Below, in pieces: positions 1 through 64,000 of a stretch of 64,000 nucleotides of DNA; within the stretch, counting starts at the first letter, position 1; every line of letters begins with the position of its first letter. This DNA comes from Candidatus Latescibacterota bacterium (GTDB taxonomy: Bacteria > Latescibacterota > UBA2968 > UBA8231): contig OZ252098.1 of the NCBI GenBank assembly GCA_965248355.1, positions 4,992,001-5,056,000 of the forward strand, written 5' to 3'. Under the pieces are notes generated by a model that was not told the DNA's origin, searched no databases, and saw only the letters and a program-made list of their open reading frames with translations. A program made the position numbers and the translations under genes.

Positions 1-1165
1 GGCCACGCGGTTCCATCACCAGATGTACCGGAGCGGCAGGGAGCACGTGCCCCTCGGCCTGGCGCTGATGGAGGCCAAGCAGATCAACGTGGGAGACCTG
101 TGGCGCACCAACATACAGCGCTATTCCCTGTTCGGAGACGCGGCGCAGCGTCTCGCCCGGCCCACCTTGGCGGTGGCCCTCGACCTGCCCGACTCGATGG
201 AGGCGCTGATGGAACTGGAGCTGAGCGGTACCGTGATCGACGCCGGGGGGCGGGCGAGGACCGACCACGAAGGCGAGGCCCTCGTGCGGCTCTTCGATTC
301 CAGCGCCAAGAGCCTGATCGAGGGGACCCAGTACCAGCAGCTCGGAGCACCCCTGTTCCGGGGTCTCGTGCAGGTGGAAGGAGGGCGCTTCCAGACGCGG
401 CTGCGGATTCCAAAGGACATCACCTACCGGGCCTCCCGGGGCCGGGCCAGCGCCTACGTGACCAGCTCCAATGGAGCGCCGCCAGCTTTCGGGGCGCGGT
501 CGGGCCTGGTCCTGTCGGGGACCGCCGCCGACGTGGAACCGGACGACGACGGACCGACGATCGAGCTCGCCTTTGCGGGCAGCCCCCGGTTCCGCAGCGG
601 AGACCGGCTCTCCCGGCGGCCGCTGCTCACCGCCCGCCTCATGGATCCGAGCGGCATCAACATCACCGGAGAGACGGGCCACGAGATCGAGCTGTGGGTC
701 GACGACGGGGTGACGGCCGTCACCCGGTTCTACACCAGCCTCGGCGATCACCGGCAAGGACTGCTGAAGTACACCCTGGGCCAGCTGGAACCGGGCGAGC
801 ACACCATCCGTCTGAAGGCTTGGGACGCGTTCAACAACTCCTCCACCGCCGAGGCCACCTTCGCGGTGGCCGAGGGGAAGGACTCGGCCCTGGAGGAGGT
901 CCTGTTCCATCCGAACCCGACCCCTGATGGCGGCGGGTACTTCACCTACACCCTGGCCGCTCCGGCCGAGAGCGTCGAGATTCGGGTGTATGCCCTCTCG
1001 GGCCGCCAGGTGGCCAGCCTCGAAGGCGGGGCGAGCCTTGGATTCAACTTGGTGCGCTGGTCCCCCTCGGAGCTGGCCGGAGGGACTTATTTGTTCCGGA
1101 TCTCGGCCAGGCTCGAAGAGGGGTCTCCCCTGGAGGCCGACGGGCGCATCCAGGTGGCGCGCTGA
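1..1165 (+). CDS. porU: T9SS sortase PorU-like protein (peptidase C25 family), C-terminal part; 5' end lies outside the window
   Basis: Frame is open from the window edge. Contains the PorU-type C-terminal region DDDGPTIEL...DPSGINITGETGHEI...LKAWDAFNNSS and ends in a CTD (FHPNP...IRVYALSGRQV...GTYLFRI). Lies directly upstream of porV. Confidence 0.8.
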   Translation, partial: ATRFHHQMYRSGREHVPLGLALMEAKQINVGDLWRTNIQRYSLFGDAAQRLARPTLAVALDLPDSMEALMELELSGTVIDAGGRARTDHEGEALVRLFDSSAKSLIEGTQYQQLGAPLFRGLVQVEGGRFQTRLRIPKDITYRASRGRASAYVTSSNGAPPAFGARSGLVLSGTAADVEPDDDGPTIELAFAGSPRFRSGDRLSRRPLLTARLMDPSGINITGETGHEIELWVDDGVTAVTRFYTSLGDHRQGLLKYTLGQLEPGEHTIRLKAWDAFNNSSTAEATFAVAEGKDSALEEVLFHPNPTPDGGGYFTYTLAAPAESVEIRVYALSGRQVASLEGGASLGFNLVRWSPSELAGGTYLFRISARLEEGSPLEADGRIQVAR

Positions 1166-1253
1166 AAGAGGCGAACGCCGGAGGAGAGGTTATCTTCAAC
1201 TTGCTGAGGTGCCCGGGCGGATCCGATGGCACCGAACCGGAGGACTAGGGAAA

Positions 1254-2324
1254 GTGACCAATCGACGGATGATCGCGGTCTTGACGGCCCTGGCATGTGG
1301 CTGGGCTGGTTCCGCAGAATGGGCCTCGGCCACCCCCGAGAGCCGGGCGGCGGTGCTGTTCCTGCTGATCAAGCCGGGGGCCCGCGCCAGCGGCATGGGG
1401 GAGACCTACGTGGCCATCGCCGACGACGCCACGGCGACCTACTTCAACCCGGCGGCGCTCGCCGGGCAGACGCAGCGCAAGCTCAACTTCACGCACCAGA
1501 AGTGGCTGCCCGGTCTGGCCGACGACATGTCGTACGAGTTCCTCGCCTATTCGCAGCCCCTCGAGGGCTGGGGGAACGTCGGGCTCCACGCCACCCTGAT
1601 GAACCTGGGCGAGCAGATCCGCACCGGGGAGCGCGGCGAGGTGCTGGGCACCTTCGCTAGCTACGACCTGGCCTTCTCCGGGGCCTACGGCGCCGACATC
1701 GGCGAGGACCTGGCGGCCGGGATCGGGCTCAAGTTCATCCGCAGCCACCTGGCCGACTACGGCGCCGGGATCGAGCGCGGCAAGGGCACGGGCAGCACCT
1801 TCGCCGCCGACCTCGGTCTCCTGTGGCATGCAACGCCGGCGCTGACCTTCGGCGCGGCGCTGCGCAACCTCGGCCCCAAGATCGACTACATCGATCCCCG
1901 GCAGGCCGACCCCCTGCCCCAGCACCTCGTCCTCGGCGCCGCCTACGACCTGATGGAGGCGGAGTACCACACCCTGCTGCTGTCGGCCGACGTGTACAAG
2001 CCCCTCATCGACGACGGGCACTTCGCCAAGAGCCTGGTCACGGCCTGGGTGGACGAGTCCATGGGCAACGAGGTCAAGGAGATGGACCTGCACGCCGGCG
2101 GCGAGTACCGCTACGGCCTCTCGGCGGTCAAGGACGAGTCCTTCCTGGCCATGCGCGCCGGGTATTTCCTCGACCACGACGGCGAACTCAGGTCCCCCAC
2201 CTTCGGTCTCGGCCTCAAGTACACCAAGCTCCAGATCGACTGGGCATACATCATAGGGGAAGGCAGCGACAAAGGGACGCCTCTCCAGGACACTAACCGA
2301 TTCTCCCTGAACCTGTACTTCTGA
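1254..2324 (+). CDS. porV: PorV/PorQ family outer-membrane beta-barrel (T9SS shuttle)
   Basis: Signal peptide followed by FLLIKPGARASGMGETYVAIADDATATYFNPAAL; terminal beta-strand FSLNLYF. Start is GTG 1254 or ATG 1269; the 927 start in the ORF track is over-extended. Confidence 0.85.
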   Translation: MTNRRMIAVLTALACGWAGSAEWASATPESRAAVLFLLIKPGARASGMGETYVAIADDATATYFNPAALAGQTQRKLNFTHQKWLPGLADDMSYEFLAYSQPLEGWGNVGLHATLMNLGEQIRTGERGEVLGTFASYDLAFSGAYGADIGEDLAAGIGLKFIRSHLADYGAGIERGKGTGSTFAADLGLLWHATPALTFGAALRNLGPKIDYIDPRQADPLPQHLVLGAAYDLMEAEYHTLLLSADVYKPLIDDGHFAKSLVTAWVDESMGNEVKEMDLHAGGEYRYGLSAVKDESFLAMRAGYFLDHDGELRSPTFGLGLKYTKLQIDWAYIIGEGSDKGTPLQDTNRFSLNLYF

Positions 2325-2379
2325 ACCCGGGCCGAGTCCGGCGGCCACCCGAAAGGCGGCCCGGCGGCCTGGGCGGGGG

Positions 2380-5366
2380 GTGGGCTCGCTCGCCGTCCCG
2401 GCTCCTGTGCTGGGCCGTCCCGCTTCTCCTGGCCGGCCCCTCCGGCGCCGACGAAGACGTCGAGCACTGGCGCATTCTGGCCCTGCGCGTCGACTTTCCC
2501 ACCGAGGAGCCCGACGAGCCCACCACCTCCGGGCGCGGCGGCTTCGACCTTCGCAGTCTCGCCGAGGCCCTGCCGGACTACTGGCAGCCGTACGACACCC
2601 CGCCTCACGACCGGGCGCACTACGAGCGCCACCTCGAAGCCCTGGCGCGCTATTACGACGTGGTCTCCCATGGCCGGGTGCGGATCGAATCCAGGGTCTT
2701 CCCCCGGTCCCTCGACGACGCCTATACCCTCCCGAGGCCGGCCCTGTCCTACGGCAACGGCCGCACGCCCGAGGAGATCACCCGCCTCTGGCGGGAGCTG
2801 CTGGTGGACGCCGTCGACCTGGCCGCCTCCGCCCCCGACGCCCCCGACTTCGGCGCCTTCGACAGCTACCTGGTCATCCACGCCGGCCGCGGCCACGAGA
2901 CCGGGCAGCTGAACGACATCCGTTCCGTCTTCCTTCGCCCGGAGGACCTGGACGAGTACGGTGGACCGATCGAGGTGGACGGGGCCGAGATCCGCGAAGC
3001 CTGGATCCTGCCCGAGGCCGTCGACGACCGCGGGCGGGCGGGGCTCAACGGGCTGCTGGCCAAGTTCTTCGGCCATCAGCTCGGCCTTCCGGGCCTGTCG
3101 AACTTCGCGCGCGGCCTGCCCGCCGTCGGCGGCTGGAGCCTCATGGACGTGGGGGCCAACCGCAGCGGCTTCGTCCGCGTGGGCGACGAGATGCAGTTCG
3201 TTCTCGGCGTGGTGCCGCCCCACCCCATGGCCTGGAGCAAGGCCCGCCTCGGATGGATCGAGCCCCTCGAGGTCCGCCGCGACACGGTCGTGCAGCTCCT
3301 GGCCGCCGACCGCCCGGCCGGCGGCGGCGCGGTCCCGGCCGTGCGCGTGCCCCTCTCGCCGACGGAATACCTCCTCCTCGAGAACCGCCAGCAGCGGGGG
3401 CGCACGGAGCACGACCTGCCCCCGGGGGTCGAGGCGCCCACCTCCGGCGAGTTGGCCTGGATCGAGGCGGAGGAGGCGGAGCTGTCGCACCGGATCACCG
3501 CGGCCGAGTCCGATTCCCTCGCCGGCCGCGGAGCCGGGGTCTGGCTCCAGGCGGCGGAGTACGACGCCTTCGTCCCCGGATCGGGCCTGCTGATCTGGCA
3601 CGTGGACGAGGCCGTCATGGCGGCCTCTCCGCCGGAGGGGTTCAACAACGAGCGCGAACGCCCCGGACTGGCGCTGGTGGAGGCCGACGGCTCCCGCGAT
3701 ATCGGCAATCCCTACTTCGACCGGCAGGACGTGGTGGAGGGGACTCGCTCGGACCCGTTCTACGCCGGCTCCGGCCCCGGCGGCGTCACCGGTGTGAGCC
3801 GCTTCGGTCCGGACACGGTGCCAGCCACCGTGACCCAAACGGGCGTGGCCACCGGCCTGGAGGTCGAGGTGCTGTCCGGGCTCGACGACCACATGTCCGT
3901 CCGCCTCCGCTTCGGGCGCAGCGCCGAGGGCTGGCCGCGTCCTCTGGGCGGGGTGCGCCGGCTGCAGGCGGCGGACGTGGACGGCGACGGAAACCCCGAG
4001 ATATTGGCCGAGGGCGAGGACGGGCTCCGGGTGCTGCCGTCGTCGCCCGCAGAGGAGTCCGCCGTGGACCAGGTCCTGCTGGCGGCCTCCGACGGGCTGC
4101 TGTTCACCAGCTCGGCCGAAGGGCTGGTCTCGGCCCGGCCTCTCGGAGCCGATCCGGCGTGGGAGAGGCAGCTGGACGAGCGGCCAACGCAGGCCCTCTA
4201 CACGGCGGACCTCTCCGGCCGCGGTCCGGCCCTCGTGGTCGGCGGCAGCCAGGGGGTCTCCGTCCTCGTCGCGGCTACCGGCGAGCTGCGCTTCTCCCAC
4301 GGCGCTCCGGTCCATGGGATGGCCGCCGCGGACAGCGACGGCGACGGCGCCGACGAGCTGCTGATCCTCGGCGACGGGGAGCTTTTGCGCTACGACGGGG
4401 CCGAGGCCACCCTCGTGGCCGGTGATCTGACCGGCTCCTGGCTGTCCCCTTCGGCGGCCGATCTCGACGGAGATGGTCTCGCCGACCTGGTCCTCGCCGA
4501 CCGCGGCGGGCAGCTCCGCAGCCTGGGCCAGGGGCGCGGCGATCTTCGCGTCGCCACCGGGGCCCCGATCGTGGCGCCTCCCTCCTTCGCCGATCTCGAT
4601 GGCGATGGCCGGCTCGAGGTCCTGACCCCGACGGCCGAGGCGGTGCACGCGCACTCCGCGGCGGGCCTGCGGACCCCGGGCTTTCCGGCGACGCCGCCGG
4701 CGCACCAGGAATCCGGGCCTCTCCGCGGCGAGGTGGTCGCCGCCGACCTGAACGCCGCGGGCGCTCCCGAGATCTTCGTCTCCGCCGCCAACGGGGTCCA
4801 TGGATTCGATGGCGGCGGCCGGCCCCTGTCCGGTTTCCCCGTCTCCTCCCCCGGCGTGCCCACGACGGCGCCCGTCCTGGCCGACCTCGACGGGGACGGT
4901 GGCTCTCGACCTGGCCGTCGGCGACCGGGAAGGGGTGAACCTGTGGCGTCCGGTCTCCTGGGAACCGGCCTTCGCCGCGGGGGTCCAGACCGGGTGGTCA
5001 CAGCCCGGCGGCTCGGCCTCCGGCCGGCGCGCCCACCCCTTCGTTACGCCGGACCGGCCGCCGGAGGCCTTCGATCTGCTGCCTGCCTCCCAAGCCTATT
5101 GCTACCCGAACCCGGCCGGGGGCGACGAGCCCGCCCACCTGCGGTTCTTCGTGGGCCGGCCGGCCCACGTCTCCCTGACCGTCTACGACGCCATGGGCGT
5201 GGTCGTGGAGCGAATGGAGTCCGCCGAGGCGAGGGCCGCGGAAGCGAACGAGATCACGTGGTCGATCCGCGGCTACCCGAGCGGCCTCTACCTCTGCCGG
5301 CTCGAGGCCCGCGGCGAGGACGGCAGCCGCGGGGAGGCCACCGTGCGCATGGCGGTGAGCCGGTGA
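2380..5366 (+). CDS. M6 (immune inhibitor A)-like domain + FG-GAP repeats + T9SS CTD; one frameshift at ~4901, start uncertain
   Basis: Frame 2 reads signal peptide-RILALRVDFP...VIHAGRG...WSLMDVG...YLLLENRQ...GLLIWHVDE, then repeated DLDGDG motifs. After GAC GGT G(4901) the protein continues in frame 3 as ALDLAVGDREG...YCYPNP...SGLYLCRLEA to the stop at 5366. Confidence 0.75.
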
Positions 5367-8300
5367 GCGCCAGGGGCCTCCTCGCCTCGATTGCGGTGGG
5401 AGCCCTGGCCGGCGCGGTGCCGGCGCCGGCCCAGAACCACCCCGAGCTCACCTGGCGGACGTTGGAGACGGAGCACTTCCGCGTGCTCTACCACGACGGC
5501 CTCGAGCACACGGCGCGGCAGGCGGCCGAGGTGGCGGAGGCCGCCTACGGCCCGGTGACGCGGCTCTACGGGTACCGGCCGGGGGGCCCGGTGCGGGTGA
5601 TCCTGAAGGACTACGACGACTACGGCAACGGCGCCGCCTTCTTCTACCACGACGCCATCGAGGTCTGGATCACCCCTCTCGAGCACGACTTCGAGCTGCG
5701 CGGCACCTCCGACTGGCTGCGCAACGTGATCACCCACGAGCTCGTCCACATCGTCTCCCTCGGCGCGGCGCGCAAGGGACCGCAGAGAGTGCCGGCCGCG
5801 TTCCTCGAGTATTTCGCGTACAAGCCGGAGAGCGAACGGGACGACATTCTCACCGGGGCGCCGGATCGCCTGGCCCTGCTGCCCCTGGCCAACACGGTGC
5901 TGCCCATGTGGTTCGCCGAGGGCGTCGCCCAGCACCAGACCGCGCAGCTCCGGCACGACCGCTGGGACAGCCACCGCGACATGGTCCTGCGCACGGCGGT
6001 CCTCGATGGCTCCCTGCTCTCTCTCGACGACATGGGCGTCTTCGGCAAGGCCGGCTTCGGCAACGAGTTCGTCTACGACCACGGCTACGGGCTGGTGAGG
6101 TACCTGGCCGAGACCTACGGCGACTCGACCCTGGCCGAGGTCTGCGAGCACATGGCGCGCTGGACGGCCACCGGCATCGACGGAGCCCTGCGCGCCGCCA
6201 CCGGCCGTTCGGCGGACCAGGTGTGGCGGGACTGGCGCGACTCGATGCGGGCCCGTTACCAGGCGCAGGTGGCGGCCCTCGGCGAGCTGCGCGAGGGGGA
6301 GCGCCTCACCGAGGAGGGGCACTCGAACACCCGGGCCGTGTACGCGCCGGACGGCGGGCGGCTGGCCTTCCTCTCGACCCTGGGCCGCCGCTACGGCCCC
6401 CACTTCCTGGTGCTGCGCGACCTCGAAAGCGGGGAGGACGAGGTCGTGGCCGCCGGGGTGGCCTCGGTGCCGGCCTGGTTCCCCGACGGCGAGCGCCTGC
6501 TCTTCGTCCGCAAGGACAAGGCGGACCGCTACGGATCGCGGCGGGCGGACCTGTTCGAGCACGACCTCACCCGGCCCGGGCGGCCGTGGACGGCGCAGTT
6601 GCTGTGGACGATCCCCGCCGTCACCGGGGCGTACGCCCCGAAGGATCCTCGCACCTCCCGCAGAACCCGCGGCCTGCGCGCCCTGTACCCGGCGGTGTCG
6701 CCCGACGGGGAGAGCATCGCCTTCGTGCGCCTCGGCGCCTCCGGAGCGGCCCTGGGCCTGGCGAACCGGGACGGGAGCGGGATCCGCTACCTGCTCGACT
6801 TCGACGACGGCACCCAGCTCTACACGCCGCGCTGGTCGCCCGACGGCCGCTGGCTGGCCCTGTCCTACTCCCGCGGAGGGCAGCGGGACATCGGCCTGGT
6901 CGAGGTCGACCCGGGCGGCGACGGACCGGAGCCGCGCCGCCTGCAACCCCTGATCGCGTCAGCCGCCACCGACCGCGACCCCTCGTGGTCGCCCGACGGC
7001 GAGCTGCTCTTCGTCTCCGACGTGAGCGGGATCTCCAACGTCTATGCCCGCGACCCGGCCAGCGGCGCGGTGGAGCAGATCACGAACGTACGCGGCGGCG
7101 CCTTCTTCCCGACGGCGAACGGCGCCGGCCAGGTGGTCTACAGCGGCTACGGAACCGACGGCTTCCATCTCTACCGGATCGAGCGCTCGGCGGGCGAGCC
7201 GGTGGCGCCCGGGGTCTTCCAGCCCTCCGACGCCCTGTTGGCGGCCGCGCCGGGACCTCCTTCCTCCCCCGATCCGGAAGAGCCGGACCCCCCGGCCGCG
7301 TCCTCCGGAACGGAGATACTGCGCACGACCTTCATGCCGCGGCTCTCCCACGACGAGGGCCTTGCCAAGGTCGGTGCCTACGTCGGCGCGGGCGACGCCC
7401 TCGACCGGCAGTCGGTCTTCGCCAGCCTCTCCGTGGCTCCCGGCAACGGAGACCGCGACTTCTACGGGGAGTACCGGTTCCGCGGCTTCCGTCCGACCTT
7501 CCGGCTGCGCTTCATCCACCTGAAGCGCCACTCGACGCGCGGCGACAGCTCGGAGGCACGGGACTACTTCGTCACGTCCATGAACTTCAGCCTCAACCGC
7601 CTGGCCCTCGGCGCCCGGGGGCAGCTGAACCGCGCCAGCTCGCTCGATCTGTCCCTGGCCTACGACCGCTACGACGCCAGTCTGGAGAACGACCAGCTCT
7701 TCCCGCGCAGCGACGGCCGGCCCGGCTTCGAGCGTGTCCCGGGCAAGCCGCTCGGCTACACCTACCTGCACGGCTTCGACCTGGCCCTGACCTACCGCCA
7801 CGACTCCCTGCCCCGGCGCGTGGACCGCGACATCCACCCCCGGGGCGGACGGCGCATCTACTTCCGCTATGACCGCATGCACAACTGGTTCATGGAGGGC
7901 TTCGACGCGCAGAACGCATCCTACTATCAGGAGGTGTACCTGGGCCTGTTCTACAACCAGCTCACCCTCGACTGGCGGGAGTACATCGCCCTGCCGGGCG
8001 ACACCGCCCTGGGGCTGCGCGCCTACGGCGGCTGGATCTTCTCCGACAGCGTCGACCACAAGGACGTGGGCGACTTCTTCGACTTCCACCTCGGGGGCCT
8101 TCCCTACATGCGGGGCTATACCTACTACAGCGTCGAGGGGCGCAAGGCGGCCATGGCCAACGCCACCCTCCGCTTCCCGCTCCTGCCGCGCCTGCGCAAG
8201 CGGGTGGGACCCCTCTACCTCCACCGGGTCCACGGCGCCGTGTACGGCGACCTCGGCAAGGCCTGGGACGGCGACCTCGGCGACCCCGACCCCATGTACG

Positions 8301-8500
8301 GACGCAAGGGACCGCTGCGCGACGCCGGTCTTCAGTTGCGGGTCGACGGGGTCTCCTTCTACAGTCTGCCCACCCGCCTCGAAGTCGACCTGGCCCACGG
8401 AATCGACGAGGTCGCCGGGAAGGACCCCTGGAAACTCTACCTCACCCTGCTGTTCAACTACCTCAACTGGATCGATCCCGGGAGTGATCTGACGCGATGA
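5363..8500 (+). CDS. Secreted protein: gluzincin (HELVH) domain + TolB/PD40 propeller + Omp85/BamA-like C-terminal barrel
   Basis: GTG overlaps the upstream stop (GTGA) and begins its own signal peptide. Motifs ITHELVH...WFAEGVAQH, PD40 repeats (YAPDG, WFPDG, VSPDG, WSPDG) and Omp85-like FHLGGLPYMRGY. The 1946-aa ORF in the track is an artefactual fusion. Confidence 0.75.
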   Translation: MSARGLLASIAVGALAGAVPAPAQNHPELTWRTLETEHFRVLYHDGLEHTARQAAEVAEAAYGPVTRLYGYRPGGPVRVILKDYDDYGNGAAFFYHDAIEVWITPLEHDFELRGTSDWLRNVITHELVHIVSLGAARKGPQRVPAAFLEYFAYKPESERDDILTGAPDRLALLPLANTVLPMWFAEGVAQHQTAQLRHDRWDSHRDMVLRTAVLDGSLLSLDDMGVFGKAGFGNEFVYDHGYGLVRYLAETYGDSTLAEVCEHMARWTATGIDGALRAATGRSADQVWRDWRDSMRARYQAQVAALGELREGERLTEEGHSNTRAVYAPDGGRLAFLSTLGRRYGPHFLVLRDLESGEDEVVAAGVASVPAWFPDGERLLFVRKDKADRYGSRRADLFEHDLTRPGRPWTAQLLWTIPAVTGAYAPKDPRTSRRTRGLRALYPAVSPDGESIAFVRLGASGAALGLANRDGSGIRYLLDFDDGTQLYTPRWSPDGRWLALSYSRGGQRDIGLVEVDPGGDGPEPRRLQPLIASAATDRDPSWSPDGELLFVSDVSGISNVYARDPASGAVEQITNVRGGAFFPTANGAGQVVYSGYGTDGFHLYRIERSAGEPVAPGVFQPSDALLAAAPGPPSSPDPEEPDPPAASSGTEILRTTFMPRLSHDEGLAKVGAYVGAGDALDRQSVFASLSVAPGNGDRDFYGEYRFRGFRPTFRLRFIHLKRHSTRGDSSEARDYFVTSMNFSLNRLALGARGQLNRASSLDLSLAYDRYDASLENDQLFPRSDGRPGFERVPGKPLGYTYLHGFDLALTYRHDSLPRRVDRDIHPRGGRRIYFRYDRMHNWFMEGFDAQNASYYQEVYLGLFYNQLTLDWREYIALPGDTALGLRAYGGWIFSDSVDHKDVGDFFDFHLGGLPYMRGYTYYSVEGRKAAMANATLRFPLLPRLRKRVGPLYLHRVHGAVYGDLGKAWDGDLGDPDPMYGRKGPLRDAGLQLRVDGVSFYSLPTRLEVDLAHGIDEVAGKDPWKLYLTLLFNYLNWIDPGSDLTR

Positions 8501-9468
8501 CCACCCTACGCCTCCTCCTGCTGACCGCAACCCTCGCCGTCCCCGCCTGGGGAGATCCCCAGACCCCTCCATCATCGAGCCCGGTGCGGGTCCTTCCCTC
8601 CCTGCTGCCGGCCGTGCCCTTGCCCCATCGTCCGGATCCGTCGCTGCTGCGGGTGGCGGAGGCGTCCGGCCAGGAGGAGGGTGGGAGTTCCTCCGAAGCC
8701 GCCGCCGCGCGCCCCGGGGTGCGCTCGCCGAAGCGGGCCTTCCTGTTCTCGGCCCTGGTCCCGGGCGCCGGGGAGCTCTGGGCGGGATCGAAGATGAGGG
8801 CGGCCCTGTTCTTCGGCCTGGAGGTCCTCGGCTGGGGGACGTATGTCAGCTGGAACGCCAAAGGGGATGACCTGGAGGCCGGGTTCCGGGCGTTCGCAGA
8901 CACCACCTGGAACCCCTTGGACTACCTCGCCTGGCGCGACTCCCGTCAGGCCCGGCACACGTCGAGGACCCACACGCTGCCCTGCGACTCGCTCTTCGTG
9001 CAGGCGCGGTGGACGGAACCGGATCCGACCGATAAGGATGAAACCAGAAGGCGCAATCCGGCGGACGTCATACCCGAGGCGCTGAAGGGGTGCAGCACGA
9101 CCGAGACCCAGCAGTACTACGAGCTCATCGGCAAGTACGACCAGTTCATGGCCGGGTGGAAGGACGTCGTCGACAGCACCGGCTACCAGGTTCACTATTC
9201 CGAAATTGACTCGGCGGAGAACTTCTCCTCCAAGATCCGGAAGACGTACGAGGATCAACGCTACGAGAGCAACAAATACCTGAAGCGCGCCGGCAACGTG
9301 GCCGGCCTGCTGCTCGTCAACCACGTCCTCAGCGCCATCGACGCGGCGCGCGTGGCCCGGGCCCGCAACCTGGGCCAGGACGAGGCCGTCATCGACCGGC
9401 GCATCCGCTTCCTCGCCACCCTCGACGGGGACCGCACCGCCCGGTTGACGGCCTGGCGCCCCTTCTAA
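8497..9468 (+). CDS. Hypothetical envelope protein, DUF5683-like
   Basis: Signal peptide; KRAFLFSALVPGAGELWAG motif; QQYYELIGKYDQF; SAIDAA near the C-terminus; ATGA coupling to the upstream gene. Confidence 0.6.
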   Translation: MTTLRLLLLTATLAVPAWGDPQTPPSSSPVRVLPSLLPAVPLPHRPDPSLLRVAEASGQEEGGSSSEAAAARPGVRSPKRAFLFSALVPGAGELWAGSKMRAALFFGLEVLGWGTYVSWNAKGDDLEAGFRAFADTTWNPLDYLAWRDSRQARHTSRTHTLPCDSLFVQARWTEPDPTDKDETRRRNPADVIPEALKGCSTTETQQYYELIGKYDQFMAGWKDVVDSTGYQVHYSEIDSAENFSSKIRKTYEDQRYESNKYLKRAGNVAGLLLVNHVLSAIDAARVARARNLGQDEAVIDRRIRFLATLDGDRTARLTAWRPF

Positions 9469-9471
9469 CTG

Positions 9472-10104
9472 ATGGCGCTGCTCCGTCCGAGCCTCCTGGC
9501 GCTGGCCGCCCTCCTGCTGGCCGCGCCGGCCAGCGCCGATTCCGGAGCAGGCGGGTTCTGGCGCTCCCTGGTGCTGCCGGGCTGGGGGCAGCACGCCGCC
9601 GATGAGGGGCGCGCTGCGCGGCGGTTTCTGTCCATGGAGGCCATGCTGTGGCTCGGATACTGGGGGCTGCAGGGGGTGGCCGGCATCCGCGAGGAGAACT
9701 ACCGCACCTACGCCGCCGCCCACGCCGGGGCCCGGACCGGGGAAAAGGGGGAGGAGTACTTCGACGATCTCGGCTTCTACGCCAGCCACAATCAGCACAA
9801 CCGGTTCGCCAGGGTCGAGGACGGGGCGCAGGCCGAGCTCTACCCGGGCACCCCGGAATCCTCCTGGGAGTGGGATGCCGAAGCCTCCCGCCTGCGGTAT
9901 CGGCAGCTGCGCAACGGCGCCGAGGGCATGAAGCGGAACGCCCTTTACCTCACCGGTCTCGTGGTCGTGAACCACCTCGCGTCGGCGGTGCACGCGGCCC
10001 GGGCCATGCGCCTGCGGGCGGGCGAGCCGAGCGAGGCCGCCCTCTCCCTCGACTGGAGATTGAGCCCCCGCGGGGCCGTTATCGGCCTGCGCCGGAGATT
10101 CTGA
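9472..10104 (+). CDS. Hypothetical envelope protein, DUF5683-like paralogue
   Basis: Signal peptide; RSLVLPGWGQ; VVNHLASAVHAAR mirrors LVNHVLSAIDAAR of the preceding gene. Confidence 0.6.
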   Translation: MALLRPSLLALAALLLAAPASADSGAGGFWRSLVLPGWGQHAADEGRAARRFLSMEAMLWLGYWGLQGVAGIREENYRTYAAAHAGARTGEKGEEYFDDLGFYASHNQHNRFARVEDGAQAELYPGTPESSWEWDAEASRLRYRQLRNGAEGMKRNALYLTGLVVVNHLASAVHAARAMRLRAGEPSEAALSLDWRLSPRGAVIGLRRRF

Positions 10105-10107
10105 GCC

Positions 10108-11751
10108 GTGGGCGCGGTCCAGCGGTGGACGGCCGTGCTCCTGGCGGCGGCCCTGTCTCCGGCATGGTCCGAGGCGCCGGGACATGCCTGGTGCGGCACC
10201 CGCTGGCTCGCCGAGCAGAGGGCGTCCGGGGTCCCGCCTCCGCCGCCGGCCGCCCGCCCGGCGTCCCCCGGCCAGGCAGAGGAGCCGCCCCCGGTCACCC
10301 TCGGCACGGAGCACCTGTTCCCGCTCTTCGGATCGCCGACCCCGGTGCGGGCCACCTGCCGGTACGTCGGCCGCCGCTGCTTCGTGTTCGTCGAGAACAC
10401 CCAGTGGGACACCGAGGGCGGGCCGGTGCTGCAGAGCGATGTGGACAAGCTCGCGGAGCTGTTCGACGCCAGCACCCCCGCCGACCCGGATCGCGGCATC
10501 TACGACCTCGTCGTCGAGACCTTCGGAGAGCCGGAGGACGTCGACGGGTACGAGCAGATCTTCCTCCTCCTGCTCGACATGCCCGATCCGGAGATCGTGG
10601 GCTACTTCGACCCGAATGTCTCCGCTCACGACCTGCCTGAGCATCGACGGGACCTGCTCTACCTGAGCCAGTTTCACCTTCGGCGCCAGGCTCGCCTGGC
10701 GAGGGGCACCTTGGCCCACGAGCTGCAGCATCTCCTTCACTGGAGCTCGGACCGCGACGAGGAGGACTGGTTGAACGAAGGTCTGTCCGGGTACGCCGAG
10801 GCGGTGGCGGGCTTTCCCGAGGCGGACCCGGCCGCGGTGCCCTCCTTCCTGGACCACCCCGAGACCTCGCTCACCAACTGGACGGGCAGGGCGCGCAGCT
10901 ACGGCGCGACCTACCTGTTCGCCGCGTACCTGGCGGAGCGCTACGGCCCGGACCTGATCCGGGCCCTGGTGGCCGAGCCCGACAACGGGATCGCCGGCGT
11001 GGGCAAGTCCCTGGACCGGGTCGGCTCGAGCCACAGCTTCGTCGACGCCTGGTCCGGCTGGGTGACGGCCAACTACGCGTCGGCCGATCCGCAACTCGCC
11101 TACAGCGCCCTCGGGGCCCGCCGGGTCAGGACCTTCGACTACGATGTCCTGCCCCAGGAGGGACTGACCTTCGCGCTGAGCGCTGCCTGGTCCACGGTGA
11201 ACGTCCTGTTCCGCACGCCCGGAAGCCTGGCCGTGGACTTCGACGGGGAGGACGGCGCCGGCTTCCGCGCCTGGACCTACGCCATGTCCCCGGACTCCTT
11301 CCAACTGGAGGAGGTGGCGCTCACGGGGGCCAACGAGGGCCGCGCGGAGGCCACCGGCATCGACAGCCTCGTGCTGATCGTCGGAGGAACCACGCCGCAG
11401 GGAGGACGATTCGATCTGTCGGCCGACGCGGCCACGGCCATATCGGTGGCGGTCCTGCCGGCTTTGGAAGCCGGCCCGCCCGGACTGCGGGAGGCCTACC
11501 CCAATCCGTTCAACGCCGAGGTGCGGATCCCCTATGCGCTGGCCGAGCCGGGCCGGGTGGAGCTGAGCGTTCTCTCCCTCGGCGGCCAGCGCCTGCGCCG
11601 TCTCGTGCAGGGACGGCGTGAGACCGGCCGCCACGAGGCGGTCTGGGACGGCCGGGACGAGGCCGGGCGGCGGGCGGCCTCGGGGACCTATCTCGTGCGC
11701 CTGCGCACCGCCGCATCGACCAGCGTCAGCCGTCTGGCCCTGGTCCGATAG
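10108..11751 (+). CDS. Secreted zinc metallopeptidase (M30-like gluzincin) with T9SS CTD
   Basis: Signal peptide, WCGT, TLAHELQH...WLNEGLS; C-terminal AYPNPFN...WDGRDEAGRRAASGTYLVRL. Confidence 0.75.
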   Translation: MGAVQRWTAVLLAAALSPAWSEAPGHAWCGTRWLAEQRASGVPPPPPAARPASPGQAEEPPPVTLGTEHLFPLFGSPTPVRATCRYVGRRCFVFVENTQWDTEGGPVLQSDVDKLAELFDASTPADPDRGIYDLVVETFGEPEDVDGYEQIFLLLLDMPDPEIVGYFDPNVSAHDLPEHRRDLLYLSQFHLRRQARLARGTLAHELQHLLHWSSDRDEEDWLNEGLSGYAEAVAGFPEADPAAVPSFLDHPETSLTNWTGRARSYGATYLFAAYLAERYGPDLIRALVAEPDNGIAGVGKSLDRVGSSHSFVDAWSGWVTANYASADPQLAYSALGARRVRTFDYDVLPQEGLTFALSAAWSTVNVLFRTPGSLAVDFDGEDGAGFRAWTYAMSPDSFQLEEVALTGANEGRAEATGIDSLVLIVGGTTPQGGRFDLSADAATAISVAVLPALEAGPPGLREAYPNPFNAEVRIPYALAEPGRVELSVLSLGGQRLRRLVQGRRETGRHEAVWDGRDEAGRRAASGTYLVRLRTAASTSVSRLALVR

Positions 11752-12280
11752 GGTCCCGCAGGAGGCCGGGGCCTCCCTCGATCCGCAGCCGTCCGGCCCG
11801 CCGGACCCGTTCCCCCGTCTCCAGGTTGGCCAGGACCCCGGCCAGCCGCTCTCCGCGGACCGGGTGGACCAGGTCGGGGGCGATCTCCAGCAGCGGCTCG
11901 AGGACGAAGCGGCGCCTCGCCAGGTACGGGTGGGGGATCGTCAGTCCCGGCTCTTCGAGGCGGCGGTCCCCCATCAGCAGCAGGTCCAGGTCCAGTTTCC
12001 GCGGTCCCCAGCGCTCCCCGCGCCGTCGCCCGTGGGCGCTCTCGGTGGACAGCAGGGCCTCGAGGAGCCGGTGCGGCTCGAGGGAGGTCCTCAACTCGGC
12101 GGCGGCGTTGAGGAAATCGGCCTGGGCCACCGGGCCCACGGGGGAGGTCTCGTAGGTACTGGAAACGGCCGTGACCTCGATCGCCGCCCTGCGCTGCAGG
12201 TGGGCGATCGCCGATTCGAGCGCGGCGCGGCGGTCCCCCATGTTGGAACCGAGGCCGATGTAGCAACGTTCAGTCGCCAA
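11726..12280 (-). CDS. folK: 2-amino-4-hydroxy-6-hydroxymethyldihydropteridine diphosphokinase
   Basis: YIGLGSNMG, DFLNAA, RWGPRKLDLDLL, LTIPHP...RRFVLEPL. TTG start overlaps the end of folB. Confidence 0.93.
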   Translation of the reverse strand: MATERCYIGLGSNMGDRRAALESAIAHLQRRAAIEVTAVSSTYETSPVGPVAQADFLNAAAELRTSLEPHRLLEALLSTESAHGRRRGERWGPRKLDLDLLLMGDRRLEEPGLTIPHPYLARRRFVLEPLLEIAPDLVHPVRGERLAGVLANLETGERVRRAGRLRIEGGPGLLRDPIGPGPDG

Positions 12281-12641
12281 AGAGGCGTTCGATCTCCACC
12301 TCGAGGCCATCGAAGTGGCCGTCCACCGGGGGGTTGGGCTTGCGGACCCGCACACGGGCCGAGGCCAGGGCATCGAAGCGCTGGCCCAGGGCGGCGGCCA
12401 CGGCTTCGGCGAGGGCCTCCACCAGGCCGTACCGCCGTTCCCCCTTCACCACCTGCGCCACCAGGTCGTAGACAGCGGCGTAGTCGACGGTGAGGTCGGG
12501 GTCGTCGCGCTCGCCGGCGGCGCGCAGGTCCAGCCGGAGCTCCACGTCCACCTCGAAGCGCTGCCCCAACCTCGCCTCCTCGGGCCGCAGGCCGTGGCAG
12601 GCGTGGAAGGTCATGTTCCTGAGACGCAGCAGGTCGGACAT
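12270..12641 (-). CDS. folB: Dihydroneopterin aldolase
   Basis: FHACHG...EEARLGQRFEVDV...TVDYAAVY...RKPNPP; adjacent to folK. Confidence 0.92.
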   Translation of the reverse strand: MSDLLRLRNMTFHACHGLRPEEARLGQRFEVDVELRLDLRAAGERDDPDLTVDYAAVYDLVAQVVKGERRYGLVEALAEAVAAALGQRFDALASARVRVRKPNPPVDGHFDGLEVEIERLFGD

Positions 12642-12670
12642 CGGTTGAACCCCGGCGGGATGTGCCTGCC

Positions 12671-14008
12671 TCAGGCTGGACCCTCGGGCGGTGCCGGCCG
12701 CGCAAGGGCCCGGTGGCCGATGTCCCGTCGGAAGTAGGCGCCTTCGAAGGAGACCTTGCGGACCGACCGGTAGGCCGAGGCCACGGCGGCGGGCAGGTCC
12801 CCGGCGACCGCCGTGACGGCGAGCACCCGTCCGCCCGCGGTCACCAGGCCTCCGTCCTCGAGGGCCGTGCCCGCGTGGAAGGGGAGCACGGTCTCGGAGT
12901 CCGCCAGGGAGTCCAGCCCCGTGATCGGCTTGCCGGTCTCGTACGAGCCGGGGTAGCCGGCCGAGGACATGACGACGCAGGCCGCGGCCCGGTCCGTATC
13001 GACCTCCACCGGCCCGGCGGCGCCCAGGTCCCCCCGGGCGGCAGCGGCCAGCAGCACGGCCAGGTCGGTGCGCAGGAGGGGGAGCACGACCTGGGCCTCG
13101 GGATCGCCGAAGCGGCTGTTGAACTCGACGACCTTGGGTCCCTCGGAGGTGATCATGAGCCCGCAATAGAGGACGCCCCGGTACGGGGTGCCGAGGCGCC
13201 GCATCTCGGCCAGCACCGGCTCGATGATCTCGCGCGAGGCCCGGTCGACCATATGGGGGGAGAGTACGGGGGCCGGAGCGTACGCCCCCATGCCGCCCGT
13301 GTTCGGGCCCGTATCCCCCTCGCCGATCGCCTTGTGATCCTGGGCCGGCACCAGGTTGACGTAGCGCTCGCCGTCGCAGACCGCGAACAACGAGGCCTCC
13401 TCACCCTCCATGAAGGCCTCGACGACGACCTCGGCGCCCGCATCCCCGAACCGGCGCCCGTCCACGATGGCGGTGACCGCCTCCACCGCCTCCTGCTCGG
13501 TGGCGCAGACCACGGCTCCCTTGCCGGCGGCCAGCCCGGAGGCCTTGATCACGATCGGCGCCCCCCGGGCGCGGATGTAAGCGATGGCTCCTGCGCTGTC
13601 GGAGAAAGTCCGGTGGGCGGCGGTGGGAACGCCCACCGAAGCCATCAACTGTTTCGAGAAGGCTTTGCTGCTTTCGATGCGGGCCGCCGCCTCCGTGGGC
13701 CCGAAGGCCAGCAGTCCCGCGGCTGCGAAGCGGTCGACCAGGCCCGCAGCCAGGGCGGCGTCGGGCCCGACCACGGTCAGGTCGATCCCCTCCCTTGCGG
13801 CGAAGGCCGCCAGCCGGTCGATCTCCCCCTCCAGGCGGGGCCGTTCGGCCAGGTCCAGATCGACCCGGTACCCGGGGAGGCACTCGGCGGCCGCCGCCAG
13901 GCCCGGAGAACCGGGAGCCGCGTACAGCCGCCGCACCCTCGGGGACCGGGCCAGCTTCCAGGCGAGGGCGTGCTCCCGCCCCCCCTTGCCGACGACCAGA
14001 ACCCTCAT
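12671..14008 (-). CDS. purD: Phosphoribosylamine--glycine ligase
   Basis: GGREHALAWKL, GLAAGKG, QDHK...GPNTGGMGAY, EFNSRFGDPEAQ, TAGGRVL. Confidence 0.96.
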   Translation of the reverse strand: MRVLVVGKGGREHALAWKLARSPRVRRLYAAPGSPGLAAAAECLPGYRVDLDLAERPRLEGEIDRLAAFAAREGIDLTVVGPDAALAAGLVDRFAAAGLLAFGPTEAAARIESSKAFSKQLMASVGVPTAAHRTFSDSAGAIAYIRARGAPIVIKASGLAAGKGAVVCATEQEAVEAVTAIVDGRRFGDAGAEVVVEAFMEGEEASLFAVCDGERYVNLVPAQDHKAIGEGDTGPNTGGMGAYAPAPVLSPHMVDRASREIIEPVLAEMRRLGTPYRGVLYCGLMITSEGPKVVEFNSRFGDPEAQVVLPLLRTDLAVLLAAAARGDLGAAGPVEVDTDRAAACVVMSSAGYPGSYETGKPITGLDSLADSETVLPFHAGTALEDGGLVTAGGRVLAVTAVAGDLPAAVASAYRSVRKVSFEGAYFRRDIGHRALARPAPPEGPA

Positions 14009-14067
14009 CGAGAAGCCCACTCCTTCCGGCGGACGGGGCGCCGGCAGGCCACCTCCCGGGGAGGACG

Positions 14068-14970
14068 TCAGAGGTAGCCGAACTCCTTCAGGTCCCTCTG
14101 ACGTCTGCGCCAGTCGGGGCGCACCTTGACCCGCAACTCGAGGAACACGGGGCCATCGACCAGTTGCTCGATGCTGGCACGCGCTCCCGATCCGATGCTG
14201 CGCAGGCGTGCGCCCTTTCGGCCGATGACGATGCCCTTCTGACTGTCGCGCTCGACGTAGAGGGTGGCGAGAAGGTAGGTCTTGCGCCCGTCCCCCGCAC
14301 GGGGCTCGCGGAACTCGTCCACCTGCACCTGGATCGAGTACGGCAGCTCGTCGGCCAGCTGCTCGAAGGCGGTCTCGCGGATCAACTCGGCGGCGAAGAA
14401 CCGCTCCGGCTGCTCGGCGATCCGGTCCGCCGGGTACATGGCCGGCCCCGCCGGCAGGAGGTCTTCGAGACGGGACAGCAGGAACGCGACGTTCGTGCCG
14501 GTCAGGGCGGAGATCGGCAGGATGTCGGGCAGTCCGTGGTCGCCGGAGAGGCGTGCCAGCAGCGGTTCGAGCCCCTCCGGATCGATGCGGTCCACCTTGT
14601 TGAGCACGGGCAGCACCGGCTTGCGGTTGCGCTGGAGAAAGGCGTCCACCAGGCGGCTGCGGTCGTTCGGACGGGTCCCGTCGAGGAGCAGCACGACCGC
14701 GTCGGCGTCGGCGCAGGCCCTCCGGATCTGGACCTCCATCGTCTCGTGGAGGCGGTACCTGGCCTCGAGCAGGCCCGGCGTGTCGAGCAGGACGAGCTGG
14801 CTGGCGGGGCGGGTGAGGATCCCGAGAATGCGGCCCCTGGTGGTCTGGGGCCGCGCCGTGACGATGGACAGCCGCTGGCCGAGGAGGATGTTGAAGAGCG
14901 TGGACTTGCCCGCGTTGGGGCGGCCGACAAAGGCGACGTACCCGAAACGGGAGACCGGGCCGCGGGCGAC
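14068..14970 (-). CDS. era: GTPase Era; no ATG/GTG/TTG upstream of the G1 motif
   Basis: The frame upstream of the listed ORF reads FGYVAFVGRPNAGKSTL...PQTTR...DTPG, followed by NKVD, ISAL and the KH domain SQKGIVIGRKG. About 300 aa if started at GTC 14970. Confidence 0.92.
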   Translation of the reverse strand, partial: VARGPVSRFGYVAFVGRPNAGKSTLFNILLGQRLSIVTARPQTTRGRILGILTRPASQLVLLDTPGLLEARYRLHETMEVQIRRACADADAVVLLLDGTRPNDRSRLVDAFLQRNRKPVLPVLNKVDRIDPEGLEPLLARLSGDHGLPDILPISALTGTNVAFLLSRLEDLLPAGPAMYPADRIAEQPERFFAAELIRETAFEQLADELPYSIQVQVDEFREPRAGDGRKTYLLATLYVERDSQKGIVIGRKGARLRSIGSGARASIEQLVDGPVFLELRVKVRPDWRRRQRDLKEFGYL

Positions 14971-14977
14971 GTCGCCC

Positions 14978-15970
14978 TCAGAACCGGACGTCGGCGGAGA
15001 GGAGATAGGTGCCCTCGAGGTCGTCGTGCTGCAGGTAGGCCACGTCGACCTGAAGCCGGCGATTGACCTGCAGACCCAGGCCGAAGGTCTGCCGGAGCTC
15101 CTCGAAGCCGGCGCGCAGGGCGAGCCGGCCGGCGTCGTACTCGATCCCCGCGTGGACCGGGGCCTTTCCGGCCTCGTCCTCGGCGTCGCCTCCGGAGCGC
15201 GAGCCGACGGCCACGGAGGCCCGGCCGCCGGCGATGGCGCGGTGATAGGCCATCCCCAACACGATGGACGGCAGTATGCGGTCGGTGGTGCCGTCCCAGA
15301 AGATGGGCGTAGTGGTCACGTCGCGGAGGTTGAAGGCCAGGGTCAGGGAGGATGCCGGGCGGTAGCGGAGGCCGAGGTCGAGGCCGGCGCCGTAGGCGGT
15401 GAGGTCGGCCACCGAGCGATGGATGAGCTTGACGCTGGCGCCGGCATCGAGATCCTGCCCCAGCCGCCGGCCCGCGGAGACGTACAGGGCGTAGTCGGCG
15501 GCCGATTGAGTGGACGAGACGAAGGGTCGGTTGTCGGGACCCAGGGGCGAGGACGGGTCGGGCAGGTCGGTGAAGGGGATGTCGTCGACGCCGAGGCGCA
15601 GCAGGGCGATGCCGAGGCCGTCGAAGAACGGGCCTGGCATGACGAAGGCCAGGTAGTCCTGCTGAACGAGGCCGTTGAAGCGCTCGCCGTGGGTGAAGTG
15701 GGCCTGACGCTCCGGGGAGCCCCCGAGGACGGCGCTGTTCCAGTACCCGGCGGTGGCGGCGTCGGCCAGGGCCACGTAGGCGCTGCCGAGGGCGAGGCCC
15801 CGGGCCCCGGCGCCGACGGCCAGGAACTCGCCGGCGTAGGCGCTGGCCGCGTGGCCGGGCCCGGCGGTCCACTGCAGGAGGGCGGCGCAGATCAGGGTTG
15901 CACCGGCGCGTGGGAGCAGGATCCGTCGAGTCACGGTTTCAAGTCTAGAGGTGGTGGACAAGGACTTCAA
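14978..15970 (-). CDS. Second PorV/PorQ family (UPF0164-like) beta-barrel protein
   Basis: Signal peptide; FLAVGAGARGLALGSAYVALADAATAGYWN; terminal LSADVRF. Confidence 0.75.
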   Translation of the reverse strand: MKSLSTTSRLETVTRRILLPRAGATLICAALLQWTAGPGHAASAYAGEFLAVGAGARGLALGSAYVALADAATAGYWNSAVLGGSPERQAHFTHGERFNGLVQQDYLAFVMPGPFFDGLGIALLRLGVDDIPFTDLPDPSSPLGPDNRPFVSSTQSAADYALYVSAGRRLGQDLDAGASVKLIHRSVADLTAYGAGLDLGLRYRPASSLTLAFNLRDVTTTPIFWDGTTDRILPSIVLGMAYHRAIAGGRASVAVGSRSGGDAEDEAGKAPVHAGIEYDAGRLALRAGFEELRQTFGLGLQVNRRLQVDVAYLQHDDLEGTYLLSADVRF

Positions 15971-15994
15971 CTCAGGCGGGCTCTCCAGGGTTCC

Positions 15995-17338
15995 TCAGCG
16001 GACCAGGATCAGTCTCAGGTCCATGACGTTGGTCCCGGTGGGTCCGGTGACGATCAGGTCGTCGAGAGCCTCGAACAGGGGGTGCGAGTCGTTGCGCTCC
16101 AGGTGTCCAGCCGCCGGCAGGCCGGCGGCGGCGGCGCGCGCCACGGTCGTGCCGTCGGCGATCGCACCGGCGGCATCCGTGGGGCCGTCGGTGCCGTCGG
16201 TTCCGGCGCTCATCACCGTGATGCCCTCGGCGCCCTCGAGATCGAGGGCCGCGGCCAGGGCGAACTCCTGGTTGCGGCCGCCCTTGCCGTGGCCGCGGAG
16301 GGTGACCGTGGTCTCGCCGCCGCTGATCACGCAGGCAGGCGCCGGCACCGGTTGCCCGCTGAGGGCGATCTCGGCGGCGATGGCGGCGTGGACCCCGGCG
16401 ACCTGGCGGGTTTCCCCGGCGATTCTCGTGGACAGCACGAAGGCGTGATATCCCCGGCGGAGCGCCTCCTCCCGGGCCGCGGAGACGGCCAGGGCGTTGT
16501 TGCCGATCACCAGGTTGAGAGCTGACTGCACCGACGGGTCGGCGGCGCCCGGCGTCTCGGGGAGATGGCCGCCGCCGCCGCGCTCGAAGCGCGCCAGCAC
16601 GGACCCGGGAAGCTCCTGGCGCAGCCGGTAGCGGTCGATGAGCCGCAGGCAGTCCTCGAAGGTCGTGGGATCGGCGCAGGTCGGTCCCGAGGCGATGGTA
16701 TGCAGGGGGTCCCCGATGACGTCGGAGATCATCAGAGACAGCACCCGCGCCGGGGCCGCCCGGCGGGCCAGTTGGCCGCCCTTGACCTCGGACAGGTGCT
16801 TGCGGACGGCATTGAGCTCGTCGATCGTGGCCCCGCAGCGAAGCAGGGCATCGGTGGTGGCGACTTTCTCCTCCAGGGAGATGCCGTCGGCGGGCGCCGG
16901 CATCAGGGCCGAGCCTCCGCCGGAGAACAGGCACAGCAACACGTCGTCGGGCCCGAGGCGGTCGACGAGCCGGAGCATGCGCCCGGTCCCCGCGATCCCG
17001 GCGGCATCGGGCAGAGGGTGTCCGCACTCCACCGTGTGGACGGTCTTCAACTCCCGGCGGTGGCCGTACTTGGTGTTGATGGAGCCGGCCGTGAGACGGG
17101 GCCCGAGCACGGCCTCGGCGGCGGCGGCCATGGCCGGCGTGGCCTTGCCCGCCCCGGCCATGACGATGCGGGAGGCGCCGGAAAGGGGCAGGCGATGGTC
17201 GCCGGCCAGCAGTTCGGAGCCGCGCAGTGACAGGGTGCCGCCGACCAACGGCCCCGGCTCCACGGCGGCGATGGCGGCCTGGAGAATGGCCAGACCGTCA
17301 CGGCGGCGCCTGGCGGCCCCGTCCTCCGGCCGCCTCAC
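15995..17338 (-). CDS. Glycerate 2-kinase (MOFRL/TtuD family)
   Basis: GAGKA, GHPLPD, SGGGSAL, RKHLSEVKGGQLA, SDVIGD, GGETTV, GGRNQE, GTDGTDG, GPTGTNVMD. Confidence 0.92.
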   Translation of the reverse strand: MRRPEDGAARRRRDGLAILQAAIAAVEPGPLVGGTLSLRGSELLAGDHRLPLSGASRIVMAGAGKATPAMAAAAEAVLGPRLTAGSINTKYGHRRELKTVHTVECGHPLPDAAGIAGTGRMLRLVDRLGPDDVLLCLFSGGGSALMPAPADGISLEEKVATTDALLRCGATIDELNAVRKHLSEVKGGQLARRAAPARVLSLMISDVIGDPLHTIASGPTCADPTTFEDCLRLIDRYRLRQELPGSVLARFERGGGGHLPETPGAADPSVQSALNLVIGNNALAVSAAREEALRRGYHAFVLSTRIAGETRQVAGVHAAIAAEIALSGQPVPAPACVISGGETTVTLRGHGKGGRNQEFALAAALDLEGAEGITVMSAGTDGTDGPTDAAGAIADGTTVARAAAAGLPAAGHLERNDSHPLFEALDDLIVTGPTGTNVMDLRLILVR

Positions 17339-17345
17339 GGGAGGG

Positions 17346-17975
17346 TCACATCCTCCTCATCAGGCCCACCACCTTGCCCGCGATGCGCAACTGGGTCCCC
17401 TCTTCGCCGGAGAGTACGATGGGCTCGTAGGCCGGGTTCTCCGGGAGGAGCCGGACGGCCCCGGGGATCGGATCGAAGCGTTTGACGGTGGCCTCGTCGT
17501 CGAGCAGGGCGACGACGATGTCGCCGCGGTCGGCCGTCGACTGCTGGCGGGCGACGACGATGTCTCCGTCGAGGATGCCGGCCTCGGTCATGCTGTCGCC
17601 CCGTACTCGCAGGGCGAAGGCTTCGCCCGACGCCGGCGCCAGCGACGGGTCCACGTGAATGGTGGTCTCCACGTTCTCCTCGGCCAGGATCGGAGCGCCG
17701 GCGGCGACCCGGCCGAGAACGGGCACCTGGACCGTTTCGTGCTCGGCCAGGTAGGGGCCGCCGGCGACCAGCTCGATGCCCCGCGACAGGCGGGGATGGC
17801 GGCGGATGTGGCCCTTTTTCTCCAGCGCGGCCAGGGTGGTCCGCACGCCATTGGTGGAGTTGATGCCGAACTGCTCCATGATCTCGCGGATGGTGGGCGG
17901 GGCCCCGCGTCCGCGGATGATGCCGGCGATGAAGTCGAAGATCGCCCGCTGACGCTCGGTCAGTGCTTTCGGCAT
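17346..17975 (-). CDS. lexA: SOS repressor LexA
   Basis: N-terminal wHTH (LTERQ...PPTIREI), Ala-Gly cleavage site VAAG, catalytic GDSM and TVKR. Confidence 0.95.
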   Translation of the reverse strand: MPKALTERQRAIFDFIAGIIRGRGAPPTIREIMEQFGINSTNGVRTTLAALEKKGHIRRHPRLSRGIELVAGGPYLAEHETVQVPVLGRVAAGAPILAEENVETTIHVDPSLAPASGEAFALRVRGDSMTEAGILDGDIVVARQQSTADRGDIVVALLDDEATVKRFDPIPGAVRLLPENPAYEPIVLSGEEGTQLRIAGKVVGLMRRM

Positions 17976-18038
17976 GGCCTGGCCTCCTCTCCGTGATGTC
18001 GGGTGTGCGCGTCCCGATCCAAGGCAACCGATACGCCC

Positions 18039-18067
18039 AATTTACTGCACATTCGTTCATTTGTCAA
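18039..18067 (-). promoter_or_regulatory. Sigma70-type lexA promoter with a candidate SOS box in the spacer
   Basis: Minus strand reads TTGACA-17 nt-TAAATT; the spacer contains TGAAC-GAAT-GTGCA (18046-18059). Confidence 0.7.
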
Positions 18068-18094
18068 CTGATGGCCCGTCTCCCCGCTCTCTGG

Positions 18095-18123
18095 TTGACA
18101 AAGTCCACCCTTCTCTCTACCGT
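18095..18123 (+). promoter_or_regulatory. Divergent sigma70-type promoter for the 18200/18735 genes
   Basis: TTGACA (18095-18100)-17 nt-TACCGT (18118-18123). Confidence 0.55.
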
Positions 18124-18199
18124 ACTGTGCCAATTGATCGTAAGTCCACCAGTTTCACGGAGTTGGCTCATTCCCCGGGTAGCCTGACGGCCTTTGCAG

Positions 18200-18730
18200 A
18201 TGACCCTCTCCAACCTCGATCCATCCGCCGCGGTCCGCGCCTTGGCCGCGTGCTTCGTCTTCGGCCTGCTGCCGCTCGCCGCGGACGGGTCCCCCTCCGA
18301 CGACGGAAGCCCGGATGGATCACCCGCCGCCCGGGAGCTGGGGGCCGTCCAGGCCTCCTCCTCGGCCGGGTCCAGGTCTCCGATCACGATCCGTCGAACC
18401 CTCGGCCTGGCCTTTCTCGCGGGGGGCGCGGCTCTCACCGCCAGGGGATTCGACTACAAGGACGAGGCCGACGCCTTCTACGACGCCTACAGGGCCGCCG
18501 ACGACGAGGCCGAGATCCAGAGGCTCTACCAGCGCACGACGAACCGGGACGTGAAGAGCCAGGTCAGCTGGGCCCTGGCCGCGGCCTGCGGCATCACCGG
18601 CCTGCGGCTCCTGTTCACCGGCGGCGGCGAGCTCCAGAGCACCTCCCTGCCGGGCCGCTCCTCCCTCGCCCTGGTCCACGCCCCGGAGCTCCGGGGCGTG
18701 GGTCTGCGCTTGCAGCGCCGTTTCCACTGA
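18200..18730 (+). CDS. Hypothetical membrane protein
   Basis: Signal-like N-terminus and two hydrophobic segments flanking a charged helix; GC-rich codon usage; ends a few bases before the FN3 gene. Confidence 0.6.
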   Translation: MTLSNLDPSAAVRALAACFVFGLLPLAADGSPSDDGSPDGSPAARELGAVQASSSAGSRSPITIRRTLGLAFLAGGAALTARGFDYKDEADAFYDAYRAADDEAEIQRLYQRTTNRDVKSQVSWALAAACGITGLRLLFTGGGELQSTSLPGRSSLALVHAPELRGVGLRLQRRFH

Positions 18731-18734
18731 TCCG

Positions 18735-21700
18735 GTGAAGGCTCCCCTCATCATGAAGAGTATCGCCGCCGGCGCCCTGCTGCTCGCGCTCTACGCCCTG
18801 GGCTGCGACCGCGATCGCAGCAACCCTCTCGACCCGCAGGCGGACCTGGTCGAGGGCCGCCCCGCAACCCCGGCGGAACTCTCCGTGGGGGGAGACGTGG
18901 GCGTCATCCGCCTGTCCTGGAAGCCGGTCACCGACCCCGACCTGGCGGGTTACGCCGTGCTCCGCTCGGTCCACTCCAACGGCACCTTCTCCTTCGTCGC
19001 CGGAGAGGGCGACTCGACGGCCGGGATCACCACGGGCAAGACCACCTACGTCGACACCATTCACGGCGGCAAGCTCACCTTCTTCTACCGGGTGGCCTCC
19101 GTCGACACCAACGGTCTTCGCAGTCAGCTGTCGGGATTCGTGGGGGCCACGTCATTGTCGGACGACCGTTCGCCGGGCGCGCCTCATTCGTTGTCGGCGG
19201 TGGCGTCGGATCGAGCGGGGGAGGTGGTGGTTCGTTGGAGCGCCCCGTTGACGGACACGGGGGGGGAGCCTCTGTCGGGTTTGTCGGGGTACGTGCTTCT
19301 TCGTTCGGAGTCGGGGGCGGGGGGTCTGGTGCCGGTGGACACTCTTTCGGCGGGCGTTCAGGAGTATCGGGACACGGGTTTGAAGAGCCGGACGACGTAT
19401 TCGTACAGCGTGGTGGCGTTCGACGCGTTGGGGAACACGAGCAGCGCGAGCTCGGCGGTGTCGGTGACGTCGTCGGGTCTGTCGTCCCCGGAGGGTTTGC
19501 GGGCGTCGGCGGGGATCGGCCGGATCGAGTTGCTGTGGTCGTCGGTGGGGGCGTCGTCTCTGGTGGGCTACGACGTGTATCGGTCGTCGACGTCGGACGG
19601 GACGTATCGGCGCCTGGCGGGGGGGGAGGGGACGTCTTTCACGACGGGCCTGACGAGCTACGTGGACAGCAATCTTTCGGGGGGCCAGCGGTATTACTAC
19701 AAGATCCGTTCGGTGGGTGAGGCCGGGGCGGTGAGCGAGCTGTCGGGATTCGTGGGGGCCACGTCATTGTCGGACGACCGTTCGCCGGGCGCGCCTCATT
19801 CGTTGTCGGCGGTGGCGTCGGATCGAGCGGGGGAGGTGGTGGTTCGTTGGAGCGCCCCGTTGACGGACACGGGGGGGGAGCCTCTGTCGGGTTTGTCGGG
19901 GTACGTGCTTCTTCGTTCGGAGTCGGGGGCGGGGGGTCTGGTGCCGGTGGACACTCTTTCGGCGGGCGTTCAGGAGTATCGGGACACGGGTTTGAAGAGC
20001 CGGACGACGTATTCGTACAGCGTGGTGGCGTTCGACGCGTTGGGGAACACGAGCAGCGCGAGCTCGGCGGTGTCGGTGACGTCGTCGGGTCTGTCGTCCC
20101 CGGAGGGTTTGCGGGCGTCGGCGGGGATCGGCCGGATCGAGTTGCTGTGGTCGTCGGTGGGGGCGTCGTCTCTGGTGGGCTACGACGTGTATCGGTCGTC
20201 GACGTCGGACGGGACGTATCGGCGCCTGGCGGGGGGGGAGGGGACGTCTTTCACGACGGGCCTGACGAGCTACGTGGACAGCAATCTTTCGGGGGGCCAG
20301 CGGTATTACTACAAGATCCGTTCGGTGGGTGAGGCCGGGGCGGTGAGCGAGCTGTCGGGATTCGTGGGGGCCACGTCATTGTCGGACGACCGTTCGCCGG
20401 GCGCGCCTCATTCGTTGTCGGCGGTGGCGTCGGATCGAGCGGGGGAGGTGGTGGTTCGTTGGAGCGCCCCGTTGACGGACACGGGGGGGGAGCCTCTGTC
20501 GGGTTTGTCGGGGTACGTGCTTCTTCGTTCGGAGTCGGGGGCGGGGGGTCTGGTGCCGGTGGACACTCTTTCGGCGGGCGTTCAGGAGTATCGGGACACG
20601 GGTTTGAAGAGCCGGACGACGTATTCGTACAGCGTGGTGGCGTTCGACGCGTTGGGGAACACGAGCAGCGCGAGCTCGGCGGTGTCGGTGACGTCGTCGG
20701 GTCTGTCGTCCCCGGAGGGTTTGCGGGCGTCGGCGGGGATCGGCCGGATCGAGTTGCTGTGGTCGTCGGTGGGGGCGTCGTCTCTGGTGGGCTACGACGT
20801 GTATCGGTCGTCGACGTCGGACGGGACGTATCGGCGCCTGGCGGGGGGGGAGGGGACGTCTTTCACGACGGGCCTGACGAGCTACGTGGACAGCAATCTT
20901 TCGGGGGGCCAGCGGTATTACTACAAGATCCGTTCGGTGGGTGAGGCCGGGGCGGTGAGCGAGCTGTCGGGATTCGTGGGGGCCACGTCATTGTCGGACG
21001 ACCGTTCGCCGGGCGCGCCTCATTCGTTGTCGGCGGTGGCGTCGGATCGAGCGGGGGAGGTGGTGGTTCGTTGGAGCGCCCCGTTGACGGACACGGGGGG
21101 GGAGCCTCTGTCGGGTTTGTCGGGGTACGTGCTTCTTCGTTCGGAGTCGGGGGCGGGGGGTCTGGTGCCGGTGGACACTCTTTCGGCGGGCGTTCAGGAG
21201 TATCGGGACACGGGTTTGAAGAGCCGGACGACGTATTCGTACAGCGTGGTGGCGTTCGACGCGTTGGGGAACACGAGCAGCGCGAGCTCGGCGGTGTCGG
21301 TGACGTCGTCGGGTCTGTCGTCCCCGGAGGGTTTGCGGGCGTCGGCGGGGATCGGCCGGATCGAGTTGCTGTGGTCGTCGGTGGGGGCGTCGTCTCTGGT
21401 GGGCTACGACGTGTATCGGTCGTCGACGTCGGACGGGACGTATCGGCGCCTGGCGGGGGGGGAGGGGACGTCTTTCACGACGGGCCTGACGAGCTACGTG
21501 GACAGCAATCTTTCGGGGGGCCAGCGGTATTACTACAAGATCCGTTCGGTGGGTGAGGCCGGGGCGGTGAGCGAGCTGTCGGGATTCGTGGGGGCCACGT
21601 CATTGTCGGACGACCGTTCGCCGGGCGCGCCTCATTCGTTGTCGGCGGTGGCGTCGGATCGAGCGGGGGAGGTGGTGGTTCGTTGGAGCGCCCCGTTGAC

Positions 21701-24674
21701 GGACACGGGGGGGGAGCCTCTGTCGGGTTTGTCGGGGTACGTGCTTCTTCGTTCGGAGTCGGGGGCGGGGGGTCTGGTGCCGGTGGACACTCTTTCGGCG
21801 GGCGTTCAGGAGTATCGGGACACGGGTTTGAAGAGCCGGACGACGTATTCGTACAGCGTGGTGGCGTTCGACGCGTTGGGGAACACGAGCAGCGCGAGCT
21901 CGGCGGTGTCGGTGACGTCGTCGGGTCTGTCGTCCCCGGAGGGTTTGCGGGCGTCGGCGGGGATCGGCCGGATCGAGTTGCTGTGGTCGTCGGTGGGGGC
22001 GTCGTCTCTGGTGGGCTACGACGTGTATCGGTCGTCGACGTCGGACGGGACGTATCGGCGCCTGGCGGGGGGGGAGGGGACGTCTTTCACGACGGGCCTG
22101 ACGAGCTACGTGGACAGCAATCTTTCGGGGGGCCAGCGGTATTACTACAAGATCCGTTCGGTGGGTGAGGCCGGGGCGGTGAGCGAGCTGTCGGGATTCG
22201 TGGGGGCCACGTCATTGTCGGACGACCGTTCGCCGGGCGCGCCTCATTCGTTGTCGGCGGTGGCGTCGGATCGAGCGGGGGAGGTGGTGGTTCGTTGGAG
22301 CGCCCCGTTGACGGACACGGGGGGGGAGCCTCTGTCGGGTTTGTCGGGGTACGTGCTTCTTCGTTCGGAGTCGGGGGCGGGGGGTCTGGTGCCGGTGGAC
22401 ACTCTTTCGGCGGGCGTTCAGGAGTATCGGGACACGGGTTTGAAGAGCCGGACGACGTATTCGTACAGCGTGGTGGCGTTCGACGCGTTGGGGAACACGA
22501 GCAGCGCGAGCTCGGCGGTGTCGGTGACGTCGTCGGGTCTGTCGTCCCCGGAGGGTTTGCGGGCGTCGGCGGGGATCGGCCGGATCGAGTTGCTGTGGTC
22601 GTCGGTGGGGGCGTCGTCTCTGGTGGGCTACGACGTGTATCGGTCGTCGACGTCGGACGGGACGTATCGGCGCCTGGCGGGGGGGGAGGGGACGTCTTTC
22701 ACGACGGGCCTGACGAGCTACGTGGACAGCAATCTTTCGGGGGGCCAGCGGTATTACTACAAGATCCGTTCGGTGGGTGAGGCCGGGGCGGTGAGCGAGC
22801 TGTCGGGATTCGTGGGGGCCACGTCTCTGTCGGACGACCGTTCGCCGGAGCCGCCGCCCGGGGTGGCCGCCGTGGCCGACGCCTCCGATCCGTCGCGGAT
22901 CACCCTGAGTTGGGGTGCGCCCTCGAGGGACGCCGGCGGGGGACCCCTGACAGGTCTGTCGGGTTTCATCCTGCTCCGTGCCGAAGGGGACGGCTCCTTC
23001 GTGCGCGCCGCCTCCCTGGGCGCCGGCCAGCGCCGGTTCGACGACACCGGTCTGAAGTCTCTGACGACCTATCGCTATGCCCTCATCGCCGTCGATGGCG
23101 CCGGCAACGAGAGCGCCCTCTCCCCCGTCGCCCAGGTGACGACGACCGGCGTTCCGGCGCCGGCCGCTGTGACCGCTGACGACGGTTTCGGCCGCATCGA
23201 GCTGAACTGGGCCGCCGTCCACCACGTCGATCTGCTCGGATACAACGTGTACCGGGCGACGCGTCCGGATCAGCCCTTCTCGCGCCTGGAAGGGGACGGC
23301 GGGGAAGCCTTCAGCACGGGCCGCACGACCTTCGTCGACTCGAGTCTGGCCGCCGGCCAGTTGTTCTACTACAAGGTCACCACCGTCACCGCCGAACTCG
23401 AGAGCGATCCCTCGGCGCTCGTCAGCGCTTCGGCAGCGGCCGACGACGTGGCGCCAGCTGCTCCCACCGGTCTCGTGGCCATCGCCGCCGACGACCGGGC
23501 CGAGGTGTCCTTGCGCTGGTCGAGGCCGCGCACCGACCAGGACGGCGGCGATCTGACGGGGCTCCGCAGCTTTGTCGTCTACCGGGCGCAGGACGGACCC
23601 GGGGCCTTGTCGGCAGTCGATACGGTCGACGCCGGCTCGAGCGCCTTTACCGACACCGGCCTCGAACCGGCCACGACTTACTACTATTCCGTCAGCGCCA
23701 CCGATGGCTCGGGCAACGTCAGTCCACGCGCCCTGACCGTGTCGGCCACGACCCCGGGGATCTCTCCCCCCGCCGCGCTCTCCACCAGCGGTGAGGTGAC
23801 CCGCATCACGGTCTCCTGGAACGCCAGCGATGAGGATGACCTCCTCGGCTACAACGTCTACCGCTCGACCCGCCCCGACGAGGGGTATGCGCGTCTCGCC
23901 GGCGCCGAGGGCACACCCTTCACCACCGGTCAGACGAGCTACGTCGACTCCAACCTGCCGGGCGGCCAGATCCTCTATTACCGGGTCTCCGTGGTGACCT
24001 CCTCCGGCGAGAGCGATCCCTCCGCCTTCAGCGGCGCCACAGTGCTCGTCGACCTCCACGCTCCGGAGGCGCCTTCGCAGGTCACGGGGCGGCCGGTCCC
24101 CGGCCATCCCGACCAGCTCGAGCTGTCCTGGCGGGCCCCGAGGAGCGACGAGGACGGGGGCCGGCTCACCGGCGTGAGCGGGTACGTCGTCTACCGCGCC
24201 GCCGAGGCTACAGGCGACTTCACGGAGCTCGACTCGACGGTGACGAGCACCTTCGTCGACACCGCCCTGTCCCAGCGTACCACCTACTACTACCAGGTCG
24301 AAGCCTTTGACGCCGAGGGCAACCTGGGTCCGAGGTCGGAGACCGCCTCGGCCACGACGGGCGGCGTCGATCTGCCCACCAACGTGCGGCTGGTCGCCGC
24401 GACGCCGTCCAATCCCAACGACCGCCCCGTGGTGACGATCAGTTGGGTGGCTTCGAAGGGGGCCATTCTGCGCTACGAGGTGCAACGGACGACGGTCGCC
24501 AACAGCACCCGGGACGGCGATTACACCGAGATCCTTCCCCACGCGATCGGCACGACCCGGGAGGACGACACGGTCCGGCGCGGGCAGACTTACTACTACC
24601 GCGTGCGAGCGGTCGATATTGACGACCGCGCAAGCGAATGGACCGAGCCGCTCGGAATCACCGTCTCCGAATGA
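18735..24674 (+). CDS. Giant fibronectin type III repeat lipoprotein (about 19 FN3 domains)
   Basis: Lipobox ALGC then DRDRSNPLDP; recurring FN3 pattern P..L....L.W......GY.VYR...Y.D..L....Y.Y.V. Confidence 0.88.
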   Translation: MKAPLIMKSIAAGALLLALYALGCDRDRSNPLDPQADLVEGRPATPAELSVGGDVGVIRLSWKPVTDPDLAGYAVLRSVHSNGTFSFVAGEGDSTAGITTGKTTYVDTIHGGKLTFFYRVASVDTNGLRSQLSGFVGATSLSDDRSPGAPHSLSAVASDRAGEVVVRWSAPLTDTGGEPLSGLSGYVLLRSESGAGGLVPVDTLSAGVQEYRDTGLKSRTTYSYSVVAFDALGNTSSASSAVSVTSSGLSSPEGLRASAGIGRIELLWSSVGASSLVGYDVYRSSTSDGTYRRLAGGEGTSFTTGLTSYVDSNLSGGQRYYYKIRSVGEAGAVSELSGFVGATSLSDDRSPGAPHSLSAVASDRAGEVVVRWSAPLTDTGGEPLSGLSGYVLLRSESGAGGLVPVDTLSAGVQEYRDTGLKSRTTYSYSVVAFDALGNTSSASSAVSVTSSGLSSPEGLRASAGIGRIELLWSSVGASSLVGYDVYRSSTSDGTYRRLAGGEGTSFTTGLTSYVDSNLSGGQRYYYKIRSVGEAGAVSELSGFVGATSLSDDRSPGAPHSLSAVASDRAGEVVVRWSAPLTDTGGEPLSGLSGYVLLRSESGAGGLVPVDTLSAGVQEYRDTGLKSRTTYSYSVVAFDALGNTSSASSAVSVTSSGLSSPEGLRASAGIGRIELLWSSVGASSLVGYDVYRSSTSDGTYRRLAGGEGTSFTTGLTSYVDSNLSGGQRYYYKIRSVGEAGAVSELSGFVGATSLSDDRSPGAPHSLSAVASDRAGEVVVRWSAPLTDTGGEPLSGLSGYVLLRSESGAGGLVPVDTLSAGVQEYRDTGLKSRTTYSYSVVAFDALGNTSSASSAVSVTSSGLSSPEGLRASAGIGRIELLWSSVGASSLVGYDVYRSSTSDGTYRRLAGGEGTSFTTGLTSYVDSNLSGGQRYYYKIRSVGEAGAVSELSGFVGATSLSDDRSPGAPHSLSAVASDRAGEVVVRWSAPLTDTGGEPLSGLSGYVLLRSESGAGGLVPVDTLSAGVQEYRDTGLKSRTTYSYSVVAFDALGNTSSASSAVSVTSSGLSSPEGLRASAGIGRIELLWSSVGASSLVGYDVYRSSTSDGTYRRLAGGEGTSFTTGLTSYVDSNLSGGQRYYYKIRSVGEAGAVSELSGFVGATSLSDDRSPGAPHSLSAVASDRAGEVVVRWSAPLTDTGGEPLSGLSGYVLLRSESGAGGLVPVDTLSAGVQEYRDTGLKSRTTYSYSVVAFDALGNTSSASSAVSVTSSGLSSPEGLRASAGIGRIELLWSSVGASSLVGYDVYRSSTSDGTYRRLAGGEGTSFTTGLTSYVDSNLSGGQRYYYKIRSVGEAGAVSELSGFVGATSLSDDRSPEPPPGVAAVADASDPSRITLSWGAPSRDAGGGPLTGLSGFILLRAEGDGSFVRAASLGAGQRRFDDTGLKSLTTYRYALIAVDGAGNESALSPVAQVTTTGVPAPAAVTADDGFGRIELNWAAVHHVDLLGYNVYRATRPDQPFSRLEGDGGEAFSTGRTTFVDSSLAAGQLFYYKVTTVTAELESDPSALVSASAAADDVAPAAPTGLVAIAADDRAEVSLRWSRPRTDQDGGDLTGLRSFVVYRAQDGPGALSAVDTVDAGSSAFTDTGLEPATTYYYSVSATDGSGNVSPRALTVSATTPGISPPAALSTSGEVTRITVSWNASDEDDLLGYNVYRSTRPDEGYARLAGAEGTPFTTGQTSYVDSNLPGGQILYYRVSVVTSSGESDPSAFSGATVLVDLHAPEAPSQVTGRPVPGHPDQLELSWRAPRSDEDGGRLTGVSGYVVYRAAEATGDFTELDSTVTSTFVDTALSQRTTYYYQVEAFDAEGNLGPRSETASATTGGVDLPTNVRLVAATPSNPNDRPVVTISWVASKGAILRYEVQRTTVANSTRDGDYTEILPHAIGTTREDDTVRRGQTYYYRVRAVDIDDRASEWTEPLGITVSE
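19126..22825 (+). repeat. Intragenic tandem array: six 612-bp units plus 28 bp
   Basis: The unit start AGCTGTCGGGATTCGTGGGGG recurs every 612 bp. The ORF track shows identical 161-aa shadow ORFs at 19235, 19847, 20459, 21071, 21683 and 22295. Confidence 0.97.
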
Positions 24675-24730
24675 CCTAGCCGGGGGAATGCTCCAGGGAA
24701 GGGCGTGGCCGCCGCCCACCCGGATCTGAC

Positions 24731-26152
24731 ATGCCAGCCAGCGGACCGACGAACGGTCTCGGAGTCATCCTGGTCCGGGCCCTGAGAGAAGCACAGGTCG
24801 CCCACGGCGACGGCATCGTCGTCGCCGCCTCCGGCGGCCTCGACTCCATGGTCCTGCTGGATCTCCTGCACCGGGTCGAGGCACCTGGTGGCCTGCACCT
24901 CCACGTGGCCCATCTGGATCATCGATTGCGTGCCGAATCCGCGGTGGACGCCCGATTCGTGGCCGCCGCCGCGGCGCGTCTCGGTCTGCCGGCCACGGTG
25001 GAAGCCGTGGACGTGGCCGCGCGGGCCCACCGTTTCGGCCGGTCCCTGGAAGAGGAGGGCCGGGCGGCTCGGTACGAGCTATTCGAGCGGGTCCGGAAGC
25101 GGGCCGGGTGTCGGTGGGTGGCCCTCGGCCATCATGCCGACGATCAAGCCGAGACCATGCTCCTGCGTCTGCTCCGGGGTGCGGGACCCACCGGGCTGGG
25201 GGCCATGTCCCCGGTCCGCGCCCCCGGGGTCATCCGTCCACTGCTGGGCGCCACCCGCGCCCAGATCCGCGCATACGCCTCCCGGGAGGGTATCGAGTAC
25301 CGTGAGGACCGCAGCAACCGCGATCTCTCGGTCCCCCGGAACCGCGTCCGCCACGAGTTGCTGCCGAGCCTGAGGCGGCGTCACAACCCAGCCGTGGTCG
25401 ATGCCCTGTCACGTACCGCGTCGCTGCTGCGCGATGAGGACGACTATCTCGACGAGGTCAGCCGCGGGGCGGCGAGGGAGGTCCTGATGCAGCGCGATCC
25501 AGCGGGTGTCACACTTGATGCCCAGTGCCTGCGCGGCTATCATATAGCCGTCCGGCGGCGTGTCTTACGTCAGTATATTCAAGAGCTTGCGCACCACATG
25601 CCGGTCTCCCGGACCGCCGTGGAGACGGTCGCCGAGGCGGCCGGATCCTCGTCATCCGGCCTGCGGTCGATCGGTGGCGGCCTGTGGGTGCAGGCCACCG
25701 GCGGGAGCCTGATTCTGCGTCGCGGCCCGGCCTCCAACGTCCAAGCCAGAGTCGAGCTTCCGGGGCGCACCCGGATCCCTGAGCGGGGGGTCGCGCTGGA
25801 GGCGCGGTTCCTCGACCCCGCGAGGTTCGAGGCGGTTCGCCCGTCCCTTGACGGCTGGCGCGCCGCCTTCGACGCCGGGGCGGCGGAAGGGGAATTGTCG
25901 TTGCGCAGTCCGCGGCCAGGCGATCGTCTGCAACCCCTGGGCATGGAGGGGCGTCACAAGAAGCTCAGCGACTGCTTCGTCGACGCCAAGTGGCCGAGGA
26001 TCCTCCGGCCCGAAGCACTGCTGCTGACCCGCAGGCCCGCCACCCCGGGCCCAGGGGAGGAGATCCTCTGGGTTGCGGGGCTGGCCCGCAGCCACACGCA
26101 TCGGGTCGCGGCGAGCAGTCGGCGCATCCTGTACCTTGAGTTCGAGTCCTAG
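24731..26152 (+). CDS. tilS: tRNA(Ile)-lysidine synthetase
   Basis: SGGLDS, HLDHRLR, GHHADDQAET, IRPLL, RNRVRH, KKLSDCF. Confidence 0.95.
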   Translation: MPASGPTNGLGVILVRALREAQVAHGDGIVVAASGGLDSMVLLDLLHRVEAPGGLHLHVAHLDHRLRAESAVDARFVAAAAARLGLPATVEAVDVAARAHRFGRSLEEEGRAARYELFERVRKRAGCRWVALGHHADDQAETMLLRLLRGAGPTGLGAMSPVRAPGVIRPLLGATRAQIRAYASREGIEYREDRSNRDLSVPRNRVRHELLPSLRRRHNPAVVDALSRTASLLRDEDDYLDEVSRGAAREVLMQRDPAGVTLDAQCLRGYHIAVRRRVLRQYIQELAHHMPVSRTAVETVAEAAGSSSSGLRSIGGGLWVQATGGSLILRRGPASNVQARVELPGRTRIPERGVALEARFLDPARFEAVRPSLDGWRAAFDAGAAEGELSLRSPRPGDRLQPLGMEGRHKKLSDCFVDAKWPRILRPEALLLTRRPATPGPGEEILWVAGLARSHTHRVAASSRRILYLEFES

Positions 26153-26160
26153 GAGCCCCC

Positions 26161-28185
26161 ATGGCAGAGCGCGAAGGTCCACAAGGCGAAGGCCGCGACC
26201 GGGGCGAAGGTGGTACCGGGGAAGACCCCCCCCGCGTCCCTTGGCGCTGGCCGTCCCGGGGCCGCGCCTTCTGGATCTTTCTGATCCTCGTCCTCATCAT
26301 CGCCGCCAAGTTCTTCGGCAGCATGCCGACGGACAGCCGCGAGGTCTCCTACGTTCAGTATCGCGAGTTCCTCAAGGACCGGCAGATCATGCGCGCCAAG
26401 ATCGTCGGCGACGAGGAGTTTCAGGGGGTCTTGAGCGACGGCACCCGCTTCGTCGTCAACCTCGGTCCCATCGACGCGGAGACCAAGCGCGAGTGGGAGG
26501 AGGCCGGCGTCGACTTCTCCTTCGAGGAGAAGCCCTTCCAGTGGTACTCGGTGCTCATCTCCTTCCTGCCGTGGCTGTTGTTCATCGGCTTCTGGATCTT
26601 CATGCTTCGCCAGATGCAGGGAGGTCCGCGCGGCCTGTTCTCCTTCGGCAAGAGTCGAGCCCGCCTGCTGACGGAGGACAAGCGCAAGACCACCTTCCGC
26701 GAGGTGGCCGGTGCCGACGAGGCCAAGGAGGAGCTCAACGAGATCATCGAGTTCCTCAAGGATCCCAAGAAGTTCCAGCGCCTCGGGGGCCGCACCCCGA
26801 AGGGCGTGCTCCTCGTGGGCGCCCCGGGTACCGGCAAGACCCATCTCGCCCGCGCCGTGGCCGGAGAGGCGGGGGTGCCCTTCTTCTCGATCAGTGGCTC
26901 CGACTTCGTCGAGATGTTCGTCGGCGTGGGGGCCTCCCGCGTGCGCGACCTGTTCGAGCAGGGCAAGGCGAGCGCCCCGTGCATCATTTTCATCGACGAG
27001 ATCGACGCCGTCGGCCGCCACCGGGGAGCGGGCATCGGAGGCGGCCACGACGAGCGCGAGCAGACCCTCAACCAGCTGCTCGTCGAGATGGACGGCTTCG
27101 AGTCGAACGACGGCGTGATCCTCATCGCCGCCACCAACCGCCCCGATGTGCTCGATCCCGCCCTGCTGCGGCCCGGCCGATTCGACCGCCGCGTGGTGGT
27201 CAGCCTGCCCGACGTGCGCGGCCGCAAGGGCATCCTCGAGGTGCATTCGCGCAACGTCCCCCTGAGCGAGGACGTCGACATGGAACGCCTGGCCAAGGGC
27301 ACGCCCGGGCTGACGGGAGCCGATCTCGAGAGCATGGTGAACGAGGCCGCCCTGCTGGCCTCGAGGCGGGATCGCGAGCAGGTGGTCATGGTGGACATGG
27401 AGGACGCCAAGGACAAGGTCATGCTCGGCGCCGAGCGCAAGAGCATGATCATGACCGAGGAGGACAAGAAGCTGGCCGCCGTGCACGAGGCCGGCCACGC
27501 CCTGGCGGCCAAGCTCACGCCGGGGTCGCCGCCGATCAACAAGGCCGTCATCGTGCCCCGGGGTCAGACCATGGGCATGGTCTCCTTCCTGGCCGAAGAG
27601 CGTCACTCCGTGACCGAGTCCCGCCTGCGCGCCCACCTCGTGACCGGCCTCGGCGGCTGCTGCGCCGAAGTCCTGGTCTTCGGCGAACGCTCCACAGGGG
27701 CCCAGGCCGACTACAAGCAGGTCACGGCCCTGGCCCGCAGCATGGTCTGCGACTGGGGCATGAACAAGGATCTGGGGCCCTTGGCCCTGGGAGGGGAGGG
27801 GGAGGAGGTCTTTCTGGGCAAGGAATTCGCCCGGACCCGCAACTTCTCCGAGCAGACGGCCCAGACCATCGACCGCGAGATCCGGGGCCTCGTGATCGAC
27901 GCCGAGCAACGGGCCGCGGCGCTGCTGGCGGAGAACCGCCGGCAGCTCGACGACCTGGCCACGGCCCTGCTCGAGTACGAGGTCCTCGACGACGCCGAGA
28001 TCGACCGCATCCTGAATGGCCAGCCGTTGCATCGTGAGCCCGTGGCGGAGGCAGCTCCGGAGGAAGAGGCCACTTCGGGGAACGGGGCGGCCGAGGCGCC
28101 CTCCGATGGCGGCGCCGAGGGCGAGGAAGCGGCCGACTCGAGCGCCGCCCCCTCTCCGCCGCTCGGCGGTCCCTCTCCGGGGTGA
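26161..28185 (+). CDS. ftsH: ATP-dependent zinc metalloprotease FtsH
   Basis: Two TM segments, [29 protein letters not shown]. Confidence 0.97.
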
Positions 28186-29033
28186 TCTGGGAGCTGGCAG
28201 GGGGCCGGCGGATCGACTTCCGCCCGCGCGTACAGATCATGGGGGTCCTGAACGTGACCCCCGATTCGTTCTACGACGGAGGCCGCTACGTCGAGGGCTC
28301 CGCGGCCGTGGACCGAGCCCTGTCCCTGGTCGAGGCGGGCGCCGACATCGTCGACGTAGGCGGCGAGTCCACGCGCCCACCGCTCTACGGAGCGGCGGCG
28401 GAGGTGACGGTCGCGGAGGAAGAAGGGCGGGTCCTGCCCGTGATCGAGGCCATCCGGCGGCACAGCGCCGTCCCCCTCTCCGTCGATACGGTCAAGGCCG
28501 AGGTCGCCCGGCAGGCCCTGGCGGCCGGAGCCGATATCGTCAACGACATCAGCGCCCTCTCCCACGACGAGGACATGGCCCCGGTGGCGGCCGCGGCCGG
28601 AGCGCCCGTGATCCTCATGCATCGCCGGGGAACCCCCGCCACCATGCAGCAGAACACGCGCTACGACGACCTGACCGGTGAGGTCGCCGGCTATCTCGAA
28701 GAGAGGGTCGAGTACGCCGAGCGCAACGGGATTCCGGCGACCCGGGTCGCCGTGGACCCGGGGATCGGCTTCGGCAAGTCCTTCACCGGCAACCACGAGC
28801 TCCTGCGCCGGGCGGGGTCGTTCTCGGTGCGGGGCTGCCCCGTGGTTGTCGGGGCGTCCCGCAAGTCGTTCCTGTGGAGGCCCATGGGCCTCACGCCGGA
28901 GGACGCTCTCGAAGCCAGCCTGGCGGCGGCGGTCCTCGCCGTCCTCCACGGCGCCCGGGCCGTGCGCGTTCACGACGTGAAGGAGACGGTCCGCGCCGTC
29001 CGCGTCTCCGAGGCGGTCGAGGGCGCCCCGTGA
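28182..29033 (+). CDS. folP: Dihydropteroate synthase
   Basis: MGVLNVTPDSF, GGESTRP, DPGIGFGK, SRKSF, RVHDV. Confidence 0.96.
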   Translation: MIWELAGGRRIDFRPRVQIMGVLNVTPDSFYDGGRYVEGSAAVDRALSLVEAGADIVDVGGESTRPPLYGAAAEVTVAEEEGRVLPVIEAIRRHSAVPLSVDTVKAEVARQALAAGADIVNDISALSHDEDMAPVAAAAGAPVILMHRRGTPATMQQNTRYDDLTGEVAGYLEERVEYAERNGIPATRVAVDPGIGFGKSFTGNHELLRRAGSFSVRGCPVVVGASRKSFLWRPMGLTPEDALEASLAAAVLAVLHGARAVRVHDVKETVRAVRVSEAVEGAP

Positions 29034-29842
29034 TCCACGACACCCTGTTCGAGCTGTTCGGGTTCATCCCGGTCACGGCCGTGTCGATCCTCGACCTCCT
29101 GATCGTGACCCTGATCATCTACCGCCTCCTCACCCTGATTCGCGGCCACCGCGGCGCCCACATGCTCGTCGGGTTGTTCCTGCTCGTCTCCGTGGCCCTG
29201 GCGGCCCGATGGCGGGAGAAGGAGATGATGGCCGTGGCGTGGATGCTGGAGCAGGTGCAGTCGATCCTGCTGATCCTGCTCGTCATCCTGTTTCAGCCCG
29301 AACTGCGCCGGGTCCTCCTGGCCATCGGGCAAAGCCCCTTGCTGAGCTGGTTCTACAAGACCGAACCATCGCGCGTGATCGACGAGGTCGTGAACGGCTC
29401 GGTGCAGCTGGCCGAGCGCGGCTACGGGGCCTTGATCGTTCTCGCCCGGGAGGCGGGCCTGGGCGCGATCATCGAGTCCGGCGCGCCTCTCAACGCCCAG
29501 GTCTCCGCGGACTTGCTCACCGCCATCTTCACCCCCCGTTCGCCCCTGCACGACCAGGCCGTGGTCATCCAGGGGGAGTCGCTGATCGCGGCGCGCTGCA
29601 CCCTGCCCCTGGCCGAAGAGGTGGAGGACCAGCGTCTCGGGACGCGCCACCGCGCCGCCCTCGGCCTGTCGCAGGAGACGGACGCGGTGACCATCGTCGT
29701 CTCCGAGGAGACCCGGGCGATCTCGATCACCGTCGGCGGCGGCTTCGTGCGCGGCCTCGACGGCCCCGAGTTGAAGCAGCGGCTGTCGGAGCTCCTGTCT
29801 CCGCGGGAGACCGCCCGGAAGCGGCGCTCCCCAGAGGATTGA
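29030..29842 (+). CDS. cdaA: Diadenylate cyclase CdaA/DacA
   Basis: GTGA coupling to folP; three TM helices, FQPELRR, SPLHDQAVVI, GTRHRAALGLS, VSEET. Confidence 0.9.
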   Translation: MIHDTLFELFGFIPVTAVSILDLLIVTLIIYRLLTLIRGHRGAHMLVGLFLLVSVALAARWREKEMMAVAWMLEQVQSILLILLVILFQPELRRVLLAIGQSPLLSWFYKTEPSRVIDEVVNGSVQLAERGYGALIVLAREAGLGAIIESGAPLNAQVSADLLTAIFTPRSPLHDQAVVIQGESLIAARCTLPLAEEVEDQRLGTRHRAALGLSQETDAVTIVVSEETRAISITVGGGFVRGLDGPELKQRLSELLSPRETARKRRSPED

Positions 29843-29902
29843 CAGTTCGGGGAAGCGGCGTATATTGAATAGTTATTCCAAAAAACGGAATAGTTATTGG
29901 AG
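29839..29902 (+). promoter_or_regulatory. arg operon promoter with tandem ARG boxes
   Basis: TTGACA (29839)-16 nt-TATATT (29861). Two 18-bp boxes, ATTGAATAGTTATTCCAA (29864-29881) and ACGGAATAGTTATTGGAG (29885-29902), are separated by 3 bp and sit directly before argR. Confidence 0.85.
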
Positions 29903-29904
29903 CC

Positions 29905-30378
29905 GTGAATATCAGGAGAGTCCGCCAGGCAACGATCCGGGAGCTGCTGCAGGCCGAGCGGATCGACACCCACGAGCGGCTTGCGGAGGCGCTGAGCCGC
30001 CGGGGCATCGAGGTCAGCCAGTCCACCCTCTCCAAGGACCTGCGCGAGCTCGGCGTCGTCCGCGTGCCTCGAGCCGGCGGCGGATTCCGCTATTCCCTGC
30101 CGGAGCCCAGGGGAGCCTGCAACGACCGCGGCGCCTTCGAACGCGAGTTGCGCGACTACGTGACCGGAGTCGACCGGGCCGGCAACATGACGGTCATCAA
30201 GACGCTCTCCGGGCATGCGCAGGCCGTGTGCGAGGCTGTCGATCGACTGGAGTGGACCGAGGTGATGGGAACCCTGGCCGGCGAGAACACGATCTTCGTC
30301 CTGTCCCGGAACGCCGCCGAGGCGTGCGCCGTGGCTCAGCGGGTCACCGGCCTCGGCGGCCGGGCCGGAGCCGGGTAG
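29905..30378 (+). CDS. argR: Arginine repressor
   Basis: RQATIRELL...SQSTLSKDLRELG...GTLAGENT. Confidence 0.93.
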   Translation: MNIRRVRQATIRELLQAERIDTHERLAEALSRRGIEVSQSTLSKDLRELGVVRVPRAGGGFRYSLPEPRGACNDRGAFERELRDYVTGVDRAGNMTVIKTLSGHAQAVCEAVDRLEWTEVMGTLAGENTIFVLSRNAAEACAVAQRVTGLGGRAGAG

Positions 30379-30386
30379 ACTCGCCC

Positions 30387-31262
30387 ATGGAGCAGAGCTA
30401 CATCGACAAGGCGTCGACCCTGGCGGAGGCCCTTCCGTACATCCAGTCCTTCCGCGGCAAGACCGTGGTCGTCAAGTACGGCGGCAGCACCCTGGCACCC
30501 GAAGGGGGGGCCGACACCGTCCTGCGGGACCTCGTGTTCATGGAGCACGTGGGCATCAACCCGGTGATCGTCCACGGCGGGGGCCCGGCCATCGACCGGC
30601 GCCTTCGCGAGCGCAAGGTGGAGAGCCGGCGGGTCAACGGCCTGCGCATCACCGACCGGGAGACGATGCAGGTGGTCGAGGAGGTCCTGTCGGGGGAGAT
30701 CAACACGGGACTCGTGGGAGAGATCGGATCCCACGGGGGGCGTGGGCGCGGCCTCTCGGCCCGGGAGGCCGGCGTGCTGCACGTGCGTCCTCACGTGGCG
30801 CAGACGCCGGAAGGCCCCGTCGATCTCGGGTTCGTGGGCGACGTGGTCCGCGTCGATCCGGCGCCGCTGCTGGAGCTGATCGATGACGAGATCATCCCCG
30901 TGGTCGCTCCCATCGGGCGGGGGGAGAACGGCGAGGCCTACAACGTCAACGCCGACACGGCGGCGGGAGAGCTCGCCGCGGCCCTGCAGGCGGAGAAGCT
31001 CGTCTTTCTCACCGACGTCACGGGGATCCTCGCGGACCCCGCGGACGAGTCGAGCCTGATGTCCACCGTGCAGGTGGACCAGGTCCAGGCCCTGATCGAT
31101 TCCGGGGTGATCCAGGGGGGGATGATCCCCAAGGCGCTCGCCGGAGTGCGGTCGGTTCGAGCAGGCGTGCGCAAGACCCATATCGTGGACGGACGCATCC
31201 CGCACTCCCTGCTCCTCGAGTTCTTCACCGACGAGGGCGTGGGCTCGCAGATCGTGCGTTAG
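30387..31262 (+). CDS. argB: Acetylglutamate kinase
   Basis: EALPYI...VVKYGG, VHGGGP, GLRITD, NVNAD, GGMIPK. Confidence 0.96.
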   Translation: MEQSYIDKASTLAEALPYIQSFRGKTVVVKYGGSTLAPEGGADTVLRDLVFMEHVGINPVIVHGGGPAIDRRLRERKVESRRVNGLRITDRETMQVVEEVLSGEINTGLVGEIGSHGGRGRGLSAREAGVLHVRPHVAQTPEGPVDLGFVGDVVRVDPAPLLELIDDEIIPVVAPIGRGENGEAYNVNADTAAGELAAALQAEKLVFLTDVTGILADPADESSLMSTVQVDQVQALIDSGVIQGGMIPKALAGVRSVRAGVRKTHIVDGRIPHSLLLEFFTDEGVGSQIVR

Positions 31263-31281
31263 CGGAGAGAGCGAAACAAAG

Positions 31282-32481
31282 ATGACGATGAAGACCGACA
31301 GCCTCATCAAGCAGGAGCAACGGTACATCCTGCAGACCTACGGCCGGCCCGATTTCGTCCTGGAGCGCGGCAACGGCCTCTACCTCTTCGACCTCGACGG
31401 CAACCGCTACCTCGACTTCGTCAGCGGCCTGGCCGTCAACGCCCTCGGTTACGGCGACTACGATGTGCTCAAGGCGATCGAGGAGCAGTCGGCGCAGCTG
31501 ATGCACGTCTCCAACCTCTACCACACGGTGCCCTCCACCCGGCTGGCCAAGACCCTGGTGGAGAGCTCCTTCGCCGACCGCGTGTTCTTCTGCAACAGCG
31601 GCACCGAGGCCTGGGAGGCGGCCCTCAAGTTCTGCCGCAAGTGGGGCCATGCCGCCGCCGGCGGGCGCTACAAGTTCGTCGCCTTCCACAACTCCTTCCA
31701 CGGGCGCACCCTCGGGTCCCTCTCCACCACCGGACAGCCCCGGTACCACGAGGGCTTCGGGCCGCTCCTCCCCGGCGTCGAGTTCGCCCGCTTCAACGAT
31801 CTGCCGTCGGTGGAGGCCCTCGTCGACGACGAGACCTGCGCCGTCCTCGTCGAGCCGATCCAGGGCGAAGGCGGCGTCCACGTGGCCACCGATGCCTTCC
31901 TGCAGGGCCTGCGGGAGTTGTGCGACGACCGCGGCCTCCTGCTCGTCTTCGACGAGATCCAGGCCGGCATGGGCCGGACGGGCTCCCTGTGGGCCTACCA
32001 GCAGTACGGGGTGGAGCCCGACGTGATGACCCTGGCCAAGGCCCTCGGCGGAGGGCTTCCCATCGGCGCCACCCTGCTGACCCAGAAGGTGGCCGACGCC
32101 CTGCAGGCGGGGGACCACGCCGCCACCTTCGGCGCCAACCCGGTGGTGGCCAATGTGGCTCTGGCGGTGCTCGACAAGCTCACCGCCGACGGCTTCCTCG
32201 AAGGCGTGGCCCGCAACGGCCGGCGCCTGCGCACGGGGCTGGAGAAGCTGCAGCAGCGCTGGCCGGAGCGGATCTCCGAGATCCGCGGGCGGGGACTCAT
32301 CCAGGGGGCGGTGGTCACGGACCGCCCGGCCTCCGACTACCTGGCCGACTTCAGGCAGCGCGAGATCCTGGTGGCGCCCTGCGGCCCCGACATGGTGCGC
32401 TTCCTGCCCCCGCTGATCGTCGACGAGGACCGCATCGACGAGGTCATCGGCGTCTTCGACGAGATCCTCAGGCAGAGCTAG
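31282..32481 (+). CDS. argD: Acetylornithine aminotransferase
   Basis: NSGTEA, SFHGRT, EPIQGEGG, DEIQAGMGRTG, AKALGGG; operon context. Confidence 0.93.
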   Translation: MTMKTDSLIKQEQRYILQTYGRPDFVLERGNGLYLFDLDGNRYLDFVSGLAVNALGYGDYDVLKAIEEQSAQLMHVSNLYHTVPSTRLAKTLVESSFADRVFFCNSGTEAWEAALKFCRKWGHAAAGGRYKFVAFHNSFHGRTLGSLSTTGQPRYHEGFGPLLPGVEFARFNDLPSVEALVDDETCAVLVEPIQGEGGVHVATDAFLQGLRELCDDRGLLLVFDEIQAGMGRTGSLWAYQQYGVEPDVMTLAKALGGGLPIGATLLTQKVADALQAGDHAATFGANPVVANVALAVLDKLTADGFLEGVARNGRRLRTGLEKLQQRWPERISEIRGRGLIQGAVVTDRPASDYLADFRQREILVAPCGPDMVRFLPPLIVDEDRIDEVIGVFDEILRQS

Positions 32482-32496
32482 TCCCGCCGCCTCATC

Positions 32497-33894
32497 GTGT
32501 CCGGTTCCCACAAGGCATGGAGCGGCCGCTTCTCCGGGGCCACGGCCGAGCTGATGGAGCGCTTCAACGCCTCCATCGGCTTCGACCGGCGCCTTCTCGA
32601 GGTCGACGTGGCCGGCAGCAAGGTCTACGCCCGCGCCCTGGAGCGGGCCGGCCTGCTCACCCCGTCCGAGTGCGGCCGCATCCTGAGCGGTCTCGACCAG
32701 GTCCTGCGGGAGCTGTCGGCGCCCGACCATGAGTTCCACCCGGACGTGGAGGACGTGCACATGGCCGTCGAGGCCCGGCTCACCGGGATCCTCGGTCCCC
32801 TGGGCGGCAAGCTGCACGCCGGCCGCAGCCGCAACGACCAGGTCAGCCTCGACGAGCGCCTCTACCTGCGCGCCGCCACCGCCGCCACCGGCCGGCGCAT
32901 CCGCCGGCTGCAGGAAGTCCTGGTGGCCTCCGCCCAGGACCACCGCCGGACCGTCCTGCCAGGCTACACGCACCTGCAGCAGGCGCAGCCGATCCTGTTC
33001 GCCCACTACGCCCTGTCCCTGTTCTGGGCCCTGGGCCGGGATCTCGGCCGGCTGGAGGACGGCCTGCGCCGCAGCGACCGCATGCCCCTCGGCTCCGGCG
33101 CCCTCGCGGGCTCCGCCTTCGCCCTCGACCGCGAGTTCATGGCGCGGGAGCTCGGGTTCTCGGGGGTGACCCCCAACAGCCTCGACGCGGTCTCCGACCG
33201 CGACTTCCTCCTGGAGGCCCTGGCGGCGCTGTCGATCCTGATGATGCACCTGAGCCGCTACTGCGAGGACCTGGTCCTGTTCTCCTCGGCCGAGTTCGGC
33301 TTCGTCGAGCTCGACGACGCCTGGGCCACCGGCTCGAGCATGATGCCCCAGAAGAAGAACCCGGACTCCCTGGAGCTGGTCCGCGGCAAGACGGGCCGCG
33401 TGTACGGAGACCTGCTCTCCCTGCTGACGGCGATGAAGGGCCTCGGCCTGACCTACGGCAAGGACCTGCAGGAGGACAAGGAGCCCGTCTTCGACGCCTT
33501 CGACACGGCCGCCGACTGTCTCGAGGTCTTCGCCGCGGCGTGGGAGACGATGAAGGTGAACACCGGCCGCATGGCCGAGGCCGTGGACGACGGCGCCCTG
33601 GCCACGGAGCTGGCCGACTTCCTCGTGGAGACCGGGGTGCCCTTCCGGGAGGCGCACCGGGTGGCCGGGGCCATCGTCCGGGAGGCGTCCGCCCGGGGGC
33701 GCGGGCTCACCGAGCTGGTCCTGGCCGACCTGCAGGCCCACCACCCGGCCTTCGACGAAGAGGCATTGCGGCGCCTGGACCTGGAGGCCAGCCTGGCGCG
33801 GCGCAACCTCGAGGGCGGCACCGGGCCGGCCGCGGTGGAGCGCCAGCTGCAGCAGGCCAGGGAGATCCTGGCCGGGGCCGGTTCACAGGAGTGA
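32497..33894 (+). CDS. argH: Argininosuccinate lyase
   Basis: WSGRF, EDVH, GRSRNDQ, GSSMMPQKKNPD, DLQEDKE. Confidence 0.97.
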   Translation: MSGSHKAWSGRFSGATAELMERFNASIGFDRRLLEVDVAGSKVYARALERAGLLTPSECGRILSGLDQVLRELSAPDHEFHPDVEDVHMAVEARLTGILGPLGGKLHAGRSRNDQVSLDERLYLRAATAATGRRIRRLQEVLVASAQDHRRTVLPGYTHLQQAQPILFAHYALSLFWALGRDLGRLEDGLRRSDRMPLGSGALAGSAFALDREFMARELGFSGVTPNSLDAVSDRDFLLEALAALSILMMHLSRYCEDLVLFSSAEFGFVELDDAWATGSSMMPQKKNPDSLELVRGKTGRVYGDLLSLLTAMKGLGLTYGKDLQEDKEPVFDAFDTAADCLEVFAAAWETMKVNTGRMAEAVDDGALATELADFLVETGVPFREAHRVAGAIVREASARGRGLTELVLADLQAHHPAFDEEALRRLDLEASLARRNLEGGTGPAAVERQLQQAREILAGAGSQE

Positions 33895-35291
33895 CTCCCA
33901 AGCCGACCGATGTGCGGGTCACGGGCGCGGCCCTCCACCTCCTGCCGGTGGAGACCCGGGTACCGCTGAAGTTCGGTCCCGGGACCACGACCCGCGTCAC
34001 CGTGGCCCGGGTCCGCCTGCAGGTGGCCGCCGCCGACGGCCGCCGCGCCGAAGGGTGGGGCGAGACCCCCCTGAGCGTGCAGTGGGTCTGGCCCTCCGAG
34101 CGGCCCTACGAGGAGCGCCACCAGGCCCTGATCGCCTTCAGCGTCGAGCTGGCCCGCGCCTGGAGCGACTTCGATGTCAGCGGACACGCCCTGGAGGTGG
34201 GGCACGCCTTCCAGCTCCAGCTGCCGGGGATCCTGGACCGTTTTCACCGGGATCGCCTCCCGGTGCCGCTCCTGGCGGCGCGGGTGTGCACCTCCCCCTT
34301 CGACCTGGCCCTGCACGACGCCTTCGGCCGGCTCTGCCGGCGGCCGGTCTACGAGACCTACAACGCCGGGTACCTGAATGCCGACCTGGCCCACTTTCTC
34401 GAGGCGGAGGCCGGCGTCGACTTTGCCGGCCGCTATCCCCAGGACTTCCTCTCCGCCAAACCGCTCCGACGACTGCCCGCCTGGCACCTGGTGGGCGGCC
34501 TCGACCCGCTGACCCCGCAGGAGCTGACCGGCAGCGAGCCCGAGGACGGTCACCCGGTGCTGCTGGCCGACTGGATCCGCCGCGACGGACTGAGATGCCT
34601 GAAGGTGAAGCTGGGCGGCGCCGACGAGGCCTGGGACTACGAGCGCCTGGTCCGCGTGGGCGCCATCGGCGTCGACCACGGGGTCCACTGGCTGTCGGCC
34701 GACTTCAACTGCACGGTCACGGAGCCGGCCTACGTCAACGGGATCCTCGACCGGCTGAGGGACGAGCACCCCCGGCTCTACGGGATGGTGCTCTACGTGG
34801 AGCAGCCCTTCCCGTACGATCTGGAAGCGCACCGCATCGACGTGCACAGCGTCTCCGCGCGCAAGCCCCTGTTCATGGACGAGAGCGCCCACGACTGGAG
34901 GCTCGTGCGCCTGGGGCGAAGCCTGGGCTGGAACGGCGTCGCCCTGAAGACGTGCAAGACCCAGACCGAGGCCCTTCTCAGCCTGTGCTGGGCGCGGGCC
35001 CACGGCATGGGGCTGATGGTCCAGGACCTGACGAACCCGATGCTGGCCCAGATCCCGCACGTGCTGCTGGCCGCGCACGCGGACACGATCATGGGGGTGG
35101 AGACGAACAGCATGCAGTTCTACCCGGAAGCCTCCACCGCCGAAGCCGTGGTCCATCCGGGTCTGTACTCCCGGCGCGAGGGCGCCCTGGACCTGGGCAC
35201 GCTCGGGGGCCCCGGTTTCGGGTACCGCCTCGACGAGATCGAGCGCGAGCTGCCGCCGCCGGCCGCCGCCGCCGGCAGCCTGTCGGGGTAG
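33891..35291 (+). CDS. Enolase superfamily (mandelate racemase/MLE-like) protein 1
   Basis: GTGA overlap with argH; GWGET, LKVKL, ADFN, YVEQP, MDES, LKTCK. Confidence 0.8.
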   Translation: MTPKPTDVRVTGAALHLLPVETRVPLKFGPGTTTRVTVARVRLQVAAADGRRAEGWGETPLSVQWVWPSERPYEERHQALIAFSVELARAWSDFDVSGHALEVGHAFQLQLPGILDRFHRDRLPVPLLAARVCTSPFDLALHDAFGRLCRRPVYETYNAGYLNADLAHFLEAEAGVDFAGRYPQDFLSAKPLRRLPAWHLVGGLDPLTPQELTGSEPEDGHPVLLADWIRRDGLRCLKVKLGGADEAWDYERLVRVGAIGVDHGVHWLSADFNCTVTEPAYVNGILDRLRDEHPRLYGMVLYVEQPFPYDLEAHRIDVHSVSARKPLFMDESAHDWRLVRLGRSLGWNGVALKTCKTQTEALLSLCWARAHGMGLMVQDLTNPMLAQIPHVLLAAHADTIMGVETNSMQFYPEASTAEAVVHPGLYSRREGALDLGTLGGPGFGYRLDEIERELPPPAAAAGSLSG

Positions 35292-35292
35292 G

Positions 35293-36759
35293 ATGGTCGC
35301 GGTCAGCCTTCACGAGGCCGTGCTCTCCGTTTGCAGCCGCCCCCTCCGCCGCCCGGTGATCCTCGGCGGGACGGCCCAGGAGAGCTTGGACGAGCTCCAC
35401 CTCACCCTGGAGTTGCGCACCGCCGACGGCCGCCGGGCCCGGGGTGTGGCCGCCGAGGTGCTGGCGCCGGCCTGGTTCGACCCCCTCCTCCGCACCGGGG
35501 CCCTCGCCCTGGCCGCGGGAGTGCGCACCGCCGCCGAGGTGGCCGTGGCCTCGGCCCGTGAGCCGCGCCTCGTCTACCGCATCTGGCGTGACGCCTACGA
35601 GGCCGCCGTCGCCCTGGGCGGCGACCGGGGACTGAACCCCCTGGCCGCCGGCCACGGGGCCGCTCTCGTGGAGCGCGCCCTCTTCGATGGCCTCGGCCGG
35701 GCCCTGGGGCGGCCCTACCACGATCTGCTGCGCCGCAACCTGGGCGGCATCGATCTCGCCGACATCCACCCCGAGCTCGCCGGCGCGGCGCCGGCGGATG
35801 TCCTGCCGCCGCGCCCGGCCGCCCGCCTCCAGGTGCGCCACACGGTGGGTGTGGCCGACATCCTGCGGGAGGGGGAGCTTCCGCGCCGGGAAGGCCTCGA
35901 CGCGCTGCCCGAGTCGCTCGAGGCTTGTGTCCGCCGACAGGGGCTGCGGCACTTCCGCGTCGACCTGGAGGGCCGCGCCGAACCCGATGGGGACCGCCTC
36001 GAGCGCCTCGCCGAAGTCCTGGGCGGCGTGGACGGGTACTCGGTGGTCCTGGACGGCGGCGAGGCCTTCTCCGATCCGGCCCAGCTGCGGACCCTGCTCG
36101 ACAAGCTCGAGTCCGGGCCGGAGGCGGGACGGCGGCTCTACGGGGCCATCGCCTGGGTGGAGCAGCCCTTCCCGAGGGCCGCGGCCATGGAGCCCGCCCT
36201 CTGCCGGGAAGTGGCCCACCTGTCGCGGCGCAAGCCGGTCTTCATCGACGAGTCCGACGAGGCCCTCGGCAGCTTCAAGCGCGCCGCCGGCCTGGGGTAC
36301 GCGGGCACCTCGGTCCGCATCGGCAACGGCCTGACGAAAGCCCTGGCGAACCACGCCCTGTGCCGGCTCTGGAACGGCGGCGGATCAGGCACCGGCCGGC
36401 GCTGCCGGCTGGCGGGAGCGGAGCTGCTCAGCCTGCCCGTGATCGGCCTGCACCAGCACCTGGCGCAGATGGCGGCCCTGGGCGTCGACCCGGTGGAGTG
36501 CGGGGCCGCCTGGCACCGGCCGGGCCTCGGCCACCTGTCCCCGGCCGAGAGGGAGACCTGCGCGCAGCTCCACGGCGAGGTCTACGAGGAGGTCTCGGCA
36601 GCGCGCGCCCCCCTGGCGGTGCGCGGCGGGTGCCTGGACCTGGCCAGCCTGAACCGGGCGCCGGGCCTGGGGATCGGCTTCCCCATCGATCCGTCGAGGT
36701 GGGTGCCCCTGTCCGACTGGCGGCCGGAGAACGCCGGCCAGGTCGTGACCCATGCCTGA
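35293..36759 (+). CDS. Enolase superfamily protein 2, degenerate active site
   Basis: Colinear with protein 3 (P.WFD, VRHTVG.AD, LP.SLEA, VEQP, IDESD) but KVK is RVD and KNCKG is RIGNG. Confidence 0.72.
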   Translation: MVAVSLHEAVLSVCSRPLRRPVILGGTAQESLDELHLTLELRTADGRRARGVAAEVLAPAWFDPLLRTGALALAAGVRTAAEVAVASAREPRLVYRIWRDAYEAAVALGGDRGLNPLAAGHGAALVERALFDGLGRALGRPYHDLLRRNLGGIDLADIHPELAGAAPADVLPPRPAARLQVRHTVGVADILREGELPRREGLDALPESLEACVRRQGLRHFRVDLEGRAEPDGDRLERLAEVLGGVDGYSVVLDGGEAFSDPAQLRTLLDKLESGPEAGRRLYGAIAWVEQPFPRAAAMEPALCREVAHLSRRKPVFIDESDEALGSFKRAAGLGYAGTSVRIGNGLTKALANHALCRLWNGGGSGTGRRCRLAGAELLSLPVIGLHQHLAQMAALGVDPVECGAAWHRPGLGHLSPAERETCAQLHGEVYEEVSAARAPLAVRGGCLDLASLNRAPGLGIGFPIDPSRWVPLSDWRPENAGQVVTHA

Positions 36760-38212
36760 GCGACTCGGCCTGCGCGAAGTGGGGTTCACCATGCGCAACG
36801 TGCGCACGCGCATGCCCTTCCGCTACGGCGTGGCCACCCTGACGCGCGTGCCGATCCTGCACGTGAGGGCCGAGGTGGAGCTGGCCGACGGCACCAAGGC
36901 CCGCGGCCTGTCGGCCGACATCCTGCCGCCCAAGTGGTTCGACAAGGATCCCGCCAAGAGCTACGAGGACAACGTCGACGACCTGCTCTTCGGGGCCCGG
37001 CAGGCGGCCCGGGCCTGGGCCGAGGCCTCGCGGGAGCCGCGCTCCGTCTTCGATCTCTGGCGCGACGGTTACGCGGAGTCCCTGCGCGCCGGCGGCCGGC
37101 GCGGGCTCGATCATCTCACCGCGTCCCACGGCAGTACCCTCATGGAGCGCGCCCTTATCGACGCCGTCGGACGAGCCAGGGGCCGGACCTATCACCAGCT
37201 TCTCACCGATCCCGCCAATCCCCTCGGCCTCGATCTCGGGGCGATCCTCCCCGTGCTCGCCGGCACGCCGCCGTCTGCGGCCGTGGCGGCGCTGCCCTCC
37301 GGGAGCATCGCCGTGCGCCACACCGTTGGACTGGCCGATCCGATCCGGGACGCCCACGTGCCGGCCGGCGAGGTCCTCGACGACGGGCTTCCGCAGTCGC
37401 TGGAGGCCTACTTGGCGGTCCAGGGTCTCCGCTGGCTCAAGGTCAAGGTCAGCGGCGACAACGAGGCCGACCTCGAGCGGCTCACCGCCATCGCCCGGCT
37501 CCTCGACGAGACCCCGGGCGCCGGCGGCTACGCCGTGTCTCTGGACGGCAACGAGCAGTACACGGAGCTCGACGGCTTTGCGGGACTCCTCGAGCGCATC
37601 GAGTCGGACCTGCCCGCCTTCCACGACGCCATCGCCTACGTCGAGCAGCCCCTGGAGCGAAGCGTCGCCCTCGACCCGGGACAGGCGGCGGGCCTCGCCG
37701 CGGTGACGGCGCGCAAGCCCCTGATCATCGACGAGAGCGACGGCGACCTCGACTCCTTCCAGCGCGCCTCGGAGCTCGGCTACCGCGGCGTCTCCACCAA
37801 GAACTGCAAGGGCCTGTTCAAGGCCCTGGCCAACGCCGCCCTGGCCCGCCGCCTGAGCCGCGAGCGGCGCGTCCCCTTCCTCCTCACCGCCGAGGACCTG
37901 ATGAACCTGCCCGTCGTCCCCCTGCACCAGGACCTGACCCACGTGGCCGCTCTCGGGCTAGACCACGCCGAGCGCAACGGCCACCACTACGTGCGCGGTC
38001 TCGACCACCTGTCGCCCTTGGAGCGGGAGAGGGTGCTGCGCGAGCACGAGGGCCTCTACCGGCGTTCCGGGGAGACCGGATTCCTCGACGTCGCCGGCGG
38101 GGCCATCGACGTGCGCTCCCTGCAGCGGTGCCCCGGCCTGGGCGCTGGAAGCGCCTTCGACCCCGGCGCCATGGTCCCCCTCGAGGACTGGCGCTTCGAG
38201 AGCCTCCGATGA
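36752..38212 (+). CDS. Enolase superfamily protein 3
   Basis: RMPFRYG, PPKWFDK, LKVKV, LDGNEQY, YVEQP, IDESD, STKNCKG, ERNGHHY. Confidence 0.8.
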   Translation: MPERLGLREVGFTMRNVRTRMPFRYGVATLTRVPILHVRAEVELADGTKARGLSADILPPKWFDKDPAKSYEDNVDDLLFGARQAARAWAEASREPRSVFDLWRDGYAESLRAGGRRGLDHLTASHGSTLMERALIDAVGRARGRTYHQLLTDPANPLGLDLGAILPVLAGTPPSAAVAALPSGSIAVRHTVGLADPIRDAHVPAGEVLDDGLPQSLEAYLAVQGLRWLKVKVSGDNEADLERLTAIARLLDETPGAGGYAVSLDGNEQYTELDGFAGLLERIESDLPAFHDAIAYVEQPLERSVALDPGQAAGLAAVTARKPLIIDESDGDLDSFQRASELGYRGVSTKNCKGLFKALANAALARRLSRERRVPFLLTAEDLMNLPVVPLHQDLTHVAALGLDHAERNGHHYVRGLDHLSPLERERVLREHEGLYRRSGETGFLDVAGGAIDVRSLQRCPGLGAGSAFDPGAMVPLEDWRFESLR

Positions 38213-39543
38213 GCGCCCTCACGCCCGGAGCCGAAGCCGTAGTCCGCCTGCAGGAGATGCTGCGCTTCGACACCACGAACCCGCCCGGCCACGAGCTGCC
38301 CCTGGTGCGCCACCTGGCCGCGCAACTGGCCGCCGAGGGGCTGGAGCCCCAGGTCCTGGAGGCCGGTCCGCAGCGCGCCAGTCTCGCCGTGCGCCTGCGG
38401 GGCGACGGGTCCGAGCGCCCCCTGCTGCTCATGTCGCACCTCGACGTGGTGCCCGCCGAGCCGGAGCGCTGGAGCCACCCCCCCTTCGCCGGGGAGATCG
38501 CCGACGGCGTCCTCTACGGCCGCGGCGCCATCGACTCCAAGCTGACCGCCGCCGTGCACCTGCAGGCGCTGCTCATGTGCCACCGGAACAAGCTGCCCCT
38601 GAAGCGGGACCTGGTGGTCATCGCCGCCGCCGACGAGGAGCGGGGCGGCGTCAACGGGATGGCCTGGATCGCCGCGAACCACCCCGAGTGGCTGGACGCC
38701 GAGTACGGCGTCAACGAGGGAGGCGGCTTCGCCGTGCTCGTCGACGGCCGGCCGATCTACACCTGCCAGGTGGCCGAGAAGGGCGGCGCCGACGTGGACC
38801 TGATCGCCCGCGGGCGGCCGGGCCACAGCTCGGTGCCCCATGACGACAATCCCATCGTGCACCTCGGCGCCGTCCAGACGCGGCTCGGCGGCCAGCTGCC
38901 GCACCGCGTCACCCCGGCGGTGGCCGCCTTCTTCGAGGCGGCGGCGCGGTCCGTGCGGCCCGAAGTGGGACAGTTGCTGCGGGATCTGCTCGACCCGGAG
39001 CGCGCGGAGCGGGCGCTGCGGGAGTTGCCGGTCGAGCCTCCCGTGCGCGGCATGTTCGACGCCATGCTGCGCAACACCTGCGCCCCGACCCTGCTCGAGG
39101 CCGGGCTGAAGCGCAACGTCATCCCTTCCGAGGCCGCCGTGCGTCTCAGCGGCCGGCCCCTGCCGGGGGTGACCGGGGAGGACTTCACCGCGGAGGTGCG
39201 GGCCCTCGTGGGAGTGGGGGTGGATCTCGAGATGGAGAGGTTCCGGGCGGGGGTCGCCTTCGACCACGAGACGCCGCTGTTCGGGGCCATGGAGGCGGCC
39301 CTGACGCGCCACGAGCCCGGGGCCGTGCTGGCGCCGTACATGCAGACGGGCGGCACCGACGCCCGCTTCCTCACCGACCTCGACATCACCGTGTACGGCC
39401 TCGTGCCCATGCGCCACGAGCCGGGCTGCGGCTTCTTCGAGTTGTGCCACGGCCACGACGAGCGCGTCTCGGTGGCGAACGTGGGGTTCGCCGTGGACGT
39501 CACCTTCGACCTGGTGGCGCAACTGGCCGCGGACGGCGCCTGA
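38209..39543 (+). CDS. M20/M25/M40 family metallo-hydrolase
   Basis: DTTNPPG, SHLDVVP, GRGAIDSK, DEE, GHSSVP, GGTDAR, HGHDER; ATGA coupling. Confidence 0.9.
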   Translation: MSALTPGAEAVVRLQEMLRFDTTNPPGHELPLVRHLAAQLAAEGLEPQVLEAGPQRASLAVRLRGDGSERPLLLMSHLDVVPAEPERWSHPPFAGEIADGVLYGRGAIDSKLTAAVHLQALLMCHRNKLPLKRDLVVIAAADEERGGVNGMAWIAANHPEWLDAEYGVNEGGGFAVLVDGRPIYTCQVAEKGGADVDLIARGRPGHSSVPHDDNPIVHLGAVQTRLGGQLPHRVTPAVAAFFEAAARSVRPEVGQLLRDLLDPERAERALRELPVEPPVRGMFDAMLRNTCAPTLLEAGLKRNVIPSEAAVRLSGRPLPGVTGEDFTAEVRALVGVGVDLEMERFRAGVAFDHETPLFGAMEAALTRHEPGAVLAPYMQTGGTDARFLTDLDITVYGLVPMRHEPGCGFFELCHGHDERVSVANVGFAVDVTFDLVAQLAADGA

Positions 39544-39571
39544 GGCGGCCTCCGAGCGGTGAGCCTCTCCC

Positions 39572-41624
<2,053 letters not shown>

Positions 41625-41855
41625 CGTTCTCTCTGTGGCGGGGCAGCCACGCCTCCCGGGCGGATGGAAGAATGAGTTGTTGAAGTAGGTTAGTGATCCA
41701 CTTGATCCGGAGAGTTCTGCCTTGAACGCCCAAGGGAGAGAGCGGTATATTCCCGGCTTCTCTGCAAACCCGTGCCCAAAGATTCCGGCGGTTCTCCTGC
41801 AATGGCTGCAGGTCTACCGCCAGTGACCGGTCCACCCCTTCCGTGGAGCAATCGA

Positions 41856-42417
41856 GTGCCAACGAAGCCAAAGAAACCGACAGTGAGCAAACGAGGCAGG
41901 GGCACTATCTCCCGCAAAGACGAACCCGTGTGGGTGGTTGTGTATGGAGAGTTGACTCGACTACGAGGTCGCCCTCAGGGCGGTCAAAAGGTCGAGCCAC
42001 TGTTCAAGTGTGTGGGTCAGAAGATCCCGTTCGAATTCCTTGATGAAGTGAAGGATCGTCTAAGAGAGGAAGATATCAGCTCCGATGGCGTATATGCTGC
42101 CCATGACTCCATGGGAGTGGTGCGGTACGTCGGTAGAGGAAGCATCTTCGGCCGTCTTCGACAATGTAAGGTTTAAGGTCAAGCATCCTCTCGAATTGGA
42201 GTATTTCTCCTTCTGGGTAGTGCTCGACAAGCACCACGAGCGCGAGATCGAGACCCTGTTGATTCGAGGTGCAGGACCTCTTCTCGTCTTCAACGAAAGA
42301 AAGAAACGTGTGGGAATCGAGCTGGGGGACATAAAGGACTACGAGCCAGGAACGTTCTACTTCGAGCGCCAAAGGAAGAAGGGACCCAGAGCGTCCGATG
42401 GGACGGTTCAGGAGTAA
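41856..42417 (+). pseudogene. GIY-YIG nuclease family protein split by a 7-bp insertion
   Basis: GVYAAHD...YVGRG...RL in one frame, then KHPLELEYFSF...REIETLLI...FN in another. Removing 7 bp at TAAGGT-T-TAAGGT (42167-42179) joins them. Confidence 0.65.
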
Positions 42418-42473
42418 CCCTTTCCGCGGCTTCTCAGCACACTCACGCCGCATCCTAACCAACTTGGGAAACA

Positions 42474-42877
42474 GTGTGCCCCCAAGCCCTCTATATCAAC
42501 GGCATCTACCAAGCGGTGCTCAATGATATAGCGCGAGTCCAGTCCACTCGTCCTGATCATCCACTTTTCTTGCAGCCCTACTCGCAGTTCCCTATCGCCG
42601 ACATCATTCGGCAACTACAGATGACCTGCGGAACGTGACCACCATACCGACCGACAGGCGCAAACGAATCGAGCAAGTCATCGCCGAGCATCAACCTACG
42701 GAGGGCGGCCTATACGACGAAGGTAGCCTCAGCCGCAACCTGCTGTCTGTCGTCCGCATGATCAGACTGGACGTGCCTCTTGGTGTCGAGAATCTCATCA
42801 AGATAAGCGACAATCTACCCTTGTCCCTCAACCGTACCCGCTCCGGCGGTTGGTCTCCTGTCTGGCGGCTGACTTAG
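42474..42877 (+). pseudogene. Probable gene remnant in two frames; family not securely identified
   Basis: Low-GC, protein-like fragments QALYINGIYQAVLNDI...FLQPYS (42474-42638) and ...NLIKISDNLPLSLNRTRSGGWSPV (42635-42877). Confidence 0.4.
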
Positions 42878-42885
42878 GACTGGCA

Positions 42886-43224
42886 ATGTTCGACACCAGC
42901 ACCCTCGACAAGGCCGTGAGAGAGCGGCGGCAGCGGCTGGCGGCCGAGCAGGCCGAGTTGCTCGACCGGGTGCGCCGTGCCCTGCTGGAACTGCGGGAAC
43001 CGCTCGGAATCGAGGCCGCGTACATAGTGGGGTCGCTACGTTCGCCCGATTCGTGGGGGGAGGCGTCCGACGTGGACGTTGCCGTGGAAGGATGCTCGCC
43101 CATGGTCATGGAAATCATGAAGGCCCTGGAGGAGGCAACCGGCAGAGCGGTGGACGCAATCGACCTCGACCGGCACCCTTCCGCCCAATCTTTCCTTCGG
43201 TCAGGAATCAAGGTGTATGGATAA
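42886..43224 (+). CDS. Minimal nucleotidyltransferase (MNT) antitoxin
   Basis: AYIVGS-x10-DVDVAV and VDAIDL; overlaps the downstream HEPN gene. Confidence 0.85.
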   Translation: MFDTSTLDKAVRERRQRLAAEQAELLDRVRRALLELREPLGIEAAYIVGSLRSPDSWGEASDVDVAVEGCSPMVMEIMKALEEATGRAVDAIDLDRHPSAQSFLRSGIKVYG

Positions 43225-43681
43225 AGGAGCCTTCGCCGTCCTCGAAGCGGACTTGCGGGCGCGCGCCCGGGATATCGCCCGCATCGGCGAGCGCATCCAG
43301 GCGCGCTTGGGGACGTTTGCCCGGAGCGCCGAAGGGGTGGACAGCATGGGGTACCAGCTCCACAACCTCTACGGCGCCTTCGAGCAGTTGTTCGAGGAGA
43401 CGGCGCGGTTCTTCGAGAACCGCGTCGACGAGGGCAGCTATCAGGCGGACCTGCTCAGGCGAATGCAGCTGGAGATCCCGGGCATCCGCCCCGCGCTCCT
43501 GTCCGCGGAAACTGCCGCCGGGCTGGATGAGTTGCGGCGGTTCCGCCATCTCTTTCGCCACGCGTACACGGCGGACCTGGACTCCGGCAGAGTGACGGAT
43601 CTGGCTGCAAGGTCCGCGCGAGTCCAGCGCGATTTCGAGCGGGATTTCGAGCAGTTCATGGCTCTCTTGCGGCCTGAGTAG
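43217..43681 (+). CDS. HEPN-domain RNase toxin (HepT-like)
   Basis: LHNLYGAFE and LRRFRHLFRHAY (R-x4-H plus Tyr). Confidence 0.85.
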   Translation: MDKGAFAVLEADLRARARDIARIGERIQARLGTFARSAEGVDSMGYQLHNLYGAFEQLFEETARFFENRVDEGSYQADLLRRMQLEIPGIRPALLSAETAAGLDELRRFRHLFRHAYTADLDSGRVTDLAARSARVQRDFERDFEQFMALLRPE

Positions 43682-43690
43682 CGGGACGGG

Positions 43691-46012
43691 TCAACGCAGC
43701 ACCATCACCTTGCGCGACTGCATCCGGCCGCCGGCCGTCAGGCGGACCACGAAGACGCCGCTCGCGCGCCCGCCGCTGTCCCACCGCAGCACGTGCCGGC
43801 CCTCTGACCTCTTCCCCTCCCACAGCGTCTCGACACGCTGGCCCCCCAGGTTGTACACCTGCACACGGACCTCGCCGGAAGCGCCGAGGGCGAACGGGAT
43901 CGACAGACTCGAGTTCGCCGGGTTGGGGTACGGCGCCAGCAAGGCGAACTCCTGCGGATGCACCTGCCTTCCCGGTGCTACCGCGACTGCTGTCGAGACC
44001 TCAAGGCCCTCGATCCAACGGCTGACGAGCCGGGCCCCCTGTGTGTCGACCAGGGCGGTCGCCAGCGGCGGCATGCGCCACCGGCCGGTCTCGAGCATAC
44101 GCAGGTACAGGAGCGAGCGCCGCGGCTCCCCGGGCTCCACGATCCTCGCCTCATGCACCCCGAGGTTCCCGAGGCGGGCGCCGTCGAGGATCCCCGTCTC
44201 CGCAAGGGGTGTGTCGAAACGCAGGTCGAACTGCGCCCGGATGCCGTGGGCGGGACGATGGCAATTGGCGCAGTTGGCGGCGAGATAGGAGCGGGTCCGC
44301 AGCTCCAGGGGGGAGCTCTCATCGGCGGGCTCCGGCCACTTCCCCCAGGTTCCGGGAGGTGGGAGTTCGCCGGCGAACAGCCCGTCCCGCTCCCAGGTCT
44401 GGATCCGGCCGCCGCGGTTCATCTGCCCGGTGCGCAGGCCGAGGACGTACCCGGAAGCCGGGGTGTGGCAGTCGCCGCACTGACCGCGCGACGGGAAATA
44501 GTGCTGGCGCGTACGGCCCCCGTCCGGCGAGGAGACGCCGTACTCCCCGGTCTCCGCCACCGCGAGCAGGAAGGCCTCGTTGCCCTCGTCGTTCCACTTG
44601 TAGGAGTATCCGTCCCACCCCGGATGGCCGGTCCGCTTGATCAGCAGCCGCGTCTCGACGATCCGCTCTCCGAGGTAGAAGCTCTTGACCAGAACGGTCC
44701 CGTCCGGCAGCGCCCAGGCGCCGTGGGGCCGGAAGCCGATGCGGCCTTCTTCCGGAAGCCCCAGGTAGCGTCTCTTGTCGGCGCCGTCCGACCACAGCGG
44801 GGCGTTGACCTCGTACGGAGCCAGCCAGGGGGCCGGCTCCTGGGACGCCATGCGGGAGAAGACGCCGGTCTGGGACAGCCGCGGCGGCGGCAGTTCCCGC
44901 CCGGCCGCGGACTCGAGCCGGTACGCGGCGCCAGGCGCCAGCACGAGGGGCTCGCCGTCGACATCCAGCCCGAAGGCGAGGATGTGGTCGTCGGCCACCG
45001 CAAGCAGCTCGCTTCTCCAGATGTCTCCGTCCCGGCGCAGGGCCCAGACCTTGCGGGAGCCGAAGTCGCCGAAGAGGTAGAGGCCGGCCAGCTCCGGCCA
45101 GCGGCGGCCCTGGTAGACGAACCCGCCGATCACGGCGAGTCCCTCCTCGCGCCCGTACTCGAACACCGGCGGGATGAGACCGGGGTCGTCACAACCATCC
45201 TCGTCGCGGCACAGGCTCCCCTCCATGCGGGCCCAGCCGTAGTTGCCGCCGCTGTCCACGAGGTCGATTTCCTCGCGGTCCTTCTCACCCACGTCCCCCA
45301 CCCAGATCAGCCCGGAGCGCGGATCGAAGCTGAAGCGCCACGGATTGCGCAGGCCGAAGGCCCAGATCTCCTCACGCCAGCCGCGGTTGTTGCCTGCGAA
45401 GGGGTTGTCCGCGGGAATGCCGTAGCCCTCGCCGCCGGCGTCGACGTCGATCCGCAGAATCGTCCCCAGCAGGGTCGTGCGGTCCTGCCCGTGGTCGTAG
45501 CGGTCCTCCTCGCCGCCGCCGTCTCCGAGACCGATGTAGAGATAACCGTCCGGCCCGAACTCGATGTGGCCGCCGTTGTGACTGTCGGTCGGCTGGGAGA
45601 CCACGAGGAGGATGCGCTCCCGGGGGTCGGCGCGGTCCGGGTCCTCCTCCGAAACGCGGAACTCCGACAGCACGGTGCGGAAGCTGGCTCCCGAGTAGTG
45701 CACGAAGAAGCGCCCGTTGGCGGCGAACCGGGGATGGAAGGCCAACCCGAGAAGGCCGGTCTCCGGCCTGAAGTCGCGCGCCTGGGGCTGCAGGTCGATG
45801 AAGAGGCCGCCCGTGTCCTCTCTGGCCGGGTGCAACACCCGGATCAGGCCGGACTTCTCGGCGACGAAGAGGCGGCCGCTGCCGTCCCCTGCCGGGGCGA
45901 AGTGGATCGGGGCCTCCACCGGAAGGGTGGAGAACGCCCGCACCAGGGTGAAGGGCGGGGATTCGGTGGCGTGGGCGGCGGCTGCCGAGGCCAAGACCAG
46001 AAAGAGCAGCAT
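43691..46012 (-). CDS. PQQ-dependent sugar dehydrogenase (GSDH) + diheme cytochrome c + T9SS CTD
   Basis: Signal peptide; HNGGHIEFGPDGYLYIGLGDGG, GLRNPWRFSFD; LWSDGADKRR, CGDCH, CANCH, MPP; PYPNPAN...SGVFVVRL. Confidence 0.85.
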   Translation of the reverse strand: MLLFLVLASAAAAHATESPPFTLVRAFSTLPVEAPIHFAPAGDGSGRLFVAEKSGLIRVLHPAREDTGGLFIDLQPQARDFRPETGLLGLAFHPRFAANGRFFVHYSGASFRTVLSEFRVSEEDPDRADPRERILLVVSQPTDSHNGGHIEFGPDGYLYIGLGDGGGEEDRYDHGQDRTTLLGTILRIDVDAGGEGYGIPADNPFAGNNRGWREEIWAFGLRNPWRFSFDPRSGLIWVGDVGEKDREEIDLVDSGGNYGWARMEGSLCRDEDGCDDPGLIPPVFEYGREEGLAVIGGFVYQGRRWPELAGLYLFGDFGSRKVWALRRDGDIWRSELLAVADDHILAFGLDVDGEPLVLAPGAAYRLESAAGRELPPPRLSQTGVFSRMASQEPAPWLAPYEVNAPLWSDGADKRRYLGLPEEGRIGFRPHGAWALPDGTVLVKSFYLGERIVETRLLIKRTGHPGWDGYSYKWNDEGNEAFLLAVAETGEYGVSSPDGGRTRQHYFPSRGQCGDCHTPASGYVLGLRTGQMNRGGRIQTWERDGLFAGELPPPGTWGKWPEPADESSPLELRTRSYLAANCANCHRPAHGIRAQFDLRFDTPLAETGILDGARLGNLGVHEARIVEPGEPRRSLLYLRMLETGRWRMPPLATALVDTQGARLVSRWIEGLEVSTAVAVAPGRQVHPQEFALLAPYPNPANSSLSIPFALGASGEVRVQVYNLGGQRVETLWEGKRSEGRHVLRWDSGGRASGVFVVRLTAGGRMQSRKVMVLR

Positions 46013-46165
46013 GAAGCGAAGAAGGTAGGGCCCGGAGGGCGGTGCAAGTGGCCGGCCTGGATGTCGACGCGGCGGTGAGGTGTCACGCCGGAATCGGGGA
46101 TCGTATCGTTGAGAAGAGAGCGAGGGCCAGGACAGAACGCCGACCGAGGCTCAGGACAGGTACCA

Positions 46166-46573
46166 ATGGAGATCGTCAGAGCAGGACTCGCCGATGTCGA
46201 GAGACTCGCCGAGTTGAACAAGCAGCTCATCGAGGACGAGCGGCACCCCAACCCGATGGACGTGCCCCAGCTCACCCAACGTATGAAGGAGTGGCTGGCA
46301 ACCGGATACATCTGCTATCTGGGGAAGCAGAACGGGTGTATCCTGGCCTACTGCCTGTACAGGGACGACGGTGCCTACTACTACATGCGGCAGTTGTACG
46401 TGAGCAGAGAACACCGTCGAAAAGGCATCGCTACGCAGTTGCTTGATTGGTTGTACGAGAATGTGTGGACGGACAGGAGAGTCAGGTTGGACGTGCTCGC
46501 CCACAACACGGATGCCCTTGCCTTCTACAAAGGATATGGCTTCCGCATAGGTGTCTTCAGAATGGAGAAGTGA
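46166..46573 (+). CDS. GNAT family N-acetyltransferase
   Basis: LYVSREHRRKGIATQLL and NTDALAFYKGYGF. Confidence 0.88.
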   Translation: MEIVRAGLADVERLAELNKQLIEDERHPNPMDVPQLTQRMKEWLATGYICYLGKQNGCILAYCLYRDDGAYYYMRQLYVSREHRRKGIATQLLDWLYENVWTDRRVRLDVLAHNTDALAFYKGYGFRIGVFRMEK

Positions 46574-46606
46574 AGAGATCTTCCGAAATGTGTCAGGTAC
46601 CCCATC

Positions 46607-47965
46607 TCACCCCACGCTCGCCAAGGCCTCCCCAAGTACCCGCACCTGCTCCTCGTCCTCGGCGTTTACGGTAAACAGACACCCGTCGCAGTCATGGGCC
46701 GCCACCGCCGCGCCCAATGCCCGTACCAACTCTGGGGCCGCTCCCGCCGAGATGGGCGGATACAGCGGGACCGCCCCACTGGTCTGCGCCTTCAGGCGGG
46801 CTACTTCGCGCTCGTACAGGCTGGCGATGGGCAAGGGCCCTCTCGCCAGTTCCGCGCCGGTCTCCGGGAGGTCCAAGTCCTCCACCCCGAACATGCGCCA
46901 CACCAGGGGAAGTACGTCGCGTTCGTCCAGTCCCTGGCCGTGCCGGCACAAGGCCGCGGTCCACTCCCGCGCCAGGTTGGTCACCCCGGTGGCCCAACCG
47001 ACCACGCCTCCGTGCGAGCTGCCTCCGGTGAGGAAGTCCGTCGCCTCTTCCCACTTGCCGTACCAGTGCCCGCCCAGCATCCCCGTGGAGGCGGGGAAGA
47101 CGTCGCTGCCGAAGAGCTTGTCCCGGCCACCGGCGTCCCGCACGGCGCCGCGGAACTCGGCCATGCGCTCCGCCAGTATGTGCGCCCGGAACCTCACCCA
47201 ATCGAGGACGGCCGCATCCTGGGACAACAGGCCGAGGAAGTCCATCAGCCCCGGACGCCCTGAGGCCAGGGCCCGCACGTCGGCCGGGGTCAATCGCTTC
47301 AGACGCTGGCGCAGGCCCAGCACACCACGGCGCAGGGCGGCGAAATCGTAGCCCAGGCGGGCGGCTTCGTCCTGGCAGCTGGCACAGCCGCAGGCCATGA
47401 GGCCGTGCACGTTGGCCGGGGCCGGATAGCGGGCGTGGTCCACGTCGAAGCCGTCGATGGCGTAGCGCTGCACCGCTTCGACCAGGCAGTCGCGCGTCCA
47501 GTCGTTGATCTCCTTGCGGCTCGGGCACAGACCGATACCCCACTCCTTGTAGCGGCGGTCCAATGGCCTCCCCTCCAGATCGCGGAGGGCGTATTCGGGA
47601 TAGACGTCGCCGCCGTAGCTCCACAAGCCGATGTGTCCCCACACCTCGATCCCCGCGCCATCGCAGGCCTCGATGACGCGCCGCAGGGGCGCATCGTCGA
47701 AGCCACTGACGATCCCCGCCACCGGCGGGTACACGCCTTCCGCACCCCGGGGCCAGGCATCGAGACGCCGGCGCCAGTCCTCGAAGGGCCCCCGCCTCGC
47801 CAACTCCGGCGAGGCGCTGAAGCCCGAGGTATGGCAGACCGGGCTCTCGGGCATGATCGTCGTCAGGCCGACGGCGTCCTTGAGCTTGTGCAGGGACTCG
47901 GGATGGGTGGCCACGTATTCCGTCTGGCAGAACCAGATGCGGCGGGGCTTGTGGGGGGGTGTCAT
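46607..47965 (-). CDS. Hypothetical protein, glycoside hydrolase-like TIM barrel (GHL10-like)
   Basis: GIEVWGH, LCPS, RYAIDGFDVDHARY, ACGCASC. Confidence 0.55.
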   Translation of the reverse strand: MTPPHKPRRIWFCQTEYVATHPESLHKLKDAVGLTTIMPESPVCHTSGFSASPELARRGPFEDWRRRLDAWPRGAEGVYPPVAGIVSGFDDAPLRRVIEACDGAGIEVWGHIGLWSYGGDVYPEYALRDLEGRPLDRRYKEWGIGLCPSRKEINDWTRDCLVEAVQRYAIDGFDVDHARYPAPANVHGLMACGCASCQDEAARLGYDFAALRRGVLGLRQRLKRLTPADVRALASGRPGLMDFLGLLSQDAAVLDWVRFRAHILAERMAEFRGAVRDAGGRDKLFGSDVFPASTGMLGGHWYGKWEEATDFLTGGSSHGGVVGWATGVTNLAREWTAALCRHGQGLDERDVLPLVWRMFGVEDLDLPETGAELARGPLPIASLYEREVARLKAQTSGAVPLYPPISAGAAPELVRALGAAVAAHDCDGCLFTVNAEDEEQVRVLGEALASVG

Positions 47966-48117
47966 ACCGTGGACTCCAAGCGGCGGGTGAAGACCTCGCT
48001 GCACCTCCGTCTTCGGTGCTCAGCCGCGTCCTGCCCGAACGCCACCATCAGGCGGTGATTGCCAGGGGCAAGTGTCGGAGGTTTCTTAGGTCGCCCATGC
48101 GAAGCCGGGAGCCTGAC

Positions 48118-48477
48118 ATGCACGACGCTGTAAAGGAGTGGTTGGCACAGTCTCGAGACAAGCTCCGCACCGAGGCGATTACGGCGGAGGATCTCGACCG
48201 TCTCGGCGTCTTGCTCTCCGAGCCCCGCCAGCAGGTCCTCTACCTCTACGCCAAATCAACGAACATGCGCTCGCCCCTGGCCAGCTGGGCCTTGTACGAC
48301 CCCACGCAGCCCCAGGCCCCGACCCTGCCCAGCGACGAACCTCCCTATGAATCGGTGCTCGCCGCCGTGGCCGCTGGGTGGCGGGTGGTGCAGTTTCCCA
48401 TGGCCAAGCTCTACGCCTACGAGGGCCAGGACAACGACTACCTCGGCTATGAGTTCATTCTCGAGAGATTCGTATAG
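48118..48477 (+). CDS. Hypothetical protein
   Basis: GGAG RBS; RQQVLYL...PPYESVLAAVAAGWRVVQFP...EFILER; ends 8 bp before the PhyH gene. Confidence 0.65.
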   Translation: MHDAVKEWLAQSRDKLRTEAITAEDLDRLGVLLSEPRQQVLYLYAKSTNMRSPLASWALYDPTQPQAPTLPSDEPPYESVLAAVAAGWRVVQFPMAKLYAYEGQDNDYLGYEFILERFV

Positions 48478-48485
48478 GAGAAACC

Positions 48486-49259
48486 ATGTCCTCCATCAGA
48501 CCGACACTGGACGACGACGGCGTCATGGACTTCGTCGCCTCCGGCCTGGTCGTCCTCGAAAGCGTCATCGACGAGAGCTTCAATCGCCGCTGCGATGACC
48601 TCGCACCAGGCAATTGCGACGCCTTTGTCGCTTCGGACGATTTCACCCACGGCGTGCTCCTGCATCCTCAGGTCGCCGGCGTGGCGCGCTCGCTTCTGGG
48701 CGAGGACTTCCTGGTGCCCCGGGGCGGCCACCACCACTTCTTCAAGGAGCCGCACCTCGGCCAGACCTGGCATTCGGACGGGCTGTCGGGCAGCGGCTAC
48801 GATGTCTTCGAGCTCCAGTGCTACTACTACCCTCACAGCGTCGCCCTCGCCGACGGCCCGACCATGGTCCTGCCCGGCTCGCATTGCCGCGCCGTCGATC
48901 GCGAAGCCATCGCCCACTACGGCGACATCCGCGGCCAAGTCTCCCTGACGGTGCCGGCCGGCACCGTGGTGATGACCCGCTATGGCATCTGGCACAAGGC
49001 CGGCCCCAAGACCAACGACCGGGCCCGCAGCATGATCAAGTTCTCCTACCACCGCACGGCCGAGCCGCAGCGGGACTGGCTCTGCGACGGGGCGGAGATT
49101 CCCGCCTACCGCGACAGCCCGCGCCTGCCCTACGTGACCGAAGTCGAATCCTACCGCGACCGGGTGCGGCGCACCCGCACCTGGAACTGGCTCTGCGGCA
49201 TCGACCAGGAGGTCGAGCTGCGCGGGGAGAGGTCGTTGCGGGTCTCGGAACTGTTATAG
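48486..49259 (+). CDS. Phytanoyl-CoA dioxygenase (PhyH) family Fe(II)/2OG enzyme
   Basis: AGGAG RBS; WHSD, GPTMVLPGSH, VPAGTVV, IWHKAG, R.M.K. Confidence 0.82.
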   Translation: MSSIRPTLDDDGVMDFVASGLVVLESVIDESFNRRCDDLAPGNCDAFVASDDFTHGVLLHPQVAGVARSLLGEDFLVPRGGHHHFFKEPHLGQTWHSDGLSGSGYDVFELQCYYYPHSVALADGPTMVLPGSHCRAVDREAIAHYGDIRGQVSLTVPAGTVVMTRYGIWHKAGPKTNDRARSMIKFSYHRTAEPQRDWLCDGAEIPAYRDSPRLPYVTEVESYRDRVRRTRTWNWLCGIDQEVELRGERSLRVSELL

Positions 49260-49350
49260 ACCGCGATGAAGAGACACAGTGGTGAGGTGCCAACCCCGAG
49301 GACTCGGAGAAGATGTCGCTGACGGCACCTCGCGATTACAGTCCGGCGGG

Positions 49351-50182
49351 CTACCGCTTCTCCGCGATGATTCCCACCATCGGCGGCGCCGACAGGAACG
49401 CGCCGGGATCCTGCTCCCGCTCATGCCACTCGGTCTCGAAGGCCCGGCGTTCCGCTTCCGTCAGCAGCCCGGCTTCCACCAGCCGCGGCACGTAGCCGAA
49501 GAAGAACCCGTCGGCCACTGCCACAGCGCCGTGCCGGGTCGGGCCAACCGCACAAGCGGGACCCGATCGAGCACACGGCAGCCGGCTCCTGTGAGCAACC
49601 CCGGGAGCCGCTCGCCGACGTTGAGATCTCCTCCGGAGCGCCGCCAACTCTCGCTCACCGCCGCGAGAACGCGGTCGAACGCAGGGCTCGGCGGATGCAG
49701 CTTCGTCGCATGGTAGTTCAGGTAATCCCAGACAACGAACCGGCCTCCCGGCCGCAGCCCCGACACCACCCTCTCGATGACCGGCGCCGGGTCCGGGAGA
49801 AAGCAGAAGAGCCAGCGCGCGAAGGCCCCGTCGAGGCAACCAGGTTCGAGCCGCAGCGCCTCGACCCGCTCCACGCGCGCGGCAAGCTGCGCGAGCCCCC
49901 GCCGCTCCGATTCCTGGACCAGCGTTTTCGATGAAGGGCGCCGACTCGTCGACCGCGAGCACCTGTCCGCTGGCGCCGACCCGGTTGGCCAGCTCGAGAG
50001 CAGCGAGTCCCGGACCGCAGCCGAGATCGAGCAGACGGTCGCCCGGTCCGAAACGGGCGCGGTCCCAGAGGTCGTGCGCTTCCTGCGACCACAGGCGATG
50101 CTGCGTCTCGAGCCGCCCCCCCCTCCTCGGGATCGGTTCCAAGGAGATACGGTTTTTCCGGGGCGGGTTCGGCGTCTGTCAC
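49351..50182 (-). pseudogene. Class I SAM-dependent methyltransferase with three frameshifts
   Basis: YLLGTD / RLETQH...LDLGCGPG / FARWLFCFL...LRPGG...WQWP / FFFGYVPRLV fall in successive frames, with breaks at ~50118, ~49926 and ~49512. Confidence 0.8.
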
Positions 50183-50316
50183 TGGCCGCGGTCGGGGTGG
50201 TGCTGTCCCGGCGGCCAGAGGATCATCTGTCGCGGAAGCCTTTGCCAGATGCCGTACCAGTCGAGAGAAGGGGCGGGTTGGGGTTGCATGGTGAGCCGAC
50301 CTCGGGCGTTGCCCGC

Positions 50317-50583
50317 TCAGGCTGCCTCCGGTCCCGACAGGCGGGCGAAGACTTCGCCTGCCGTCATGTCCTCAATGTGCAGCCGCTTGTCCCGTCTTTT
50401 GTGTCCCCGCACGATGTTCACCCTGCCCTTGGCCACCTTGAGCCGCTTCGCCAGCAGGGCCACCACCGCGTCGTTGGCCTTGCCGCCTTCGGGAGCCGCC
50501 GTAATCCGCACCATCACTTTGTCGCCATTGACCTCGACGCTGTTGCGCCCGGCCTTCGGCTGCACCCGGATGTCGATCTCCAT
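50317..50583 (-). CDS. DUF167 (YggU/UPF0235) protein
   Basis: IRVQPKA...AAPEGGKAN...LAKRL...IVRGHKRRDK. Confidence 0.88.
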   Translation of the reverse strand: MEIDIRVQPKAGRNSVEVNGDKVMVRITAAPEGGKANDAVVALLAKRLKVAKGRVNIVRGHKRRDKRLHIEDMTAGEVFARLSGPEAA

Positions 50584-50621
50584 GTTGAGGGTACCCAGGC
50601 GAGGGTTGCCGCACTTGTCCT

Positions 50622-51746
50622 TCAGGCGCGGACCTCGAACCCGTTCTCGGCTCGTGCCTTCTGGTACGGAGCCTCCTCCAGAGTAAGACCGAAGCCGGGA
50701 CTGTGCGGCACATTCACGAGGCCGTCCGAGATGGAGTACCCGGAGTCGTCCAGGCCGGGAGTTGTGGCGTGGTCCCATTCGACGAACTCGAAGCGATCCA
50801 CTCTCGCCGCGAGGTGGCAGGAGACGTAGTTGCCGTAGTGGCCGCCATAGTGATGGGGCGCCGTGCCGACGCCGGATGCATCCAGTTCGGGTCCCAGTTC
50901 GAGCCAGCGGGAGAAGCCGGGGCGGAAGATGTCGTACTGGACAATGTCGATGAGCCCGTCTTTCGCCCAACTGAGGAGGTGAGATGAGGCATCACCCTCC
51001 CCATCGGCGATTCGGGTCTCCAGACCTTCGGCGTTCAGCCATTCCTTGAGCAAACCATGGAGGCGGGCATCTTCGTGGAAGGCCTCCTCCATCCAGTAGA
51101 CGTTGGCGCCGGCCGTTTCCGCCAGTACCTGTCTTGTGAGGTTGAGGTTGTAGCCGTTGTTCGCATCCAGCAGGATCGAAGCATCCGGTCCGACGGCCTC
51201 CCGCACGGCGTGGACCACGTCGATGTCCCGCTTCGTCCCTGAGTCGAGGGGCATGTGCACGGCTCCCCGCCCCACCTTGATCTTGAAGGCCTCGTGTCCC
51301 CGGGCCTTCCCCTCCAGTGCCTCGGAGGCGATGAGCGCCGCCGCTTCGGCATTCTCTTCGAGGTGCAGGTCATCGATGTAGAGCGAGGTGTCGTAGCAGG
51401 GAACGCGGAACGTCCCCTTCTCTCCGGAGAGCATCTCATAGACCGGCTTTCCCGCCAACTGTCCCACGAGATCCCAGAGCGGATACTCCAGCATTCTGAA
51501 TCCTTCGGTGACCCCACTCCCGGCCTGAAATGCGTCGCGGAGCTGAAACCCGACGACGGCTGCTGCTCTCTCCGGTGAAATCCACGAAGTCCCGAAGCCG
51601 CTGGCGCCGTCGGCCGTGGTCAGGCGAGCGATAGCGGGATGGACGTGCAGTCCGTGCTCACCGAGCCGGGAATTGCAGCCGGCTTTGCGGGGGCGTTCCC
51701 CGGTCAGACGGGCCCACTCGATTCGTTCGATTCGGATGTCTTCGAT
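50622..51746 (-). CDS. Mandelate racemase/MLE family enzyme; apparent ATC start
   Basis: The frame is open for 84 codons upstream of the listed ATG (EWARLTGERPRKAGCNSRLGEHG...). Motifs LWDLVG, KIKVGRG, DANNG, WMEEAF, ADGE. AGGAG lies 8 nt before ATC 51746. Confidence 0.82.
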   Translation of the reverse strand: MEDIRIERIEWARLTGERPRKAGCNSRLGEHGLHVHPAIARLTTADGASGFGTSWISPERAAAVVGFQLRDAFQAGSGVTEGFRMLEYPLWDLVGQLAGKPVYEMLSGEKGTFRVPCYDTSLYIDDLHLEENAEAAALIASEALEGKARGHEAFKIKVGRGAVHMPLDSGTKRDIDVVHAVREAVGPDASILLDANNGYNLNLTRQVLAETAGANVYWMEEAFHEDARLHGLLKEWLNAEGLETRIADGEGDASSHLLSWAKDGLIDIVQYDIFRPGFSRWLELGPELDASGVGTAPHHYGGHYGNYVSCHLAARVDRFEFVEWDHATTPGLDDSGYSISDGLVNVPHSPGFGLTLEEAPYQKARAENGFEVRA

Positions 51747-51873
51747 GGTTGCTCTCCTGGCAGGTGGCGCGGCCAGCCGGATGCGGCCTTATTGACTGCC
51801 ATGACGGGTCTCCGCCGGGTCGGCGGCCCATCCGGCAGCTCATCACGGGCTCCACGCCCCCAAGGAGGTACCT

Positions 51874-52208
51874 GTGGCGACGAAACGCTATCACCCCGCG
51901 ATCCTGGTGAGCTGCGAGATCCCCTGGGACGATGGGGAGAACCTGATCGAGGACGTCTTCCGCCAGGAAATCCGGGCGACGCTGGCCCAGTTCGACAACC
52001 TCTACATCTTCGGCACCGCCGGCGCCTGCAAGGACGCGGTGGGCAACCTCGTGGACCGGTTCGGGAGCCCACGAAGGCCTTCGGCGACCTGATCGACGGC
52101 GCCTACGACCAGATGATCGTGCGGGCCAGCGGCATCGACATGCCCCTCCGCCTGCTCGAGGCCTGCGTCGCCGGCCTGCGGGCCCGGCACCCCGAATGGC
52201 TGCCATGA
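51874..52208 (+). pseudogene. Internally deleted dihydrodipicolinate synthase family gene
   Basis: AAGGAGG RBS. N-terminus RYHPAILVSCEIPW...LYIFGTAG, then in another frame the C-terminal-like IDGAYDQM...MPLRLL...PEWL. Only 335 bp for a fold of about 300 aa. Confidence 0.6.
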
Positions 52209-53467
52209 CCACCGAGGACCTGAAGCAACGCCTCTTCGCCGAAGTCGACCGCAGGATGCCGGAGTTCCTGGGTGTGCTGCGCGACGTCGTCGCCATCCCC
52301 ACCGACAACCCGCCCGGCGACACCACCGCCTGCGTCGACTACCTGGTCCGCTACCTGCAATCGAAGGGCCTGCCCGCCGACGTCTACGAGCCGCAGCCGA
52401 CGGTGCAGAGCCTGGTCTCCTGGAAGAAGGGCCGCGAGGCCGGCCGCAACCTCGTCCTCAACGGCCACCTCGATCAGTTCCCGGCCGGCGACCCGGAGGC
52501 CTGGTCCTTCGATCCCTACTCCGGCGAGTGCCGGGACGGCCGCATCCTCGGCCGCGGCGTGGGCGACATGAAGGCGGGATCGGTGGCCTCCCTGCTGTCG
52601 CTGGTACTGCTTCACGAGCTCGACGCCCCGATCCGCGGCCAGCTCACCCTGACCCTGGTGGGCGACGAGGAGAGGGGCGGGGACTGGGGCTCCGACTGGC
52701 TGCTGGAGCACGTGCCCATGACCCGCGGCGACGCCTGCCTGAACAGCGAGCCCACCGGGATGGACCAGGTGCTGATCGGGCACAAGGGCAAGTACACGCT
52801 GCTCGTCGGCACCCGTCACGGCGGCGGTTTGGCGGCGGTGCCGGTGGAGGACGACGCCATCGCCAGGGCCATGACCGTGGCCGGGGCGCTGATGGAGCTG
52901 AAGGGCTGGCGTCTCGAGACCCCGCCCGAGGTGGCCGATGCCGTGGCCCGGGGGCGGGACCGGTCCGTGCGCGGCGGTGAGCTGGCGGGCAAGGGCTGGG
53001 TGGCGGACTCGACCACGGTCAACGTGGGGGTGATCCAGGGGGGCGTGCAGAGCAACACCATCCCCACGGACTGCCGCATGGAGATCGACCTGAGAACTCC
53101 CGTCGGCGTCTCCACCCGGGACCTGCAAAGGAAGGTGGAGGAGGTGCTGGCCGGCACGGGCCTCGACCGCGGGGAGATCGACCTGGAGTGGGTGGTGTGC
53201 CTGGAGTCGGCCTGGTCGGCTCCCGACGAGGAGATCGTGCGCACCGTGGCCGCCAACGCCCGCCGCATCACGGGGCGCGAGATCGAGGCCAACGTGAGCT
53301 ACGGCTCGACGGACACCCGCTTCTGGTGGCAGCGGGGCATCCCGGCGGCGATCTACGGCACCGGCCTGGAGAACATCGCCGTCCCCGACGAGCACATCCT
53401 CGAGCCCGAGTTCGGGCAGGTGCTGAAGGTCCACGCCGCCACCTGCGTCGACTACCTGTGCCGCTGA
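52205..53467 (+). CDS. M20 family peptidase (ArgE/DapE-like)
   Basis: PTDNPPG, LNGHLD, GRGVGDMK, GDEE, SEPT, NVGVIQGG, STD. Confidence 0.88.
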   Translation: MTTEDLKQRLFAEVDRRMPEFLGVLRDVVAIPTDNPPGDTTACVDYLVRYLQSKGLPADVYEPQPTVQSLVSWKKGREAGRNLVLNGHLDQFPAGDPEAWSFDPYSGECRDGRILGRGVGDMKAGSVASLLSLVLLHELDAPIRGQLTLTLVGDEERGGDWGSDWLLEHVPMTRGDACLNSEPTGMDQVLIGHKGKYTLLVGTRHGGGLAAVPVEDDAIARAMTVAGALMELKGWRLETPPEVADAVARGRDRSVRGGELAGKGWVADSTTVNVGVIQGGVQSNTIPTDCRMEIDLRTPVGVSTRDLQRKVEEVLAGTGLDRGEIDLEWVVCLESAWSAPDEEIVRTVAANARRITGREIEANVSYGSTDTRFWWQRGIPAAIYGTGLENIAVPDEHILEPEFGQVLKVHAATCVDYLCR

Positions 53468-53506
53468 TTTGAACAGGCCGGAGAGAACGGTCATCTTCTA
53501 CCGGCT

Positions 53507-54364
53507 ATGACCGCCCTGCACGCCTGCTTCGAGCTCACCAAGCCGCGCATCGTGGCCATGGTCCTGGTGGCCACCGCCCTGGGGTTCCACCTCGGCGGAC
53601 AGGGGGGGCCGGACGTTGCCATTCTCGCCCTGACCCTGCTCGGCACGGCCCTCACCGCTTCCGGCTCCGGCGTGCTCAATCACTACCTGGAGCGCGACGT
53701 GGACGCCCTCATGCGGCGCACCCGTTCCCGGCCCCTCCCGGCGGGCGATCTCCAGCCGTCGACGGCCCTCTCCCTCGGCTTCCTCCTGATCCTCGGCGGA
53801 CAGATCGTGCTCGTCCTCGGGGTGAACCTGCTCACCGCCTGGCTGGGGTTGCTGACCGCCTTCCTCTACGTCGTCATCTACACGCCGCTGAAGCGGCTCA
53901 CCTGGCTGAACACCTCCCTGGGCAGCATCCCCGGCGCCCTGCCGCCGGTGGGCGGATGGGCGGCGGCCACGGGCGGCCTCGACACCGGCGCCTGGGTGCT
54001 GTTCGCCATCCTCTTCGCTTGGCAGCACCCCCACTTCTACGCCATCGCCTGGATCTTCCGCGACGACTACCGGCGCGGCGGTTTCCGCATGCTCCCGGTG
54101 CTGGAGGAGCACGGGCATCGCACCTGCCGCCACATCCTGGCCTTCAGCCTGCTGCTGCTGGCCTGCTCGGTGCTGCCCACGGCCCTGGGCATGTCGGGGA
54201 TGCTCTACGGGGCGGGGGCCCTGGTCCTCGGCCTGCTGCTGCTCGCCCCCGGGGTGACCCTGGCGCGGTCCCGCGCCACCAGCGACGCCCGGCGCCTCCT
54301 GCGGGCCTCCGTCCTCTACCTGCCGCTCCTGTTCCTGCTCTCCATCGTCGACCAGAGCCTCTAG
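53507..54364 (+). CDS. cyoE: Protoheme IX farnesyltransferase (heme o synthase)
   Basis: LTKPRI, ERDVDALMRRTRSRPLP, YTPLKR, GALPP, WQHPHF. Confidence 0.95.
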   Translation: MTALHACFELTKPRIVAMVLVATALGFHLGGQGGPDVAILALTLLGTALTASGSGVLNHYLERDVDALMRRTRSRPLPAGDLQPSTALSLGFLLILGGQIVLVLGVNLLTAWLGLLTAFLYVVIYTPLKRLTWLNTSLGSIPGALPPVGGWAAATGGLDTGAWVLFAILFAWQHPHFYAIAWIFRDDYRRGGFRMLPVLEEHGHRTCRHILAFSLLLLACSVLPTALGMSGMLYGAGALVLGLLLLAPGVTLARSRATSDARRLLRASVLYLPLLFLLSIVDQSL

Positions 54365-54987
54365 CGGCCCAGCCACCGGAGGGCCTGGCGGTAGTCCGCC
54401 GGTTCGTTGAGGTTGGCCAGAAGCCGTCCGTGGACGTCGAAGCGCCGCCAGTGGGGCCTCGGCAGGAGCCGGGCGTCGATGGCCCGGACGAAGTCCCGGA
54501 CCCGCAGCCGTCGGGCCTCGATCCACTCGCCCAGCTGGGCCCGGCAGGAGGCGGGGTACACGGCGCACAGGGGGTGGCAGCGGCCGTCCTCCTCGGCCGG
54601 CACGACGGCAGATCCCCCCTCCCCCTGCGACACCAGGTAGGACAGGAAGGGCAGGGTCAGGAAGGGGAGGTCGCAGGCCAGCAGCAGCACGCGGTCGGCC
54701 CCGGTGGCCGCGAAGCCGGCCTCCAGGCCGCCGAGAGGTCCGGCGTCGGGGTGACGGTCGCGAAGCACGGGCCGGCCGAGCCGTTCCAGCAGCCGCCTGA
54801 GTTCGTCGCTGTCGGCCGCCGGCTCGCGGCCGGCCACCAGGCGCACGGGGTGGTCCAGGCCATCGGCCGTGTCGAGGATGCGCTCGAGGACCGTGCGGTC
54901 CCCGAGCGGCAGGGCCGCCTTGGCGCGGCCCCCCATGCGCCGGCTGCGGCCTCCCACGAGGATGGCGACAGCCGTCCCCGACGCCAA
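54361..54987 (-). CDS. mobA: Molybdenum cofactor guanylyltransferase
   Basis: ILVGGRSRRMG..KA, GPLGGL, LACDLP, HPLCAVY, NLNEP. Confidence 0.9.
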   Translation of the reverse strand: MASGTAVAILVGGRSRRMGGRAKAALPLGDRTVLERILDTADGLDHPVRLVAGREPAADSDELRRLLERLGRPVLRDRHPDAGPLGGLEAGFAATGADRVLLLACDLPFLTLPFLSYLVSQGEGGSAVVPAEEDGRCHPLCAVYPASCRAQLGEWIEARRLRVRDFVRAIDARLLPRPHWRRFDVHGRLLANLNEPADYRQALRWLGR

Positions 54988-54991
54988 GGGG

Positions 54992-55771
54992 CTACTCCGC
55001 GGGGGGGTGCGGGCCGGCGGAGCGGGCGTTGATCACCGCGGCCGAGTACCCGGCGCCGTAGCCGTTGTCGATGTTGACCACCAGGACCCCCGGGGCGCAG
55101 GAGTTGAGCATGGTCAGCAGGGCCGCCAGGCCGCCGAAGCTGGCCCCGTACCCCACGCTCGTGGGCACGGCGATGACGGGGGCTTCCACGAGACCGCCGA
55201 CGACGCTGGCCAGGGCGCCCTCCATGCCGGCGGTGACGACGATCACCCGGGCCTGGAGGAGGCGCTTGCGGCAGGCGAGGAGCCGGTGGATGCCGGCCAC
55301 GCCCACGTCGAAGATGCCCTCGGCGCGCGCGCCCATGGTCCGGGCCGTGACCAGGGCCTCGCGGGCCACGGGCACGTCGGAGGTGCCGGCCGACAGGACG
55401 AGGACGAGCCCGGCCGGCGTGGGCGAGGGCGCGTCCCCGGGGCGGATGACCACGGTGCGCGCCATCTCGTCGTGCTCGGCCGCGGGGAAGCGCTCGGTCA
55501 GGGCCCGGGCCGTGGCCGGCTCCGCCCGCGTGGCCAGAACCAGGGACCCGGCCGCCGCGAGGCGCTCGGCGATGGCCACCGTCTGCTGCGGCGACTTCCC
55601 CTCGCAGAAGATCGTCTCGGGATAGCCGAGCCGCAGGGCGCGGTGGTGGTCGACGCGGGCGAAGCCGAGATCCTCGAAGGGGAGGTTGCGCAGGCGCTCC
55701 AGGGCCTGCTCCGGGCTCGTGGCGCCGCCGGCGACCTGGTCCAGCAGGGCTCTGAGATGGGCTGCCTCCAC
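54992..55771 (-). CDS. larB: Nickel-pincer cofactor biosynthesis protein LarB (PurE-like)
   Basis: ARVDHHR...PETIFCEGK, AGTSD, DVGVAGIHRL, AGMEGAL, PTSVGYG, VNIDNG. Confidence 0.92.
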   Translation of the reverse strand: MEAAHLRALLDQVAGGATSPEQALERLRNLPFEDLGFARVDHHRALRLGYPETIFCEGKSPQQTVAIAERLAAAGSLVLATRAEPATARALTERFPAAEHDEMARTVVIRPGDAPSPTPAGLVLVLSAGTSDVPVAREALVTARTMGARAEGIFDVGVAGIHRLLACRKRLLQARVIVVTAGMEGALASVVGGLVEAPVIAVPTSVGYGASFGGLAALLTMLNSCAPGVLVVNIDNGYGAGYSAAVINARSAGPHPPAE

Positions 55772-55780
55772 GCTGGTCCC

Positions 55781-56605
55781 CTAGGAATCCCCCGCGGCCT
55801 CGACCTGGATCGAGAACCGGGCGGAGACCGTGTCGGAGGGCGAATCGATGGCGTCGGTCACGGCGATCTCGATCTCGTGCCGGGCCCCGGCCAGGGGGAT
55901 GAGCCGCACGCGGACCGTGTCGGCCTCCGCCGCCGGCCGCTGCTGGCGGATCCACCCCGCCCCCTCTTCGTCGGCGTGGTGCGACCCAACGCCGCCGAGG
56001 GCCCGCACCAGGGCCAGGATCTCCCCCGCCTCGTCGGTGAGGCGGACCCCGTTGTGGTCGGCCCAGGTGGAGGCCCCGGCGCGGAACCTCCACAGGTAGG
56101 TGAGATCGTCGCCGTCCTCGTCGTCGGCCAGGGCGGCCAGGATCAGCGTGTCGCGCGTGGTGATGGTGCGGCTCCCGGGGGCGGAGCGCAGGGCCGGCGG
56201 CCGCTGCACCACCTCGATCTGGAAGCTCTCCGTGGCGTCCTCGGTCTCCGGGGCGCCGTCCTGGATGAGCACCGTGATCAGGAAGACCTCGGAGGATCCC
56301 TCGATCGAGTTCGGCGCGATCCAGTCGGTGGCGCTCTTGGTGGAGTCGGTGAAGCTCCCGGCTTCGGCCTGCCACAGGTAGGAGAGGGGATCGTCGTCCT
56401 CGTCGGAGGCACCCACGCGCAGGGAGACCCGGCCGCCGCGCTTCACGTGGGTGGTATCGGCCTCCCGCATCTGGACCACGGGCGGCACGTTCGGCAGGTC
56501 CTGGTGGAAGACGGTGCAGGATCCGGCGGCCAGGGCCGCGGCGAGAACCGACAGGCTCAGGGGACCGAGGGCGGCGACGGGCGTGGACCGCCGTGGCCCG
56601 GTCAT
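55781..56605 (-). CDS. Hypothetical lipoprotein with two PKD/Ig-like modules
   Basis: Lipobox AGSC; repeated motif DEDDDPLSYLW / DEDGDDLTYLW. Confidence 0.65.
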   Translation of the reverse strand: MTGPRRSTPVAALGPLSLSVLAAALAAGSCTVFHQDLPNVPPVVQMREADTTHVKRGGRVSLRVGASDEDDDPLSYLWQAEAGSFTDSTKSATDWIAPNSIEGSSEVFLITVLIQDGAPETEDATESFQIEVVQRPPALRSAPGSRTITTRDTLILAALADDEDGDDLTYLWRFRAGASTWADHNGVRLTDEAGEILALVRALGGVGSHHADEEGAGWIRQQRPAAEADTVRVRLIPLAGARHEIEIAVTDAIDSPSDTVSARFSIQVEAAGDS

Positions 56606-57504
56606 TCGGGCAGCAGCAGCCCCAGGAGGCGCTCGAGGTCGTCGTCGCCGTAGAACTCGATCTCGATGCTTCCCTTGTCGCGCCGCCGCCGGATGGCGAT
56701 CGCCGTGGCGTAGCGCTGCCGGAGCCGCTCCTCGAAGTCGGCCAGCAGGGCCTCGGCGCCGCCGTCGCCGTCGGAGTCGCCGCCGCCGTCGGAGCCCTCC
56801 CGGTCCCGGCGGCGGTTGCCTCCCTTGCCGAGGCTGCGCACGGCGCGCTCGAGATCGCGCACCGTCATGCTCTCGGCGGCGCAGCGGCGGCCGAGGTCGA
56901 GGGCCTCCTTCTCGTCGAGGCTGACCAGGGCCCGGGCGTGGCCCATCTGCAGCTCGCCGGCGCGCAGCATCTCCTGGACCTCCTCGGGCAGCCGGAGCAG
57001 CCGCAGCGCGTTGGCCACCGTGGAGCGGTCCTTGCCGACGCGGGAGGCGATGTCCTCCTGGGTGAGCTGGCAGGTGCTCATGAGGGCGCGGTAGGCCTCG
57101 GCCTCCTCGACGGGGTTCAGGTCCTCGCGCTGGATGTTCTCGATCAGGGCCAGCTCCATCAGCTCCTGGGCCGACTCGATCTCGTGGACGATGGCCGGCA
57201 CCGTCTCCAGTCCGGCGAGCCGGGCGGCGCGCAGGCGCCGCTCCCCGAGGATGAGGTGGTAGCTGTTGGGGGAGGTGCGGTTGACGGCCAGGGGCTGGAT
57301 GATCCCCTTCTCGCGGATCGAGTCGGCCAGCTCGCGCAGCCCCTGGTCGTCGAAGTCGAGACGGGGCTGGTGAGGGCTGGGCTCGATGTCGCCCAGGGGC
57401 AGCTCGACGACCTGCACCTGGAGCTCGCCGTCGACGCTCTCCGGGTACTCCGTGATCAGGGCGTGGATGCCCTTGCCGAGCACCTCCCGGCGCCGCTTAG
57501 CCAT
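56602..57504 (-). CDS. parB: Chromosome partitioning protein ParB
   Basis: LGKG, QPR, GIIQP, GERRLRA, ENIQREDLNPVEEA, HTH GKDRSTVAN. Confidence 0.95.
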   Translation of the reverse strand: MAKRRREVLGKGIHALITEYPESVDGELQVQVVELPLGDIEPSPHQPRLDFDDQGLRELADSIREKGIIQPLAVNRTSPNSYHLILGERRLRAARLAGLETVPAIVHEIESAQELMELALIENIQREDLNPVEEAEAYRALMSTCQLTQEDIASRVGKDRSTVANALRLLRLPEEVQEMLRAGELQMGHARALVSLDEKEALDLGRRCAAESMTVRDLERAVRSLGKGGNRRRDREGSDGGGDSDGDGGAEALLADFEERLRQRYATAIAIRRRRDKGSIEIEFYGDDDLERLLGLLLPE

Positions 57505-58330
57505 GCTGGATGATCTCGCCGGCGAGGTTCATGTAGTTCTGGGCCCCGGAGGAGACGATGTCGTAGAGCACGATGGGCTGTCCGTGGCCCGGGGCCTCGG
57601 CGAGGCGGACGTTCCGGGTGATAGCCGTCTTGTAGACCTTGCTGCCGAAGTAGGAGCGCACCTCGTCGGCCACCTGGCGGGAGAGGTTGAGGCGCTGGTC
57701 GAACATGGTCAGCAGCACACCGGCGATCTGCAGCTTCTTGTTGAGATGGCGCTGGATCAGGCGGATCGTGTTCAGCAGCTTGCCGAGCCCCTCCAGGGCG
57801 TAGTACTCGCACTGGATGGGGATCAGCACCGAGTCGGCCGCGGTCAGGGAGTTGAGGGTCAGCTGGCCGAGGGAGGGCGGGCAGTCGAGGATGATGTACT
57901 CGTAGTCGCCGGCCACCTCGGCGAGGATGTTCTGCAGCTTCTGCTCGCGGGCGATCATGTTGACCAGCTCGACCTCGGCGCCGGCCAGATTGACGTGGGA
58001 CGGCACCAGGGACAGCAGCGGGATCTGGGTCTCGCGGCAGACGGCGGCCAGGGAGGCGTGGCCGAGGAGGGCGTGGTAGATGTTGGCCGCCTCGACCTCG
58101 CCGGCCTCGAGCCCGCAGCCGCTCGTGGCGTTGGCCTGGGGGTCCATGTCCACCAGCAGGGTCGGTTTCTCGGCCACCGCCAGACAGGCGGCGAGGTTGA
58201 CGGCCGTCGTCGTCTTGCCGACCCCGCCCTTCTGGTTGGCCACGGCCATGATCGCCGGCCGCGGCGCCGGCCGCCCGCCGGGTTGTGGGTCGGACGCGAC
58301 GCCTGGCGCTTCCTCGGTGATCGAGCTCAT
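57497..58330 (-). CDS. parA: Chromosome partitioning ATPase ParA/Soj
   Basis: NQKGGVGKTTT, DPQANAT, DCPPSLG, QCEYYALEG. Confidence 0.95.
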   Translation of the reverse strand: MSSITEEAPGVASDPQPGGRPAPRPAIMAVANQKGGVGKTTTAVNLAACLAVAEKPTLLVDMDPQANATSGCGLEAGEVEAANIYHALLGHASLAAVCRETQIPLLSLVPSHVNLAGAEVELVNMIAREQKLQNILAEVAGDYEYIILDCPPSLGQLTLNSLTAADSVLIPIQCEYYALEGLGKLLNTIRLIQRHLNKKLQIAGVLLTMFDQRLNLSRQVADEVRSYFGSKVYKTAITRNVRLAEAPGHGQPIVLYDIVSSGAQNYMNLAGEIIQHG

Positions 58331-58342
58331 TTCGGCATCTGG

Positions 58343-61051
<2,709 letters not shown>

Positions 61052-61136
61052 TCTCTTTAGATCGGGGTTGGGTGTGGAGGGAGGGGGCGGGAAGCTCGAC
61101 GAACCGCGCCGCAATCCGGCCGCAACGTACCGGCCG

Positions 61137-62153
61137 TCAGTCCCAAACCTTCTCCCAGGCGCTGCTGGCCGCCGACCGGTACAGGGCCAGGGCCGTGCGC
61201 AGCTCGCCCAGGGAGTGCTCGGCCGGCGCCGCCGGCTCGGCGCCGTCGAGGACGACGCGGGCGAAGTCCTCCAGCTGGGGCCCGAAGGACTTCGGGTAGC
61301 CGGCCGGATCCATGACCCGCCGCCCCTCGCGGTGATCGCCGTCGAACAGGCGGAGGCCGCCCTCGAAGCCGCCGTCGATCAGGATCTCCCCCCGGGTGCC
61401 GGTGATCCGCCACCAGGGGTCGGGGCCGAGGACGGTGTCGAGCATGAGGGCGTCGAAGCCGGCCACGAGGCCGGAGCGGAAGCGGAAGATGGCGCGGCAG
61501 AGGGACTCGCCCTCCATGCTCCCCAGGGGATGGCCGAGGACGGCGATGACCTCGTCGATCTCGCCGAGCCACATGCGCAGGGGGCGCATCCAGTGGGAGC
61601 CGCCGTCGATGACGATGCCCCCACCCGTGCGTCCCCGGTCGAGACGCCAGGCCCTGGCGTCGGGGAACCAGTAGGTGTCGAACTCGCAGACGAAGGCGGC
61701 GCGGGCGGTGACCACCTCGCCGATGGCTCCCTCCTCGATCAGCTCGGCGGCGCGCACGATCTCGGGCCAGTACTGGGCGTTCTCGGCGACCATGAAGGCC
61801 GTCTCCGCCCGGGCGGCGGCCTCGAGGATGCGGTCGCAGCCGTCGAGGGTGGGGGCCATGGGCTTCTCGAGCAGCACGTGCCGTCCGGCGGCCAGGCAGG
61901 CGGTGGCCGCCCACTCGTGCAGGTCGTGGGGCAGCATGATGTCGACGGCGTCGAAGTCGCCGGCATCGAGGGCCTCCTCGAGGGAGGTGAAGACCGAGGC
62001 CCCCGTCTCCGCGGCCACGGCCTCGGCCCGGGCCGGATCGGTGTCGACGGCGGCGGTGACCTCGATGCGGCCGCTGCCCTCGGCGATGCCGTCGAGATGG
62101 TACCGGGAGATGGCGCCGCAGCCGATGAGGGCGAGCTTGAGTCGTCGGGTCAT
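61137..62153 (-). CDS. Gfo/Idh/MocA family oxidoreductase
   Basis: IGCGAI, HVLLEKPMA, GGGIVIDGGSH. Confidence 0.9.
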   Translation of the reverse strand: MTRRLKLALIGCGAISRYHLDGIAEGSGRIEVTAAVDTDPARAEAVAAETGASVFTSLEEALDAGDFDAVDIMLPHDLHEWAATACLAAGRHVLLEKPMAPTLDGCDRILEAAARAETAFMVAENAQYWPEIVRAAELIEEGAIGEVVTARAAFVCEFDTYWFPDARAWRLDRGRTGGGIVIDGGSHWMRPLRMWLGEIDEVIAVLGHPLGSMEGESLCRAIFRFRSGLVAGFDALMLDTVLGPDPWWRITGTRGEILIDGGFEGGLRLFDGDHREGRRVMDPAGYPKSFGPQLEDFARVVLDGAEPAAPAEHSLGELRTALALYRSAASSAWEKVWD

Positions 62154-62188
62154 GGGTAGGGATTCCCGGGGAAAGGATTCTGCGAGCC

Positions 62189-62252
62189 ATCTTAAGGCCG
62201 CGGCCCAACCCCGGCAAGGGCATCGATCGGAGCCCCTCGCTTTGCCTATAAT
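62189..62252. promoter_or_regulatory. Divergent promoters between the oxidoreductase and the TonB receptor
   Basis: Minus strand TTGCCG-17 nt-TAAGAT (62217-62189); plus strand TATAAT at 62247-62252. Confidence 0.5.
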
Positions 62253-62286
62253 TCCGACGAACCGCTGAATAACCAGGGAGGATCCC

Positions 62287-64000
62287 ATGAACCGTACAGC
62301 GCTGGCCGTCCTGGCCGCCCTCACCGCCGCCTGGGCCGTGGCCGCCGCCGCCGCCGACCTGAAAGGCACGATCACCGACGCCGATGGATCGCCGCTGCCG
62401 GGCGCCAACGTAGTCGTCACCGGAGGGGGCCTCGAACGGCCCCACGGCGCCGTCTCCGGGGCCGGCGGCAGCTACTCCGTCACCGCCCTGCCGCCCGGCA
62501 TGTACGAGGTCCGCGTCACCCACATCGGCTTCCGCACCGTGAAGCGGCCCCAGGTGCGCGTCGATCCCGCGGGGACGGCACTGGACTTCGAGCTCCAGGC
62601 CGCCGTCATCGACCTCGAGCAGAGCGTGGTCTCCGCCTCGCGGAGCCGGGAGAAGGCGCTCGACGCGCCGGCGTCGATCTCCATCGTCGAGACCGCCGAG
62701 ATCCAGGCGCGGCCGGCCCTCAGCGTCTCCGAGCACATCCGCGATCAGCCCGGCATCGACTTCGCCAAGACCGGGCTCGTGCAGAGCAACGTCGTGGCCC
62801 GCGGCTTCAACAACGTCTTCTCCGGGGCCCTGCTGACGATGACGGACAACCGCATCGCCCGCGTCCCCTCGCTGCGGGTCAACGCCCAGAACTTCATCCC
62901 CGTCACCAACCAGGACATCGAGCGCATCGAGGTCGTCCTCGGGCCGGGGTCGGCCCTCTACGGGCCGAACAGCGCCGACGGGGTCATGCACATCATCACG
63001 CGCTCGCCCTTCAACTCCGCCGGCACCGCGGTCTCCATCGGCGGCGGCGAGCGCTCCCTGGCCAGCGGCTCGATGCGCCACGCCGGGGTCGTCAACCCGA
63101 ACCTGGCCTACAAGATCTCGGCCCAGTACTACACCGGCACCGACTGGGCGTACGAGGATCCCGTGGAGGCCGCCGAGCGCCAGAAGGCGATCGCCGCCGG
63201 CGCCGATCCCGATGCCCTGCTCATCGGCGCCCGCGAGGAGAAGATCCAGCGCCAGAGCCTCGAGGCCCGGGTCGACGTGCGCCCGTCGGAGGACCTGACG
63301 GCGATCTTCACCTACGGGTACAACAAGGGGGACTACATCGAGCAGACCGGCCTCGGCGCCGGCCAGGCGGACGCCTGGACCTACCAGTTCCTCCAGGGCC
63401 GCGCCGTCTACGGGGACCTGTTCGTCCAGTACTACCGCAACCAGAGCGACGCCAACCACACCTACCTGCTGCGCACCGGCGAGCCCATCGTCGACCGGTC
63501 GACCCTGGACGTCTTCCAGGTGCAGCACGCCTGCGGGCTGGGCGCCCGCCAGCGCTTCACCTATGGCCTGGACGCCCAGTTCACCCGGCCCCGGACCGAG
63601 GGCACCATCCACGGCGGCAACGAGGAGGACGACGCCATCGACGAGGTCGGCGTCTACCTGCAGAGCGAGACCGGACTGAGCCGGCAGCTCGACCTCGTGC
63701 TCTCCCTGCGCTACGACAGCCACAGCCGCCTCGAGGACCCCGAGATCTCGCCGCGGGCGGGCCTCGTCTACAAGCCGCAGGAGACCCAGTCCTTCCGGCT
63801 CACCTGGAACCGCGCCTTCTCGACGCCCTCGACGAGCAATCTCTATCTCGATGTGCTCGCCCAGAAGGGCGTCTTCGCGCCGCTGGAGGCGTTCGCGCCC
63901 GTGCTGGGCTACAACCCCAACGTGGACGTGCGGGCTCAGGGGAGCTACCGCAAGGGCTTCGACGGCGGCTTCACCTTCCGGAGGGGCGCCGACGGGCGGG
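62287..64000 (+). CDS. TonB-dependent receptor, runs off the window (absent from the ORF track)
   Basis: GGAGG RBS; MNRTALAV signal peptide, carboxypeptidase-regulatory-like domain (LPGANVVV), VVSASR, plug motif IERIEVVLGPGSALYG, and barrel strands (LRYD, SPRAGLVYKP). Confidence 0.92.
   Translation, partial: MNRTALAVLAALTAAWAVAAAAADLKGTITDADGSPLPGANVVVTGGGLERPHGAVSGAGGSYSVTALPPGMYEVRVTHIGFRTVKRPQVRVDPAGTALDFELQAAVIDLEQSVVSASRSREKALDAPASISIVETAEIQARPALSVSEHIRDQPGIDFAKTGLVQSNVVARGFNNVFSGALLTMTDNRIARVPSLRVNAQNFIPVTNQDIERIEVVLGPGSALYGPNSADGVMHIITRSPFNSAGTAVSIGGGERSLASGSMRHAGVVNPNLAYKISAQYYTGTDWAYEDPVEAAERQKAIAAGADPDALLIGAREEKIQRQSLEARVDVRPSEDLTAIFTYGYNKGDYIEQTGLGAGQADAWTYQFLQGRAVYGDLFVQYYRNQSDANHTYLLRTGEPIVDRSTLDVFQVQHACGLGARQRFTYGLDAQFTRPRTEGTIHGGNEEDDAIDEVGVYLQSETGLSRQLDLVLSLRYDSHSRLEDPEISPRAGLVYKPQETQSFRLTWNRAFSTPSTSNLYLDVLAQKGVFAPLEAFAPVLGYNPNVDVRAQGSYRKGFDGGFTFRRGADGR

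Follow-up and report, generated by a model that had tools for sequence, protein, structure and literature searches.

Strand-asymmetric base composition confined to a tandem FN3 array in a lipoprotein-like gene of Candidatus Latescibacterota

The window analysed here is a 64,000-nucleotide stretch of the Candidatus Latescibacterota bacterium assembly GCA_965248355.1 (contig OZ252098.1, positions 4,992,001 to 5,056,000), and all coordinates below count from its first letter. On its plus strand, an open reading frame at 18735..24674 encodes a lipoprotein-like surface protein of 1,979 amino acids that, from the ORF list, translation and Pfam, appears to consist of FN3 domains only. The product matches the Pfam fn3 family in eight stretches (E=4.5e-75), FN3/Ig-like domains are the only ones found through to the C-terminus, and the Pfam scan found no distinct distal ‘head’ domain. 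The ORF opens at a GTG codon at 18735, and full-length orthologues begin at the ATG at 18753 (MKSIAAG...), which is the likely true start. Read from the translations, 18753..18806 (plus strand) encodes a hydrophobic N-terminal segment ending in ...YALGC that resembles a lipobox. The sequence DRDRSNPLDPQ follows directly after this cysteine, and the form DR[DE]RSNPLDPQ is conserved in the window protein and its orthologues. Surface anchoring through the lipobox-like signal is putative.

The rest of the gene, all on the plus strand, divides into unique and repeated parts. Domain parsing places a unique B-type FN3 domain, B0, at 18858..19125, with C-ending codons and a per-domain GC3 skew of -0.33; the last 12 residues of this domain fall within the repeat block. 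The repeat alignment and base composition then define a homogenised array at 19126..22797, made of six 612-bp units (starting at 19126, 19738, 20350, 20962, 21574, and 22186) that are 100% identical, with 0 differences over 612 positions in 6/6 copies. Each unit encodes 204 amino acids, comprising one A-type and one B-type FN3 domain that are unlike one another (28/103 amino acids identical). A partial seventh copy at 22798..22848 (51 nt, two mismatches) forms the right-hand junction, where the skew ends, and over the full 612 nt this seventh block has 290 differences. Three unique paralogous modules, M7, M8, and M9, make up 22849..24671, with C-ending codons and GC3 skews of -0.10 to -0.48. 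M7 and M8 each contain an A and a B domain, while M9 has an A domain and a divergent C-terminal FN3-like domain. Tandem Repeats Finder did not report the array because its period limit of 500 nt is shorter than the 612-bp unit.

The reading frame stays open throughout the 3.7 kb array. No overlapping or antisense gene was found there, as all five other frames have at least one stop per unit; the 161-aa plus-strand ORFs present in every unit belong to a frame that a single stop interrupts in each of them. RNA families searched for between 17500 and 25500 gave no hit at threshold. The number of units differs among close relatives, with six in the window, six in P0003 (99% identical), and seven in P0002 (93%), counts in which an assembly error is possible. 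P0004, a 68% relative, has five complete anchor-to-anchor units and about six in total, and P0010 and P0016 have at least three to four each in records that are truncated N-terminally.

On its sense strand, the array is 43.8% G, 23.7% C, 20.9% T, and 11.6% A, in line with a preliminary description of this DNA that had called it G/T-skewed, poor in C and A, and sharply bounded. In 300-nt windows, GC skew runs from +0.27 to +0.33 in the array versus -0.20 to +0.11 in those parts of the gene that flank it, the array's AT skew is -0.18 to -0.39, and the switch occurs within ~30-60 nt of the array edges. Across the 64 kb in 600-nt windows, GC skew outside the array averages -0.011 (sd 0.070, maximum +0.217) and inside it is +0.300. 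The skew is confined to 19126-22848, which is part of a single ORF, and has no replichore- or transcription-unit-wide extent. G+C is not raised in the array (0.67-0.68 versus 0.68-0.72 in the adjacent unique parts), and GC3 is 0.84 versus 0.87-0.90 in the unique parts. Each unit has 26 runs of at least three G on the non-template strand versus two C runs.

Third codon positions carry the same pattern. Base frequencies there are C 0.21, G 0.64, and T 0.14 in the unit, versus C 0.63, G 0.27, and T 0.07 in the 5' unique part and C 0.55, G 0.32, and T 0.10 in the 3' unique part, so the C-ending codons earlier noted for the unique FN3 copies are borne out. The resulting GC3 skew of the unit (+0.51) lies above the maximum of 432 background windows (-0.50 to +0.08, mean -0.18, sd 0.11). 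This background consists of 204-codon windows from 30 of the 34 candidate ORFs, excluding three shadow-like ORFs (GC1<0.6) and the gene itself. Both domain types in the array are affected (A +0.55, B +0.48). Counts of the codons singled out in the preliminary description agree with it (TCG 26/39 Ser, GTG 17/19, GGG 16/29, TTG 8/20, CGT 4/13, TAT 5/11, CTT 4/20), and ACC, GTC, CTC, and CCC have 0 occurrences in the unit. Four-fold boxes contain 11 C and 107 G in the unit versus 277 C and 166 G in the unique parts (Fisher p = 4e-27).

The protein is shifted as well. Between unique parts and array, the Ser fraction goes up from 0.11 to 0.20 and that of Gly from 0.11 to 0.15, as had been proposed together with a rise in Val, which is in fact flat at 0.09 in this window. 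The three peptides given as examples (WSSVGASSLVGY, WAAVHHVDLLGY, and WNASDEDDLLGY) are present in the protein. Ser TCN codons lift T at codon position 1 in the window from 0.16 to 0.28, and nonsynonymous positions are pulled the same way as the four-fold sites.

The syntenic orthologues L001-L004, from four other genomes, show array skew too. This bears on the question of an assembly or polishing artefact, for which it can be said that multiple mapping of polishing reads may overstate the identity of the six copies. We give such an artefact almost no credence: the frame is open over 3.7 kb, composition is independent of copy number, the skew appears in L001 (seemingly a short-read assembly) and in the three other assemblies, and a relative has seven non-identical units, so variation between copies is resolvable.

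The unit is related to its neighbours. It shares 90/200 amino acids with M7 and 99/202 with M8, which share 90/199 with each other, and overall identity to the unit is 45-49% for M7/M8 and 35% for M9. By these alignments, it is an old paralogue of the neighbouring modules. Import of the unit, by horizontal transfer or conversion, from a donor with G/T-ending codons would suit the abrupt compositional break at both edges, but in the domain tree the unit's A domain groups with its counterpart by position, the first A domain of orthologues, and the topology there resembles that of the other domains. Specifically, the array A domain of the window and L001 is sister to the unskewed single-copy first A domain of L002-L004, L007, and L008, and one L002-L004 array clade is sister to an unskewed L008 domain. 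Skewed A domains fall into four clades, well-supported branches force at least three changes, and a single origin is compatible with 0/200 bootstrap trees. Judged from this tree, the skew recurred, on the sense strand as here, in orthologous arrays whose domains come from other lineages and whose modules are non-orthologous.

No donor came to light. Flanking genes at 8/8 loci have coding GC3 skews of -0.03 to -0.25 and no related host uses G-ending codons, the unit is without a match in the plasmid and phage collections searched, and there is no closer foreign relative among 117 protein hits. Because skewed domains stand beside unskewed single-copy orthologues and no host is G-ending, we reject import, as the preliminary description had leaned towards doing on grounds of homology; by the sequence evidence this reading is close to refuted, and we regard it as very improbable. 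The unit is of vertical origin, and its skew follows array state.

This dependence is graded. We binned 129 FN3 domains from eight syntenic orthologous genes according to how closely each matched, in nucleotide identity, its nearest neighbour of the same type within that gene. Domains below 0.70 identity (n=51) had a mean GC3 skew of -0.17 (-0.50 to +0.11), and those at 0.70-0.80 (n=6) ranged from -0.45 to -0.14, so that 57/57 domains whose best partner was <80% identical lay between -0.50 and +0.11. Mean skew was +0.07 at 0.80-0.90 (n=8), +0.29 at 0.90-0.97 (n=6), and +0.47 at identities of at least 0.97 (n=58, +0.16 to +0.68). GC3 skew and identity are correlated across these domains, which are non-independent (Spearman 0.77). 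In these genes, the skewed state is limited to homogenised tracts.

Homogenised FN3 repeats elsewhere behave differently. In other phyla, FN3 repeats of ~90-99.6% identity show no positive skew at 6/6 evaluable loci (L059, L074, L076, L037, L009, and L035; GC3 skew -0.02 to -0.55). The skew is therefore no general outcome of homogenisation and depends on lineage, gene, or array age. As the arrays in the present genomes were sampled from one gene, gene-specific selection and a lineage-wide repair bias are inseparable here. Gene order and orientation are conserved in 7/7 other loci, which makes the transcription strand and the replication strand indistinguishable. We tried to assign strands from replication skew and set this aside, as the replication-linked component in flanking genes (-0.02 to +0.09) is too weak.

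Going from unique parts to array, four-fold sites in the window gene change from C 0.56 to 0.09 and from G 0.33 to 0.76. Across five array-bearing genes, C is 0.41-0.56 in unique domains and 0.09-0.18 in arrays, and G is 0.33-0.45 and 0.67-0.78, respectively; T moves just from 0.04-0.09 to 0.08-0.14. C>G is the dominant change at four-fold sites in all five genes. Loss of C3 is stronger after a pyrimidine (C3 0.05-0.13) than after G (0.18-0.31). At two-fold C/T sites other than Tyr, T makes up 71/538 (0.13) in arrays versus 69/382 (0.18) in unique domains (odds ratio 0.69); the T fraction is 0.13 versus 0.23 for GAY and 0.05 versus 0.14 for AGY. Tyr is the sole two-fold C/T shift, with TAT at 0.60 in arrays versus 0.21. 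Among the smaller changes, the GAG share rises from 0.78 to 0.94 as A3 falls, TTG/(TTG+CTG) is 0.26-0.59 in arrays versus 0.14-0.22, and AGG is replaced by CGG.

Deamination of C and A on single strands is an existing proposal to explain replication skews and the mitochondrial heavy strand, and the preliminary description had invoked such C>T and A>G changes on an exposed sense strand during conversion or slippage. The classical direction, in which one strand has more G than C and more T than A, is that seen here in both GC and AT skew, and the GAG, TTG, and TAT shifts agree with it. The A>G part thus survives as a minor component. C>T as the main process does not: two-fold sites outside Tyr gain no T, and this contradicts the deamination model, as does the preponderance of G over T at four-fold sites. 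An equilibrium model in which only C>T and A>G are raised needs a rise of ~55-62-fold and predicts four-fold T of 0.36-0.54 and two-fold T/(C+T) of ~0.92, far from the observed values. Raising C>G alone by 8-18-fold fits both the four-fold and the two-fold data. We consider deamination improbable to a degree that leaves it little room.

Substitutions were polarised against orthologues, a check that the preliminary description had suggested. Among L003/L004 changes with L002 as outgroup, C>G occurred at 0.087 per site (8/92) and G>C at 0.010 (6/578), a per-site rate ~8 times higher. Minor alleles within arrays include 55 changes away from G/T and 36 towards, at equal per-site rates, in an underpowered count dominated by diverged edge copies.

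Several effects of composition on expression were considered and rejected. Avoidance of pyrimidine-C dinucleotides (Rho loading sites) gives odds ratios of 1.04 in arrays and 1.02 in unique parts. Rare codons that slow translation do not describe the arrays, in which A-ending codons, the least used ones, drop further (A3 0.015). Predicted mRNA structure in five genes is similar, with MFE per nt of -0.42 to -0.48 in arrays versus -0.43 to -0.45 in unique parts. Long G tracts as phase-variation sites were likewise dismissed, with 12 G8 tracts in the window array and none of at least seven G in L001 and L004; duplication of the units inflates the shuffle p-values for such tracts.

Arrays evolve at least as quickly as the unique domains. 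At four-fold sites, L003 and L004 diverge by 0.206 in arrays and by 0.093 in unique domains, and L002 and L003 by 0.35 and 0.27, respectively; synonymous sites in arrays are without extra constraint. Concerted evolution is directly visible in P0003, where three substitutions are common to all six of its own units with no polymorphism between copies. The unique C-terminus of P0003 is 609/613 identical to that of the window, and protein changes between the two number 3/204 in the unit and 4/613 in the unique C-terminus.

A mutational input bias could produce the same picture, if repair or restart synthesis, or damage to one strand followed by abasic-site bypass, raised sense C>G (with some C>T and G>T) and the array sat at its own equilibrium. 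The faster divergence of arrays at four-fold sites and at the protein level suits this reading, as do the excess of C>G over G>C and the dragging of nonsynonymous positions, although at compositional equilibrium the polarised counts fit a fixation bias equally well. We know of no bacterial process that gives strand-specific C>G without at least equal C>T, and the two-fold C/T sites are unmoved. Homogenised FN3 repeats in other phyla also lack a similar skew. We therefore hold an input bias to be improbable.

A further alternative reverses cause and effect: selection on the DNA itself, in which a G/T-rich, C/A-poor sense strand is more recombination-prone, through stabler RecA filaments or R-loops, and skew causes homogenisation. 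Only skewed arrays would then stay identical and length-variable, or they would be favoured for the benefit of a surface protein that varies in length. Passages of one RecA study (PMC3763553) report that RecA prefers TGG/TG-rich single-stranded DNA, on which its filaments are most stable, and that they are least stable on CCA. TGG/GTG/GGT triplets have a frequency of 0.087-0.109 in arrays versus 0.043-0.052 in unique parts, and CCA-class triplets are two to five times rarer in arrays. The G content and G runs of the non-template strand, and the unit numbers of 6, 6, and 7 among close relatives, also speak for this view, and the correlation with identity and the parallel evolution suit it as well as they suit a fixation bias.

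Finer predictions of selection on DNA fare less well. Triplets, G runs, and G/T runs do not exceed the numbers expected from base composition; a Chi-like or RecA-type motif beyond composition was rejected, as shuffling yields at least as many TGG-class triplets and G/T runs. Runs of at least three G match a synonymous-codon shuffle (26 observed versus 24.8 expected, p = 0.34), the excess of G-cluster initiation motifs is marginal (16 versus 7.4, p = 0.05), and G-quadruplexes were ruled out by 0 canonical motifs in the array. The sequence GGTGGTGG occurs once per unit, with four more copies on the plus strand elsewhere in the window. A G/T preference should also give T-ending GAC, AAC, TTC, ATC, and AGC codons, and the GAY and AGY fractions go the other way, while a ‘G-only’ preference leaves the T3 rise and the replacement of AGG by CGG unexplained. 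Finally, it needs second-order selection able to recode about half of the codons, twice. We consider selection on DNA a serious but rather unlikely alternative.

The reading that we favour, while rating it somewhat below an even chance, is that the array is a concertedly evolving tandem repeat of a two-FN3 unit in a conserved, periscope-like lipoprotein gene, and that a strand-asymmetric fixation bias during homogenisation made its sense strand G-rich, mildly T-rich, and C/A-poor. It is favoured by the confinement to arrays, the graded response, the recurrence, the C>G spectrum, the unconstrained synonymous sites, and the P0003 array taken together. We infer that the bias acts at fixation and not at mutation and that mismatch repair is the discriminator, and likewise infer the identity of the incoming strand.

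Such a bias would act at every copying event between units. One unit's single strand would pair out of register with the complement of another, by slippage, template switching, or gene conversion, and sites that differ between the units would form mismatches, of which mismatch repair would remove some incoming alleles and miss others. Given the published asymmetry in mismatch correction, poorest for C:C and most efficient for G:G, G/C differences would be resolved unequally depending on the incoming strand. If that strand were usually the antisense (lagging-nascent) one, an assignment that is our guess, sense C>G would spread through the array and G>C would be erased. Many rounds would leave a GC skew limited to the homogenised tract, with some amino acids dragged along. 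The rises in GAG and TTG and the replacement of AGG by CGG fit the same mismatch logic, but a pure G/C asymmetry fails to predict the rise in position-1 T and the TAT shift. In its strictest form, this would be a previously undescribed biased gene conversion in the arrays of these bacteria, strand-asymmetric and consisting essentially of one transversion (sense C>G), with C:C missed and G:G removed by mismatch repair; that version we regard as doubtful. More broadly, the skew seems to be a by-product or a driver of recombination between the repeats that has so far gone undescribed, and the literature searched contained no account of such array skew.

What sets the locus apart is that homogenisation is accompanied by a very large shift on one strand (GC3 skew +0.5 versus about -0.2 for genes of the genome) that recodes about half of the codons, changes amino-acid content, and recurs across different modules. 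If a repair or conversion bias is responsible, it would be a new force on codon usage and a measurable footprint of recombination polarity. Under biased conversion, array GC3 skew would then serve as a sequence-only read-out of the information-carrying strand between repeats, as well as of the intensity or duration of homogenisation and of host mismatch-repair specificity. If selection for a recombination-prone strand is responsible, the arrays would be a bacterial counterpart of eukaryotic G-rich recombinogenic repeats. With either cause, composition-based detectors of horizontal transfer would wrongly call such arrays foreign, and codon-usage measures would misjudge the expression level of array genes.

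Known strand asymmetries offer partial parallels. Replication- and transcription-linked asymmetry is well known, and the mitochondrial heavy strand is G+T-rich; as there, G exceeds C and T exceeds A on one strand of the array. The array reaches a GC3 skew of +0.5, far above the 0.09 or less that replication contributes in flanking genes, and unlike either asymmetry it covers part of one reading frame, is led by a transversion, and leaves two-fold C/T sites unaffected. GC-biased gene conversion raises G+C, identically on both strands. The array resembles it, and molecular drive, in that recombination or repair would shift composition in the recombining tract and drag amino acids along, but here G+C is not raised and C is exchanged for G on one strand (GC skew +0.30, GC3 skew +0.51).

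Immunoglobulin switch regions and G-rich minisatellites are tandem repeats with a G-rich non-template strand that are associated with R-loops and recombination, and R-loop-prone switch-like repeats have a non-template strand of about 40% G or more with G clusters. By sequence, the array would fall within this composition, with its G content above that mark, its G clusters, and its tandem units. It shares with switch regions the tandem repeats, positive non-template GC skew, G clusters, and association with recombination, and differs in being bacterial and protein-coding, with 612-bp units of folded domains and no deaminase involved. Spider silk genes reportedly undergo intragenic homogenisation of long coding arrays, and are said perhaps to show codon bias there. 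As in the silk genes, long coding arrays are near-identical through concerted evolution, but silk genes are eukaryotic.

Recombination is believed to keep the near-identical coding repeats of bacterial surface proteins alike and so to let protein length vary. The closest likeness is with the Periscope proteins, which the parts of the two papers used here (PMC8201768, PMC9704523) describe as bacterial surface proteins that vary in length and carry tandem domain repeats of near-identical sequence. A term search of the main text of these papers returns no ‘skew’, and ‘codon’ only for an E. coli codon-optimised construct. Like those proteins as there described, the present gene combines a surface anchor (here putative, from sequence features) with a long run of folded domains, matched by Pfam as fn3, and DNA repeats of very high identity. 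The repeat count varies among close relatives, and intragenic homologous recombination is the proposed source in both cases. Periscope proteins also have a rod-like stalk on which a distinct functional domain is presented; along the present protein, Pfam finds FN3/Ig-like domains only. Unlike the Periscope proteins, the present one has an N-terminal lipobox-like signal as its putative anchor, belongs to a Latescibacterota/Gemmatimonadota-labelled lineage, and is built from a unit of two unlike FN3 domains.

The FN3 gene (18735-24674, plus strand) encodes 1,979 residues, nearly all of which belong to fibronectin type III domains (Pfam fn3, E = 4.5e-75, eight stretches). It probably starts at the ATG at 18753 rather than the GTG at 18735, since every full-length orthologue begins at a methionine six codons downstream (MKSIAAG...); the open reading frame (ORF) would then have been opened 18 nt too early. 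The translated N-terminus has a hydrophobic segment up to a cysteine, followed by DRDRSNPLDPQ. Using purpose-built profiles for the two alternating FN3 types, A and B, we parsed the domain order as B0-(A-B)x6-(A-B)-(A-B)-A-B'. Each of the six central A-B pairs is coded by one 612-bp unit on the plus strand (array 19126-22797), and the six units have no differences at any of the 612 positions. Only 51 nt of a residual seventh copy follow (22798-22848, two mismatches). Because the A and B domains inside a unit are identical at only 28 of 103 residues, adjacent domains are always unlike even though the units are alike.

Two kinds of overlapping ORF accompany the gene. Six identical, TTG-started ORFs of 161 aa, one per unit (19235-22780, plus strand, frame +3), were rejected as a second gene, this being a frame with a single stop per unit. 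An 835-aa antisense ORF (22212-24719, minus strand) covers the unique 3' part; it is a shadow frame of the sort usual in high-GC genes, and ends at the array because the G-ending codons there alter the antisense frame. Each unit also carries two G8 homopolymer tracts (twelve per array, e.g. at about 19260 and 22670) and two G6 tracts. These arise from GGG-GGG-GAG codon runs, where a slip would enter frames with one or five stops per unit. They are not a conserved feature, since runs of seven or more G are missing from the arrays of two orthologous loci, L001 and L004.

A preliminary description, made from the sequence alone, had claimed that the array has its own G/T-skewed composition and codon usage, switching sharply at the array edges. 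Both points hold on computation. In 300-nt windows, GC skew is +0.27 to +0.33 in the array vs -0.20 to +0.11 in both flanks within the same gene, and it switches over about 30-60 nt at the block edges. In 600-nt windows, the array reaches +0.300; the rest of the 64 kb has a mean of -0.011 (sd 0.070) and a maximum of +0.217, the latter from a gene on the minus strand whose third positions are very rich in C. Third codon positions carry most of the signal, with C3/G3/T3 of 0.21/0.64/0.14 in the unit, 0.63/0.27/0.07 upstream, and 0.55/0.32/0.10 downstream. The GC3 skew of the unit (G-C skew at third codon positions of the sense strand) is +0.51, outside all 432 background windows (-0.50 to +0.08). 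These windows of 204 codons were drawn from thirty of thirty-four candidate ORFs, excluding three shadow-like ORFs and the FN3 gene. The unit uses ACC, GTC, CTC, and CCC zero times, and G-ending synonyms replace GCC (0.68 to 0.17), TCC (0.38 to 0.03), and CGC (0.48 to 0.08). C-ending codons are kept in GAC (9/10), TTC (3/3), ATC (3/3), and AGC (9/9).

A protein search seeded with the unit gave 117 relatives out of 5,586 candidates. These include full-length relatives with units 99, 93, and 68 per cent identical to the window's and arrays at the equivalent protein position. In one relative (P0003), six identical units share the same three substitutions from the window unit in every copy, and the unique C-terminus is identical at 609 of 613 residues. 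Another (P0002) has seven units, with thirteen differences fixed across all copies and nine polymorphic columns. The pattern is one of concerted evolution with varying unit number. The unit matches the adjoining unique modules at 90/200 and 99/202 amino acids and those modules match each other at 90/199; being equidistant, it is an old paralogue of its neighbours and not a recent copy.

A scan of reference genomes found seventy-eight loci, seven with the window's gene order. This order is a glycerate-kinase-like gene on the opposite strand (DUF4147/MOFRL; within 14981-18060 in the window, minus strand), the FN3 gene, and tilS and ftsH (24731-28182, plus strand). It is kept in all seven loci, and these are true orthologues. 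L001 is about 77 per cent identical to the window in the unique C-terminal part, L002-L004 are 51-54 per cent identical, and all four genes hold near-identical repeats of 609-612 or 930 bp. The arrays of the Latescibacterota-labelled orthologues L002 (6620-11263), L003 (4508-11269), and L004 (6002-11252) are mosaics of 612-bp (A-B) and 930-bp (A-A-B) units drawn from several domain sub-families, and their skewed homogenised zone extends into positions occupied in the window by unique modules. Elsewhere in the window, ORFs at 17335-18060 (minus strand) and 17974-18738 (plus strand) had no Pfam match. A 2,067-aa ORF (2297-8497, plus strand) joins FG-GAP and PD40 beta-propeller repeats, a peptidase MA-like region, and a C-terminal Omp85-type barrel, a fusion that is unusual among outer-membrane proteins.

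In L001-L004, GC3 skew climbs to +0.2 to +0.67 exactly over the repeat parts. The orthologues L005, L007, and L008 have no domain partner above 0.86 identity and no skewed domain; the records of L005 and L008 are styled like short-read assemblies, and the three loci show that single-copy domains are unskewed while being uninformative on array presence. In L005, a run of N (about 8019-9186) occupies the 5' part of the gene where the array is expected, which fits an array that the assembly did not resolve. We then compared 129 of the 138 parsed domains, excluding any under 86 aa or with N in the sequence. GC3 skew is +0.16 to +0.68 in all fifty-eight domains that have a partner of 97 per cent identity or more in the same gene, and -0.50 to +0.11 in all fifty-seven whose best partner is below 80 per cent; the remaining fourteen are intermediate. 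The Spearman coefficient between identity and skew (0.77) is descriptive only, because array copies and related species are non-independent.

Domain trees (200 bootstrap trees) were built after identical protein rows of one gene had been collapsed. The seventeen A-domain rows that are skewed are spread over four clades. Branches with good support require three or more state changes, and a single origin is allowed by none of the 200 bootstrap trees. In L002-L004, L007, and L008, the first A domain is unskewed and present as a single copy, and it is this domain that is sister to the array A domain of the window and L001. Similarly, an unskewed L008 domain is the sister of one clade of array domains from L002-L004. 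The B-domain tree has two changes, only one of them forced by well-supported branches, and is still compatible with one origin. The separation of skewed domains is conservative, since skew shifts amino acids and convergence would draw skewed domains together. The trees are the independent part of the argument. Skew goes with array state, and does so in two or more array lineages made of non-orthologous modules; the preliminary description was right to tie it to the array.

Import had been doubted from the outset, and with reason. Coding GC3 skew in the flanking genes of all eight loci is -0.03 to -0.25, and the unit had no match in plasmid and phage collections, so that a donor using G-ending codons is no viable explanation. 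The skew is real, strong, and reproducible across species. FN3 repeats about 90-99.6 per cent identical at six loci of other phyla show no positive skew, and the effect is restricted to this lineage or this gene.

The preliminary description had also proposed C>T and A>G deamination during homogenisation, which turned out to be largely wrong. We compared composition in the five genes with arrays, each distinct domain sequence entering once, and all five show one pattern. From unique to array domains, four-fold sites change from 0.41-0.56 to 0.09-0.18 in C and from 0.33-0.45 to 0.67-0.78 in G, with a slight rise in T (0.04-0.09 to 0.08-0.14) and A low everywhere. At two-fold C/T sites, the T fraction is nearly static in the window (0.18 to 0.21), L001 (0.19 to 0.19), and L004 (0.26 to 0.24), with a modest increase in L002 and L003. 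When codon boxes are pooled, only Tyr moves toward T (TAT 0.60 in arrays vs 0.21) and Asp moves the opposite way (0.13 vs 0.23); outside Tyr, T accounts for 71/538 two-fold sites in arrays and for 69/382 in unique domains. Tyr choice in the arrays of the window and L001-L004 depends strongly on the next base (TAC 29/29 before A, TAT 37/40 before C), though few independent homologous sites may underlie these counts. Third positions also vary with the base that follows: G3 is 0.83 before G, and before C it is 0.41 with T3 up to 0.30. Minor shifts in arrays include GAG over GAA (0.94 vs 0.78), more TTG within Leu, CGG in place of AGG, a shift of Ser from AGY toward TCN, and more T and less C at codon position 1.

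In a four-state equilibrium model based on unique-domain composition, raising only C>T and A>G requires a 55-62-fold increase to reach the observed C level, and predicts T of 36-54 per cent at four-fold and about 92 per cent at two-fold sites. Raising all changes toward G/T fits four-fold sites and predicts two-fold T of 64-76 per cent. An 8-18-fold rise in C>G alone fits both site classes, though it under-predicts T3. The core of the signal is a G-for-C exchange on one strand, and given these misfits a deamination spectrum is at most a minor component. Array synonymous sites are not more conserved than elsewhere: four-fold divergence between L003 and L004 is 0.206 in arrays and 0.093 in unique domains, and between the window and L001 it is 0.230 and 0.314, the array figure being nearer saturation given the skewed composition. 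Polarising the changes between L003 and L004 with L002 as outgroup, we obtained 0.087 per site for C>G against 0.010 for G>C, and an equal 0.13 for C>T and T>C. These rates are consistent with a fixation bias but are not proof of it, since few changes are involved and parsimony is biased toward the common base.

Several functional readings of the G-rich sense strand leave no trace beyond base composition. The analysis showed no open alternative frame, no quadruplex motif, no excess of G or G/T runs over base composition, no change in predicted mRNA folding energy, no specific avoidance of pyrimidine-C dinucleotides, and no match to RNA families.

The explanation that fits more of these facts than any other, we infer, is a biased spread of variants between units. 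A strand from one unit would pair with the complement of another, and a G/C difference would then yield a G:G or C:C mismatch, depending on which strand is incoming. Mismatch repair corrects C:C worst and G:G best. If the antisense strand were habitually incoming, sense C>G changes would be taken up and G>C changes erased. C/T differences would form G:T or A:C mismatches, and as repair deals well with both, the two alleles would stay in approximate balance; these fates match the observed contrast between four-fold and two-fold sites. The assignment of the incoming strand draws on one observation, a weak replication component in the L002-L004 flanks (+0.04 to +0.05), and the mismatch account leaves the position-1 Ser/T enrichment and the Tyr shift unexplained. 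In the main rival, causality is reversed: RecA prefers a G/T-rich strand (PMC3763553) and R-loops need one, so skewed arrays might be those that keep recombining or that are selected for length variability. Like the mismatch account, this rival does not explain the unskewed FN3 repeats of other phyla.

At the sequence level, the window protein has the characters of the Periscope Protein class, namely near-identical DNA repeats coding for folded domains, varying unit number, and candidate surface-anchor features. In two Periscope Protein papers searched by term (PMC8201768, PMC9704523), 'skew' is absent and the single use of 'codon' refers to a codon-optimised construct. The array does not qualify as GC-biased gene conversion, as its G+C is not raised and the bias is unequal between strands. 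Classical replication or transcription skews, attributed to C>T changes, have the same sign as the array, but they are an order of magnitude weaker here and are not limited to part of one gene. We found no description of GC or keto skew confined to homogenised bacterial coding repeats in the searched full-text literature, which largely excludes subscription journals. Functionally, the closest parallel is with switch regions and G-rich minisatellites, and it extends to composition only. The known kinds involved are concerted evolution and strand-biased composition, and we rate the array as a variant on both.
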